64,000 nt of DNA from Diplonema japonicum (Eukaryota > Protista > Euglenozoa: Diplonemea): positions 248,001 through 312,000 of the forward strand of contig OZ025734.1 of the NCBI GenBank assembly GCA_964019335.1. Direction: 5' to 3'. Under the pieces are notes generated by a model. The model saw only the letters and a list, made by a program, of their open reading frames with translations, was not told the origin of the DNA and ran no database searches. The translations under genes and the position numbers were made by a program. This document shows positions 1-64,000 of this stretch, piece by piece (the stretch's first letter is position 1; each line of letters begins with the position of its first letter).

Positions 1-282
1 ATTCGGATGGATGTCACCGTGGGTCATGAGTCGTTTTCTCGCTTCGCGCGCGATAGATCGTTTCGACCTCTTCAAAATGAGGAAATGTGCCCGTGGAAGG
101 TGGATCATTGTTAAGGAGTAGATCAGGAGGTTGTTCCTGGATGGTGAGCCGAGCCAGTCGCAAACGAAAGGGGCGAAGGGGGTTGGCGTGGCCGAAGAAG
201 TTAGGAGGTCAATGAGTGAAAGAATGATGATAATGGTAATGGGGAGGGATATGACTGCCCCGCAGAACTTCAGTGCCTCCTG
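1..282 (-). CDS. N-terminus of putative ORF2 (partial) with 2A-like GDIHPN[PGP?] motif
   Basis: Manual translation: stop-free from 282 to 1 in the ORF1 frame (QEALKFCGAV...MIHLPRAHFLILKRSKRSIAREARKRLMTHGDIHPN); Met at 108. Confidence 0.6.
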
Positions 283-1875
283 TCAGATCTTCTGGTTTTT
301 GGGGCTTGGTGTCGCCTGCGAGTGGGTTTCCGACTCCCCTCTTTTCCTCGAACTCTCGGCGTTGGCCGCCTCCACACGTGCTTTTTCTTGTGCCGCCCAT
401 GAACTGGGGAACTCCGCCTCCGACAGCTTCACCCTCTGTTGCTTCCCTTTGAAGGTCCTCTCCCTTCTGTCGGGTGTGTCCTCTCGGGTCCAATCCCTGA
501 TTACGAGGGAGTGTCGCTTCTCCCCTCTCGCAATGAGCCTGGCCGTAGGGGGGTTGGTTGCACGTATGAGCCACTTCGACGCACCCAACTTGTCCATGTG
601 GTTAATAACCCACCCACAACCGGCCAGGTCGACTCTCAAGTCGCACTCGTGTTCGCAGTTCAGACACCCTTCCAGAATGTATTTTTCGCCTGTCTTCTGC
701 GCCGGAAGTAGGATGGGGTTGACCCTGGCCAGGACTTCCTTGCGGTCCGCACCTCTCGGTAGCATGAGGGCTAATCCGATTGGCGTCACGGTAAGGGAGG
801 TGCCCAGCGACGCGGTGGGGACGTCGGCCGCCCTGATCCCTTTCTTCAGCTGGATGACTTCCAGTCGGTCTCTCGCGAACGCGTGCGTCCAGAAAACGCC
901 CTGGTCTCCCGAAGCTGCTAACAGTCTCATCGCGAGTTCAGGGTCTACACGTACGAGGGCGGTGGCTGTCTTGTTCTCTGTGGATCGGTCTATCCTGAAG
1001 ACGGCATTCGGTAAGACCTTGAAGAGTCTCTCCTTGTCGCGTGCCGCTAGTAGTGCCATCCTTTTAATGGCGTTGCCGTCCGCTGTGCGTTTCCACTGTG
1101 CTGCTGAGCAGTGGTCCTTCGCAATCACCGCTTTGAGTATCGTTGTCCTGTTGTTGTCCTCCTTGGGAGGGGCGTCCATTGCTTGTGGGAGCACCTCGAT
1201 CCCAGTGACCCAGGTCCGAATGATCCCTCTCGTCGTGGGGGAGTCTGACTCAGTGCCACCCACGAATGGCTTGGTGCAGATGATTTTGAAATCAAGGCCG
1301 AGCGCCTTGAGACGAGAGGAGAGTTGGACCGGGTCCGAGGGGTTGAAGTAGATACCAGCCGTGAGCTGGTCGGGAACCACGTTGTGGATCTGCTGGGCTC
1401 CCCAGTGTTGCTGTACCAGTGCCAAGGGGGGTTTAACAGGGGCAGGTCTGCTCGTCCAATTGGTGGCCGCCCCGAGGTATGTCTTGGCGCTTCCTCTTGT
1501 CTCCTTCCTCGGGGGTGTCCTCTTCGATTGTTGCTGCTGCTGCTGGGCCGGTTGTCCCTTCGATTGTTGCTGCTGGCGCGGTTGCCCCTTTGCCTGTTGG
1601 TTTTGGAGCTGCTGCTGGAATTGCTGGGGTTGACCCTTCGGTTGGTAAGTCTGTGGAGGTTGTTGCTGAGCAAATGACTGTTGGGGTTGCGGCGGGGGCT
1701 GGTATTGTTGCAGAGCTGGCTGTTGCTGCGGGGTGGGCTGTTGAGGGGAGGCCTGTGCCTTTTCGACCAACTGTAAGATGCAGCTTAGTGTGGTCAGCAC
1801 CAGGCTCCTGTTTTCCTCGGAGAGGTCGCCCGCTAGCAGGCTCTGTGCCCTCTGGACCAGATGATGGGGGTCCAT
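283..1875 (-). CDS. Putative retrotransposon ORF1 (gag-like), Gln-rich N-terminal region, 530 aa
   Basis: Long intact ORF with ATG; its position between the SL-headed UTR and the 2A-bearing ORF suggests ORF1; no catalytic motif recognised. Confidence 0.65.
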   Translation of the reverse strand: MDPHHLVQRAQSLLAGDLSEENRSLVLTTLSCILQLVEKAQASPQQPTPQQQPALQQYQPPPQPQQSFAQQQPPQTYQPKGQPQQFQQQLQNQQAKGQPRQQQQSKGQPAQQQQQQSKRTPPRKETRGSAKTYLGAATNWTSRPAPVKPPLALVQQHWGAQQIHNVVPDQLTAGIYFNPSDPVQLSSRLKALGLDFKIICTKPFVGGTESDSPTTRGIIRTWVTGIEVLPQAMDAPPKEDNNRTTILKAVIAKDHCSAAQWKRTADGNAIKRMALLAARDKERLFKVLPNAVFRIDRSTENKTATALVRVDPELAMRLLAASGDQGVFWTHAFARDRLEVIQLKKGIRAADVPTASLGTSLTVTPIGLALMLPRGADRKEVLARVNPILLPAQKTGEKYILEGCLNCEHECDLRVDLAGCGWVINHMDKLGASKWLIRATNPPTARLIARGEKRHSLVIRDWTREDTPDRRERTFKGKQQRVKLSEAEFPSSWAAQEKARVEAANAESSRKRGESETHSQATPSPKNQKI

Positions 1876-2142
1876 GGTCTTCGTCTGTGGGGGGGGAATA
1901 AAACTGACTTTATAAGAAACTCGCTCTCTTGTCTACCGATCACTATAAACTCTCGTGCTCCTTCTGACAAACTTTTCACGTATTCCGACTTTTCACTGAT
2001 TTGCTGATACTGATATTGAAACTGATACTGATACTTTACTATCACCACTCTGTGCTCCGTAATACTCGCTGCGTGATCTTTGATCTATTTTTTTTTCTTT
2101 TCAAACCGCTCTACCTGGTTCCTTTATTGGCACGGTCGATAC

Positions 2143-2179
2143 CAATAAAGTACAGAAACTGTAGCTTTAGAATCGTTGG
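2143..2179 (-). ncRNA. Spliced-leader (mini-exon) sequence copy lacking its first 2 nt, followed by GTAT
   Basis: Minus strand reads CCAACGATTCTAAAGCTACAGTTTCTGTACTTTATTG|GTAT: 37 nt with the conserved euglenozoan core CAGTTTCTGTACTTTATTG and a diplonemid-like 5' half. Confidence 0.92.
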
Positions 2180-3938
2180 AAAAAAAAGAAAACCTGAACA
2201 AAAAGAAGAATAATACTTTTTTTTTTTCCAGAAAGAATACAAAAAAAAAAAAATCAAAGATCACACTCCCTTAAAAATGACCTTCGGAGAAAGAAGCAGA
2301 AGAATAAGAAGGGGGAGAAAAAATATATGACTAAAATATATGTATAAAACAAAACAAAACAAAAAAAAAAATATACTTCTCCACCCAAGATCTAAGTGTG
2401 GTGTACACCTCAACTTTTATGTCAGTATAAAATTGAGGGTCACAAACCTTTTGTTACCTCACCCCCAAAGTAAATCGGAGGTGTAAAAAAAAAAAAAAAA
2501 AAAAAAAAAAGCGTCCTTGGTATGAAGCATGGAATTCTCTTTCTTTCTTTTTGAAAAGTTTCGCCAATATGAGACCTGCGTCTTGCAAAAAACTTTCAAA
2601 GCGAGCGAGAGATGAAGAAGAAGTTTGTATGTACGTGCCGGGTAAAACCTGAAGAAGTTTGTCAACCCGAAACACGTTGCCAACGTTCCCCTTTTGTTTA
2701 GACAAGTCAAAGACTCGTTCTTGCAAAAAAAAAAAAAAAAAAAAAAAAAAAAGAAGAGATGAGATAAAAGAGGTTCCTGTTTGGAACGCCCCCCTTGTCT
2801 CTACTTATCTACCCCTTTCTCCCTTCTGGGGCCTCGGCCTTTCTTTCTTTTTTTTTTTGGCTGTGTTGCCTTTCTCGAAAAAAAAAAAAAAAATAATAAT
2901 AATAATAAAGGAGAGAGTTGAAGAAGACCGAAAAAATTCACGATAGGAGAAGTGTTAAAGGAACGACCGACTAGGGGATCCGAACAGCAACAAAAAAAAA
3001 AAAATAAATAAAAAAAAAAAATAAATAAATAATATATGAGTTAAAGGAGGCCGGTGTTGGCGGCGCCCTGCACAAGAACTGTCTACTTGATTACAGGGGG
3101 CGCTCCTCGGCTGAGTTGTAGCTTCTTCTGCGTTCCGCGTCGTGTCCTTAATGCGTGCGGTGTACAGCTCAACCCCAGCCGGTGCGTCCCGGGTAACCCA
3201 GATTCTGCGCTCGTGCAGTTTGCTGCCTGTTCGTCACCCTTAGCATCTGCATTATGTTCTCCCACTCGGGCGCTACCGGTGATGACCGACGAGGAGGTCA
3301 ACAGCGAACAACACATCTGATGTTTTTCTTATATTTTCATGTTATCCCCACCACCTAAATAAGAAGAAGATAGTGTAACTTTAACTATGTTCGACCGCTG
3401 GTGTAGAGCACAAAAGGCTGATATCTGTCAAACTCTAACACATGGGAAGAGTCCAAGGGAAAAAAAAAATAAAAATAAAAAAAAGAACTATATATCTTAA
3501 GGAGCGTGAGTAAGGTACCTCCACCCCTAGTGTTGCCGGGAAAACATTCAGAAAGACAATAAAAAAAGAAGAAGAAGAAAAAAAGAAAAGAAAAAAACTA
3601 CAATTGTGGTTACGCCGCCAAATTGACGCGAACAGAGGTACAATTTCAAAAACCAGGTGTGATATGACAGATTTTTCAAAAAAAGGGCAAAAGTTAGTTA
3701 ACGAAAGAAAGGATCGAAAGAACGAGGAAAAAAAAAAAGAAAAAAAAAAGAGAAAAAAAAAAAAATAGGATATTTCGCGTACTCCTTGTTGGTGTAGTTT
3801 TTCTCGGTGGGGGAAAAAAAAAAGAAAAAAAAAGTTAAAAACTGTGAGGTTTGGTCACTCGATTTTTTTTTTTTTTTTTTTTTTTAGACCTGATCACTTG
3901 GTTCACTCCCCCTTTTTTTTTTTTTTTTTTTTTACCCA

Positions 3939-3973
<35 letters not shown>

Positions 3974-4182
3974 CTTCTGTTTGTTTACCCGTTGTGCTGC
4001 TACTAATGTAGAGAGAGGGCAAAAAAGAAAAAAAAATTCACTATGATAGGAACGAAGTGGTTAGCAACGGCCCGCCGCGGTGGCGTGCCTACCTTATGAT
4101 GCTCCCCTTTTGGGGTCGTTCCCTGCCAAAAAAATGATTTTATTCGGTTCTTGTAGGAAAGTAGGGCATAGGTGAAAGTAGT

Positions 4183-4217
<35 letters not shown>

Positions 4218-4511
4218 GGTTTGGTCGAAGGTCAATAAAAAAAGAAGAAAAAAAAAATTTTTTTTTTAATGGTATGCATTTTTTGTGCTCATAGGGTTTA
4301 TTTTGACAGGAAGTCTATTATACCTCTCGAGCTGACTCAAGTCGATGTACACAGCCTGTACTTTCTGCATGCTGCCTCATTTATTGAATTTTTCTTTATT
4401 TATTTTATTTTTTTCCCCCTCCTTCTTCTTCCCTCGAAACACAAAATACGGAACGGTAGCCCGTTATCAGACCTGGGTAGAGGGGAAGAGTCACGAGCTA
4501 TAAAAAAATAA

Positions 4512-5080
4512 CTATTTATTGCCAACAAATAATGAGTCATTATTTAACTCGAGTTCCCGAATTTTTTGCACGAGGGCCCGCAGGGCCCGAGTGCAAAAAA
4601 ACGGGTAACGAGTGTTAAATAATGGCTCATTTGGCGGCAAGTAAGTCGTTTTATTTCACTCTTCGTCATTTGAGTCACTCACTCTTCACTGCTTTCACTG
4701 CTGTTTTTTTTCACGCAGGTCAGCTTTTTGGGGATTTTCCTAAGGTAATACAGGGTAGCTATTTCGCCGTGGCATTTAAAGGGGAAGTAAGGCACTTATT
4801 CCCACTTTTAAGGGCTGGAATGGCCTCAGATGGCCAAAAATAGTCAAAATACCCCCACCCCAAAAAAATTTTTCAAGGGGTTGGGTGCATTTTTTTCCAC
4901 GACAAGACCCATTTTGTCACTCTGAAGGGCCATTATTTAACTGCAAAATCTCATTATTTAACTAGTTAAATAATGGCGATTTCGCGTTAAATAATGGCCG
5001 TTTCGCGTTAAATAATGGCCATTTCGCGTTAAATAATGAGGCCCCTAGTGAGTGAAGAAAATGACGAAGAGTGAAATAAA
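4512..5080 (+). mobile_element. Non-autonomous Crypton-like element (5' palindrome plus internal complement of the 3' end)
   Basis: Long imperfect palindrome 4512-4645 centred on gagggcccgcagggcccga; ttttatttcactcttcgtcattt (4649-4671) is the reverse complement of the 3' end (5058-5080); 21-nt repeats at 4964-5038; related copies at 48207 and 7737. Confidence 0.65.
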
Positions 5081-5983
5081 AAAAAAAAAAAAAAAAAAAG
5101 ACAACACATGCACCCTTTACATGAAAATCGTAGATAGGATGGAGGGGGGGGGAAAATGACTGGGGGGGGAGCACAGCATCAACAACATTTTATTTCTCTT
5201 TTCTCTTTTTGTTCATGTTGCGGTTAAGGGTACACAACCCGCTTGCTGGCCATAGGGAACGTTCTTGGGGAGAACAAAAAGTGAAGAAATGTTTTTTTTT
5301 TTTGTTTTTGTTTTTGTTTTTTGAATTTTTCTCCACCGGATTTTGTATTTTATTCTTATTATCAGCGACATGCTTCTCAAAAAAAAAAAAAAAAATGAAA
5401 AGAGAGTTTTAATCCACTTCTTAATTTCGTTAAAACAGGCTGGGCTGGGGCAGCTGCAAATATTTTGTAAAGTGATTACGATAATAATGGTGAATAAGTC
5501 CAAATCCGGTGTCATTTTTTTTCTTTCTTTTTCTTTTTTTCATTCTTTCTATAGTACATATTGGGGGGGGGGGGGGGGGGGGGGAGTATCAAAAAATCGA
5601 ATCATTATGGGGGGCTTTTTTTTAAACTCCTTAACTACCACTAACGCCACACACACTAGTATCGGTGCTTTGTTTCTTTTGTGCAAACCGGGGTTTTTTT
5701 TTTTTTTTTTTTAGCTTATAGCAAAAAAAAAAAAAAAAAAAATAAATAAAATAAACTATTTATTATAAAAATCTGGCTGATTTTTATTCAATATGATATT
5801 TTATTTAATTTTTGTAAAGTTAAATGAGGAAATTTCGGTCACTGTGAACCCTTTATATTCACTTCTGCGAAATGTTCACACTGATGTCAAAAACTAAGCC
5901 TGATTGCCTGAGAAGGACGATGTCAAATTGACAGAATTCTTGTAGGTTTTGTGTAATTTGTGTCGGCACTTGATCATCGCTCT

Positions 5984-6178
5984 TCAGAAACTGCTGGTTT
6001 TGTGCGGGGGCTTGATCAGGTCTGACTTCCAGCCAAAACAGCAGGTTCCTTCATCAACAAGGTATTGTGCAAAAGAACGCCTGTATGCATGGCCAGTGTA
6101 ATTTTCGGCATTTGCCAGCCTCAGGTGATGCTTGGTGGCCCGGAAACGTGGTAAAGTGTGTTTATGCCTCTTTTGCAT
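5984..6178 (-). pseudogene. Tyrosine recombinase C-terminal fragment (Crypton-type)
   Basis: LRLANAENYTGHAYRRSFAQYLVDEG...FGWKS matches the HxxR box and GWxS motif; internally deleted, catalytic Tyr not seen. Confidence 0.7.
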
Positions 6179-6240
6179 GCCTGACGTGTTTGGGTTGGTT
6201 GGGTTTTGTCGAGCGACGTTTGTAAAAGCGCAACATGCTG

Positions 6241-6322
6241 TAGCCCAGTGGTAGCCCAGTGGTTATGTCGCCGCACTCGTCTCCTGGAGACGTTAGATCA
6301 AATCCTGGACCCCGAACTTTTT
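6241..6322 (+). other. tRNA-like Pol III unit (degenerate)
   Basis: A box TAGCCCAGTGG (tandemly duplicated), B-box-like GATCAAATCC, then TTTTT; no good cloverleaf. Confidence 0.45.
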
Positions 6323-6338
6323 CGATAAAATCGGGGTC

Positions 6339-6418
6339 AAAAAAAACGGTCCCTCGGGGTTTGAACCCTCGACCCCTGAAATCCTGGCCGAGGGTCCTGA
6401 CCACTGACCTATGGCGGT
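6339..6418 (-). other. tRNA-like Pol III unit (pseudo-tRNA or SINE head)
   Basis: A box TAGGTCAGTGG, B box GGTTCAAACCC, T8 terminator; acceptor stem does not pair. Confidence 0.55.
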
Positions 6419-7736
6419 GTCAGCGGCCACCAGAAAAAGCCCGAAAATTGCTCAGAGTAAAAATCAGATTTTTACCTGATTTTTACAGCACTTTTTTAAA
6501 GCCCAAATTCGGCCTATTACCTGATTTTTATTCTTCACTTTATTTTTACTCGTGAACGGTAAAGTGATTTCTGATTTTTATGGCTCTTTAGGAATTTCCT
6601 CATGTAACTTTACAAAATTAAATTAAAAAAAAAAAAAAATTCCCGCCCAAGAAATAGGTTTAACCCAAAGAAATCGCGATGCAACGAAAAAAAAAAGATT
6701 TTTTTTTTTTGATAAATTTTTCGGTTACCGAAAGCTTTTACTTTCTCTTTTTTGTTTTTTCTTTTTTTTTTTTCCAGCATGATGGGCGAGACTCACCATA
6801 TTCTCACAATTCTTGGGTTTACAACATTTCTTTTTTTTTCTTCTTCTTTCTTTCTTTTTTTTTTTTCTGATGGCTAGATATTCTGATTTTTTCGTCTATA
6901 ATCCAGAAAGACCCCCCATTTTATATTCTGCAGAAGAAGAACAAAAAAAAAAAAAAAAAAAAAAAAAACTACGCTGGAAAAGACACAGTTACTTTACATT
7001 TTTCTTTTCTTTTTTCGCTTCTTTCTTTTTTGTGTATCCGGTTTTGTTTTTTTTCTTTTTTTCTTTCCTGGTTCTTTTCTTTTTCTTCCAACGATATTCT
7101 TTCTTTTCTTTTTTTTTGCTTTTTTTTTTTCTTCATAATTTAGGTTTTTTTTTTTCTTTTCTTTTTAATTTGCATGATGCCCGCGGGCCCTCGTGCAAAG
7201 GAGAGAAAAAAAAGAAAAAAAAAAGGACTAATAAAGGACTAATTTTGGTGATAAGCAAGTTGGTTTTTATTGTTTAATTATTAATGCACCCCCTTTCGTC
7301 TTCTTTTTTTTTTTTTTTTTTTTTTTTGACTCACTCCGCTAGGGATGCGTTTTATTGGCCGCAGGGAGCGAATGAAAACGAAAAAAAAAAAAAGGGGCAA
7401 CAAATAATATTTAAAAAAAAAACTTTTTTTTTTTTCCCTTCTCAGATTTTAAAACTGTGAGTTTTGGTCTCGGCTTTTGTGACAGAATTCTTTGACTCGC
7501 TTAAGGGCCCTGAGACCTAGTAGGCCTGAAGGCATTGGTCCTGCCCCCCCCCCCCCCCCAAAAAAAAAAAAGAGACATTTAAGGGTACCTGCGGTATGTG
7601 GCAGGACGCCTGAATGGAAAAAAGAAGAAGAAGAACCACGCGACTGTTGGTCAAGTTAACAGTGTGGTCCCTACATTAGTCTCTACACCATAATTTTTCT
7701 CTTTCCGGTGAGCACCCGGTGAGGAGCGAGCGGCAG

Positions 7737-7934
7737 TCAACAAAAGCAGGAAAAACAACTTGTATTGTAACCTTTGTAACCCCTCTCTTGTTGTACCCCT
7801 TGTCACCCTGTTGTGCCCCTCGTGGTGAGGTAATTTCAGAGTGTCGTGAAATAAAACCACTTACCTACCGCCAAGTAATGCTTTACCGTCCTCTCGAGGT
7901 AACGGTAAAGTCATTACTTGTTGGCAGTAAATAA
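7737..7934 (-). mobile_element. Truncated inverted copy of the Crypton-like element at 48207
   Basis: Near-identical reverse complement of about 48207-48465 with the hairpin tip deleted. Confidence 0.75.
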
Positions 7935-8314
7935 AGGGGGGGGGGGGGGGCGAATAATTTCCTCCCAAATAATGTGTTTTTTCCCAAATAATTCTTTTTT
8001 TTTTTTTTTCCGGGGATTTTTCCGCTCCAAATTTCCCAAATAATTCACAGGGTTATTGTGGGTACTATTTTTCTAACGCAAGAAGCTAGATGGTTCGTGA
8101 TGAACGGTTCAAAATTTCACGGAACTACTGAGTTCGAAGGCGCTTTGTGGGTGGCCCGGGTGCTTCTGCGTTGCCGGAAGGGCACTTGGATTCATGTGTT
8201 GACAGCTTATCCGGTATTTGCTTCTTTCATGGCCCGCAATGTCAATATTCCATTCCTGAGCAAGATCCCAAAGCTGTGCCGTAGCCCACTGGCATTGTGA
8301 GGCTGCTTACGCAA

Positions 8315-8525
8315 GTAAGAATGCTGGCCCGGCGAGCTACGAGGGCAACCCCATTTTCTTCTAGAAGATGAGAAATATGGTATAGTGCGACATGATCAGA
8401 CTGGAACGGCCGCCCCGGGGCATCCTCGATCGACGTGGGAGGCCCTTCTTCGGAAGGTGCCAGTCGCTTGATCCGTGTATTTTATTAGAACAAATATAAC
8501 AATCGATTGAAAAGGAAAAGTACGT
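8315..8525 (+). mobile_element. Solo 3'-terminal fragment of the Penelope-like element
   Basis: Reverse-complement similarity to 13095-13335, e.g. gatcagactggaacggccgccccggggcatcctc...ccttcttcggaaggtgccagtcgcttgatc. Confidence 0.8.
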
Positions 8526-9362
8526 ATTGTGAGGCTGCTTCTGTGTGGCATCCGGCGATTCAGACCTCCCGCCATTTTGAGGGGTTAGGGGGCTGCGGCA
8601 TGCCCCAAGCAGCCGAGGCTGGGACGTTGGTTGATGACTGCAGCAGAGCGCCGAATCAACGTGGCACTGTGGGTAGGGCAGGCACATGAGAAAGGTCATG
8701 CAACTGCTCGGCACCTTTAGCTGTATGCGGTCCTGCGGCTACCTTCCAGGTAGTTCCGAGGAGACCATACAGCTAAGGGCACTTAGCGAAGTAAGCACTT
8801 TGCCCTTTAGACAGTGCAGCACAGAATGTAGTTGCGGGTGTTACAATGGACACTGCAGCTGACGAGACTCCAGCAGCCTCCCAAGCCCTTGAAGCTTCTC
8901 AAGCCCAGTTTCTCAAGCCTCTCAGATCCCCGCAACCTCCCAGCAACCACCTAACGCCAAAACCAGGCGGTTTGTCTGCAACGTTTGTGGGTTCTCCACA
9001 GCCTGGGGGAAAAACTGTTAAAATTTCCCTTGGAAAGAAAAAGGGCATGAAAAAAGTCTTGGCACGATTTGGCATGTTAAGATTTCCGAAGTGCTCTAAG
9101 CCCCGCTTTCCATGTGGCAGGCCCCCCAGCCCAAATAAGTGTATTCCAAATAATTCTTTTTTTTTGGAGCACCCCCCCTCCACTGCCCAAATAAAGGGAT
9201 TATTCGGGGGGGGCCCTTTAGCTATTTTTTTTTTTTTTTTTTTTTTTTTTGCAAATATATTTTCATTCGAAAAAAAACTCAAATTAACATGCAAACTCCC
9301 AGAGCGAAAGCCGCATGCCAAAAAAATAATTCGTTATGACTATTTTCTTTGTTGTTCGCACG

Positions 9363-9402
<40 letters not shown>

Positions 9403-10031
9403 TTTTTTAAAAAGCTGCGAAAGTTTTTTTTGCTCGGCACAAGTTGCATATAGTTATAAAATCAGTTTTTGAAAGATAAATATTTGTACAAAAAAGTTGT
9501 CTCGATTTTAGTGGTGCCATGCAGTATGTGACACAGCGGCCACCCTTGTGAAAGCCCCGAAGCCTCCCAAGTCCCCTGTGGTCCCGTAGAAAGTAAAAGT
9601 GGAGAGGTAAAGAAAGCTTGGAAATTGAAATAGGGAGAGGGGCCACAGAAGCAATTAAACACCAACTGGAGAGTTGTGGGAGGCTTGCTTCACTGGCACG
9701 ATGCCGCGGGGAGGCTACTTGCCTGACCTGGTGAAGCCACCTCCTTGTTCGATGTAATGGGATAAGGGACTCTCCGTTGAGGGCGATGCTAACTGGCGCC
9801 ACGCGTAGGGTGGGCTCTCCACCCCCGTCCAGGTTTCCCCACGTGTACGGCTTTAGAACGAGAGTTTCCCTTTCGCTTGTGTTTCTCTAAACCACAATTA
9901 CCAGGAACCACCACAGGGAGGTTGGAAACATTGGTCCCCCAAAAAAAAAAAAAAAAAAAAAAAAAGTCGGTGTTGTTGTTTGTACAAACCAGTTGACCTG
10001 TGAAGGGTAACCAAAAAATAAAGGCTTGCCA

Positions 10032-10076
<45 letters not shown>

Positions 10077-10318
10077 CAAAAGAAAAAAAAAAAGAAGAAA
10101 AAAAAGAACTATAAACAGCATAAACCCACGGTTCCCTTTAGAAGTTACAACTAACTTTAAGTTAAAAAAAAAACCCTCCCCCCCCCCTTTTTTTTTTGGT
10201 CTATTTGAAGGTTCCTTCCTCATGACACTTGGTGCGGTCTTTCTTTCTTTTCCTTTTTTTTTTTTTTTCGCACACGACTGCTGAGGGCGGGCTTTTCAAA
10301 TCCAAAAAAAAAAAATTC

Positions 10319-10354
<36 letters not shown>

Positions 10355-10355
<1 letters not shown>

Positions 10356-11476
10356 CATTCAGTATTTTTCTTTTCTCTTGGTTTTCCCTGGCTACCGTTG
10401 CTGCTACTACTGGTGCTGCTCCCGCTGGCACTGCTCCCAGGGGACTTCTTTTTCTTGATTCGCGTCAGTTTCACCTTCAAATCCTCCTTGATAGCACGAA
10501 TGACAGAGACCTCAAACCCGGGAGCCGCAGGATCAAACATCGCATCCTTACCCTCCTCCACCGGCCGAGGCGGCTTGAAAGAGGGTGTTGTTAACAGCTT
10601 CATCGGAGGCAGTGAAGAGGCTGGAGGGCCATTTGAACGCCCACGGAAAGGCTTCATGATCCTGCCGGAAAAGGTAAAATGTATAGTGTCATGAGGGGAC
10701 TGTAAAACCAAATCGTGAACCTGCTTGGGGGACGTTACAAGTTTCCCGTCAACTTCTGCAAGATAACACCCTGAAGTGACACCAGCTTCGGCACAAATAC
10801 TGCTGTCGTCCACCGAGCTCACTTCGAGAGACGATCGGAGAAATGTGACTCCGAGTTCAGAAAATCTTTTATCAACACCTACAGAAACTATTTTAAACCC
10901 ATCGGGCGAGAACGGGATGGCTGTTTCCAGGGTATTATTTGTCTCAAGATATTTTCTTTCGATCTCCTGGCTGTCCTCATGGATCTCAACACGGGGCGAC
11001 AGCATTTTAATCAGTGCAGACAGCGATTCAGCAGAGGGTGTAATTATATTCCTTAAGTCATCAAGAATCTCAAGGTAGAACACGGGTTCCAGAAAGACCC
11101 TTGACCGCTGTGTGTAAACTCGTGAGATTGTCTCCAAAGGAGTGGAGGTTGTCTGTCTTCCAGAGAAGTCTGTTGTTACAACCTCGTGTTTATTGTTTAC
11201 TATGAGCATGCATTTTCTGGGGCCTTTGTCTGTGGTGTGTGATCCGATGGTGACCACCCAGCAGCCTAGGATGCCGTGTGCTTCTTTGTTAGCCAGCATG
11301 CTTGTGAGATACGGGTTGTACTGGATAGGGGCCATTGTGCGGCCGTCTCGCATCACGACAACCTTCTTGTCTTCCTTCTTCACCTTTGCTTTTTTAAGAG
11401 ACGATTTTGCCGGGACGCCTTCGCCACCTACAACTACCTTTACAACTGCACCGTCTTTGCTGCTTTGGGTCCCCAT
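10355..11476 (-). CDS. Hypothetical protein with a PDZ-like domain
   Basis: Intact ORF from ATG 11476; LGVTF...LEVSSVDDSSICAEAGVTSGCYLAEVDG resembles PDZ. Confidence 0.7.
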
Positions 11477-11681
11477 CACATGTTTTTTTTTTTTTTTTTT
11501 TTTTTTGTTAATTTCTTATCGGTGTTCTGTTTTTTTTTTGTCGCTTGGTAAAAAAAAAGGGGGGGGAGTGGGGAATACAAAAAGATTTTAATTTAAAGTT
11601 CACACAAAAATGAAAAACTCGGGGGTCAACGTGTAAATTTATTTTCCATTTTTCTTTTTTTTTTCTTTTTTTTTTCTCTTT

Positions 11682-12188
11682 TCACTCCTCCCACCATATT
11701 GGGGACGACTTTCGTGAACTGCTGTATAAATCACCCAGGTACATATCGGCCAGCTCGTTTTTGAGGAAACCCATCCCGTAGTGTACAGGGTACGAATCAA
11801 AGACCTTTGTACCATCTCCCCCCGCTACCTGTGAGATAGTGGCACGCCCCCCTGGGTGGGCTGACAGCCATTGTGTGACATCGTAGACCTTGCTGTTAAG
11901 GATGACCCACGCATCATTGCTGCACCTGTGCATGGACACCTCTTGGGGAGTAAGCATCTGAGTGTGTGCAGTGCAGTACCGCACTGGGAAGGCGGGCTCC
12001 ATGTCTTTCTCTTCTTCCGTACCCGCTTCTTGTTCTTCATTTGCGGCGGTCTCACCTGCAACCACCCTGTCCGCATCCTTCAGGACCCCCAGCTTAGTCA
12101 GCACCCTCTCGGCCGCAAGAACCCCGATTATGATTACCAGCAACCTGTTCTCTTCAAAATATTCCATCATGGTGTCCATTGTGTCCAT
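11682..12188 (-). CDS. Cytochrome b5-like heme-binding protein with N-terminal membrane anchor
   Basis: DAWVILNSKVYDVTQWLSAHPGG...GGDGTKVF..H...LG signature; hydrophobic LLVIIIGVLAA. Confidence 0.9.
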   Translation of the reverse strand: MDTMDTMMEYFEENRLLVIIIGVLAAERVLTKLGVLKDADRVVAGETAANEEQEAGTEEEKDMEPAFPVRYCTAHTQMLTPQEVSMHRCSNDAWVILNSKVYDVTQWLSAHPGGRATISQVAGGDGTKVFDSYPVHYGMGFLKNELADMYLGDLYSSSRKSSPIWWEE

Positions 12189-12294
12189 TGTGTATGTAGC
12201 TGTATTTTTGTTAATTTAATGGTATTTCTATTTTTTTTTTTTTTTTTTTTTTTCTCTTTTTTTTTTTCCCCCAAAGAGCAGCGCATTGGGGAGG

Positions 12295-12386
12295 GGTGTC
12301 AGCAGGCAATAAGAACATTCGCATTGCAGGCTTGCTGCTCAGAAGTCTAACACGTGATTGAGGTTGCCGTGTGGTCATCATGCAGA
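12295..12386 (-). ncRNA. Box C/D snoRNA type 1 (predicted LSU Cm guide, snR58/SNORD104 site)
   Basis: C box ATGATGA (12381-12375), internal D' CTGA preceded by CACGTGTTAGACT, terminal D CTGA (12302-12299). Confidence 0.85.
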
Positions 12387-12461
12387 GGGGGTCGCAGAAG
12401 ATGGTCAAAGCTGGGGGACCTCACCTCGTGACGAAGAGTTCTCATCGTCCTTCGAAATGTC

Positions 12462-12537
12462 ATATCTGACACAAGCGCGAAGACCTAACGCTGCACAGGT
12501 GTCTGTCGCAGCAACGAAAGGCGCTTAAGCTGTGTGG
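12462..12537 (-). ncRNA. Single-hairpin AGA-box (H/ACA-like) RNA type 1
   Basis: acaca/tgtgt lower stem, pocket, upper stem, AGA about 15 nt below the upper stem; five conserved copies in the window. Confidence 0.65.
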
Positions 12538-12554
12538 GCCGTCTCTTTTAGGAT

Positions 12555-12624
12555 TCATCTCAGAGAGGACAAGTCACGGTGCACTCCGCAAAGGGGTCAT
12601 CAGAGGCCGTGTGCAAAACTCTTA
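12555..12624 (-). ncRNA. Single-hairpin AGA-box (H/ACA-like) RNA type 2
   Basis: agag/ctct lower stem, pocket ttttgca/acttgtc, cacgg/ccgtg upper stem, AGA 14 nt below; eight copies. Confidence 0.75.
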
Positions 12625-12660
12625 TGATTTTATTTCCTATTTGGGTTTTTTTTTTTTCTT

Positions 12661-12770
12661 TTGTTCAGAAGGAATCCAACTTTTTCAAAAATATCGATCT
12701 CAGCTGGAAAAGGAGAACCCTTTCCATCGAGTGGTTAATTAAACATGTATTTTGAACGATCATCATTGCA
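12661..12770 (-). ncRNA. Box C/D snoRNA type 2 (predicted LSU guide)
   Basis: ATGATGA ... CTGA ... AGTTGGATTCCTT-CTGA; guide antisense to LSU GGAAUCCAACU. Confidence 0.85.
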
Positions 12771-12775
12771 ACACA

Positions 12776-12809
<34 letters not shown>

Positions 12810-12940
12810 AAAATCCACATCAAGTAGTAAAAATAAAAAAAAGAAAGAAAGCATAAGAAGATTTAAAAAAGTCGATGTCACATGCCACTCGCCACCACAA
12901 TAAAAAAAAACCCACGACCACGACCACCCCCACCACCTAT

Positions 12941-12984
12941 CTACTTCTTCTTAGCGATGACCTTCTCAGTGGTCTTGGTGACCT
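12941..12984 (-). pseudogene. EFL C-terminal fragment (KVTKTTEKVIAKKK*)
   Basis: Identical to the last codons of EFL at 53668-53711; a second fragment lies at about 56415-56460. Confidence 0.8.
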
Positions 12985-13766
12985 TATGAAAAAATAAATT
13001 AGATCTGTTGATGAGGAAAAAGAAGAGAAAACATATGAGATAAAGCAGGCCCGGGTGTCGTCCTGCTGAATAACGTGGCAAGTAATTCCTTGGTAAACGT
13101 TCTTCTTCTTTCAATCGATTGTTATATGTACTTATAAAATGTAAAATATAGCGCGCATTCGACGACACTGATCAAGCGACTGGCACCTTCCGAAGAAGGG
13201 CCTCCCACGTCCGCCGGGTTGAGCAGAGGATGCCCCGGGGCGGCCGTTCCAGTCTGATCATGTCGCACTATAATATATGTTCTCATCTCCAAGGACAAAT
13301 GAGGTTTTTTGCCTCGTAGCTCGCCGGGCCAGCACTCTTACTTGCGTAAGGTCTTCGTGGTTCTTGGGGGGTGGCGCTGTCCCACATTATGCCACTGCAG
13401 CGTGGTGAAGAAAAGCCAGTCAGTGGCCACGAAGTAGTGATCCTTCAAGGCTCTCATATCTCCGTGCCGCGTGAACTGCTGCCGTCTCTCGACGTCCCCC
13501 TTCGCCTTCCAGCCTTCCGAGTCATACCTGGCCATGATCCACGTCTTGTCAAAGTCCAGGATGAGGGCGAACCGGACAAACTTCATGTGAATCCCGAGTT
13601 CCTTAGCGGTTTTAGGCTCTTCGCCGAGCACGTGTTTGCAGACCCGTATCATGGCTTCTGGCGTCCACTCCCCTTCCGCTTCGACGATCCCGGCCGTCGC
13701 CAGTTTCGTGTGGGAGAGCTTATCTTCCAGACCCGCTCGATGTTCTTCAGCCAGGGCGTCGGTTCC

Positions 13767-13830
13767 CCGACCGTCGGTTCGCCCGACCGTCGGTTCGCCC
13801 GACCGTCGGTTCGCCCGACCGTCGGTTCGC
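13767..13830. repeat. 4 x 16-bp tandem repeat ccgaccgtcggttcgc
   Basis: Directly visible; each unit contains the palindrome ccgac-c-gtcgg. Confidence 0.95.
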
Positions 13831-14959
13831 CCTGAGGAGGTCCAAGCGGTCTTTCTTCTTTGCGGGCTCCGCTTGTCCGTCGCACAACTGCCCGCGCTTC
13901 GCGCTCTTGGACCGCCATTTGACGAGCAGAGGTGGCTCTGGTGCACGATCTGTGCTGGTCCTTACCAGCTTGGTGTCGTGGCCAAGGTACACGTCCGGGC
14001 ATGCGCCTCCCTTTCGCTTCTTCTTGTGGTGGCTTGCGAGGGGCGGGGCCGGGGCTGGGGCTGAGTGTGGGGCCAGGGCTTCGTCGCCGTCGTGGGCAGT
14101 GAGGCATGCCAGTTCCAGCTCCTCCATCCGTGGCGCAGGTTCCGCCGTTTCCGATGGCGGGGTCGAGGTCGGGGCAGAGACTTTGTCGCCGTCGTCGCCA
14201 GTCAGGTCTATGACCACCCTTTCATTTCCCTGTGCCTCCTGTGGTGTAGGCTCTGTTTTTATCGATGTCGGGGTCGAGATTGGGGCAGAGGCCACGTCGT
14301 CGTCGCCGGTCAGGTCTATGACCACCTTCAGATTTCTCTGTGCCTCATCGGTCCCCCGTGGGGCAGGTCTCGCTGATTGAGGATGGGGGTCGTCGTCTGT
14401 TTGCGTCGACTCTGTGGGTGGTGGCTCCAGCATGTACATGTCCCCCTGTGGGGGAGGAGGAGGTTCCGTCGCAGCAGTCAAATCCGCGGGTGGCTCCAGC
14501 ATGTACATGTCTCTGCTGTGCTGTGTCAGCTCCGGCATGTACAGGTCGTCTGTAGCCGACAGACCGGCCAGGGGTGAGAATCGTTCTGGGGTGCGAGGGA
14601 AACACGCGGTCGTTGCGCTGTGTGAGCGTCTCGGTTGTGATCCGGGGCTTGACGTGCTACCTCTCGTGATGCCCCCACGACCTCGTTGGTGCCCCGGGAC
14701 ATCGGTCCACAGCAGACTCTGATGGACAGTCGTCGTTGTCCGCGTAAAAGAAGAAGCAGAAAAAGAAGGAGGAGAAGTAGAAGTGCCCCGTCCTGACGCA
14801 GTCCTGCTACTGCTTTGCATCTGTCGTTGCGACATCGTCGTCAGAGCTAACGGCACCCAGGGCTCCGCTGTCGTCAAGAGGGGTGGTGGGGCGACCGCCT
14901 CCGTTGAGGGCTCGGGTTGCACCCATGTCGTCGATCCATGCTGCCCCAGAGGTTCAGAC

Positions 14960-16140
14960 AGGTCCATCTGCACGGGGACTGGGTCTGTAACGGGGAGGGC
15001 ATCAGCTTCGGGTAACGGGTCCGAGGCGAGGACCGGGTCAGACGCGGGGACCGGGTCTCTGGTGGAGGCTGCGCCTGATGTAGGAACCGGGTCTGCGGAG
15101 GGAATCGGACTAGAAGCGTGGACCGGGCCTGTGGTGGGGACTGCGTCCGTGACAGAGATCGGGCCAGGCGAACTGACTAGGTCCGTGGCGTAGACTGGGC
15201 CAGTTGTGGGCACTGGGTCGTCATGGACTATCGAGACCGGGCCAGATGCGGGGACCGGATCCGTGACGGGGACCGGGTCAGCGATCGGGCTATTTGCGGG
15301 GACCGGGTCAGCGACTGGGCTGGCTGCGGGGACCGGGTCTGTGATGGGGGCCGTGTCTCCAACCGGGTTGGTTGTGGGGGCCGGGTCCGTGACAGGGACC
15401 GGGTTAGCTGCGGGGACCGGGTCTGTGACGGGGACCGGGTCAGCGACTGGGCTGGTTGCGGGGACTGGATCTGTGGCAGGGGCCGTGTCTGCGACCGGGT
15501 TAGCCGTGGAGACCGGGTCTGTGGTGCGGACCGGGTCAACGACCAAACTGGTTTCGGGGATCGCGTCTGTGATGTGGGTCGTGTCTGCGACCGGGCCAGA
15601 TGTGGGGACCGGGTCTGTGACGGGGACCGGGTCAGCGACTGGGCTGGTTGCGGGGACTGGATCTGTGGCAGGGGCCGTGTCTGCGACCGGGTCTGTGGTG
15701 AGGACCGGGTCAGCGACTGGGTTACTTGCAGGGACCGGGTCAACGATGTGATGTAGGTCGTGTCTGCGACCGGGCCAGATGCGGGGACCGGGTCCGTGAC
15801 GGGGACCGGGTCTGCGACGGGGGCCGTGTCTGTGACTGGGTTAGCTCGGGTCGGGTCCGTGACGAGGGCCGGGTCCGTGATCGGGCTAGCTGCGGTAACT
15901 GGGTCTGTGATGAGGACCGGGTCAGCGATTGGGCTAGTCGCGGGGACCGGGTTCGTGACGGGGGCCGTGTTCGCGACCGGTTTAGTCGCGGGGACCGAGT
16001 CCGCGACCGGATTAGCCGTTGGGGCCGGGTCCATGACGGAGACCGGGCCAGATGTATGGACCGGGTCTGCAACGGGGGTCGGGTCAATGCTGTGGAACGG
16101 ATTAGCGTCTGAGTCCGGACCAGGTGAAGGGACCGGGTCA
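14960..16140. repeat. Coding minisatellite, about 18-bp unit (gggaccgggtc...; encodes PVTDPV/PAASPV)
   Basis: Degenerate 6-codon periodicity throughout. Confidence 0.9.
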
Positions 16141-18682
16141 TCATTGGGGGTGAGGCTAGCTGCAGGGGTCTGGCTCAAACAGGGGCCTGAAACCGGTGGC
16201 ATTACCTCGTCCTGCGCTCCCTTGATGCAAGCGTGGACGTCGAACGCTTTTGGTCTGCCGCCGTTCTGCTCCCTTATGGTCCTTGCTCTGGCCCAGCTTT
16301 CTTCGGTGATACCCAGGATGTTCTGTTCGTCATACATACGTAGGACCTGCCTCAGTCCATTGACACGGTGTTCTTCCTTGTCTGTGTCCATCACGGTGTA
16401 CCACGACCTGCCGGTTTTGATGGCTGTAGTCCTGTGGCCCGTCCTGGAGCCTTTCGGCGGGCCGATTACCAGAACTGGGTACCGTCCGCTCTTGACCACG
16501 CTCTGCAGCGAGGCCTCTTCGCCAAGGATCTTTTGGCAGGCAAGGGACAGGGTATCTTGGGAGAAGTCGCCTTTCTCGTTCGGCTGGTACTCCTTCGCAT
16601 GCCCCTCGGTGTGCAGGGCGAGCTCCGAGGTACAGAGGTGGTGTTGGATTGTCTGCATCTCTGCGAACGGCATGCGTGCCAGCTCTGCGTAGTCTGCGAT
16701 CCAGTTCACCACGGCCCAACCACACTCGAGGCCTACGCGTCCTTCGCCACTTTCCTGGTGTAGCGACGTGGGGTATTCCGATGTAGGTGTCTCCATTGGT
16801 GTCGTTTCCGTTGAGGGCGGCTGTTGTGGAGGTGGTTCCTTTTGCGAGCTCGTGTCAGCGGTGGAGGTGGACTCTTGTGTTGTCTGCGTCGGTTCGGAGG
16901 GGAGGGCTGTGCTCTTTCGGGGGTCCTTACGTCCCACATACGCGAGATCCGGGTAGCATTCGTCAAGTTCGCGGCCTGCTCTGTAGTTCTTCCCTGCTTC
17001 GGTAAAGAAACTTTGGAGCTCCCCTTTCTCCCAGCCGTAGTTCTTGTTGACGCGCTCACAAAGGAACTCGTGGAATGCTCGGTTCAGGAGTTTGTGCTCG
17101 TGACCTCGATCGCGCAAACTGAAGTATGTCTTTGCAATTTGCCTCTTGAAGTCCGGTAAGCTGTTGGTGAGGCAAAGCGCTTGCTGCATCATGCCCTTCA
17201 GGATACCTGGGCCCTGTGTTGAGGGAGCTGCTGTGTGCCCGTGTGTGAAACGTGTGGGCTTGAACTTCCAGTTCGCAGCCTTGTCATAGACTGACAAGCG
17301 TACCCAGTTGTTTTTCGGCGTTTCGTGCCGTTCGGTCCTGATCCGCATGCCGATGAACGGAACGTCGTCGTCGTTGTCCGACGTCTTGGCGTAGGACATC
17401 CCGTACAGCTCTTCGGGTGGGGGGTCGTGTCCCAAACCAAAAAGTCGTCGATGTAGCGGGCAGCTGAGCATAACTCCTTGAGACGGCCCCAGTCCTTGTT
17501 CTCGATCAAGCCGTCGATGTAGTCGGCTTCGACGGAATAGCAGTATAGGTTCGCTATATCCGGAGACGCGTTGCCGCCCATCGGTATGCCCCGCACCTGG
17601 CGCAGAGCACGGCCGCCTACGCGTTGTTAACGACGAATTCGACTAGTTCCTCCACCATCGAGAGGGAGTACACTTTGTCGTCGTCTTCTGCATCCGCGAA
17701 GCTACTTCCGCTCTTGTTTATCACCAGCTCCTTCCCGGCGTGCTCGAAGGCTTCGCGGATTGCTCTGCCCAGGCCCTTTCGAAGGAGTCCCTGGTCCAGG
17801 TTGGAGTACATCGTTTTAAAGCCGTAGGTGGCGGGGACCTTCGACTTGAAAAACGTGTACCGCTGTTTGATCTCAGCCGCGACCTGCTCAGCTGATTCCA
17901 CGATCCAGAAGCGGCGTACTCCGCTGAGGCCCGGATTCACCTCCTTGCTTCGGAACTCCAGGTCCTTCTCGTGCAGGGTGCGTTGTACAGCTTTTAGGAG
18001 GCTCGAGAGCTCTTTGTGCGCTCCTGTCATCGCTGCAACCGGTCTTGCTGCGTTCGTTGGGGCGGCGGCCTTGAAGGCGTCGTCGCGCTCACCGTCGGAA
18101 CCTGCAGCTAGCAGTCGCTCCATTATGGACTGCGTTGATTGTGCTTGTGGGTTGGTGCCTTCCTCCGTCGCAGGGGGGTCTCGGGACGACACGCCAGAAA
18201 TCCACCGGAAGCCTACTTGTTCTTTGTGTAACTTGATGGCCCCGTAAAGGTATGGCATCTTCGTCGACTTGATCTTGATACCGAACGATTCAGTCTCTTC
18301 TGTGATGCTATGCCTTGTGCTCTCCATGTCTTGTACCTCTGCAAAACACTCGCCGTCGAGCTGGGCGTGGAGCAGTTGTAGGTAGTGTGCCTTGCAGACC
18401 ATGCCGATGTCGTGGACGCTTTTGTCGACTGGCAAGAACACGAAAGCCTTCTGCAACTCTTTTAGCTTTGATTTAAGCTGCTCGGGGACCTTAGGATCAA
18501 AGACGGGCTGCTGGAGCTCTTTGTTCAGAGTAGCCTCTGCTTTGGTGTGTAGAGCCCGTAGGAACGTCAATCTTTCAGACGCGAGGGCTTTCTTGAAGTG
18601 AAGGTTTACGAAGCCGACCAAGTCTTGTTCCAGGTTTTCGGAGCTCGTAGAGGTGTCTGAAATGGTTTTAAGTTAGGATGAA

Positions 18683-18888
18683 GAAGTGGAGAGGTGTGGT
18701 GCCGTTGGTGTTCCTTGCCCCAGGGTCCAGCTTGTACTCATCGATGAGGAGCCTGCTGCAGTGTGCAAAGCTGTCAAACCACGCGGACCAGTCACACTTC
18801 TGTGAACCCCGTACTTCTGAATGATTGCCTTCATGTGTTGGAGGTTGCCTGTCGCAGCAGCGGACTCCACCTCGCTAAACACTTCATT
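18683..18888 (-). pseudogene. Ankyrin gene 5' fragment fused to EFL-derived bases
   Basis: Matches the ankyrin N-terminus (NEVFSEVESAAATG...) with deletions; a similar fragment lies at about 22480-22590. Confidence 0.8.
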
Positions 18889-19098
18889 AGTCGTGCAGGC
18901 GATCGTCACACACACCAGAGTCCAGGAAAAAAGTTGTGGTTACCGTACTTGGTGAAATAAAGATTTTAGGTTTAAGGAAACGGTGGAAAAAATTTATTTG
19001 CTCACCGTGAACAGTGTTTTTCCCTTTATTTTTTATTGATTGGGGAAGGTGGCACAAGAACAGGTGGGGAAGAAATTGAAGATAATTACACTAGTTCT

Positions 19099-20775
19099 TC
19101 ACTGCCTTTCATCGTGGTCTTCGTACTTCCTTTTCAAACCCCTCTTTTCGGGAGAAGCCTCCTTGCGCCTTGCCAGAAGAAGTGCCCGAATGGACTCAAC
19201 GTTGCCCCCCACAGCCGCGTAGAACAGTGGGGTGTGCCCCTCCCCGTCCCTCACACAAGGGTCCTGCTCGTAGGAATCCAGTAGCAGCTGCATCGCCTCA
19301 GTACAGCTTTCAGCAGCCATGTGCAAAGGAATGAGCCCCCGATGGTCCCTCACACAAGGGTCCTGCTTGTACTCATCGATGAGGACCTTCACCACCTCCA
19401 AGCTGTCCCTTGCCGCCCAGTGCAAGGCTGTCTCGCCATCGTTATCCCTCATGTCAGGGTCCACTTTGCACTCATCGAGGAGGTACCTCAGCACCTCCAT
19501 GCACCCTTCACTTGCTGCATCATGAATGGCGGTGCCTCCAATGTCTGACTCGGTGCAAGGGTCAAGCTTGCACTCTTCGACAAAGTACTTCACCACATCA
19601 ACTCGGTTGTTCATTGCTGCCCTGTGCAAGGGTGTGGTGCCTGTCCTATCCCCCATCCCAGGGTCAAGTTTGCAGACTTCAGTGAGATACTTGACCACAT
19701 GCAGCTGTCCCTTCTCTGCTGCGGTGTCCATGGGTGCACAACCGTCTGTGGTGTCCCTTGCCCCAGGGTCCAGCTTGTACTCGTCGATGAGGAGCCTCAT
19801 GACCTCAACATGACCATTAATTGCTGCCACATGAAGGTAGGAGGTTCCTTCATCATCCACAAGGCTGGGGTCAAGCTTGCACTCTTCGATGAAATACCTC
19901 ATCACATCAACATGGTTCGCCATTACCGCCCAGTACAAACCTCTCCTGTTCTTTATCCCACCAGGGTCAACCTTGCAGACTTCAGTGAGATACCTGACAA
20001 CATGCAAGTGGTTGCTACACACAGCAAGGTCTATGGGTGCTATGCCTCCATTGTTTCTCAAATTGGGATCCAGCTTTAAGTCACTCACGAGCCACTCCAG
20101 TGATTGAAGCCTTCCCGCTTCCGCTGCGTGGTGGACGAGAGTTTCACCGCTGGGTTCCAAAACCGCAGGGTCTTGCTTGCACTCTTCAACAAAATGTCTC
20201 ATGACATCAACTTGGTTGTTCACTACCGCCCTGTGCAAGGGTGTGGTGCCTGTCCCATCCTTCATCCCAGGGTCAAGTTTGCAGACTTCAGTGAGATATT
20301 TGACAACATGCAGCTGTCCCTTCTCTGCTGCGATGTCCATGGGTGCGAAGCCGTCTGTGGTCCTTGAGCCAGGGTTTTGCTTGTGAACTTCGACAAGGTG
20401 CCTCACTGCCTCCAGATGACCACCCTGTGCTGCATACATAATCGGCGTGAATACCTTGTCCTGGACCGTCAGCTCCTGCTTGTAAACATTGACGAGACAG
20501 TCAATTGCCGCAAGCTTGCCATTTTCTGCAGCGAAGTGGAGAGGTGTGGTGCCGACTGTGTCCCTTGCCCCAGGGTCCTGCTTGTACTCGTCGATGAGGA
20601 GCCTCATGGCAGCGACCTGATCGTGCTTTGCTGCAGTGTGCAAAGCTGTCAAACCACACGGACCAGTCACACTTCTGTGAACCCCGTACTTCTGAATGAT
20701 TGCCTTCATGTGTTGGAGGTTGCCTGTCGCAGCAGCGGACTCCACCTCGCCAAACACTTCATTGTCCTCATCCAT
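19099..20775 (-). CDS. Ankyrin-repeat protein, copy 1 (558 aa)
   Basis: Repeated G-T(P/A)LH-AA motifs; ATG (MDEDNEV) at 20775; basic C-terminus. Confidence 0.9.
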   Translation of the reverse strand: MDEDNEVFGEVESAAATGNLQHMKAIIQKYGVHRSVTGPCGLTALHTAAKHDQVAAMRLLIDEYKQDPGARDTVGTTPLHFAAENGKLAAIDCLVNVYKQELTVQDKVFTPIMYAAQGGHLEAVRHLVEVHKQNPGSRTTDGFAPMDIAAEKGQLHVVKYLTEVCKLDPGMKDGTGTTPLHRAVVNNQVDVMRHFVEECKQDPAVLEPSGETLVHHAAEAGRLQSLEWLVSDLKLDPNLRNNGGIAPIDLAVCSNHLHVVRYLTEVCKVDPGGIKNRRGLYWAVMANHVDVMRYFIEECKLDPSLVDDEGTSYLHVAAINGHVEVMRLLIDEYKLDPGARDTTDGCAPMDTAAEKGQLHVVKYLTEVCKLDPGMGDRTGTTPLHRAAMNNRVDVVKYFVEECKLDPCTESDIGGTAIHDAASEGCMEVLRYLLDECKVDPDMRDNDGETALHWAARDSLEVVKVLIDEYKQDPCVRDHRGLIPLHMAAESCTEAMQLLLDSYEQDPCVRDGEGHTPLFYAAVGGNVESIRALLLARRKEASPEKRGLKRKYEDHDERQ

Positions 20776-21124
20776 GTTGCCTGTGCTGCTTGGGTGAAGG
20801 AGGCTGAACAATAGGTTTGAGATAGGGGAAAATGTCCAACAAGGCAACTACTGTAAAGTGAAAAATATCCGGACGGACAAACTCCATCAAGAACAGCTGG
20901 GTTTCTTGTTTTGGTAGGCACTTGCAGCATCAAGATTCTGCAAGTGGGGCCTTTAAAAACCTGAGGTGCAGTGTACAGTGGCGCTGCACAGCGGAGCAAG
21001 AAAAAAAAAGGGGGGAAGGAAAAAAATGCAAGATAAGAACACGGCACAAAAGGGTACTTCCCCATAAACCACTCCCTTTCTTTTTGTGAACCAATACATG
21101 AGCTCGTCCGGAAAAAGATTTCGT

Positions 21125-21127
<3 letters not shown>

Positions 21128-21158
<31 letters not shown>

Positions 21159-21234
21159 AAAAGAAAAAGAAAAAGAAAAAGAAAAAGAAAAAGAAAAAGA
21201 AAAAGAAAAAGAAAAAGAAAAAGAAGAAAAAAAA
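21128..21234. repeat. poly(A) plus (GAAAAA)n microsatellite
   Basis: Directly visible. Confidence 0.95.
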
Positions 21235-21446
21235 GTGGCCCCGGCACCACCGTGGTCAAAAATGCATGCCGTTTGTTGCATTTTTTTTCCCGGACCTCTG
21301 GTTTTTTTTTTTTTTTTTTTTTTTTTTTGTTTTGATGGACATCCGCCCCTTCCGGACAAACTCATATATTGTCCGTGTTTCAATGGAAAGAAAAAAAAAA
21401 GGGGGGGGGGCTAGAAAGAGATGAGAACAAGGTCCTTTGGTTAACC

Positions 21447-22394
21447 TCAGGCATGGGTTGTTGCACAACCTTGCTCTACACACATCGCACCATTCTGGAA
21501 CCTATCGGGTAACATCGTCACGAACCTCGGGTGCTCCCATATGGCTTTGAGATCGGAGTCTGTTGACATATGCTGCCACCCATTGTAGCCGTGTCCTATT
21601 GCCTCTTGTAGGGCGTCCAATGCGGCATTGACGAAGTGGTCCTTCTGAGGGAGCTGCAGGGCCAACGCACAGGCCAGGTTGTACCACCCCTGTGGGGAGG
21701 AGGCGTCAAGGTCCGTGCACAGCTTGAACCACTGTACGCTGTCGGGTTCCTTTTTGTCCAAGCATTGTATGCCCTGTTTATGAAGCAGGTTGTACAAGCT
21801 GCGCACGTTTGCCTTGATGTCCAGCTGCCCGTCGGGTTGGGTGCTGACGGCTAGCCACCCATCGCACCCCAGAGTTTTCGGGCTCTCTGTACCGCTTGTC
21901 AACGCATCCACTGTGCCCTCGCCATGCAATTTTTTAAGTACCTTCTCCACCACAGCATTCGAGGGCTGCAGTACCTTGTCTGCATGCATATCCCTGATGT
22001 TGTCGAGCGCCCATGATGCTTCAGATTTTTTGGTGGGGGTGTATCGTCTGCGTTGGGGTGCAGGGCTTACGCCCCTTGGAGGGCTTCTGCACCTAGGTTG
22101 TCCCCACTGGTTGTATTGTATGCCAGGCAGCACAAAACAGACCTTCAGGCTTTTCTTCTCGCCCTTTCTCCACAACCTCATACATTCGCCCCACTCCTCT
22201 TCTGTGTCCATCGTCACATGGTCGCCCTCATCGTCCACGTACTGCATAGCAGCACGCCTGCCCTTCGACCACCGAGTACCCGCCTCCCGGATGGCCTCGA
22301 ACGAAGGGTTCATGAAGAATATCCTTCTTGTCTCAAGCACTTTGCCGTTCATCACAACTACCAACTTTACAGGTACCTCATTCATCTCCGTCAT
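21447..22394 (-). CDS. PB1-domain protein with C-terminal TPR-like region
   Basis: PB1 OPCA motif QYVDDEGDHVTMDTEEEW; C-terminal WYNLACALAL...AI..GY...DSDL. Confidence 0.85.
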   Translation of the reverse strand: MTEMNEVPVKLVVVMNGKVLETRRIFFMNPSFEAIREAGTRWSKGRRAAMQYVDDEGDHVTMDTEEEWGECMRLWRKGEKKSLKVCFVLPGIQYNQWGQPRCRSPPRGVSPAPQRRRYTPTKKSEASWALDNIRDMHADKVLQPSNAVVEKVLKKLHGEGTVDALTSGTESPKTLGCDGWLAVSTQPDGQLDIKANVRSLYNLLHKQGIQCLDKKEPDSVQWFKLCTDLDASSPQGWYNLACALALQLPQKDHFVNAALDALQEAIGHGYNGWQHMSTDSDLKAIWEHPRFVTMLPDRFQNGAMCVEQGCATTHA

Positions 22395-22803
22395 TTGTGT
22401 AAATTAAAACCTGTGAGTAGGCAACAAGAACATTCGCATTGCAGATTGCTGCTCCGTGTGGTCATAACGCAGAAAGGCTCACTTCTGTGAACCCCACGGA
22501 CCAGTCACACTTCTGTGAACCCCGTACTTGTACCTTCATGTGTTGGAGGTTGCCTGTTGCAGCAGCGGACTTCATCTCGCTAAACACTTCATTAGTCGTG
22601 CAGGCGATCGTCACACACACCAGAGTCCAGGAAAAAAGTTGTGGTTACCGTACTTGGTGAAATAAAGATTTTAGGTTTAAGGAAACGGTGGAAAAAATTT
22701 ATTTGCTCACCGTGAACAGTGTTTTTCCCTTTATTTTTTATTGATTGGGGAAGGTGGCACAAGAACAGGTGGGGAAGAAATTGAAGATAATTACACTAGT
22801 TCT

Positions 22804-24819
22804 TCACTGCCTTTCATCGTGGTCTTCGTACTTCCTTTTCAAACCCCTCTTTTCGGGAGAAGCCTCCTTGCGCCTTGCCAGAAGAAGTGCCCGAATGGAC
22901 TCAACGTTGCCCCCCACAGCCGCGTAGAACAGTGGGGTGTGCCCCTCCCCGTCCCTCACACAAGGGTCCTGCTCGTAGGAATCCAGTAGCAGCTGCATCG
23001 TCTCAGTACAGCTTTCAGCAGCCATGTGCAAAGGAATGAGCCCCCGATGGTCCCTCACACAAGGGTCCTGCTTGTACTCATCGATGAGGACCTTCACCAC
23101 CTCCAAGCTGTCCCCTGCCGCCCAGTGCAAGGCTGTCTTGCCATCGTTATCCCTCATGTCAGGGTCCACTTTGCACTCATCGAGGAGGTACCTCAGCACC
23201 TCCATGCACCCTTCACTTGCTGCATCATGAATGGCGGTGCCTCCAATGTCTGACTCGGTGCAAGGGTCAAGCTTGCACTCTTCGACAAAGCACTTCACCA
23301 CATCAACTCGGTTGTTCATAGCTGCCCTGTGCAAGGGTGTGGTGCCTGTCCCATCCTTCATCCCAGGGTCAAGCTTGCAGACTTCAGTGAGATACCTGAC
23401 CACATGCAGCTGTCCCTTCTCTGCTGCGATGTCCATGAGTCCGTTGCCACCTCTGGTCCTTGAGCCAGGGTTTTGCTTGTGAACTTCGACAAGGTGCTTC
23501 ACTGCCTCCAGATGACCACTTTGTGCTGCATACATAATAGGCGTGAATTCCCTGTCCAGGACCGTCAGCTCCTGCTTGTAAACATTGACGAGGCAGTCAA
23601 TTGCCGCAAGCTTGCCATTTTCTGCGGCGAAGTGGAGAGGTGTGGTGCCGACTGTGTCCCTTGCCCCAGGGTCCTGCTTGTACTCGTCGATGAGGAGCCT
23701 CATGACCTCAACATGACCATTAAGTGCTGCCACATGAAGGTAGGAGGTTCCTTCATCATCCACAAGGCTGGGGTCAAGCTTGCACTCTTCGATGAAATAC
23801 CTCATCACATCAACATGGTTCGCCATTACCGCCCAGTACAAGGGTGTGGTGCCTTTCCCATTCTTCATCCCACCAGGGTCAACCTTGCAGACTTCAGTGA
23901 GATACCTGACAACATGCAAGTGGTTGCTACACACAGCAAGGTCTATGGGTGCCATGCCTCTGTTGTTTCTCAAATTGGGGTCCAGCTTAAAGTCACTAAC
24001 GAGCCACTCCAGTGATTGAAGCCTTCCCGCTTCCGCTGCGTGGTGGACGAGAGTTTCACCGCTGGGTTCCACAACCGCAGGGTCTTGCTTGCACTCCTCA
24101 ATGAGATACTTCATAGCCTCGAACTGGCCTTTTGTGAGAAGGACTGCTTCAAGGCCATCGGCAGTCGGGGTCGCAGGGTCTATCTTGCACACCTCAATGA
24201 GGTACCTCAAGGCCTCCACATGACCCCCCAGTGCCGCCCTGTGAATGTGAGCATAGCCCTCATCGTCATTACTGCTTCGGTCATGCTTGCACTCTTCGAC
24301 AAGATACTTCATCACATCAACTTGGTTCTTCGCTGCCGCCCTGTGCAAGGGTGTGGTGCCTTCCCCATCCTTCATCCCAGGGTCAAGCTTGCAGACTTCA
24401 GTGAGATACCTGACCACATGCAGCTGCCCACATTCAACTGCGATGTCCATGGGTGCGAAGCCACCTGTGGTCCTTGAGCCAGGGTTTTGCTTGTAAACAT
24501 CAACAAGGTGCTTCACTGCCTCCAGATGACCAAATTGTGCTGCATACATAATCGGCGTGAATACCTTGTCCTGGACCGTCAGCTCCTGCTTGTAAACATT
24601 GACGAGACAGTCAATTGCCGCAAGCTTGCCATTCCCTGCAGCGAAGTGGAGAGGTGTGGTGCCCTTGGTGTCCCTTGCCCCAGGGTCCAGCTTGTACTCG
24701 TCGATGAGGAGCCTCATGGCAGCGACCTGATCGTGCTTTGCTGCAGTGTGCAAAGCTGTCAAACCACACGGACCAGTCACACTTCTGTGAACCCCGTACT
24801 TCTGAACGATTGCCTTCAT
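22804..24819 (-). CDS. Ankyrin-repeat protein, copy 2 (671 aa from the second Met; ancestral start at 24881 frameshifted)
   Basis: Ankyrin motifs; 4-nt deletion near 24853 relative to paralogues. Confidence 0.8.
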   Translation of the reverse strand: MKAIVQKYGVHRSVTGPCGLTALHTAAKHDQVAAMRLLIDEYKLDPGARDTKGTTPLHFAAGNGKLAAIDCLVNVYKQELTVQDKVFTPIMYAAQFGHLEAVKHLVDVYKQNPGSRTTGGFAPMDIAVECGQLHVVRYLTEVCKLDPGMKDGEGTTPLHRAAAKNQVDVMKYLVEECKHDRSSNDDEGYAHIHRAALGGHVEALRYLIEVCKIDPATPTADGLEAVLLTKGQFEAMKYLIEECKQDPAVVEPSGETLVHHAAEAGRLQSLEWLVSDFKLDPNLRNNRGMAPIDLAVCSNHLHVVRYLTEVCKVDPGGMKNGKGTTPLYWAVMANHVDVMRYFIEECKLDPSLVDDEGTSYLHVAALNGHVEVMRLLIDEYKQDPGARDTVGTTPLHFAAENGKLAAIDCLVNVYKQELTVLDREFTPIMYAAQSGHLEAVKHLVEVHKQNPGSRTRGGNGLMDIAAEKGQLHVVRYLTEVCKLDPGMKDGTGTTPLHRAAMNNRVDVVKCFVEECKLDPCTESDIGGTAIHDAASEGCMEVLRYLLDECKVDPDMRDNDGKTALHWAAGDSLEVVKVLIDEYKQDPCVRDHRGLIPLHMAAESCTETMQLLLDSYEQDPCVRDGEGHTPLFYAAVGGNVESIRALLLARRKEASPEKRGLKRKYEDHDERQ

Positions 24820-24975
24820 GTGTTGGAGGTTGCCTGTCGCAGCAGCGGACTCCCGCCAAACACTTCATTGTCCTCATCCATGTTGCCTGTGCTGCTTGTG
24901 GAGGGTGAAGAAGGGGATCAGTGGTTGCTGAAACAATAGTTTCGAGATTGGGGAAAATGTCCAACAAGGCAACTA

Positions 24976-25572
24976 CTGTAAAGTGAAAAATGTCCGGACG
25001 GACAAACACCATCAAGAACAGCTGGGTTTCTTGTTTTGGTCGCTCACCTGCAGCCTTCCAATTTGGGAACTTTCGTTTGTTGCCGGTTTCGCTGGTGTTC
25101 TGGTTATGGTTGCTGTTGGGGAAACACAGAAAGCGGACGATGAATGGGGTGAAGGGTAGGGAGGAAGGGCAGCGTACCTCCCCTCTCCCCTGTGTTTGCG
25201 GGTCGCCGCTTGGCGTTTAATGTATTTCGCCACCCCCCGCCCGCCTTCTGTCAGGGCCCCGTGTGAAGATAACCTCAAGCCCCCCGTTGTAACTAAATCA
25301 ACGGGGAGACCTCGCGGGTGGGGGATAAGAGGAAACTGAGCGAAGGAGAGGGCTGCGGCAACTGCAAGAAAGTGGGCACAATGCCCGTTCTTGCAAGAAC
25401 CCCCACCACTCGACTGCTGCGTCACAGCCGCAGACTCCTAGAGGTCTCTTCTGAGCTGAAGCAGACCCAGCCAACGTAGTGTAATTGTGTAGAGTCATTC
25501 CCCTCCCCCTTTTTTTCCTTTTGCCTCAATCATTTATTCCTATTGCTGCAGCGTTCTCTATATTTCGCCAAA
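24976..25572 (+). mobile_element. Left end of a probable Tc1/mariner-pogo type insertion (TA|CTGTAAAG...)
   Basis: Interrupts the ankyrin upstream region at a TA (compare the empty site near 30189); same end at 20851; starts like the reverse complement of the 28758 end. Confidence 0.5.
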
Positions 25573-25844
25573 TAGTCAAAAAAACGAAAATGCGAAAGGC
25601 TCCGTGTTTTGTGGAAATTCGAAATTAGGTTTCCTAAAGGAAGATTTTGATGGTTTACAGGTAACGGTGGCAAAATGAAATTGGGTTTCCGTGTTTGGTG
25701 GAAAATGAAATTCAGGTTGGCTTGAACGGTGGAAAATTTTCATTTGGCTGCCGTGTTGTAGGTTTTCTCTTTTTTTATTGATTGGGGAAGGTGCCACAAG
25801 GAAGAACAGGTGGGGAAGAAATTGAAGATAATTACACTAGTTCT

Positions 25845-26885
25845 TCACTGCCTTTCATCGTGGTCTTCGTACTTCCTTTTCACGCCCTTCTTTTCGGGAG
25901 AAGCCTCCTTGCGCCTTGCCAGAAGAAGTGCCCGAATGGACTCAACGTTGCCCCCCACAGCCGCGTAGAACAGTGGGGTGTGCCCCTTCCCGTCCCTCAC
26001 ACAAGGGTCCTGCTCGTAGGAATCCAGTAGCAGCTGCATCGTCTCAGTACAGCTTTCAGCAGCCATGTGCAAAGGAATGAGCCCCCGATAGTCCCTCACA
26101 CAAGGGTCCTGCTTGTACTCATCGATGAGGACCTTCACCACCTCCAAGCTGCCTCTTGCCGCCCAGTGCAAGGCTGTCTCGCCATCGTCGTCCCTCATGT
26201 CAGGGTCCACTTTGCACTCATCGAGGAGGTACCTCAGCACCTCCATGCACCCTTCACTTGCTGCTTCGTGAATGACGGTGCCTCCAATGTCTGACTCGGT
26301 GCAAGGGTCAAGCTTGCACTCTTCGACAAAGTACTTCATCACATCAACTTTGTTGTATATTGCCGCCCTGTGCAAGGGTGTGATGCCTGTCCCATCCTTC
26401 ATCCCAGGGTCAAGCTTGCAGACTTCAGTGAGATACCTGACAACATGCAGCTGTCCCTTCTCTGCTGCGATGTCCATGGGTGCGAAGCCACCTGTGGTCC
26501 TTGAGCCAGGGCTTTGCTTGTGAACTTCGACAAGGTGCCTCACTGCCTCCAGATGACCAAATTGTGCTGCATACATAATCGGCGTGAGTTTACTGTCCTG
26601 GACCGTCAGCTCCTGCTTGTAAACATTGACGAGACAGTCAATTGCCTCAAGCTTGCCATAACGAGCAGCGAGGTGCAAAGGTGTGGTGCCCTTGGTGTCC
26701 CTTGCCCCAGGGTCCAGCTTGTACTCGTCGATGAGGAGCCTCATGGCAGCGACCTGACCGTGCTTTGCTGCAGTGTGCAAAGCTGTCAAACCACGCGGAC
26801 CAGTCACACTTCTGTGAACCCCGTACTTCTGAATGATTGCCTTCATGTGTTGGAGGTTGCCTGTCGCAGCAGCGGACTCCACCTC
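25845..26885 (-). pseudogene. Ankyrin-repeat protein, copy 3, 5'-truncated
   Basis: Duplicate of copy 4 (offset 3186) broken at 26885 by transposon sequence; the downstream Met (MKAIIQ) is retained. Confidence 0.75.
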
Positions 26886-28758
26886 CAGCCCCCTAAACAC
26901 ATTCCAGACGCTTAATCTTTCATTAAACTTACTCTTCATTAACTTTTTCAAAAATGCAACAGGGCACTTTGACTAACTGGGTTGGCAAGCGTACCTTTTT
27001 GGATGCTGGCAACTCCGGCCATCTTACCCCCAGGAAAGTGCAAGAGATCAACACCTTGCACGCCGCCAAGAAAGCAAGAAAGCCTCCTGCGAAGCTCAAG
27101 CTTGCTGAGGCTGAAAAGGCCAAAAATAGGCCGCTACGCAGCCACCTATGGTACCACGGCGGCCCAGCGCTGGTACCGCGCGAAGGAAGACATCACGGTG
27201 CCAACGTCCAGTATATCAGACTGGAAACACCGCTTTGGTAGCTCCAAGGTCGATCCCCCTGCCGCACCTGTTTACTGCGGGTCGCAAGCCTCTTCTGAAC
27301 GAGGAAGAAACAACCAAGCTCTTTGCTTGGATCCAGGTGCAGAACGGAAGGGGGGTGCCGGTAGCAGCGTCGGACATCTGCCTGTATGCAGAGGGTCTCC
27401 TGCGCTGCAACCCGCTGCGGAAGGAGAACCTCGAGGCGTTTGGGGGAACGGTGTCTTTCTCCCAAGCCTGGGCCAACCAGCTGTGCTCCAAGCATGGCAT
27501 GACAAGCCGCCGCCCAACAACAGGGAAGTCTAGCAGCCTCAATGACACCCAAGCAGCGAGGAGGTTCGCAGAGTACGTCGGAAGGACCATCAAAGAACAT
27601 GGGATCAGGCCAGAGTTGACCTGGAACATGGACCAGACGGCGCTTCCCCTGCTGCCGCTGGGGAAGAAGTCGAAGACTAAAAGGGGTTCCAAGGTTGTCA
27701 AGGTTAGGGGCTTGGGGGACAAGCGTGCCGTCACCGGACAGTTTTGCGTTTCCCTGTCTGGTGGCAAACTGCATCCGCAGTTAATTTACACGGGAAGAAC
27801 AGAACCAGCCCGCTGCAGGAAATACCCCGGGTCCGTCCCTCGTGTTGCACACCCCCCCAAAAGGCTGGAGTTTAACAGCTTCGAAATCCCACTGGGCCAC
27901 CCAAGAAACGCTTCAGCTCTGGGTAAAACGTGTCTTTCTCCCCTGTTGCTATAAACTTATAAAGTCATCGGGCTGGGCACCCAACGAGCCCATCTTGCTC
28001 ATCCTAGATGACTACAATGGCCACACTACGGATGATTTTGTGAACTTGTTTTTAGAAACAAACGTTCACTTAGCGTTTGTCCCTCCAGGCCTCACCTATT
28101 TGTGCCAGCCCTGGACATAGGACTGAACGCCTCAGTGAAGGCGACAATCAAGACCAAGTATAAAAAGTGGTCTATGAGGAGGCTGGACAAGTATGTGGAA
28201 GAAGGGAACCGTCAGGAAGGGTGGACGGTACCAAGTACAAGTGAGATAAAAGGACCACATCTGAGGTATTTTTTAAAAAATAAACTAAAATAATTCAACT
28301 TTCCCTCTTTTTTCTGCCAGGTGGGTTGAAGCAGATGACACGATTGTCGTGTCATCTGACACAAGTACGGTTTCCGCCGCTTCTTGGGTGGACGGAGCTT
28401 CGTTTTCCGTTTCTTCTTCTTCTTTTTCTTCGGTAGAAATGCTCCCCCCCTTGACCCAGCAAAGACTTGCTGAGGCCGAGGCCAAGCGCTCTGCCAAGGC
28501 TGCGAAGGCAGCAAAGACGGACAGGTAGGACGTTCCTCACCCCCTTTTTTTAGTTTTATTTTTGCCATTTTTAAGACTCTTGCAACAGAAACATAAGTTT
28601 TTCCAGGGAAACATGCAGCAGACAGGGGGAGGGGACAGTGCGTAGGACAGGCTAGGTACCCCCTTGAAAAGTGCCCCAAAAAAATGTCCGGAAGAAAAAA
28701 TCACCGGATGTTTCGGCGGTCCGGATATTTTATCTTCCGGTGGATTTTTGTTTTACAG
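26886..28758 (+). mobile_element. Decayed pogo-superfamily DNA transposon (CENP-B HTH plus DD35D transposase)
   Basis: WNMDQT, ILLILDDYNGH, VPPGLTYLCQP-LD with 35 residues between the second and third Asp; at least 4 frameshifts; probable GT-AG intron 28266-28320; ends TTTACAG|TA. Confidence 0.85.
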
Positions 28759-29030
28759 TAGTCAAAAAAACGAAAATGCGAAAGGCTCCGTGTTTTGTGG
28801 AAATTCGAAATTAGGTTTCCTAAAGGAAGATTTTGATGGTTTACAGGTAACGGTGGCAAAATGAAATTGGGTTTCCGTGTTTGGTGGAAAATGAAATTCA
28901 GGTTGGCTTGAACGGTGGAAAATTTTCATTTGGCTGCCGTGTTGTAGGTTTTCTCTTTTTTTATTGATTGGGGAAGGTGCCACAAGGAAGAACAGGTGGG
29001 GAAGAAATTGAAGATAATTACACTAGTTCT

Positions 29031-30098
29031 TCACTGCCTTTCATCGTGGTCTTCGTACTTCCTTTTCACGCCCCTCTTTTCGGGAGAAGCCTCCTTGCGC
29101 CTTGCCAGAAGAAGTGCCCGAATGGACTCAACGTTGCCCCCCTCAGCCGCGTAGAACAGTGGGGTGTGCCCCTCCCCGTCCCTCACGCAAGGGTCCTGCT
29201 CGTAGGAATCCAGTAGCAGCTGCATCGTCTCAGTACAGCTTTCAGCAGCCATGTGCAAAGGAATGAGCCCCCGATAGTCCCTCACACAAGGGTCCTGCTT
29301 GTACTCATCGATGAGGAGCTTCACCACCTCCAAGCTGCCTCTTGCCGCCCAGTGCAAGGCTGTCTCGCCATCGTTATCCCTCATGTCAGGGTCCACTTTG
29401 CACTCATCGAGGAGGTACCTCAGCACCTCCATGCACCCTTCACTTGCTGCTTCGTGAATGACGGTGCCTCCAATGTCTGACTCGGTGCAAGGGTCAAGCT
29501 TGCACTCTTCGACAAAGTACTTCATCACATCAACTTTGTTGTATATTGCCGCCCTGTGCAAGGGTGTGGTGCCTGTCCCATCCTTCATCCCAGGGTCAAG
29601 TTTGCAGACTTCAGTGAGATACCTGACAACATGCAGCTGTCCCTTCTCTGCTGCGGTGTCCATGGGTGCGAAGCCACCTGTGGTCCTTGAGCCAGGGTTT
29701 TGCTTGTGAACTTCGACAAGGTGCCTCACTGCCTCCAGATGACCAAATTGTGCTGCATACATAATCGGCGTGAGTTTACTGTCCTGGACCGTCAGCTCCT
29801 GCTTGTAAACATTGACGAGACAGTCAATTGCCGCAAGCTTGCCATAACGAGCAGCGAGGTGCAAAGGTGTGGTGCCCTTGGTGTCCCTTGCCCCAGGGTC
29901 CAGCTTGTACTCGTCGATGAGGAGCCTCATGGCAGCGACCTGATCGTGCTTTGCTGCAGTGTGCAAAGCTGTCGAACCACGCGGACCAGTCACACTTCTG
30001 TGAACCCCGTACTTCTGAATGATTGCCTTCATGTGTTGGAGGTTGCCTGTCGCAGCAGCGGACTCCACCTCGCCAAACACTGCATTGTCCTCATCCAT
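29031..30098 (-). CDS. Ankyrin-repeat protein, copy 4 (355 aa, intact)
   Basis: ATG to stop intact; ankyrin motifs. Confidence 0.92.
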   Translation of the reverse strand: MDEDNAVFGEVESAAATGNLQHMKAIIQKYGVHRSVTGPRGSTALHTAAKHDQVAAMRLLIDEYKLDPGARDTKGTTPLHLAARYGKLAAIDCLVNVYKQELTVQDSKLTPIMYAAQFGHLEAVRHLVEVHKQNPGSRTTGGFAPMDTAAEKGQLHVVRYLTEVCKLDPGMKDGTGTTPLHRAAIYNKVDVMKYFVEECKLDPCTESDIGGTVIHEAASEGCMEVLRYLLDECKVDPDMRDNDGETALHWAARGSLEVVKLLIDEYKQDPCVRDYRGLIPLHMAAESCTETMQLLLDSYEQDPCVRDGEGHTPLFYAAEGGNVESIRALLLARRKEASPEKRGVKRKYEDHDERQ

Positions 30099-30271
30099 GT
30101 TGCCTGTGCTGCTTGTGGAGGGTGAAGAAGGGGATCAGTGGTTGCTGAAACAATAGTTTCGAGATTGGGGAAAATGCCGAACAAGGCAACAAAACCAAGG
30201 TGCCTCCAAAGATTCTCTCTTTTTCATCTTCTTTTTTTTTTCTTCGATTGCAGCAATGTGCAAGGGCACAA

Positions 30272-30347
30272 CAATCTGACACAAGCGCGAAGACCTAACG
30301 CTGCACAGGTGTCTGTCGCAGCAACGAAAGGCGCTTAAGCTGTGTGG
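30272..30347 (-). ncRNA. AGA-box RNA type 1 copy
   Basis: Same hairpin as 12462-12537. Confidence 0.6.
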
Positions 30348-30364
30348 GCCGTCTCTTTTAGGAT

Positions 30365-30434
30365 TCATCTCAGAGAGGACAAGTCACGGTGCACTCCGCA
30401 AAGGGGTCATCAGAGGCCGTGTGCAAAACTCTTA
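30365..30434 (-). ncRNA. AGA-box RNA type 2 copy
   Basis: Same as 12555-12624; a truncated C/D type 2 relic lies at about 30492-30550. Confidence 0.7.
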
Positions 30435-31628
30435 TGGTTTTGGTTTTCAGCAACCACGTATCAGAATTTTTACGTAAATCGGTGTTGTTGCTCAGAAGGA
30501 ACCCAACTTTTTCAAAAGAAATATCGATCTCAGCCGGAAGAGGAGAACCTTCATTATTATTTTTATTATTCTTTTTTTTTTTTTTGTTACCAAATATTTA
30601 TCATCCCTCAAAGCAAGACGAAGGATGGGCAGCCTTAGGGAATTGAGGATCGAAAAGTCAAAAAAAAAAATGCAGGTGAAGAAGTTGCGGTTGCCAGCAC
30701 TGCCGAGGTGGATGATAACGAGGGTGACACGAGTAACGATAATACGGCCGGTGCAATAAAAAAAGATTTTATTCTTCTTTTTTTTTTTTTTTTTTTTTTT
30801 CTACGAAGCCAGCATTAAAAAAAAACTTTTTAAAAAAAAAATATGAAAGTAGTTCCAGACGAAGAGAGGTGTCGAAAGAAAAGGGGGATTTGGGGAGGGG
30901 GGGTGGGCCACATATTGTATATTTCTTTAGTGCTTAAGAGTGGTTTCCCCACTCACAGGGTGGTTGTGAAAACGAAACTCATCTTTGAAAGGGGGGAGGG
31001 GGGGTGGCGGCTAAAATTAAAAAAAAAAGCGGGGTTTCCCAATCTATTCTTTATTTCCTCGGACCGCTCTATGCCGTCCACAAGCCATATTGCAGCCCAA
31101 GTTGTGGGGATGGCTGGGGGGGGGGGGGGGGGTACAAACATTTACTTGCTCTTTATCTCCGTTCAGAATTCGGAATAAAAAAAAAAAAGAAAAAAGGAAG
31201 ATGGGAAACAGGGCAGGAAGAAGGCCGCCAAGGGAAAACATCAGGGAGAAGGGGGATAATAATAAAATAAATAAATAAATAAAAACTTTTTTTTTTCCTT
31301 CTTTTTTTTTTGTTGAGGGTCTGTCCTAGCTGAGAGGGAATAAATGAAAAAACGAAGAGAAAGAGAAAAAAAAAAAGAGAAAGAGAAAGAGAAAGAGGGG
31401 GGGGAAACCCCCCCCTCGCACCCCCCCCCCCCCCCCATCTTCCTCCATTGCTTTCTTTCTTTATTTGTTCTTTTCAAAGAAAAAAAAAACAGCAATATTT
31501 TTTTTTCTTCCTGAAATAGAGTATCTGGGTGGGGGGGGGGGGGGTCTATTTTTCCATTTTTTCTTTTCGTTCATTTTGATTCTTTGATTGCATATTTACT
31601 AAGATTTCGCACGACGAGCCCACCCCCC

Positions 31629-34600
31629 TCACCTCGGTGACTCTACTCTGGTTATATGAACATTCTCCAGCGTTTGAATAGAGGCCCTTCTGTCAGCCTG
31701 TCTGGCAATGTTTCCTAGTGAAGAAGAGTGGCGCCTAAGGGAGCCGAGCCCGCTCAGTGACGGGCCTGCCCGTCCAGCACCGCGCGACACGGTGGGGGAG
31801 TCGCCAAAAGGCAGCTGGTTTGTGGAAGCAGACGGATACAGTTTGCTGGCCATCCGCAACTGCGCCTGCGTGCCCATTCTGGGAAGCTCACCCTTCCCGT
31901 CCCCTTGTGATGGTTTCACCAAGACAGTCGCACGCCCTCCCGCACCTGCTCTATTGATGCCTAAGACAAGCGGTTCCCACTGCCCCTTCTGGTCCCTCTT
32001 CACATTTCGCAGCACATCGTTGAACTCAGACTTCGAAGAGATCGCTCTGTTGTTCACCGTCAACAACACATCACCTTTTATTTTTATTTACTTTTTTTTT
32101 TTTTTTTTTTTTTCATACCAACACGCAGCCCAGTCTCCAGTGCAGGTGCTGCGACACCAGCGACCTTCATTCCACTGACCTTGCCGGCCCCAAGTTGAGC
32201 CATGGGTTCCAAAGTGATACCCACGCCAGGTAGTTCGTAGTTCTGAGAGAATCCCTTAGAGTGAACGCCCTCTGTTGTTTCATGCTCGCTGTCGGAGGAC
32301 TCGTTCTGTAAAACAGGAGGTTTCAGTCTTGCAACGGACACCCTTCGCGTGTGCTCGTTCGGCTTCGTGCTTGGCGATCTGTTCATGAATGTGGTCGATG
32401 CCTCCAGGTTGATGCCTGTCGGGGATCTTGCAGGCGAGCGGCCTGGAGAGACAGGCTTGAGGTGTGGAGAGGCAGCCCTGACCTGTAAATGCCCGCCTCT
32501 CCCGCCAAGCAAGGATGCGCCCTTGTACGTGCCCATGTCTCTTTCGTCGCCGCGGCGTGCTTTCATCTGCTCGGACCTTCTGTTGATGTCTGTGACCGCG
32601 CCTAGACGCATTTTGAGCTGGTTCCCCCTCACCTTCATCTTCTGCTTACGCTGTCGCGGCTGGAACAGGTCGTAGATTGTCACGATCACCGGGTTCTGAA
32701 CGGTGGTGAATAACGGCCACTGGTGGTGGTTCTCGATCTCTTCCTGTTTTTATTTTTTTTATTTTTTTTTTTTTTTTAAACCCGTACCATGTCAGTAAAA
32801 TCGCCCTTTCTCTGCATCTGTAGCAGAACCTGTTCTACAGGTCCGCGGAACTTCAAGAAATGCCTCACAGCCGCACGGAATTCTGATATCTGTGTTGGAA
32901 AAAAAGAAATTATGGGGGAGGAAGAAAAAAAAGAAATTAGGTTTCAACACATACACTTCTAAACCCGTCGGAGTCGAAAAAGTGTACAGGCTTCTGGCCA
33001 GGACCGCTTTCTTTGAAGAAGATGTAGGAGGTTTCCACGGGGGCCGGCACGGCAACGGGTTTCACTTCCTCGTCACCTTCGTCACCGGCCTTCAACATGT
33101 CTTGGAAGTCCTCCAGCCCGCCCTTGGAGCTCCATCCCTGCGGCTTTTGCTGTGTGTTTTTTTTTTTTTTTTTTTTTCCCCGTTATTAAATTGTGCTTTT
33201 GATATTTTACCTTCAAGGCGGCGTAGCCCTCAGTGTCACCGTCGGGTGCGAAGCCCTCTACAGCTGGCACGATCCCAACCAGCCACCTGCAAAGGGTTGT
33301 GTTTTTTTATTTATTTTTTTGTTTTTTTCTGCATACGCATCTTCGTCTTCCTCCTTCTGCTGTGCCGTCGCGTCGTCCCATGCTTCGCATGTGAATTCCT
33401 CCTTCCGTTTCGCGTCACTGTTGTTGTTCTGGTAATATGTAAAGATTGCAACATACGCTTTGGGCTTGGGAGGTGGCCACGGCACCCCCAGCGGGTATCC
33501 CAAGGGTGGGTTCATCGGCCAATCCTCGCCCGGCTTTGGTATGATGTCCAACCATTCCTTCGGGGGGTCTTTCCCTCCTAGGGCCACCTTCAGCCACTCT
33601 GCGGGGGGCAGGTCGTTGTTCAAGGCGGACCGAAGCTGCGTCTGAGGGTCGAGGGCGTCGTTGTTGCCTGCGAAGGCGAGGTTGATCCACACAGCCTCCA
33701 GGTCTTCCTCTTCATTCTTGCCCACATCCTCGCCCGGAGCATGTACGGCAAGAGTAGGCCCGTGTCTTGCTCCTACGCTGGGTCCACGCTTCCTCCTTGC
33801 CGGCACAGCCAAGCCCTTCTTCATTGGGGGTGCGCTCGGCTCCGCCTTGTCCTGCAGCGCGACCTTCGGCACTGGCGGCGGCCACGGTGAGTCAACAGGG
33901 TACCCTGCAGGCCTCTGCTCCGGCCATTTTTCCCCGGGCTTCGTCGGCATCAGTTTCAGCCACGCGTCTTCAACTTCGCTCTTGTCGGTGGCAAGCTTCA
34001 GCCACTCCGCAGCGGGCAGATCGCCATGCATGGCAGCTTGCGCCATTTCTGGTGCAGGTGCGTCCAACGCCAGCTTCAGCCACTCAACAGGCACTTCCTG
34101 GTCTACGTCGCCCTCCTTCGCCGACACCGTCACAGTCGCTTTCGGTTGCTGTTTCTTCGCTACACTCGGCCCTCTCGTACGCTTCTTAGGCGGTGCCAGC
34201 TGTGTCTTGGGCGCAGGCTTGATGTACGGTGGTGGCGGCCACGGCAGCTCAGCCGGGTAGCCTAGCGGTTTGTTCGGCGGGAATGTGCCGTCAGGCCTTT
34301 GACACTTCAGCCAGTCGGCAGGCGGATCGGCACCATTCAGTGCAATCTTCAGCCATTCCTGAGGAAGCAACTCGCAGTTCTTCGCCTTGCGCAGTGTTTC
34401 GTCATCAACCCCTTTGCTCACCAGCAACCGGAGCCATTCCACAGCCAGATCGTCGTCCTTTGCCTTTACCTCCTGCTTCGGGGGAGGCCATGGGAGGTTC
34501 GACGGGTAGTCTGCAGGTCTTGGGCGCCACGAGCCATCGGTACGCTGCAGTTGCAGCCATTCAGGAGGCGGCGCCTTGCCGTCCAATCCTATCTTGAGCC

Positions 34601-37600
34601 ACTCTGCTGGGGCAAGTTCGCCTTTCCTCGCCTTGTCCATCTGCTCATCTGCGATACCCTTTTTGCACGCGACGGCAAGCCATTCCACGGCCAAGTCTTC
34701 GTCGGGGTTCTTCGGCTTTGGTGGCGGCCAGGGAGCAGTGGCGGGGTACCCTGCAGGGCGCTGCTCTGGGTAGTTGCCGTCGGGGTTGAGAGTGAGCCAC
34801 TCGAAGGGGAGATGGTGGTCGGGATTGTCGAGGGCTAGCTTTAGCCAGTCACGCGGGCCGAATTCACCTGTAAGCATCCTGCGCAAGCCGTCAGAAGAGA
34901 GTTTGCCTTCCTTTTCGCGGTCGTAGGCGAGTTTGATCCACTCAACGGGTATGTCATTGAAGTTCGACTGTACCCCAACGCTCTTGGGTGGCGGCCATAG
35001 TGCGTCGGCAGGGTATCCCGCGGGCCGTTGTGAGGGGAAGTTTCCATCAGGGCCCAGCTTCAGCCACTCCGGGTCGGGGTCCCTTCCGAGAGCGATCTTG
35101 AGCCACTCGGCAGGTGACAGCTCGCTGTCGAGGCCCCTGCGCAGGTCCTCGTCTGTCATGCCCAACTCCTTTTGCTTGTCGAACATTATCTGCACCCACT
35201 CCACAGGGATCTCATCGTCAATAACACGCGGCGAGTAGTTGTTCGGCATTGGCGGCGGCCACGGCGCTGTCTCTGGGTACCCTGCTGGCCTTTGTTCGGG
35301 GAACTCTCCGTTCTTGTCGAGCGCCAACCAATGCGGCTGCGGATCATCTCCCGTCGCGAGCTTCAGCCATTCTTCAGGAGGCAGCTCACCCTTCAGCACT
35401 TTCATTTTTTGCACGTTTGGAACATCTGGGCGGAAGGCCACCTTCAGCCACTCCACAGGAAGATCGTCTTTCTTCCGTGCAGGTGTTGGCACCCCCTTTG
35501 GAGGGGGCCACGGTAGGTTGATGGGATACCCCTTAGGTCTATTATAGAAAGTACCGTCAGGCTTTGTTCTAAGCCATTCTACGGGTGGGTCTTTGTCGAG
35601 GGCGATCTTGAGCCACTCGGCTGATGTGAGCTCGTCGCGGTTGGCCTTCTGCATGGTGGGCGCGTTGATCTTACGCTCGAAGTACCTCTCGAATGCGATG
35701 TTGAGCCACTCAACAGGAACTGTGGACTTCTTTTCTTTTGCGACCCTAGCCTTCATGGATTTTGCCCTAGTGAGCGGGACTGGCGCCGGTGGCGGCCAAG
35801 GAAGATTCTGGGGGTAGTTCCTGGGACGCAGCTTCTGGTAGTTCCCATCCGAGTCAAGCTTCAGCCATTCCGGGTCCAGCTCTCTACCGTCCAAGCCGAT
35901 CTGAAGCCATTCCGCCGGCTCCAACTCACCGTGCATTGCCTTCTTCTGAATACCCAGTGGCAACGGCTTGGGAGGGTCCATTGCAATCTTCAGCCAATCG
36001 ACAGGAATGTCATCATCAGGGTCATGAGCAGTGGCTTTTGGCTTCGGGGGTGGCCAAGGAACGTTGGCAGGGTAGTTCGAAGGCCGCTCTGCAGGGAATT
36101 CACCATTTAGGTCCAGCTTCAGCCACTCGGGGTCCAGATCGTCACCGAATTGGAGCTTCAGCCACTCTGCAGGCTCGAGCTCTCCTTTAACTGCAAGCTT
36201 CAGCTTCTCTGTCGGCGCGTTTTCGTTTTCGAATGCGAGGCGTAGCCAGTCGGCTTCAAGATCGTCTTCCGCTTGCGGGCGCTTTTTGGTCTTAGCGTTT
36301 GCCTTCGGTTTCGGTGGTGGCCACGGCATGGTGGGTGGGTACAATGCAGGGCGCTCGGCCGGCCAATCTTCGTCGGGCTGTGGGATGATCTTGAGCAGCT
36401 CTGCAGGCGGGTCGCCGTTCATGGCGATACGCAGCCACTCTGCAGGGTCGAGATTCCCGTCCATTGCTGCCTGAAGCATTTCGGGCTCCAGATCCTCATC
36501 CTGGAAAGCTAACCTTAGCCACTCCACAGGCACTGCCTCTTCATCTGGTTTGTACCCCTTCGGTTTGGGCGGTGGCCACGGCGCGTCTTTTGGATACCCC
36601 TTGGGTGCTTCCTTTGGCCAGTCCCCGCCTGGTGGTGGCACTATCGACAACCATTCAGCGGGTGGTGTTCCATTCTTTGCTGCGATCTTCAGCCATTCAG
36701 CGGGTGTCATGTCCCCAAGCGCGATCTTTTTGATGTCATCGGGAGACGCGTTGTTCTTGAAGGCGACGTTCAGCCACTCGACAGGAAGGTCTACATGCGG
36801 TACTTTGTCGGGTGCGGGGGGCGGCCATTGCAGGTGCGCAGGCCAGTTCTCAGGGGGTGTCGGACCCCACGTCTTGCCATCTTTTGGTATGATGTTGAGC
36901 CATTCCTCAGGGATGTCGTCGCCACCTGCAGCGATTCTCAGCCACTCTGCCGGCGGCATCGCTTCGCCCATTTTCAGATTTTTAAGCTGATCGCGGAACT
37001 TTTCGTCATTCGCCATAAGCTTCAACCACTCTGCGGGTAGGTCTTCATTGGGGCCTTTCTTCGTCTGCGGAGGTGGCCACGGCATGTCCTTCGGCCAATT
37101 AATTGGTGGCTGCTCGGGCCACAACCCCCCCGGGGGAGGGGCTATGTTGAGCCACTCAGCTGGAGGTGTTTTGTTTTTATTTGCAATCTTCAGCCATTCA
37201 ACAGGTGTCATGTTCCCAAGCGCGATCTTTTTGATGTCCTCGGGAGGCGCGTTGTTCTTGAAGGCGACGTTCAGCCACTCGACAGGAAGGTCTTTCGGTA
37301 CCTTGTCAGGTGCAGGGGGCGGCCACTGCAAGTGCGCAGGCCAGTTCGGAGGTGCTGTTGGGCCCCAAGTGCCCCCATCTTTCGGTAAAATATTGAGCCA
37401 CTCTGCAGGGATATCACCACCGCCTGCTGCAATCTTCAACCACTCAGCGGGTGGCAGTCCATCAAGCTTCATGTTCTTCATTGCGTCAGCGAACTTCTTG
37501 TCCTTGACCATAATCTTGAGCCACTCGGCGGGGAGGTCTTCCTTGGGACCTTTCTTAGGTGCAGGTGGTGGCCACGGAGCGTTCTTCGGCCAGTTGATCG

Positions 37601-40600
37601 GCGGCTCTTCAGGCCACAAGCCCCCTGGAGGTGGCACGATGCCTAACCATTCCGCAGGAATCTCGTCCTTGTCAAGGGCAATTTTAAGCCATTCTGCAGC
37701 CGGGAGCTGGTTCTTGATTGCGAGTTTGATGTAATCCGGGTTGAGGTCGTCGCCTGCGAGAAGAAGTTTCAGCCATTCCGCGTCGAGGTCGGGTTCCTTC
37801 GTGTGCCCGATCCTTGGAGGGGGCCATGGAAGTTTCTTGGGCCAGCCGATGGGAGGTTCTTCAGGCCAGAGCTCGTTGTCGGGGGGAACGACATTGAGCC
37901 ACTCTGCAGGGAGGTCGCCTTCGCCGTGTGCGATCTTGAGCCATTCAGCAGGAGGGAGCTGGCCGTTCAGTGCAAGTCGAACCCAGTCAGCGGGTTTCCC
38001 GTTGGGGAAGCCGAGGTTGAGCCATTCAGCAGGCCATTGCTCGGGGTCGAGCATGTCAGGAAGGGGCCCGAAGTTGGGCATTGCCATCGTTTCGTAGTCG
38101 GGCGGTGAGAGCAACATGTCGTTTACGTCGTCGCCGTTGGGCATATAAATTTGTGTTCCCTTCTCTTCGCCCCACATGTGCGTGCCGAGCCCGCGGCCGC
38201 CATCTTCAGTTTGCATGATCATGTCGAAGTGGATCCTTCCCTTCTTGGCCTCCTGCTCCTCGTTCTTCGATCTCGACGCGATGTACGTTGTCTGTGTGGC
38301 GTTCTTCCTGGCAAAGTACTTCCCTACGTTCCAGATCAGCCACAATATAAGGTCGATGAGCGCTCTGATCAGCAGCAGAATCAAGCAGAAGAAATACTGG
38401 AACAGTACAATGATCATAGCAAGACTCCTCCTGCAGAAGATGTAGTACGCGAAGGCGAACAAGTACTGTTCTCTGCGGTCCTTCAGAAGCATCAGCAAGC
38501 TCTTCTCACGCTGGTGGTCGATCTTGGGGGAGTTGAAACAATCCCTGCCGAGGAGGTAAGGCCCGAAGCATGCCCAGAACGAGAACTTCATGCCGAGGAC
38601 AAGGTGTACGAACCAGTACACCATGAAGATGGTGGGGAAGAAGGTGGCGGAGTTACCGAGCATCTCAACAACTCTGATGAACATGACAAGGTACACCACA
38701 ACCCTGGTCAGGATCACAACCGGGACAACGTCAGTGAGGCAGAGGATGTAGTCCCATGTGAAGAGGAATAGTAAGAAGAGAACCTCCCACATGATGTCCT
38801 GCCACAAGGAGAAGAACACAAACAACCAGATGGCCATGTTCAAGATGGAGAAACAGAACCTTCCCATACTGCTGGTGCCCCTGTACTCAAGAATGATCGA
38901 CACCTTGTAGTGATGCAGCAGGGACTCTGTCTTGTCTCTTTCCAAGTTGTGCGTTGAATCGTAGAACTCCACTTCACGGACAGCACGCGAGCGGCGCAGC
39001 GCATAGGCGAACTGAATGTACGCCTCAGCTTGCGCGTCACGTGAGTTGTATTGGGTGTTCCGCCTCCCTCTGAAATCTCCGTCCTGCTTCGCAATCTGGT
39101 CAAGCTTCTCGCTGGGCAGATAGTCCATCGCATGCTTCAGCCCGTAGCTTTCCAGCTGCGCAGACTTCCCTTCCACCATGAAGTAGATCAACACAAACTC
39201 TTCATACGTCGCCTGGTTAATGCTCAACGCGTTCATGTACTCCTCAATCTCAGAGATGTCCACACGAATACCCCTCGACAAAAGCCCCATGAATATCAAG
39301 TCTGGGCCGATTAGGCCCCTCATGCCGCCTCTGATATCCAGCTTTCTGAACACCTCTTTTAGGGTCTGCATAAGGTGCGACGACACGCCCCTGTTCAGGA
39401 AGTGGTCTTCATTGAGCTCGCTGTCGCTTAGAAGGTCGTCTTCCTGCTTCTTCATTCTTGCCGTGGGCACGCTGCGAGATGTTTGCTTGTCTTCGATGTT
39501 GTGCAGTTCGGCGAAGTTGGCGCCAGCACGGGCGGTTTTGGGGGCGCTGCCACCGGGGCTGCCCTCGACGTGCTCGTACTCGACGAAGGTCGGCTCCGTT
39601 GATGGCTTCCAAAGACCTTCCTGGCGTTCGACTGTCACCTTCTGAGGTGCCAGAGGGGCATCGGTCTCATTTACCTTGGGGAACACGACGTTGTAGTCCT
39701 CTTGGTCACTGTCGTACTCGTCGTCATCGTCACCGGGAAGCGTGATGCGGTTCGACTGCAACGGGACATGCGGCTCTGTGTCGCTGTCGGTGATCTTCGT
39801 GCTCTCCACGCTAGAGGAATCGTCCGTAAGAGCCTGCCGCCCCGTCACAGCACCCGACGTTGTCGTCGGCTTGCTGGAGTGCGGGTGGCCTATCTTGGGC
39901 GACCCTGCCGTGTTCGGCCCCTGAATATCCCTGTTCTTCTTCACCATAGCGTTGAACAGTTCTGCCATCCTCTTCTTCTCCACACCCTTGCCGCCCGGGG
40001 AGTTCTCCTTCCCTCCAGGCGACATCGGAAGGATCGGGTCCTTCTTGCTCTTGATCTGCTGGATCGCGTCGCCCCACACCCATGAAAAGAAGCGGAGCAG
40101 ATCCTTCGTGATGCCCGCTACAGAAAGCGAAGGGTTGAACATGCAAGGGGTCACCATCCACCCGATAGCTACACCCCAGTGGAAGAAAGTGCGGAGGAAA
40201 GACTGCCCCGAAGGGCGAGGGTGAAGGTCCATGTAGAGGACGATGATGGCGAGTAAGAGACTTCCGTACATAAAGTGCGTGTGCGAGTAGAGCCTCCACA
40301 TGTGGCGGAAAGACCTACGGAACAGAGGGTCCATTCTACCGGTGGCAACATAGAGCCCAGCACCATTGAAGACGGAGCTCCAGAAGTAGTGGTACTTAGT
40401 GAGGGTGACGAACAGGAAGAAGGATGTGACACCAGTGAAGTCAATGAGCCACTGGAACAGACCCCATACACCGTAGTCGAGGATGAGCTGTACACCAAGA
40501 GGAGCGCCTTCGAGAAGCGTCATCTGGACCATCCACTCGCTTCCGTAAGGCGAGCCATCGCGCTGGAGTTCGTAGTCGGTCTTCCCCGCCAGAGTCAGCG

Positions 40601-43600
40601 CGATCTGCAAGATGATGGTCGAGAAGATCTGAATAAAGATCAATCCCAAGTAAACGTAGACCCCGATAGAGCCGAAGAAGATGGAATGGCGCTCGAACAC
40701 GTTGGAGTACCTGGTCAGCTCGAAGAAGTCCCTCGATCGGTACTGCATCGCAGCGCCCATCCCGAGCTTTGCCTCGAAGCCCATGGCACCGTCGAAGTTG
40801 GTCTCTCTACCCTTTCCTGACTTCACGTCCTCAAGGTGGATGGTGCTTTCGCCAGACGCCTTGATATGGTACCCGGCAAAGATATCTTCGTTCAAGTTCA
40901 CACGCGGGTTGGGTTTTGACAGCCCGCTCTGCGTCACTACCCATGAGCTGTCGAAGTAGTCGGGATGCCCGTAGTGCATGCGCACACCTAGAACAGACAG
41001 CACACGCTGGAAGAGGGTGTTAAAGATATACTCAGCGTATCCCGCGTACCTCCCCACTGTTCCTGATTTCATTGTGATCACGTACTCAGGATGTCCCACC
41101 ACCTTGTACGGGCACCATTTCCTGTTCTCCTTCGGGAAGAACTTCCCGAGCAACGTTCTCAGCTTCAAGGACTCTTCGAAGTAGCCGTCTTGGTTGCAGT
41201 CGACTGTTTGGATGACCTGTCCTTTGCAGAACGGAAGGCAGTGTGCTTGGTTAACGGACTTGCCCTGCATAGGTCCTGGGAGGGACCATTTCACCTTGTC
41301 CTGTTTCGACATGCGGAGGGGGAGGCGCCTGCCTATAACTTGGTTGACAAACCAGTCCTCTGTAGCGACGTCCCAGAGGGCAAGGCATGAAGCGTATTCC
41401 ATACAGTCCCAAAGGTCTTGCATGACGAAGGTGGTTTTTTGGTAGACCTCGGGGCTCATGCGGTAGTCGCCGGTTTCCACGTCGAAGACGACTTGCATTT
41501 TGGGGAATCGGCGCCAAGTGGTGCTGAGGGCACGCTTGTTGGCGTCGTACCACTTGTTGTTCGCCATGCGCTGCAGGGCGATGATGACCTGCAATTTGTC
41601 TGACGACATCATTTCAACGTATGTTGCAGTGATGATGGAGCTCTGCGTGTACTCAGCCTCGAGCTCCAACAAGAAGCGAACGGCCTCCCTGTTGCGCTCG
41701 ATACCACGCACTGTCCTTGCGACCGTTTGCATCCTCATGGACGCCCACCACCAAATCGCATCGAACTCCTCTTCCGAGAACAGCTTTGGCCTTGTGTGAA
41801 ACAGCTCGCAGACCCGCATTCCGCATATCTCACGCAGCCTGTTGTCCGGTTTCAGCGCCCTCTTTTTAATGTAGTCGAACTCTTCTACCAGTGTTTGTTT
41901 GTCTTGCAGGTATGCCACAACCTGCTCTTCCAGCAGCGCTTCACGGAACAGCTGGTAGTCGGTCACGCATCGCTCCACAAAGTTCAACCATTCGTCGTGG
42001 TAGTGTTCCACTAGGAAGTGCAGCTGGCTCTGTTGCTGGTGGTCTCCGCGTGCTTTCAATCGCAGCAAACGCCTGTCGGCGAGGATCCCTTCCCCGTACA
42101 CCGGGACGATGACAGACGCTGACGGGTAACACTGAACAGGACCGAGCGACTCTTCGAAATGCGTGCTCGACTGCAGATACTCTAAAAACCCAGATAACCT
42201 CTCCTTGGCGAATGAATTGTCTATCTTAAACGTGATATCTGCAACATGGGGGTGGATCAGAAGCGTCTCGTACTCGTACGACGTCAGGATGTCCTCCTCG
42301 TGCATAACTTGTATCACTTTGTTCCAAACCTTGCGTGCCAGGTTGTTGTCCCTGGGGTCGGTGAACGAAAGAAGCTTGACGTTGATCGCAGAGAGGATGA
42401 ACTTCGTCTCCATTTTATGCCCGTGGATCTGACGGGACTTCCTTGACTTCCATTGGATCAGCAAATGCTTGATACCGCCGAGTAGGATAACACCTATGAG
42501 GAAACCACCTTGCACGGAGATCGCGAACATCCCACCTGTAGAGAACCAGATCATGAAGACGGCCACGAAGCAACGGGGTTGTTCCTCGCCGCACTTCCCG
42601 ATCTTTGAGGAGAGCTCGTAGAAGAAGTCGGACGCACCTTCGTCTTCAATCCCTGTCTTCAGCCCGTCGCAGTCGCAGAAGGAGAAGCCTGTCCCTTCAG
42701 TCCTATACATGATCCAAGCTTGAAATACAGCTGCTACACAGTAAATCAACGTCCAGAAGATGATGGAAATGCCAAGCGCCCATGTATTGACGGTACTGGT
42801 GGAAGCAGGAGCACCGTGCAGCTTGTGGGGGAATACCGTGATGTAGATATTGAAGGCGAACAAGCTGCTCAGGCGTATCACCAGGTACATGAAAATCCTG
42901 CGGTTAGAACCCGCGTCCTCATAGCCTACAATGTCGCCCAGCACAAAGATAACAAGGAAGGTGATCATCGTTACGTAGCCACTGAAGCGGAGCTTGAAAA
43001 ACGACCAAAACCTGACCCTTCTGCATGTGGTGTCTGTCCAAAAGGTCTGACAGGTCACCTCCCGGGTGTCGGCCTGCTGTTTAGCCTTCACCTTGCTGCA
43101 GCAACACCTGCACTTGCAGAACATAAACCCGATCGCGCCGAACAACCTGGTGCATATCACAGAGATGAACGGGAACTGCGTTAAGCCAGAGGAAAGCCAT
43201 GCGTCGAGAAGTTCATGCGTCACCACCAACCAGAAGTCCATTTTAACCATCACCAGTAAGATGAAGTGCATCTGGCTTGAACTCCTCCACACATCATACG
43301 ATCTCTCCATAACAGCTTGCAGGTCACGGTTTTTGTCGGTCGAGAAGAAGACGACCAATGCCCAGAAGACGAACAGCATCGCAGTGGTGTGGATGACGAA
43401 GAACGCGTCGTGCAGCATCAGGAAGATGACACCCCATTTCCGAGGCTCTCGGAAGGTTTTTCTAAACGGGAAGCGCTTCGTTTCGCTGGTGTCGGGGTTT
43501 CCGTCGGGAAGCAGCAGCTTGGGCATCTGTCGCTGCCCCCGCTCCTCCAACGCAATGGAGCAAACCTCAGGACATTTCCTTGAGCAAATGTGTGGGATAT

Positions 43601-46600
43601 CGTAGTACGGCATCAATGCGCATGACTCGTTGATATCGTCAAAGGTCAACGGTGTCTCCATGAAATGCCTCCCGTCGTTCAAAACGTGGGTAGGGGGGAA
43701 CCTTTTGAACTTTAGGAAGTAGTGCAGATTCCAAGACAGCCAGTGTCCCGAGAACAGCGTAAGATGCTCGCCAAGCTGCCAGATTGTGAACAACCCCAAC
43801 AGTTCCGTCAGCTGTTCGTCGGTCCTCTTTTCCTGGCCTTCTTCTGCAACGTCAAGGATACCCCCGATTGTTTTCTGCGCGTTGCACCACCCGTGGAACG
43901 AGTGGAGGTATCGATAATGCAGGGTTGACACTGCCCACTCGAATGCTGCGTCAGTCTCTTGATGTTTTGCCTCTGTCCCCCACCGTCCTTGGCACAACAT
44001 TTCGTCGTAGATTAACATCTGAAGACGTTCCAGTTGCATCCTAACACACTGCCATCGGTTGTAACACCACGGGTCGACTTCGGGTTGCGGGGTGAGCTCG
44101 AAGGCTCCGGTGTACATTCCGTCGCTCGCCACCTTGCACCCGGTTTGAAACCCAGGGACAGCCTCTTCACCACCGAAGATGACTTCTGTTAACATGGTTT
44201 TACCTTCATCATCAGGAGCAGACTTCCATTTCTCCCACACGCCTACAAATTCAAGGTCCTCTTCGTCTTCATCGTCGTCAAGCTGCATGTTTCGCGCCAC
44301 AAAGTCAATGAGGTACCTGGATGTCAAAAGAGATTCCCCGTTTTCCTTCAAAGTCGGGAAGGACACTTCTTCGAATTTCCTCGCCGTCCCCGTTAGCTTG
44401 TACTTCCCTCCGGTGTCCTGTCCCGTGATGTTGAACCCGGTGTTGTTCGGCAGTGCGGAGAACTGAAGGAAGAGGCCGAGCTCTCTTGCTTCTTGGTCAA
44501 ACCACGTCACTTCGCCCTCCCATTCACCTGAGAGGGGTGCGATTTCCCTGTCTGCAGCCAACCCCGGTTCCGACTGGATCGCAATGCGTTCAAATGGTTT
44601 TTGTGTATGCGGCAGCGTGCAGGTTCTCTTGACGATGATACGGGACAGCTTGCCAATGTCAGGTTGGAGCCAACGTGTCCCTGCCTGCGCGCCTCTTGTC
44701 TCAGCTCGCACCTTCACGTTGCGCCGGTGCAGCATGGCCGCACAGCAGAAAACCGTCCCAAGAAACAAACAGATGACGGTAGTGAAAAAGATGGCCTTCT
44801 GCCACTGGTCCTCGAGGAAGAGGAAAAGACAGCTTTCAAACACGTCCGGGTTGTCGACACCAGTGAGGATGGATGCGAGGGTGAAGTACTCCTTCTTCGG
44901 CCCAATGCAGTGCTTGAACCATGTCTCCCGCTGGTAGTTAATCCCAATGTGTTCCAGGTTAAGTTCCCCGTCGATGAACTCAATGACACGAATACTACAA
45001 GTAGAGTGCCGCCCTGGACTGGGATCGGGGCAATCATTATCGTTGTGAGACGTGGCACCACGCCAGTACTGGTCGACCCATTCGGAGATTTCAAGACCGC
45101 ACATGTCATGTGTTCTATAGTAGTCAAGGAGGAGGTTTGTTTGGTTAGATAGGAGCGACGCCCGATACGGCTGGTCCTGCCTGATTTTAATACTGTTGAA
45201 CGAGTCTGTCTGCAGCCTCACGAACAACGGGTGGGTGATCCCACCTAAAATCTGCGTCATGCTGGTCACGTTCACTTCCAGCAGCGTAAGCTCAACCAGC
45301 TCCACGCCGTCCTTGTAAATATCGACGGGTGCCGTCCCACCAGTGATAAGCTGTGTCATTCCGAACTCCGGTAGGGAAAGCACTATGGGGCGCTTTCGCT
45401 CGTCTTTCTTGTCACGTATTCTACGAAGCTGCCTGAAGAGCGTGAGGTAGTTATACGCCGAGTCGATGGTGATGGACCCGAAGGAGTTCGACTCCAGGTT
45501 CCACAAGATAACGTTTTCGTACTTTCCAAGGATGTCCATGCAGTCGAAGAGCTTCTGTTCTGCGATGTGCCTGTTGTTCAGAACCTGGTCCTGTGTCGCA
45601 GTGAAGGTGATCATCACGTCAAGGTTCTGCTTTGCGGCGTACGACACGAAGTGCTGCAACCCGTAGAGATTTAACCCGAACCACGTTACCTTCAGTGTGT
45701 TGAAACCCATGTCCCTTATCCTAGGAAGGTCCCTGTCGAAGAGCGGGTCGTAGAACTCCCCGTACACGTTTGTCTCGGATGGTTTTCTCGCCACCACGGC
45801 CGGTACGTACTCCATGACCTTAAGCTGGTAGTTGAAGGAGTCCTTGTACCAGATCTGCCTTCCCACGGTTCTTAAGGGTATCGATCCTGTCCACGATGGG
45901 AACACGACGCAGTTTCCCAAGGTATTTGTGAGGAGCCCCCACTCTACAGCGGAGGTCATCGGGTTCAGTATCGTGAAGTTCATCGGGAGTTTTGCATCTA
46001 GGAGCTCCAAAGCCTTCGACCCGTTGTGCAAAGCCAGAAGCGACACGTCAAAGGAGTTGCTCGCAAGGCTTCGAAGGTTATTCGGGTCCGTTTCCAAGAG
46101 AGTCATCACGTTTTGAATCCCGGCTGCGATGTCTCCTAGCGAGCTGCGCATCCCGACAAGATGCTCGCCCAAAGGAGAGAACACTGACAGCGTGTCGGCG
46201 GCTTCAACGGAAACCGCTGTCTTTCCCACCACACCACTACCGAACACCCCAACGTGCGCTTGGAAAGGATTGTTTTGAGCCGAGGACAGCCAATGGTTCA
46301 CAGCGGAGTCAGTTTCCATGGTCAACAAGATGGTTGCAAGCGACGATGCGTTTGCGATTCCCAGTATGTCGGCGGTTTTTTTAGCCCCCAACCATGCAAG
46401 GAGGGAGTAGGAGGGCGCGGAGTAAGCACGGCCTTCTTCTCTGCTGACAATGCCGCCCGAGAAGGACGATGCTGTGTACCAGTCGAAGTTTCGGATGGGC
46501 GTGTAGTAGTTACTCTCGCCAGACATCATGATAGTCCGCAGCAGCGCGTTGATGAAAACAAAGAAGGAGTCAGGGATAGCCGGCGCTGTCTCTAGACCCC

Positions 46601-48062
46601 CAGGCGGCACGCCGTACAGTTCTGCAAACCCGTACAGCACCATGCCGTAGACAGCCGTGTTGTTTTCATAGTTGTCGGACACCACTTCTGACGCAAGCCT
46701 TCCAGGTTGCGACACGACCACTCCCTTCCACGTCTCGTCGTAGACAGTCAGTTGCACGATGGTAGCCATCAACTCGAACATCCTTGTCTGCAGACGCAGT
46801 CCCATCTTCACTGCTTTAAGCCGCCTCGCAATGCGGTACAGTACAGCCAACCCGTAGAACTCTTCAGCCTTCACGGGCAGCGTCTCCTCGTAACCAGAAG
46901 CGTTATTCGAGGCGGCCTTTACATCGCCTAACAGGTACTCGTCGTCGAGCAGCGCCATCGAGTGCAGCCAGAACTCTTCACAGGTGTCTTCGAAGGCTGC
47001 AGCGTCGGTGCTTAGTAGTTGTTTCGAGACGGGGAACTCCATCTCGAAGTTTGCGGTCTCGACGACAGGAGGCATAAGCACGCCCATGACAGTCATGTAC
47101 TGCAAGGGGTTGGCCGTTTCGTCGTTCCAACCAGCAGGCCACCCGCCCTTCCACTTCGATCGGTGATTCGCCGCTGTCAGGATCAAAGGCATGCATGAGG
47201 TGCCCGGCGCTGTGTTCCACGTGATGTTCGCGCTTACAGTGTCCCCTGTCGCGTTATAACTGGCGCCCATGGTGCCGCCGTACGGCACGCACTCGCTGTG
47301 CTCGATGAGGTACCGCGACGCCTCGCCGTGGGAGGGCCCTTCGGGCACATTCGCTATTTTTATCCATCCCACAACAGGGTCGAGCAGCCTGATGACAGTG
47401 GTGCTGACTTCCATGCGGGTCACCTCCGGCAGGATGACAAGCCAGCGCTTACCTGAGGAGGTGGTGACGTTGAGGATGCTGGCGTGGACCTCGAAGGTGG
47501 TGCTGACCGGGAGTTTAGAGATGCGGGTGATCTCGCCGGTGAAGGTGAGGGAGGCGAGGGCATTGTTCACAGTGCGGAAGGCGAGAAAGGGAGACCCGCG
47601 GGTGAGAACAGACTCGAGCCCAGCATCGGTTTGGGGCCCGTTGATGATGGTGTGCAGGGAGCGGACGTGGAAATCCCCCCATTCCACGACCCTTGTCTGG
47701 CATCGTTCTGCAGTTGCGTCAATGTTCACGTCCAGTTTGATGTCCTGCGTGAACTCAGTCGCGACACGCCGCCCCACGTTCGTAGTCGTCGTCACTGGAG
47801 CCGATAGCAAGAACCCGCACGGATTCTGCTTCACCAGCAAGGGCAGTGCGTTCACCGGCGCAGAGTTTCCCGTCGGGTCCACCAGGTCAGCCCACCACTG
47901 CCCCGTTGGCAGCGGTACCGTAGCGTCCGAGGGCTCCAACATACTAGTATTCCATGTGCTATTCACAGCAATAAACGGCACAGGTGGCACCGCATCCAAA
48001 TACACAGGCACGTCAGTTTGCGATACGACCACTGCAACCAGCAGCCCTACCACGCCATGCAT
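31629..48062 (-). CDS. Giant 1,3-beta-glucan synthase (GT48) fused to degenerate GH81 and GH-like domains, 17 Trp/Pro repeats and PDZ; about 5,389 aa, 6 exons
   Basis: GT48 motifs DEWLNFVER, WASMRMQTVARTVRG, GKSVNQ, DCNQDGYFEE, RMHYGHPD, LNEDIFAG, GKGRE. Frame-preserving GT-AG introns at 33287-33336, 33150-33210, 32890-32954, 32744-32787 and 32075-32118 give 16,170 coding nt. Confidence 0.9.
33465..38050 (-). repeat. 17 tandem ~85-aa protein repeats (PxEWL...PAEWLKIA...EWL...PxxYP...WPPP)
   Basis: 17 WPPP-terminated units counted in the translation. Confidence 0.92.
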
Positions 48063-48206
48063 CTGGCCACCACCCTTTTTGGTTGGATATTAAAAGGGGG
48101 GAAAAGAGAAGAGAAAAAAAGAAGAAAAAAAAGAAGAAAAATCATACACAAATAAAAAAAAAAGATAGACAAGGGTATGGTGGTGAAAAGGTTCTACAAA
48201 AAATAG

Positions 48207-48945
48207 CTATTTACTGCCAACAAGTAATGACTTTACCGTTACCTCGAGGTTCGGCATTTTACCGTCGAGGGCCCGCAGGGCCCGAGATGGTAAAATGCGG
48301 AACCGAGAGGTCGGTAAAGTCATTACTTGGCGGTAGGTAAGTGGTTTTATTTCACGACACTCTGAAATTACTTCACTACGAGGGGCACAAAGGGGTGACA
48401 AGGGGTACAACAAGAGAGGGGTTACAAAGGTTACAATACAAGTTGTTTTTCCTCCTTTTGTTGACTAAGAGCTGCCGCTGTCGCTGGCATTGCCACTGTC
48501 ACCATCTCTAATCAGGCCTTCCCATACCTAGCGCGGCTGCTGGCTCCTTTTTTTCTGCTGCTTCGGTATTTTGAAGTCTTTTGGGGTGCTTGGGTAAGCT
48601 GACTAAGTTACCCTTACCCACAGAAGAGTTACCCACAGAAACTGGGAACAAGGCCTAGCCAAAAGTGGGCAAATTGGGAGGAAAAAGTAGTCCAACTTGG
48701 AACTGAGCCGAGGCAAAAGTTGGCCAATTGAGCTGAACCTGGGGGGAAATAGCAAACTGAGAGGAAAAAGTAGCCCCACTGGGAACCGAACCGAGGCAAA
48801 AATTGGCCTACCGAGGCATATTATTTAACGGAAACCCCCTATTACTTCACGGAAAACAGGCCATTATTTCACCGTGAAGTAATGAGATTTAGCGTGAAGT
48901 AATGGGCCCCCCAGTGCGTGAAGTAATTTCTGAAGAGTGAAATAA
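48207..48945 (+). mobile_element. Non-autonomous Crypton-like element
   Basis: Same architecture as 4512-5080: palindrome around gagggcccgcagggcccga, internal ttttatttcac...aaattacttcac complementary to the 3' end gtgaagtaattt...gtgaaataaa. Confidence 0.65.
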
Positions 48946-49011
48946 AAAAAAAAAAAAAAAAACGGGTTTTCTAAACTTCGCACGGGGTTTTTTTTTTCCC
49001 TTCTTTTTTTT

Positions 49012-51879
49012 TCATATAAGCCCCACATGCTTCATCCCGTCAGACTCAAAGTAGGCGTCACCCCTAGGTGGAGGGGAGCCTGCGTGTGAGGGCGACAGCA
49101 AGGTGCCGATGGCGGTAGTGTCGGAGCCGATCGCAACGTATTCATCGCCCAAGATGTCCTTAAGTCGGTCCCAATAGGGGCCCGGGCTTGAAACGACGGA
49201 GGGCCCTCTTCGGGGGCTGGTGTGGCGCATCTCGAAGGCTTCTTGAGGGGCCCGACGGGCTTCTTGCGGTTGGCGGTATGGAGTCTCCATTGTGCCTTCG
49301 ATGGCAGCAAGCTGGTGTTTAAGGCCTTCTATGTGCTGTGCCTTACGGGTGGGGAGAGGTGCACCGTTGGGTGGAAATGAGGAAGTGGAGACGGCACGGG
49401 GAATAGACGCGGGGTGTTGATGCTGAACGGATCGAGGGACGCTGGGAAGGTGCTGGTTCGGTATAGGAGAGGCAGACTGGTGCACAACGGGCGACTGCTG
49501 GTACGACGCGCCAAAAGGATACCCCATTCCAGGCGGTATGGGCACGGGTGAGGGCGACGCCGCATGCATAGGCACGTGTTGTGTGCGTGCTGGTATGTGC
49601 GACAGTTTATTGATCATATCAGCCATGGGCTCCGCAGACACGGGCAGCGTTGATGTGACAGGCGGGAGTGCTGGCCTTGGTGCCTTCTGCAGCTCCATCA
49701 TCTTGTCGTACTGCTGCTTGATGATGTCCAGGTGCTCGTGCTGCACATCTTCCGTTTCCTGTCTGCTCTTTATGTCGTCGAGCTGCTGTTGTGCCACTTT
49801 CTGTTGCGCCCTCCCATCGTTCAAGGCGCTCATATGATGCCCGTGTGCTTTTTTCAGTTCGTCCATGTACTCTTCATGCCGCCTCTTCTGATCAAACATC
49901 ACCGAGTGTTGATTGGTCTGCAGTCGTTCCAAGTAGTCCGATAATGCGTTTACTTGCATGTACTGCAGCTCGTTAGCCCCCGAACCGCCAGGCATCTCGA
50001 AGGCTTGAGCGCGTGTCCGTGTGGGCGACGTGAAGCTGCTTGTGTTTGCATGAGAGTTGTGGCTGATCTTTTCCTTCAGGTTCGCAAGGGTCTCCAGTTC
50101 CTGCTGCAACGTTGCCATCTCTTTCGTCAGCTTTGTGACCGCTACGTTTGTCCTTGCCCGCTCAGCATCTTGAAGTAACATCTTTGTGCGTAGTTCTTCG
50201 TCTTGCAACACTCGTATCTGCATCGGTGTTATGCTGGGCTGTGGCATAGGCGGTGCGGGTGCCAAATGGGGCTCTGGGTTGAACGGTAATCCTGATTGTT
50301 CAGGCACTGGGATCTGCCGAGTTCTAGGAGGCGACACCTTGGGGTACACGGATTGCGGTTGTTGTGGCTGTGGAGGCTGAGCGTGCTGCATTACAGGCGT
50401 CACCTGCTGCGAGGTGGGCGGGGGCCGCAGCTGCTCAGACGGCGGAGCTACAGGTGGGGGTTCCGGAATATCAGGAACTGCAGAAGGCACATGCGAAGGA
50501 GGGTTGGTAGGTACCTCAGCAGGCGCGGTGGCTGTGGTGGAAGGCGCCGACGGCGGTGCAGTAGACAAGGGTCGCATGTAAGGCTGCTCGTCGAGAAGCG
50601 GCTGGGGATGACGGGGAGGCGAGATCTGGCGGGAGGGTTGCTGAGTGTCCCAAGGGGCTTGCTCGCGCGACTCCAGCATGAGTGAAGGGTCAGTGGGGTA
50701 CTTGGCCCATCCGTTGAATTTGCTGCGGAAATCGAAGACATGGACTGAGAGGAGGTCATGGCACACGGCGAGGCGTCCGTTGTGCACCGTGTGCAGGAGC
50801 CGTTTGCTAGGCCAGTACGGGATGCAGAACTCAACCTTCTCCCATCGCCCTGTGGCGATGTCCCAGATCCAGGAATCGTTTACATTGATGGCCCGCCCAG
50901 AGGCATCGAACGTCATGCCGCCAAACACCATCATCTCTGCGCTGGACACCACAGCGACATGCAGGGCGCGCGGCGCAGGCGAAGGCAGAGAGGTGTTGGG
51001 TGTTGATGTGCGCCATTGGAACGATTGCAAGTCAAGGATATAGACCATGTTGGAGAGCGTGGCACTGGGCGGAGCGTCCTGAGGTGTGGTCACGACCCCG
51101 TTTTGCTCCTCTTCGCTGACGTCGAACCCGCCAAAAACAAGCATGTAGTCGTTGAAAGTGACAGCGGAGTGTCCCCACAGGTAAGGCTGGCTTCCTTCGT
51201 ACCTCTCTACCTTTGTCCAAGTCCGTGATGGAATGTCTAAAATATGCAGGGAGAAGAAACCTTGCGCCCTTGCTTGGTGAAGGTCGGCCGCTGTCAGGGC
51301 ATGGTCATGGCCCTTGGATAGGTCCTGCCCGCCGTACACCAGCATCTTCCCGTTGTGGACCACAGCAGTGTGATGCGACCTTGGTCCCGGGCTTTCACCG
51401 AATGTCTGCACCCTCATCCATTCGCACGTCTCTAGGTCCAGCTCGTAGTACGGTGTCTCTTCCACGCCCACACCGTAAGAGGGGTCTGCTATGCCACCGT
51501 ACACCAACTGTGGTTGTGGTGGGTTTCTCCCGTTATCGCGAATGTCATACCATCTGGTTTCCATACGTCACGGAGCTGTGGTATGTGCGTGGTGCAGGGA
51601 TGTGCCCTGTGCATTGTATCTGCGTCCATTTCAGCAAGCCCAGATGAAGGGCCCAGACCTTATCCGGGACAGGGCCCCCATAAGTGAACATCGTATCCTA
51701 GGTGGGGGTGTTCAAAGAAATTCTTTTTAGAAGAACAAGAAGAAAAAAAAAAAAGAAAAAAAGAAGAAAAAAAAACATACCCCATCCAACACAGAAGTCA
51801 CGCCGTCGCTCTTCGCTGTGAACCCGCAGGCGTCTGTACCGTTCCCCAGCCGGACCATGGAGTCGAAGAGGCGTGTCAT
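49012..51879 (-). CDS. Kelch-repeat protein with Pro/Gln-rich and coiled-coil C-terminus (about 913 aa, 3 exons)
   Basis: PxPRxxH...YGG/FGG...W repeats; introns 51698-51780 and 51508-51550 extend the ORF in frame to ATG 51879. Confidence 0.88.
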
Positions 51880-52043
51880 TTTTCTTTCTCTTTGCTCGCA
51901 GGTTTTTCCTCTCCCTCCCACCCCCCTCCCTCTCCCTATTTTTTGACATCGTAAAAAACTTTTAAATAGTTCTTTTCAAAAAGAAATTGAAATGAAATAC
52001 AGGGAGGGGGGTCTTGTAAAAAACACCCCCATTTCCCCCCCCT

Positions 52044-53168
52044 TTAAGAACGGCTTTTGGGTTGGCACAGTCTCTCGGCCACCTCGCTCGCCTTTTGTTT
52101 GGATATTTTCACTGAGGCTACCTTGGGCGAGGAGTACTCTTGCGAAAGCTTCTGAATCTTTTCGGTTTTCTTGTCGATGGCCTTCGTGTACAGGCTGTTG
52201 AGGCGCTCCTTGAGCTGGTCCTTCGACAGCTTCTTCTCTTCTGGGGCGACACCGTGGACCCTCTGTACTGAGAGCTCACGCTTTTGCGCAATTTGATCAC
52301 GCGCGTTGTAGAGGCGGAGGGAAGTCTGAACGAGATCACTAAGAGGCATGGGGTGGGCACCTCTTGTGGGTCGAGGCACGAGGCTGCTGTATTTCAAGTC
52401 AAGCTCCTCTTCCAATTGTTGTTTTCTCTGAATCGGTGCGGAGAAAAGGGTGGCTAGACGTTCCTCTTCGGCATCAGACCGATCAATGACCCTTCGTGGT
52501 GGGAGCTGTAGCCGTCTGCTCACACGCGAGAATTCTTGGTGCTCGTCTTCAAGTCTTTTTGTATTTCTGTCGGTAGCGTGCCTCCACAGCCTCGTCACCG
52601 TGGCATCTCGCTGTTCTGAGGTCGCCGATCGAAACAAATCCAAGTTCCTTGAATTCATATTATTGCTGGTTGAGTTGAACTGTTCCTTCAGCGCGAGTGT
52701 CTCCAGCTTCTTTTTCAGCACAGCCAATCTTTTGTCTCTAGGGTACCCCGCCGTTCCGTTTTCAAATTTCTGCAGTCTTTCTTGTTTAGTCATGTACACG
52801 CCATCGGGCAACGGCTGCCCAGGGTAGACTGACCACGCTTTGCACTTCAGGGACGTGTTCTGAGATATGAATTGAGACCATGTGTTTTCGTTAAGGGGCA
52901 CTTCTGTCTTTTCGCTGCCCACCATTTTCACTCTGCTGCCCACGATGGAGCTGATCTCTGTGCCGACTGTGGAGGCTACTGCCACGCTCAGCTCTTGTGC
53001 TTTTATCTTCTTTTCGAAAGACAGCAGCACCCTCTGGTTGAACAGCGCTTCCACGCTGTCGCTGAAGCTTTTGAAAGATCCGTTTTTAGAGACAGTAAGC
53101 GTTTCATCGAACTTGCACCCCATTTCGCAAAGTCTTACTTTCACCTGCGCTGTATTCTCACCGCTCAT
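52044..53168 (-). CDS. Hypothetical protein (374 aa, charged helical C-terminus)
   Basis: Intact ORF on the coding strand; no family recognised. Confidence 0.75.
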   Translation of the reverse strand: MSGENTAQVKVRLCEMGCKFDETLTVSKNGSFKSFSDSVEALFNQRVLLSFEKKIKAQELSVAVASTVGTEISSIVGSRVKMVGSEKTEVPLNENTWSQFISQNTSLKCKAWSVYPGQPLPDGVYMTKQERLQKFENGTAGYPRDKRLAVLKKKLETLALKEQFNSTSNNMNSRNLDLFRSATSEQRDATVTRLWRHATDRNTKRLEDEHQEFSRVSRRLQLPPRRVIDRSDAEEERLATLFSAPIQRKQQLEEELDLKYSSLVPRPTRGAHPMPLSDLVQTSLRLYNARDQIAQKRELSVQRVHGVAPEEKKLSKDQLKERLNSLYTKAIDKKTEKIQKLSQEYSSPKVASVKISKQKASEVAERLCQPKSRS

Positions 53169-53667
53169 CTCCCCCCTTTACCTATATTTCGTCAGTGAAT
53201 TGGGGGTGGGGGACGAAGAAACAAAGAAAGACGATCTCCCTTGTCTACAATCATCATTTTTCTTTCCACCAAGGTTGTGTTGCACTCAAGCAAAAGAGTC
53301 GTCTGATTGTCGTTTGTGAAGCAAGAAAAAAAAAAAATGACATTTAAAAAAAGAAGCCAAAATGAAGATTTAAAAAAGAAACAAGATAAAGTTCACAAAA
53401 ATAGAAAACTGAAAAACAAAAAGCTGAACGTTCCGAGTTTGCAGGTAAGGTAACACAAAGCGGAGTGATGTGTGCCAAAAGCCAACACCATCAAAAGTGC
53501 CACGAAGTGGGAACGAGAAGGGTTGGTGGACACACCACTGCAAAGCTTCAAGAAAAAAAAGGGGGGGGGGGAATGGAAAATGATTCAAAAACTCTTTTTG
53601 ATTTTCTCTCAACTCAACTCAATAACTAAAAGTCCCCCCCACCACCACGACCACCACCACCACCTAT

Positions 53668-55260
53668 CTACTTCTTCTTAGCGATGACCTTCTCAGTGGT
53701 CTTGGTGACCTTGCCAAGCATGACGACCCCGTTGCCCTCCATGATGGCGACACGGGAGAGACCCTCGCAGTTCTTGAAGGTGTCGACGACGAGGGGCTGC
53801 TGGGGGGCGAAGACGACCTCAGCCATCTCGTTGGCCTTCAGGCAGTGGGGCTCCTCCGCCTTCTTCCCGCCAGTCTCCTTCCCCATCTTCCACACCAGCT
53901 GGGTCATCCTCACGGCGGACCTCCCCGTCCTCACGAAGCACACGGGGGTGTACCCGACCTTCAGCTCACCGGGGTGGTCCAGGATCTGCACCTGCGCGTT
54001 GAAGGTCCCGGCCTCCTTCAGGGAGGCGTCCTTCTTGTAGATCATCACGTCACCGGTCCTCGGCATGTTGTCCTTGTTGAGACCCTTCACGTTCAGCCCC
54101 ACGTTGTCACCAGCCTTGGCGTCCTCGCACCTCTTGTGGTGCATCTCGCAGGTGAAGACCTTCCCCACGCAAGCGTTGGCGGCCGTGTGGGTGGGGAGGA
54201 AGAGCACTTCCTCACCTGGCTTCACGATACCTTGCTCCACACGGCCGGTAATAACATCACCGACACCCTTGATCTGTGTTTTTGTGTTGTGTTGGTGTTG
54301 GTGTTGTGTTGGTGTTGTGTTGTGTTGTGTTGTGTTGGTGTTGTGTGTTGGTGTTGTGTTGGTGTTGTGTTGTGTTGGTGTTGTGTTGTGTTGTGTTGTG
54401 TTGTGTTGTGTTGTGTTGAGTGTGTGTTTTCTTTCGTGTCTTCTCTCACATACCTTGTACACACCCGAAACAGGCATCCTCATAGGAGCATCGTTCTTCC
54501 TCTCAGGCATCCTCACCATCTTGTCAAGGGCATCAACAAGGGTGTCGATGTGAAGCTTCTCGTCAGCCCCGACGAGGACATCCTGACCCTTCCACCAGTC
54601 CATCTTAGTCGACTTCTTCAGAAGGTTGTCACCGATCCAACCCGAGATGGGGAGGACGGGGACGTTCTTCTCAACGAAGTCCTTCTTCCAACCGGTCTTC
54701 ACCAACATGCTCTTCATCTCCTCCTTGATCTCGTTGTACCTCTCCTCCTTGTACTGCGCGACGTCGCAGTCCATCTTGTTGATCCCGACGATGAGCTGCT
54801 TCACACCGAGCAGGTTGATGAGACGGGCGTGCTGCCTGGTCTGCCCCTGGATCTCACCAGCCTTGTGGTTCCCCCTCGCGATCGCCGACACGAAGTTCCC
54901 GTCAGCGGGGATCATCAGGAGCGCCACGTCCGCCTGCGAGGCCCCGGTGATCATGTTCTTGATGAAGTCCCTGTGCCCAGGGGCGTCGATCACCGTGTAG
55001 TGCCACTTCTCCGTGAAGAACTCCTTCGTCGTGCAGGCGATCGTCACACCACGCTCACGCTCCTCCTTCTGCCTGTCCATGTAGAAGGCGAAGGCGAAGG
55101 ACTGCTTCCCGAGACGCTCCGCCTCAGCCTTCAACTTCTCCATCTCACGCTCGGGTATCCCACCCAGCTCGAAGAGGAGACGCCCCGTCGTCGTCGACTT
55201 CCCAGAGTCCACGTGACCGCAGATCACGATCGACAAGTGCTGCTTACCGTCCGTTGCCAT
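53668..55260 (-). CDS. EFL: Elongation factor-like GTPase EFL (470 aa; intron 54274-54453)
   Basis: CGHVDSGKSTTTGRLLFELGG, SFAFAFYMDRQKEERERGVTIACTTKEF, PADGNF...NHKAGEIQGQTRQHARL are EFL-type rather than EF-1alpha; ATG 55260; candidate trans-splice AG at 55278-55277. Confidence 0.95.
   Translation of the reverse strand: MATDGKQHLSIVICGHVDSGKSTTTGRLLFELGGIPEREMEKLKAEAERLGKQSFAFAFYMDRQKEERERGVTIACTTKEFFTEKWHYTVIDAPGHRDFIKNMITGASQADVALLMIPADGNFVSAIARGNHKAGEIQGQTRQHARLINLLGVKQLIVGINKMDCDVAQYKEERYNEIKEEMKSMLVKTGWKKDFVEKNVPVLPISGWIGDNLLKKSTKMDWWKGQDVLVGADEKLHIDTLVDALDKMVRMPERKNDAPMRMPVSGVYKVCERRHERKHTLNTTQHNTTQHNTTPTQHNTNTTPTHNTNTTQHNTTPTQHQHQHNTKTQIKGVGDVITGRVEQGIVKPGEEVLFLPTHTAANACVGKVFTCEMHHKRCEDAKAGDNVGLNVKGLNKDNMPRTGDVMIYKKDASLKEAGTFNAQVQILDHPGELKVGYTPVCFVRTGRSAVRMTQLVWKMGKETGGKKAEEPHCLKANEMAEVVFAPQQPLVVDTFKNCEGLSRVAIMEGNGVVMLGKVTKTTEKVIAKKK
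54280..54425. repeat. (CACAA)n-type microsatellite inside the EFL intron
   Basis: tgtgt/tggtgt repeats on the plus strand between GTATGT and CACAG. Confidence 0.92.
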
Positions 55261-55366
55261 CTTTAGTTTTTTGCCCCTGTAGGTGTGTGTGTGTGTGTGT
55301 GTTTGTGGGGTGGGGAGAATAGTAGAAGGAGAAGAAACATATATAAAAAAGGTCGTCTCGATTGTC

Positions 55367-55442
55367 ATATCTGACACAAGCGCGAAGACCTAACGCTGCA
55401 CAGGTGTCTGTCGCAGCAACGAAAGGCGCTTAAGCTGTGTGG
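55367..55442 (-). ncRNA. AGA-box RNA type 1 copy
   Basis: Same as 12462-12537. Confidence 0.65.
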
Positions 55443-55459
55443 GCCGTCTCTTTTAGGAT

Positions 55460-55529
55460 TCATCTCAGAGAGGACAAGTCACGGTGCACTCCGCAAAGGG
55501 GTCATCAGAGGCCGTGTGCAAAACTCTTA
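55460..55529 (-). ncRNA. AGA-box RNA type 2 copy
   Basis: Same as 12555-12624. Confidence 0.72.
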
Positions 55530-55562
55530 TGGTTTTATTTCTTATTTGGGCTTTTTTTTCTT

Positions 55563-55669
55563 TTGTTCAGAAGGAATCCAACTTTTCAAAAATATCGATC
55601 TCAGCTGAAAAAGGAGGACCCTTTCCATCGAGTGGTTAATTAAACTTATTTTGAACGATCATCATTTTT
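55563..55669 (-). ncRNA. Box C/D snoRNA type 2 copy
   Basis: C and D boxes and guide retained, small indels. Confidence 0.75.
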
Positions 55670-55698
55670 GCAAAACCCAACACACAGCCAAGTAGATC

Positions 55699-55768
55699 AC
55701 ATCTCAGAGAGGACAAGTCACGGTGCACTCCGCAAAGGGGTCATCAGAGGCCGTGTGCAAAACTCTTA
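55699..55768 (-). ncRNA. AGA-box RNA type 2 copy
   Basis: Same as 12555-12624. Confidence 0.72.
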
Positions 55769-55818
55769 TGGTAAAATATTCCCCTTTTCTTTTTTTTAGG
55801 GGGGGGCTTTTTTTCTTT

Positions 55819-55929
55819 TGTTTCAGAAGGAATCCAACTTTTTTCAAAAATATCGATCTCAGCTGGAAAAGGCGAACCCGTTCCATCGAGTGGTTAATTA
55901 AACATGTATTTTGAACGATCATCATTTTT
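55819..55929 (-). ncRNA. Box C/D snoRNA type 2 copy
   Basis: ATGATGA...CTGA with the same guide. Confidence 0.82.
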
Positions 55930-56652
55930 TTTTTTTTTTTTTTTTTTTTTTGCAAAACCCACATCATGTAGTAAAAATAAAAAAAAGAAAGAAAGCATAA
56001 GAAGATTTAAAAAAGTCGATGTCACATGCAAACTCCTTTGGTAAGCGTTCTTTTTCTTTCAAGCGATAGTTATATGTACTTATAAAATATAGCGCGCATT
56101 CGACGACGCATGCAAACTCCGCGCGAGAGCCGCAGGCCCAAAAAAGAAACAAACTAAATAAAGTTCACAAAAATAGAAAAGCTGAACGTTCCGAGTTTGC
56201 AGGTAAGGTAACACAAAGCGGAGTGATGTGTGCCAAAAGCCAACACCATCAAAAGTGCCACGAAGTGGGAACGAGAAGGGTTGGTGGACACACCACTGCA
56301 AAGCTTCAAGAAAAAAAGGGGGGGATGAAAAATGATTCAATTCTTTTTTGACTTTCTCTCGACTCACTCAGATCAACTCAATAAAAAAAAACCCACGACC
56401 ACCCCCACCACCTATCTTCTTCTTCTTAGCGATGACCTTCTCAGTGGTCTTGGTGACCTTATGAAAAAATAAATTAGATCTGTTGATGAGGAAAAAGAAG
56501 AGAAAACATATGAGATAAAGCAGGCCCGAGTGTCGTCCTGCTGAATAACGTGGCAAGTAATTCCGTGCGGTGCGATTGGGGAAGGTGGCACGAGGAAGAA
56601 TGAAAGAAACAGGTGGGAGAAAAATTGGAGAGATAATAACACCACAAGCTCT

Positions 56653-57719
56653 TCACTGCCTTTCATCGTGGTCTTCGTACTTCCTCTTCACACCCCTCTT
56701 TTCGGGAGAAGCCTCCTTGCGCCTTGCCAGAAGAAGTGCCCGAATGGACTCAACGTTGCCCCCCTCAGCCGCGTAGAACAGTGGGGTGTGCCCCTCCCCG
56801 TCCCTCACACAAGGGTCCTGCTCGTAGGAATCCAGTAGCAGCTGCATCGCCTCAGTACAGTTTGCAGCAGCCATGTGCAAAGGGGTGAGCCCCTCCCCGT
56901 CCCTCACACAAGGGTCCTGCTTGTACTCATCGATGAGGAGTTTCACCGCCTCCAAGCTGCCCCTTGCTGCATAGTGCAAGGGTGTCTCGCCATTGTCATC
57001 CCTCATGCTAGGGCCCACTTTGCACTCATCGAGGAGGTACCTCAGCACCTCCATGCACCCATAACTTGCTGCATCATGAATGGCGGTGCTTCTAATGTCT
57101 GACTCGGTGCAAGGGTCAAGCTTGCACTCTTCGACAAAATACTTCACCACATCAACTCGGTTGTTCATAGCTGCCCTGTGCAAGGGTGTGGTGCCTTTCC
57201 CATCCCCCATCCCAGGGTCAAGCTTGCAGACTTCAGTGAGATACCTGACAACATGCAGCTGTCCCTTCTCTGCTGCGGTGTCCATGGGTGCGAAGCCGTC
57301 TGTGGTCCTTGAGCCAGGGTTTTGCTTGTGAACTTCGACAAGGTGCCTCACTGCCTCCAGATGACCACCCTGTGCTGCATACATAATCGGCGTGAATACC
57401 TTGTCCTGGACCGTCAGCTCCTGCTTGTAAACATTGACGAGACAGTCAATTGCCGCAAGCTTGCCATTCAGAGCAGCGAAGTGGAGAGGTGTGGTGCCGT
57501 TGGTGTTCCTTGCCCCAGGGTCCAGCTTGTACTCGTCGATGAGGAGCCTCATGGCAGTGACCTGATCGTGCTTTGCTGCAGTGTGCAAAGCTGTCAAACC
57601 ACACGGACAGTCACACTTCTGTGAACCCCGTACTTCTGAATGATTGCCTTCATGTGTTGGAGGTTGCCTGTCGTAGCAGCGGACTCCACCTCGCCAAACA
57701 CTTCATTGTTCTCATCCAT
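56653..57719 (-). pseudogene. Ankyrin-repeat protein, copy 5, with 1-nt frameshift near 57609
   Basis: acacggac-agtcac versus acacggaccagtcac in paralogues; could also be a sequencing error. Confidence 0.75.
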
Positions 57720-57811
57720 GTTGCCTGTGCTGCTTGTGGAGGGTGAAGAAGGGGATCAGTGGTTGCTGAAACAATATTCTCGAAATTGGGAAAAATGCCA
57801 AGCTCTTTTTT

Positions 57812-57903
57812 TTTGTCAGCAGGCAATAAGAACATTCGCATTGCAGGCTTGCTGCTCAGAAGTCTAACACGTGATTGAGGTTGCCGTGTGGTCATCATGC
57901 AGA
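57812..57903 (-). ncRNA. Box C/D snoRNA type 1 copy
   Basis: Identical between C and D boxes to 12299-12381. Confidence 0.82.
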
Positions 57904-57924
57904 GGGGGGTCCGGTGGGAAACAC

Positions 57925-57994
57925 ACATCTCAGAGAGGACAAGTCACGGTGCACTCCGCAAAGGGGTCATCAGAGGCCGTGTGCAAAACTCTTA
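57925..57994 (-). ncRNA. AGA-box RNA type 2 copy
   Basis: Same as 12555-12624. Confidence 0.72.
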
Positions 57995-58081
57995 TGGCTT
58001 TCAGCTACGTATCAAGATTTTATTTCCTTTACTTATAATCCCTTGTCTTTTTTTATTTTTTATATTTTTGGTTTTTCTTCT

Positions 58082-58193
58082 TTGTTCAGAAGGAATCCAA
58101 CTTTTTTCAAAAATATCGATCTCAGCTGGAAAAGGAGAACCCATTTCCATCGAGTGGTTAATTAAACATGTATTTTGAACGATCATCATTGCA
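58082..58193 (-). ncRNA. Box C/D snoRNA type 2 copy
   Basis: C and D boxes and guide intact. Confidence 0.82.
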
Positions 58194-59579
58194 ACACACC
58201 AGTTAGCTCACAGTAACACCAGTATGCATGTGGAGTCGGCGAAAAAACGCTGTTACGGAAAGAGGCCAGAAAATCAAAGACACGCTCACAGCCCCTCTAA
58301 GTAGGGAGCTGTTTGGGTGGTCGAGAACAGGGGTCTCTTGTCGTAGCCATGCGTCGCTGGTGCACCTAGGTTCCTCAGGGAGTTCATCGAGTGCATCAGA
58401 AAGCCCAGGGAGGCCGACACTGTCTCTTTATAGCCGCCTGAACCATACCATGAAGCATAAGCACAAAATTGCAGATTGACTGCCACGCTGAAGGCGTGGA
58501 CGAGCAGTGCAAGCAACCCCCTGTCTTGACGCCATGCCAACCTGGACTTCCTGGATTTGGGGGGGTTTGGGGGTGCCATCGCTAGGAAATAAATAAAATT
58601 ACTATCCCTTGGTTGATAACCTGTCCCTCCGTATCTGATTTTTCCTCGCTTCGCTCTTGAAAATCACCCCCCCCCCCCCCCCGGGACAGTTAATCAGCTG
58701 GAAATAAAGTCCACTTTTTATTTTTCATAAACCAATAGTTAATCTTTTCAAAGCAATATGTTTGTTGCCAAAAGCAAATAAAACAAAAAAAAAAGAAGAA
58801 GAAGAAGAAAAATATTCTTTTAAGGGTGCGTCCTCCTATACAGCGCAGGGAGTTGACGCGCCCCTCTCGCGCTGCTGGGAACGCCGTCCCTCTGCCATCA
58901 GCGTGGTGCAGGTCCTGGACACGTCTCAGCACATACCGCAGCCTCCTTGCCTTGACGCCCAGGTCCTCCACCTTGCCCACTTCCCCGCCGTCGTCCAGCG
59001 GCAGCTCCATCTCCCGCTCGAAGTCGAGGGCAAGCTCAGCGTCGTTACCGCAGTGTGCCGCCCACGCGCGTCATCCCACAGCAAGCCACTCAACCACCTC
59101 AGCAGTTTGACCATCACTATCCCCGACGTTCTCAGCCCCGCAATTCGGCCACCGTCGGCGTCGGGTGTGCCCTTGTGCGCCCGTGACCACCCGCCCGCCA
59201 TGGTATGTCTGCGTCTGCAGTGCGCGGTTCGCAACCTCCAGCAGGTACTTTCCAACAGGGCCCTCAGCTTATCTTGGCATCCCCTGGGCACTCCCGTGAG
59301 GCTCGCGTACTCCGTCTTGCCCCGCACCGCATCTCGAAAAAAGAAAAAAAAAAAGAAGAAGAGTATCTTTTTTTGACCGTGCCAACTGTAAATTAGATAA
59401 TTCAAACCGCACCTGGTCTGCTAAACTCGAGGGCGTGCACGCGTCACCCTTTTTCATATGAGGACTACAAAAAAAATAAAAAGAAATCCAGGGGTGGCGG
59501 TGGTGGTGGTGGTGGGGGAACCGTCTAAATGCCCAGTAAGAACAGCATCCGAGGGCGAAAAAAAAAAAAAAAAAAAAAA

Positions 59580-60437
59580 AAATTGTGCCAAGAACCTGCG
59601 CTGATCGTGTTCGACCCCTTTTGCCTCGTCCGACGGGGTCTCCGGTATCTCCCTTCCCTGATATCTGATACGAATCTCGCTCCAGATCTCGCGTCGCACA
59701 AACGGATTTGTGAAGTATCCCTTCCATGAGATAGGGCGTTTTATATCAAGGGAATCGGGAAGGGTTTCGAAGGAGCCGACATGTCCCAAGCGTCCCTGGA
59801 AGCTTGCAGGCTGACCTCCACGGTCAGTGAGGTCTCCGCGACCTAGCAAGCTTCCGGACTGACCTCCGCGGTCAGTGGGGCCTCCGCGGCCCATTTCTTG
59901 TCCAGGCTGACCTCCGCGGTCAGCGAGGCCTCCACGGCCTAGGACCTCTTCGGGCTGACCTCCGCGGTCAGCGGGGCCTCCGCGGCCCGTTTCCTCAGTG
60001 AGGTCAACAAGCTCTCCGTGTCTCGTGTGTATGTAGGCAACACCTTGAGGACTGCTCAGGAAAGCTTCAACTGCTTCCGTCAAGGAGTTCTTGGAAGGAG
60101 TTGATCCTTCCGGAGGCACAGGGGCCTTCGGGGAGGGAGTGGGAATGATCATCTCTTCGCCGTTGATCTGAACTGCCCACAGGCAGGGTGGACACACCCA
60201 GCTTCCTAGTTCAAGGTCGGCAGTGAAAGTCTTTCCCGCCTTCTTCAGCGTAGACTTAAGACAGGAAGGACTTCCTACCTTGCCGCAGCGACAGCAGTTG
60301 TATCCTGAACTGTGGTTTTTCTCACATTCAAGGAATATGCAACTGTCTGACGCTGGAGCCTTCTCCTCGTGGAGAGGGTACTCCGTCGCGGTAAGCAGAT
60401 CGAGCTTTTCACCTTCAAAGGGGATGGTCACAGACAT
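59580..60437 (-). CDS. PHD-finger-like protein with RGG repeats (3' end uncertain; possibly transposon-derived)
   Basis: CxxxxC...CxxC...C...WxCxxC in the 59454-60857 ORF from MSVTIPF; four 16-aa GRGGxxDRGGQP repeats; frame runs into poly-T. Confidence 0.5.
59811..59990. repeat. 4 x 48-bp repeat containing ctgacc-tccgc-ggtcag hairpins
   Basis: Directly visible. Confidence 0.85.
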
Positions 60438-60590
60438 TATTTTTTGTTTGTGCACAGCCGGGATTAACCTGTAGAAGGATAAGCCCAACAATGCTACCAC
60501 TACTCTTTTTAGCAATAACAATTCATTATCAATATATTGTTTTTCTTGTTCATGCAAAAAAAAAAAAAAAACAGCTCTTTCTCCATGCTT

Positions 60591-60622
<32 letters not shown>

Positions 60623-60645
60623 GTTTGCCTCTCCAATACCTCACT

Positions 60646-61422
60646 TTAGAGCTTTGCGAAATCAATGCCCTGACGTGGGGAGAGGAACCTTGTGAGGTGG
60701 TCTGACTTGCCCATCCATCTAAAAACGGCCGATCGGTTTCCCCTGTCGAGGCGGGCGAATGCCGTCTCCGTGTTCCCCAAGAGGAACATGGAAGGCTTGT
60801 TGTGGATGTCAAGCAGAGCGGAGAACAGGAAAGTAAGGAAATGTTGATGGCAGACAATTATCAAAAGCTTCGACCCAACCTCATCATGGAGGTCTTTTGA
60901 GTAAAGCCAGTCGGACATGAGTTTAGCCCGTTCGCGGCATTCTTTACGGGATTCTCTCTTTCCGGAGTGGGTTTGTGTGAACCAAGGACGGTCCTGTGGT
61001 AGGAGGGAGACGTCGTAGTTGAATTTGTTCGCAATGTCCTGACCGGTGTTGCAGGGGCCCACGCTGTGCAACATGGTGTCGGGGTCGGTCTGGTAAATAC
61101 CTCCTTCTTCATGTAGAAGAGGGTGTACCTTAACGTTGAGGTTGAGGAGCCCTGCTAGAGGTTGGATCGTTTTGCACGTGCGCTGCATTGCTGAGGTGTA
61201 GACCACCAGATCCTCTTCATCCAGAGTTCTCGCATAGTACTCCCCAAGCTTCTGAGACTCTTCCTTCCCCTTGGCCGTCAGGTCTGCGTCGTTGGATCTC
61301 TTCGTGAACCATCTGCGCGAAGCTTCCTTCCCGTCGATCTCCTTCTTCGCCAGCGCGTCTTCGATCTTCGCCTGCAGCTCGTTGTTCTCAGACTGAGCGT
61401 GCCTTATGAACATCACCCTCAT
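60646..61422 (-). CDS. Histidine phosphatase / phosphoglycerate mutase family protein
   Basis: FIRHAQS (RHG-type motif), LT..G..E, YTSAMQRT, LHE, RES, VCH. Confidence 0.9.
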   Translation of the reverse strand: MRVMFIRHAQSENNELQAKIEDALAKKEIDGKEASRRWFTKRSNDADLTAKGKEESQKLGEYYARTLDEEDLVVYTSAMQRTCKTIQPLAGLLNLNVKVHPLLHEEGGIYQTDPDTMLHSVGPCNTGQDIANKFNYDVSLLPQDRPWFTQTHSGKRESRKECRERAKLMSDWLYSKDLHDEVGSKLLIIVCHQHFLTFLFSALLDIHNKPSMFLLGNTETAFARLDRGNRSAVFRWMGKSDHLTRFLSPRQGIDFAKL

Positions 61423-61926
61423 TTTTTTTTTTTTTTTTTTTAAAGTTTATGGTCAGAAAAAAAAAAATTTCGGGATCACTGATTTTTTTAAGAGGCAAAA
61501 GTGTTAAGAATTAGTTTTTCAGGAACCCTTTTGAAAAAAAAAGTAAATTATAGGGCTTAAACCCCCCCCCCCCCCCCCCCCCCGGTTTTTCTGTTGCAAA
61601 AGCCATATATTTTTCTCAAAGTACTTTTAACAGTAACCCACGCAGAAGCACTTTTATGCACCCTAGGTGCTATTTCAAGCTTTAAAATTGCATTTTTTTT
61701 TAAAACTTCTGTTTTTTCGCTTCCCGTGGCCCGGTTGCAAAGCCACCCTTATGGTAAAACAAGCAAGAGGTACTATATAGTTGTATGCCATTTTTCTCTC
61801 TCTTTTTTTTTTTTTGCTCAAAAATAATCATAACAAAAAAAAAGTGATGACATTCTAATCCGGACAACCTAATGTGAAGTTTGCAACTGCTTGCGACAGA
61901 TATCAACAATCCCTTTCTCCTGTTTT

Positions 61927-62035
61927 ATTTTCAGAAGGAATCCAACTTTTCAAAAATATCGATCTCAGCTGGAAAAGGCGAACCCTTTCCATCGAGTGGT
62001 TAATTAAACATGTATTTTGAACGATCATCATTTTT
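61927..62035 (-). ncRNA. Box C/D snoRNA type 2 copy
   Basis: C and D boxes and guide intact. Confidence 0.82.
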
Positions 62036-62311
62036 GCAAAAACCAAACACACAGCCAAGTAGATCACATCTCAGAGAGGACAAGTCACGGTGCACTCCGC
62101 AAAGGGGGTCATCAGAGGCCGTGTGCAAAACTCTTTTATAATACATAACATATCGGTGAGAGGTGCTGCTCGGGACGCTCTGCACGGTACTTCACCGTCT
62201 CTCCCCGTCAGCGGTAAGTTCACTCTGCCGCATGGGGAGGCAGCCAGAATCCAGAATGAGGGTGTGGCCATCGGAGGCCGTGTCCACAAAGTTCTTGCCT
62301 TCCACAGGGGA

Positions 62312-62403
62312 GGGGTCAGCAGGCAATAAGAACATTCGCATTGCAGGCTTGCTGCTCAGAAGTCTAACACGTGATTGAGGTTGCCGTGTGGTCATCATGC
62401 AGA
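62312..62403 (-). ncRNA. Box C/D snoRNA type 1 copy
   Basis: Identical core. Confidence 0.85.
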
Positions 62404-62845
62404 GGGGGTCACAGAAGATGGTCAAAGCTGGGGGAGACACATGTCAGAAAGGACAAGTCACGGTGCACTCCGCAAAGTGTGCAAAAGTCCTACCCTTCGA
62501 AATGTCATATCTGACACAAGCGCGAAGACCTAACGCTGCACAGGTGTCTGTCGCAGCAACGAAAGGCGCTTAAGCTGTGTGGGCCGTCTCTTTTAGGATT
62601 CATCTCAGAGAGGACAAGTCACGGTGCACTCCGCAAAGGGGGTCATCAGAGGCCGTGTGCAAAACTCTTTTATAATACATAACATATCGGTGAGAGGTGC
62701 TGCTCGGGACGCTCTGCACGGTACTTCACCGTCTCTCCCCGTCAGCGGTAAGTTCACTCTGCCGCATGGGGAGGCAGCCAGAATCCAGAATGAGGGTGTG
62801 GCCATCGGAGGCCGTGTCCACAAAGTTCTTGCCTTCCACAGGGGA

Positions 62846-62937
62846 GGGGTCAGCAGGCAATAAGAACATTCGCATTGCAGGCTTGCTGCTCAGAAGTCTA
62901 ACACGTGATTGAGGTTGCCGTGTGGTCATCATGCAGA
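62846..62937 (-). ncRNA. Box C/D snoRNA type 1 copy
   Basis: Identical core. Confidence 0.85.
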
Positions 62938-63248
62938 GGGGGTCACAGAAGATGGTCAAAGCTGGGGGAGACACATGTCAGAAAGGACAAGTCACGGTGC
63001 ACTCCGCAAAGTGTGCAAAAGTCCTACCCTTCGAAATGTCATATCTGACACAAGCGCGAAGACCTAACGCTGCACAGGTGTCTGTCGCAGCAACGAAAGG
63101 CGCTTAAGCTGTGTGGGCCGTCTCTTTTAGGATTCATCTCAGAGAGGACAAGTCACGGTGCACTCCGCAAAGGGGTCATCAGAGGCCGTGTGCAAAACTC
63201 TTATGGTTTTTAGATGCCGAATATCAAGGTTTTCCTTTGGTAGTTCTT

Positions 63249-63359
63249 TTGTTCAGAAGGAATCCAACTTTTTTCAAAAATATCGATCTCAGCTGGAAAA
63301 GGCGAACCCTTTCCATCGAGTGGTTAATTAAACATGTATTTTGAACGATCATCATTTTT
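63249..63359 (-). ncRNA. Box C/D snoRNA type 2 copy
   Basis: C and D boxes and guide intact. Confidence 0.82.
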
Positions 63360-63758
63360 CTTTCCACCAAGGTTGTGTTGCACTCAAAACGCAAGAAAAA
63401 AAAAAAAAAAAAAAAAAAGAAAAAAAAATGACATTTAAAAAAAGAAGCCAAAATGAAGATTTAAAAAAGAAACAAGATAAAGTTCACAAAAATAGAAAAC
63501 TGAAAAACAAAAAGCTGAACGTTCCGAGTTTGCAGGTAAGGTAACACAAAGCGGAGTGATGTGTGCCAAAAGCCAACACCATCAAAAGTGCCACGAAGTG
63601 GGAACGAGAAGGGTTGGTGGACACACCACTGCAAAGCTTCAAGAAAAAAAAGGGGGGGGGGGAATGGAAAATGATTCAAAAACTCTTTTTGATTTTCTCT
63701 CAACTCAACTCAATAACTAAAAGTCCCCCCCACCACCACGACCACCACCACCACCTAT

Positions 63759-64000
63759 CTACTTCTTCTTAGCGATGACCTTCTCAGTGGTCTTGGTGAC
63801 CTTGCCAAGCATGACGACCCCGTTGCCCTCCATGATGGCGACACGGGAGAGACCCTCGCAGTTCTTGAAGGTGTCGACGACGAGGGGCTGCTGGGGGGCG
63901 AAGACGACCTCAGCCATCTCGTTGGCCTTCAGGCAGTGGGGCTCCTCCGCCTTCTTCCCGCCAGTCTCCTTCCCCATCTTCCACACCAGCTGGGTCATCC
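63759..64000 (-). CDS. EFL: Second EFL copy, 3' end only (continues beyond the right edge)
   Basis: Matches 53668-53909, and the downstream about 400 bp is also duplicated. Confidence 0.92.
   Translation of the reverse strand, partial: MTQLVWKMGKETGGKKAEEPHCLKANEMAEVVFAPQQPLVVDTFKNCEGLSRVAIMEGNGVVMLGKVTKTTEKVIAKKK

What the first reader, a model, noticed from the sequence alone, without database searches (positions are those of the whole stretch)
31629..48062. About 5,400-aa multi-domain beta-1,3-glucan synthase
Seen: signal peptide, GH81-like domain, second GH barrel, transmembrane helix, GT48 core with intact ED motif, EF-hand-like loop (about 39180-39365), 17 novel repeats and PDZ in one polypeptide. 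Established: fungal and plant GT48 enzymes are about 1,900 aa, and Euglena paramylon synthases carry an N-terminal glycoside-hydrolase-like region. Inference: one chain that polymerises glucan, binds it on the luminal side and is anchored by a large cytosolic scaffold. This is a candidate machine for storage-glucan granule formation.
Basis: partly seen in the sequence, partly recalled or inferred. Interest (0 to 1): 0.85.

Follow-up and report, generated by a model that had tools for sequence, protein, structure and literature searches.

The report
Giant diplonemid beta-1,3-glucan synthase
This is a real, expressed 5,376-residue gene of a marine diplonemid protist that joins a working-looking beta-1,3-glucan synthase to two sugar-enzyme-like domains on the far side of the membrane and to a very long, previously undescribed repeat tail ending in a PDZ domain; the gene is conserved across diplonemids but its architecture has not been discussed in any paper I could search.

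Summary
One 4,934-codon open frame (33258-48062, minus strand) continues through six tiny GT-AG introns to a stop ending at 31629.

A public spliced contig of 4,943 nt lacks all six introns. It links the repeat array to the PDZ exons on one mRNA.

Confirmed parts:
- GT48 core with all tested Fks1 catalytic residues but one
- GH81-like domain, which lacks the family's two catalytic Glu
- a second clan GH-A TIM barrel, shown by an AlphaFold model and Foldseek
- 17 repeats of about 83 aa ending in WPPP
- PDZ, shown through collinear orthologues

Weak or inferred parts are the EF-hand-like loop, the signal peptide and the cytosolic side of the tail.

Full-length orthologues of 5,505-5,525 aa exist in Diplonema papillatum and Flectonema neradi. 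Partial ones exist in Rhynchopus and Sulcionema. A hemistasiid has a 6,125-6,360 aa version with a different repeat tail.

D. papillatum DIPPA_33377 is already listed as 'GT48' in a CAZyme table, and Euglena GSL2 is known to carry an N-terminal GH domain. So this is a new variant of a known kind. The new part is the tail. Its repeat has no Pfam match, no PDB fold match and no strong relatives outside diplonemids.

A role in storage-granule formation is plausible but untested. Earlier first-reader notes in this scan flagged three other GH-GT48 genes in this genome.

The parts
31629..48062 (-). Whole coding region: 7 exons, 16,131 nt, 5,376 aa
33457..48062 (-). Exon 1 (14,606 nt, intronless): signal peptide through repeat 17
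47997..48062 (-). N-terminal hydrophobic signal-peptide-like segment (aa 1-22). Orthologues start the same way.
   Evidence: judged by hydropathy, no dedicated predictor
46143..47945 (-). GH81-like domain (aa ~40-640). Both Glu of the family's QESxSE motif are replaced (S and Y here) and are not conserved in any orthologue.
   Evidence: Pfam PF17652 E 1e-11; PDB GH81 chains; motif table
44805..45890 (-). Clan GH-A type (beta/alpha)8 barrel plus Cys-rich end (aa 725-1086). The Glu at the end of beta7 ('SEW') is invariant in 13 relatives. The Glu at the end of beta4 ('LES') is present here and in most orthologues.
44727..44801 (-). Single transmembrane helix after the luminal modules (aa 1088-1112). 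Flank charges are -4 on the N side and +4 on the C side.
43434..44726 (-). Cytosolic juxtamembrane region (aa 1113-1543), no family match. aa 1164-1332 is absent from paralogue C86.
42450..43433 (-). First transmembrane cluster (aa 1544-1871, about 8 hydrophobic segments)
40071..42218 (-). GT48 glucan-synthase core (aa 1949-2664). Residues: K2268, D2288/N2290, H2366, N2391-E2392-D2393, K2417, R2419, F2429, K2432, Y2571, R2576.
38883..40070 (-). About 400-aa low-complexity insert after the TM10 equivalent. It contains the EF-hand-like pair (39180-39365).
38319..38870 (-). Last transmembrane cluster (aa 3065-3248). It ends in a 48-aa hydrophobic block with positive flanks on both sides.
33468..38069 (-). 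17 tandem Trp/Pro repeats of about 83 aa. Each has three 'P-x-E-W-L' helices followed by 'P..YP...PWPPP'. RxRxxS motifs sit in the linkers of units 16 and 17.
33418..33456 (-). Intron 1 (39 nt, GT..AG)
33287..33336 (-). Intron 2 (50 nt). It removes the apparent stop of the long ORF.
33150..33210 (-). Intron 3 (61 nt)
32890..32954 (-). Intron 4 (65 nt)
32744..32787 (-). Intron 5 (44 nt)
32075..32118 (-). Intron 6 (44 nt), inside the PDZ domain
32600..33149 (-). Conserved module of unknown fold (exon 4, exon 5 and the start of exon 6). It is kept in D. papillatum, Flectonema and the hemistasiid Namystynia.
31911..32227 (-). PDZ domain (HtrA/DegP-like type), split over exons 6 and 7
   Evidence: Precomputed PF17820 and PF13180 in P0001 and P0003; orthologue profile hits DegP, DegS and S2P PDZ chains, E 4e-4 to 6e-3; collinear BLAST of exons 6 and 7

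Best explanation
This is the Diplonema japonicum orthologue of D. papillatum DIPPA_33377, a diplonemid-specific giant isoform of the euglenozoan GSL-type (GT48) beta-1,3-glucan synthase. The proposed working is as follows. The N-terminal signal sequence puts about 1,060 residues on the luminal or extracellular face: a catalytically degenerate GH81-like domain and a clan GH-A barrel. One helix then crosses the membrane. The multi-pass GT48 body uses cytosolic UDP-glucose to polymerise beta-1,3-glucan and threads it through its own channel to that same far face. There the tethered GH-like modules can hold, order or remodel the emerging chain. After the last membrane cluster comes a tail of about 2,100 residues: 17 small helical Trp/Pro units, a conserved module of about 110 aa, and a PDZ domain. 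The tail most likely lies in the cytosol as a long scaffold or tether that positions, clusters or regulates the synthase, with conserved RxRxxS sites. Shown here: the gene structure, the single mRNA at the 3' end, the domain identities, conservation of the catalytic residues, and conservation of the architecture across diplonemids. Inferred: enzyme activity, the sidedness of the tail, the binding role of the GH modules, and any link to paramylon-type storage granules.
For: Gene and mRNA. Spliced contig X8 removes six introns and joins the repeats to the PDZ exons, and related organism X1 shows the same joints. 31 of the 39 listed X1 differences fall on third codon positions of the inferred frame. 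Exons 2-7 are collinear with P0001 aa 4917-5484. A complete 5,505-aa Trinity ORF exists in Flectonema neradi.

Enzyme. Pfam GT48 E 6e-82. The alignment to ScFks1 conserves K1082, D1102/N1104, H1195, N1220-E1221-D1222, K1246, R1248, F1258, K1261, Y1424 and R1429. PMC13249079 shows these residues to bind UDP or Glc, or to be needed for growth.

Luminal modules. GH81 hits. Barrel model and Foldseek hits to GH-A families, including the beta-1,3-glucan-active GH72, GH157 and GH158. TM1 flanks are -4/+4. Sequon density is 1.13 per 100 aa in the N-terminal part against 0-0.37 in the GT domain and tail. In Euglena, residues in the N-terminal GH domain of GSL2 are needed for paramylon synthesis (PMC10884871).

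Tail. There are 17 units here and 17, about 18 and 20 in three orthologues; a fourth orthologue sequence, which ends inside the array, shows 16. The AF2 model of two units has mean pLDDT 82.7. Both flanks of the last hydrophobic block are positive, the tail has almost no Cys, and RxRxxS motifs are conserved in three species.

Context. D. papillatum stores a beta-1,3-glucan (PMC10161547 and PMC8611851, citing Skodova-Sverakova 2020).
Against: No activity, localisation or product is known for this protein or for any orthologue. Four GT48 loci exist in this genome, so another paralogue may be the storage synthase. The D. papillatum orthologue is expressed only near the median (TPM 1.67) and no peptides were detected. 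Fks1 N1257, which is needed for growth in yeast, is Gly here. The tail's side of the membrane is inferred, not shown; ScFks1 has 17 TM helices and I could not transfer its topology. The 5' two-thirds of the mRNA were not covered by my one reads call, and the 5' end (spliced-leader site) was not seen.
Confidence: 0.72

Rival explanations
1. Same enzyme, different product site. It works at the plasma membrane and makes an extracellular beta-glucan (surface coat, cyst or sessile-stage material, or feeding-related matrix). Another, shorter GH81-GT48 paralogue is then the storage synthase.
For: GT48 enzymes of fungi, plants and oomycetes act at the plasma membrane (PMC12715860; hits P0029-P0035). 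Four GT48 loci exist in the genome. The signal peptide and sequon-rich ectodomain fit either a surface or a luminal location. The D. papillatum orthologue has a modest transcript level.
Against: No paper I searched describes a glucan wall or coat in diplonemids. Stored beta-1,3-glucan has been demonstrated in D. papillatum. The Euglena GH-GT48 homologue GSL2 makes storage paramylon.
Confidence: 0.2
2. The Trp/Pro repeat tail is luminal or extracellular and acts as a second, multivalent glucan-binding array. The many Trp would act as sugar-stacking platforms, so both ends of the protein would grip the product.
For: There are four invariant Trp per unit. HtrA-type PDZ domains also occur in non-cytosolic compartments (the PDB hits are periplasmic DegP and DegS). 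If the final 48-aa hydrophobic block is one helix and not a hairpin, the tail would be outside.
Against: Both flanks of that block are net positive. The tail is sequon-poor (0.37 per 100 aa) and nearly Cys-free. RxRxxS motifs with a conserved Ser are present in three species. In the AF2 model the Trp sit in short helices of a compact unit, consistent with core positions. The hemistasiid tail replaces most EWL motifs by ELL.
Confidence: 0.15
3. Gene-model artefact: two or more neighbouring genes (synthase, repeat protein, PDZ protein) read as one.
For: The long ORF has a stop at 33258, and the PDZ lies 1.2 kb downstream in other frames.
Against: A single spliced contig bridges the repeats and all downstream exons. 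The frame is kept through all six junctions. The independent D. papillatum annotation and a complete Flectonema transcript ORF have the same order. The repeats lie in the same 14.6-kb open frame as the GT48 core.
Confidence: 0.02

Closest known systems
Euglena gracilis glucan synthase-like 2 (EgGSL2, paramylon synthase; Tanaka et al. 2017, as cited in PMC10884871)
   Same: A euglenozoan GT48 enzyme with a predicted N-terminal glycoside-hydrolase domain in the same polypeptide. That domain is functionally required (C121/W122). The product is a stored beta-1,3-glucan.
   Different: I could not retrieve the Euglena sequence, so orthology is untested. No long C-terminal repeat tail or PDZ is reported for it. 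The protein here is roughly twice the size expected for GSL-type enzymes.
Saccharomyces cerevisiae Fks1/Gsc2 (GT48; PDB 7XE4, 7YUY, 9PE1)
   Same: The GT48 core aligns at E 4e-35. The DxN and NED motifs, the KxR pair, the IF2 Lys and the latch-loop Tyr/Arg are conserved. It is a processive synthase-translocase.
   Different: Fks1 has 1,876 aa and a cytosolic N-terminal accessory domain (PF14288, not detected here). It has no signal peptide or GH modules, no 400-aa insert after TM10 and no tail. N1257 is Gly here.
D. papillatum DIPPA_33377 (listed as 'GT48, b-1,3-glucan synthase', 5,525 aa, in Additional file 4 of Valach et al. 2023, PMC10161547; 'hypothetical protein' at NCBI)
   Same: Orthologue: 58% identity over 99% of the query, 17 repeats, the same C-terminal module and a PDZ.
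   Different: It appears only as a row in a table. The GH81, barrel, repeats and PDZ are not annotated or discussed there.
GH72 Gas/Gel beta-1,3-glucanosyltransferases and GH157/GH158 laminarinases (clan GH-A)
   Same: The second luminal domain has the same (beta/alpha)8 fold, with Glu at the ends of beta4 and beta7. A Cys-rich segment follows the barrel, as in Gas proteins.
   Different: TM-scores are about 0.5 and identity about 15%. No family can be singled out: GH2, GH5 and GH10 score alike. The usual Asn-Glu pair at beta4 is Leu-Glu.
Oomycete giant GT48 fusions (Plasmopara and relatives, 7,221-7,298 aa, HECT/SPRY/RanBP2 + GT48; P0013, P0026)
   Same: They show that GT48 synthases can be fused to very large cytosolic regulatory or scaffold regions.
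   Different: The added domains are unrelated. Only the GT48 core is similar (26% identity over 11% of the query).

Membership tests
GT48 beta-1,3-glucan synthase (CAZy GT48 / Pfam PF02364) | Significant match to the family model over the catalytic core | tested here: met
   PF02364 E 6e-82, 276.7 bits against a cut-off of 37.2, aa 1949-2664; Fks1/Gsc2 PDB chains at E 4e-35
GT48 beta-1,3-glucan synthase (CAZy GT48 / Pfam PF02364) | Catalytic and donor-binding residues of ScFks1 (K1082, DAN D1102/N1104, H1195, NED 1220-1222, K1246, R1248, N1257/F1258, K1261, Y1424, R1429) | tested here: met
   All are conserved except N1257, which is Gly2428
GT48 beta-1,3-glucan synthase (CAZy GT48 / Pfam PF02364) | Multi-pass membrane body flanking a cytosolic GT domain | tested here: met
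   Hydrophobic clusters at aa 1544-1871, 2459-2650 and 3065-3248 lie around the GT core. The exact helix count was not determined.
GT48 beta-1,3-glucan synthase (CAZy GT48 / Pfam PF02364) | UDP-glucose-dependent synthesis of beta-1,3-glucan | not testable with these tools
   Needs an enzyme assay or genetics
GH81 endo-beta-1,3-glucanase | Match to GH81 family models | tested here: met
   PF17652 E 1e-11. The orthologue profile hits GH81 structures at E 3e-6. PF03639 is precomputed in several relatives.
GH81 endo-beta-1,3-glucanase | Two catalytic Glu in the conserved QESxSE segment. The identity of these residues is from my own knowledge of GH81 structures and was not verified in a paper here. 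| tested here: not met
   The aligned positions are Ser and Tyr here, and they vary (S/E/V/I/D/T and Y/D/W/N) in the eight relatives that carry the motif, seven orthologues and the hemistasiid homologue. It is GH81-like in fold but is not filed as an active GH81.
Clan GH-A (beta/alpha)8 glycoside hydrolase/transglycosylase | TIM-barrel fold | tested here: met
   AF2 pTM 0.71 with eight beta-alpha alternations. At least 500 Foldseek hits at E <= 1e-3, all GH-A families among the rows listed.
Clan GH-A (beta/alpha)8 glycoside hydrolase/transglycosylase | Acid/base Glu at the end of beta4 (the usual Asn-Glu) and nucleophile Glu at the end of beta7 | tested here: inconclusive
   The beta7 Glu is invariant in 13 relatives. 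The beta4 Glu is present here and in 6 of 7 orthologues, is preceded by Leu and not Asn, and is absent in the other paralogue clade. Model pLDDT is only 65.
PDZ domain | Match to PDZ family models | tested here: inconclusive
   The window's own halves (exons 6 and 7) give no Pfam or PDB hit when searched separately. Orthologues P0001 and P0003 carry PF17820 and PF13180, and their profile hits DegP, DegS and S2P PDZ chains at positions aligned to the exon 6/7 junction.
EF-hand | Helix-loop-helix with the canonical 12-residue Ca-binding loop (D-x-[DNS]-x-[DNS]-G-...-E) | tested here: not met
   No Pfam hit at E <= 1. The best PDB hit is calcyphosin at E 0.27. The loop reads D-I-R-G-G-M-R-G-L-I-G-P-D and lacks the ligand positions. 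No EF-hand family is precomputed in any orthologue.

The most novel reading that the evidence does not exclude
The 17 Trp/Pro units are a new small protein fold: helices carrying Glu-Trp-Leu, wrapped by a Pro-rich strand. They are strung into a cytosolic rod tens of nanometres long. Together with the conserved module and the terminal PDZ, this rod spaces or clusters GT48 synthases on the granule membrane, so that many glucan chains emerge side by side and crystallise into paramylon-type fibrils. On the luminal side, the dead GH81 and the GH-A barrel act as a chain-holding or transglycosylating cradle. That would make this a self-contained granule-building machine specific to diplonemids.
Probability: 0.15. 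Interest if true: 0.8.

Novelty: new variant of a known kind. Interest (0 to 1): 0.58.

Why it matters
How euglenozoans build membrane-bound, highly crystalline beta-1,3-glucan granules is poorly understood beyond the identification of EgGSL2. Diplonemids are among the most abundant marine heterotrophic protists. D. papillatum stores beta-1,3-glucan and can be genetically manipulated.

This conserved synthase carries its own luminal GH-like modules and a cytosolic tail of about 2,100 residues with a terminal PDZ. That gives concrete, separable handles for testing how synthesis, chain handling and placement are coupled: tail deletion, PDZ deletion, and point mutants in the barrel Glu residues.

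The repeat is also a candidate new fold. It has a confident model and no match in the PDB.

Tried and rejected
- Pfam on exons 4-7 separately gave no hits. PDB phmmer on the exon-7 half of the PDZ gave none either. The PDZ spans intron 6, so this was expected.
- phmmer of the barrel against the PDB gave nothing. It was resolved by structure prediction.
- The first three-unit repeat alignment (A2) was out of register, because overlapping windows aligned to their identical parts. I discarded it and used eight non-overlapping two-unit windows (A4).
- ESM Atlas on two repeat units gave no usable hit.
So I have no genomic context or reference-sliced repeats from the ENA orthologues.
- Two searches aimed at euglenid GSL proteins found only diplonemids plus plant and oomycete GT48 (window aa 1-2700; paralogue C86 N-terminus). 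Orthology to EgGSL2 therefore remains untested.
- I tried to transfer membrane topology from ScFks1. The literature gives 17 helices, but the parity could not be mapped onto this protein.
- The GH81 paper I opened did not state the catalytic residues. That point rests on my own knowledge.
- The Protist 2020 paramylon paper is not held.
- I rejected the reading of the weak bacterial 'PxEWL' repeat hits (P0015-P0018) as homologues of the 83-aa unit. They share only the short motif and lack the WPPP part.


Full report
**What is in the sequence**

The minus strand carries an uninterrupted open frame of 4,934 codons from the ATG at 48062 to a TAG at 33258. The frame upstream of the ATG is closed by a stop nine codons earlier. 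Orthologues begin with the same kind of short hydrophobic N-terminus.

Earlier notes of this scan identify the genome as a diplonemid, Diplonema japonicum. My homology results fit that identification.

**Gene model and transcript evidence**

I laid four public runs on 31101-37100. Run X8 holds one contig of 4,943 nt that lies on 36776->31531 in seven pieces. Six short genomic segments are missing from it:

| Intron | Coordinates | Length |
|---|---|---|
| 1 | 33456-33418 | 39 nt |
| 2 | 33336-33287 | 50 nt |
| 3 | 33210-33150 | 61 nt |
| 4 | 32954-32890 | 65 nt |
| 5 | 32787-32744 | 44 nt |
| 6 | 32118-32075 | 44 nt |

Two of the joints are reported directly with CT..AC ends, which is GT..AG on the coding strand. 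I derived the other four from the piece coordinates and the sequence. All six begin GT and end AG, and five of the six are A-rich (60-80% A in four).

Contigs of X3 and X7 keep the 33295-33362 segment, so they are DNA-type. X1 comes from a close relative at roughly 96% identity and shows the same spliced form.

Intron 2 removes the apparent stop of the long ORF. With these junctions each exon is open in the frame it inherits. The CDS is 16,131 nt, or 5,376 aa, and the stop ends at 31629.

Of the 39 listed differences between X1 and the window in exons 4-7, 31 lie on third codon positions of that frame. This points to purifying selection on the reading frame.

Exons 2-7 align collinearly to aa 4917-5484 of the D. 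papillatum protein. The exon junctions fall at adjacent residues of that protein.

It fails for the 3' 4.9 kb. For the whole length it is contradicted by the single 14.6-kb exon and by a complete 5,505-aa transcript ORF in Flectonema neradi.

My one reads call did not cover the 5' 11 kb, and I did not see a spliced-leader site.

Spliced parts were searched exon by exon.

**Domains, N to C**

1. aa 1-22 is a hydrophobic, signal-like segment.

2. aa ~40-640 is GH81-like.
   - Pfam Glyco_hydro81C scores E 1e-11.
   - GH81 crystal structures are hit weakly by the single sequence and at E 3e-6 by an orthologue profile.
   - In the segment that aligns with the family's QESxSE motif, the two Glu positions are Ser and Tyr here. 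They vary freely in the relatives that carry the motif.
   - By the canonical mechanism this domain is not a hydrolase. The identity of the catalytic pair is from my own knowledge of GH81.

3. aa 725-1086 has no sequence-level match.
   - An AlphaFold2 model built with 12 relatives (pTM 0.71, pLDDT 65) is an eight-fold beta/alpha barrel.
   - Foldseek matches clan GH-A enzymes at E about 6e-8. These include GH2, GH72 ScGas2 and Gel4, GH157, GH158, GH5 and GH10.
   - The Glu at the end of beta7 ('SEW'/'TEW') is invariant in all 13 sequences.
   - A Glu at the end of beta4 ('LES') is present here and in most orthologues, but not in the second paralogue clade.
   - So this barrel is not obviously dead. 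Transglycosylase or binding roles both remain open.

4. aa 1088-1112 is a single helix with flank charges of -4 and +4.

5. aa 1113-1543 is a conserved cytosolic region with no family match.

6. The GT48 body follows. Pfam gives E 6e-82 and ScFks1 aligns at E 4e-35.
   - I mapped the residues that PMC13249079 shows to contact UDP or Glc, or to be required for growth.
   - K1082, D1102, N1104, H1195, N1220-E1221-D1222, K1246, R1248, F1258, K1261, Y1424 and R1429 are all conserved.
   - They correspond to K2268, D2288, N2290, H2366, NED 2391-2393, K2417, R2419, F2429, K2432, Y2571 and R2576.
   - N1257 is Gly.

7. A 400-aa low-complexity insert follows the TM10 equivalent. That stretch has no Pfam hit, the best PDB hit is calcyphosin at E 0.27, and the loop lacks the Ca ligands.

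8. A last membrane cluster spans aa 3065-3248.

9. Seventeen repeats span aa 3332-4865.

10. A conserved module of about 110 aa lies across exons 4-6.

11. A PDZ domain lies across exons 6 and 7, followed by a Ser-rich end.

**The repeats**

Each unit is about 83 aa long (80-135 where linkers are inserted) and ends in WPPP. Ten columns are invariant across the 17 copies. They include four Trp and the final WPPP.

- **Age of the copies.** Copies are 33-53% identical to the first unit, so they are old. The exception is a block duplication in which units 3-4 match units 5-6 at 75-79%. That duplication also explains the 'goes back 420' joint seen in all runs.
- **Conservation between species.** The end units are one-to-one orthologous with D. 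papillatum, while the middle has turned over. Total numbers stay at 17 to 20 in the orthologues with complete arrays; one orthologue sequence that ends inside the array shows 16.
- **Model.** An AlphaFold2 model of two units, built from only eight sequences, has mean pLDDT 82.7. Each unit has four short helices and a non-helical Pro-rich stretch that is also predicted with confidence.
- **No known fold.** Foldseek finds nothing better than E 4.7, and an exhaustive VIA-align search gives a best Z of 3.2.
- **Few relatives.** A profile search of 1.84 billion representatives gives only 12 hits. The strong hits are diplonemid orthologues. The weak hits are bacterial proteins with 15-17-aa 'PxEWL' tandem repeats, which share only the short motif.
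- **Own genome.** In the part of the genome that is held, the repeat occurs only in this gene.

**Distribution**

| Protein | Species or source | Length | Notes |
|---|---|---|---|
| P0001 (DIPPA_33377) | D. papillatum | 5,525 aa | 58% identity, 99% coverage |
| P0003 | Flectonema neradi | 5,505 aa | complete ORF, PDZ |
| P0002, P0004 | two ENA assemblies | - | truncated at the first intron, like the raw ORF here |
| P0005, P0006 | Rhynchopus | partial | - |
| P0007, P0014 | Sulcionema | partial | - |
| P0008, P0024 | Namystynia karyoxenos (hemistasiid) | 6,125 and 6,360 aa | tail of different 'LPxELL' helical repeats; same post-repeat module |

A long helical repeat tail followed by the conserved module therefore looks ancestral to Diplonemea.

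The window's genome holds three other GT48 loci, on C86, C83 and C17. C86 shares the GH modules and the core but not the tail.

**What is already known**

- EgGSL2 is the Euglena paramylon synthase. It has a predicted N-terminal GH domain in which C121/W122 are needed for function (PMC10884871).
- D. papillatum stores a beta-1,3-glucan (PMC10161547, PMC8611851).
- DIPPA_33377 is listed as 'GT48, b-1,3-glucan synthase, 5,525 aa, TPM 1.67, no peptides' in Additional file 4 of Valach et al. 2023. At NCBI it is a hypothetical protein.
- No searchable paper contains both 'Diplonema' and 'glucan synthase' in a relevant context.

So the gene is catalogued and the GH-GT48 principle is known. The tail, the PDZ, the barrel and the dead GH81 are undescribed.

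**How it most likely works**

The GT48 body should polymerise UDP-glucose and export the chain to the non-cytosolic face. Placement of the signal peptide, the charge asymmetry at TM1 and the sequon density put the GH-like modules on that face. That makes them natural chain-binding or remodelling partners.

I place the tail in the cytosol with a probability of about 0.75, for these reasons:
- Both flanks of the final 48-aa hydrophobic block are positive, which suggests a hairpin.
- The tail is nearly Cys-free and poor in sequons.
- RxRxxS motifs keep their Ser in three species.

A luminal, glucan-binding tail remains a live rival.

Whether this paralogue serves storage granules or a surface glucan cannot be decided here.

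**Limits**

- No Euglena GSL sequence could be retrieved.
- The signal peptide and the TM topology rest on simple hydropathy and charge counts.

Noticed in passing
window 31629-33456: All six introns of this 16-kb gene are tiny (39-65 nt), GT-AG and mostly A-rich. They are crowded into the last 1.8 kb, while the first 14.6 kb is one exon. Gene callers on two ENA diplonemid assemblies (P0002, P0004) appear to stop at the first of them.
   Followed up: partly
window 36681-37100 (repeat units 3-6): A two-unit block of the array is duplicated at 75-79% protein identity. All four public runs show an assembly joint ('goes back 420') here, so short-read assemblies of this array are ambiguous.
   Followed up: partly
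P0013, P0026-P0028 (Plasmopara and related oomycetes): Oomycetes encode 7,221-7,298-aa proteins that fuse HECT, SPRY and RanBP2-finger domains with a GT48 glucan synthase. This is another, unrelated giant GT48 fusion.
   Followed up: no
P0015-P0018 (bacterial or metagenomic proteins): These proteins have long arrays of 15-17-aa 'T-I-P-x-E-W-L' repeats next to Laminin_G_3, DUF4082 or FGE-sulfatase domains. The short repeat is not covered by any Pfam family in my scan.
   Followed up: no
G000:C86:163208-173170, C83:50361-59132, C17:404815-411686 (L001-L006): Three further GT48 loci exist in the same genome. C86 has a 3,321-aa open frame with a signal peptide, GH modules and the core, but no repeat tail. 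It is probably the counterpart of D. papillatum DIPPA_09258 ('GH81-GT48').
   Followed up: partly
window 1-64000: Nearly all long ORFs in the window lie on the minus strand (for example 49012-51564, 52044-53168, 29031-30098). This fits euglenozoan same-strand gene clusters.
   Followed up: no
P0008/P0024 aa ~3600-5400 (Namystynia karyoxenos): The hemistasiid homologue has an array of about 95-100-aa helical repeats ('LDAVML..DLDP..I.L') in place of the WPPP units, followed by the same conserved module.
   Followed up: partly
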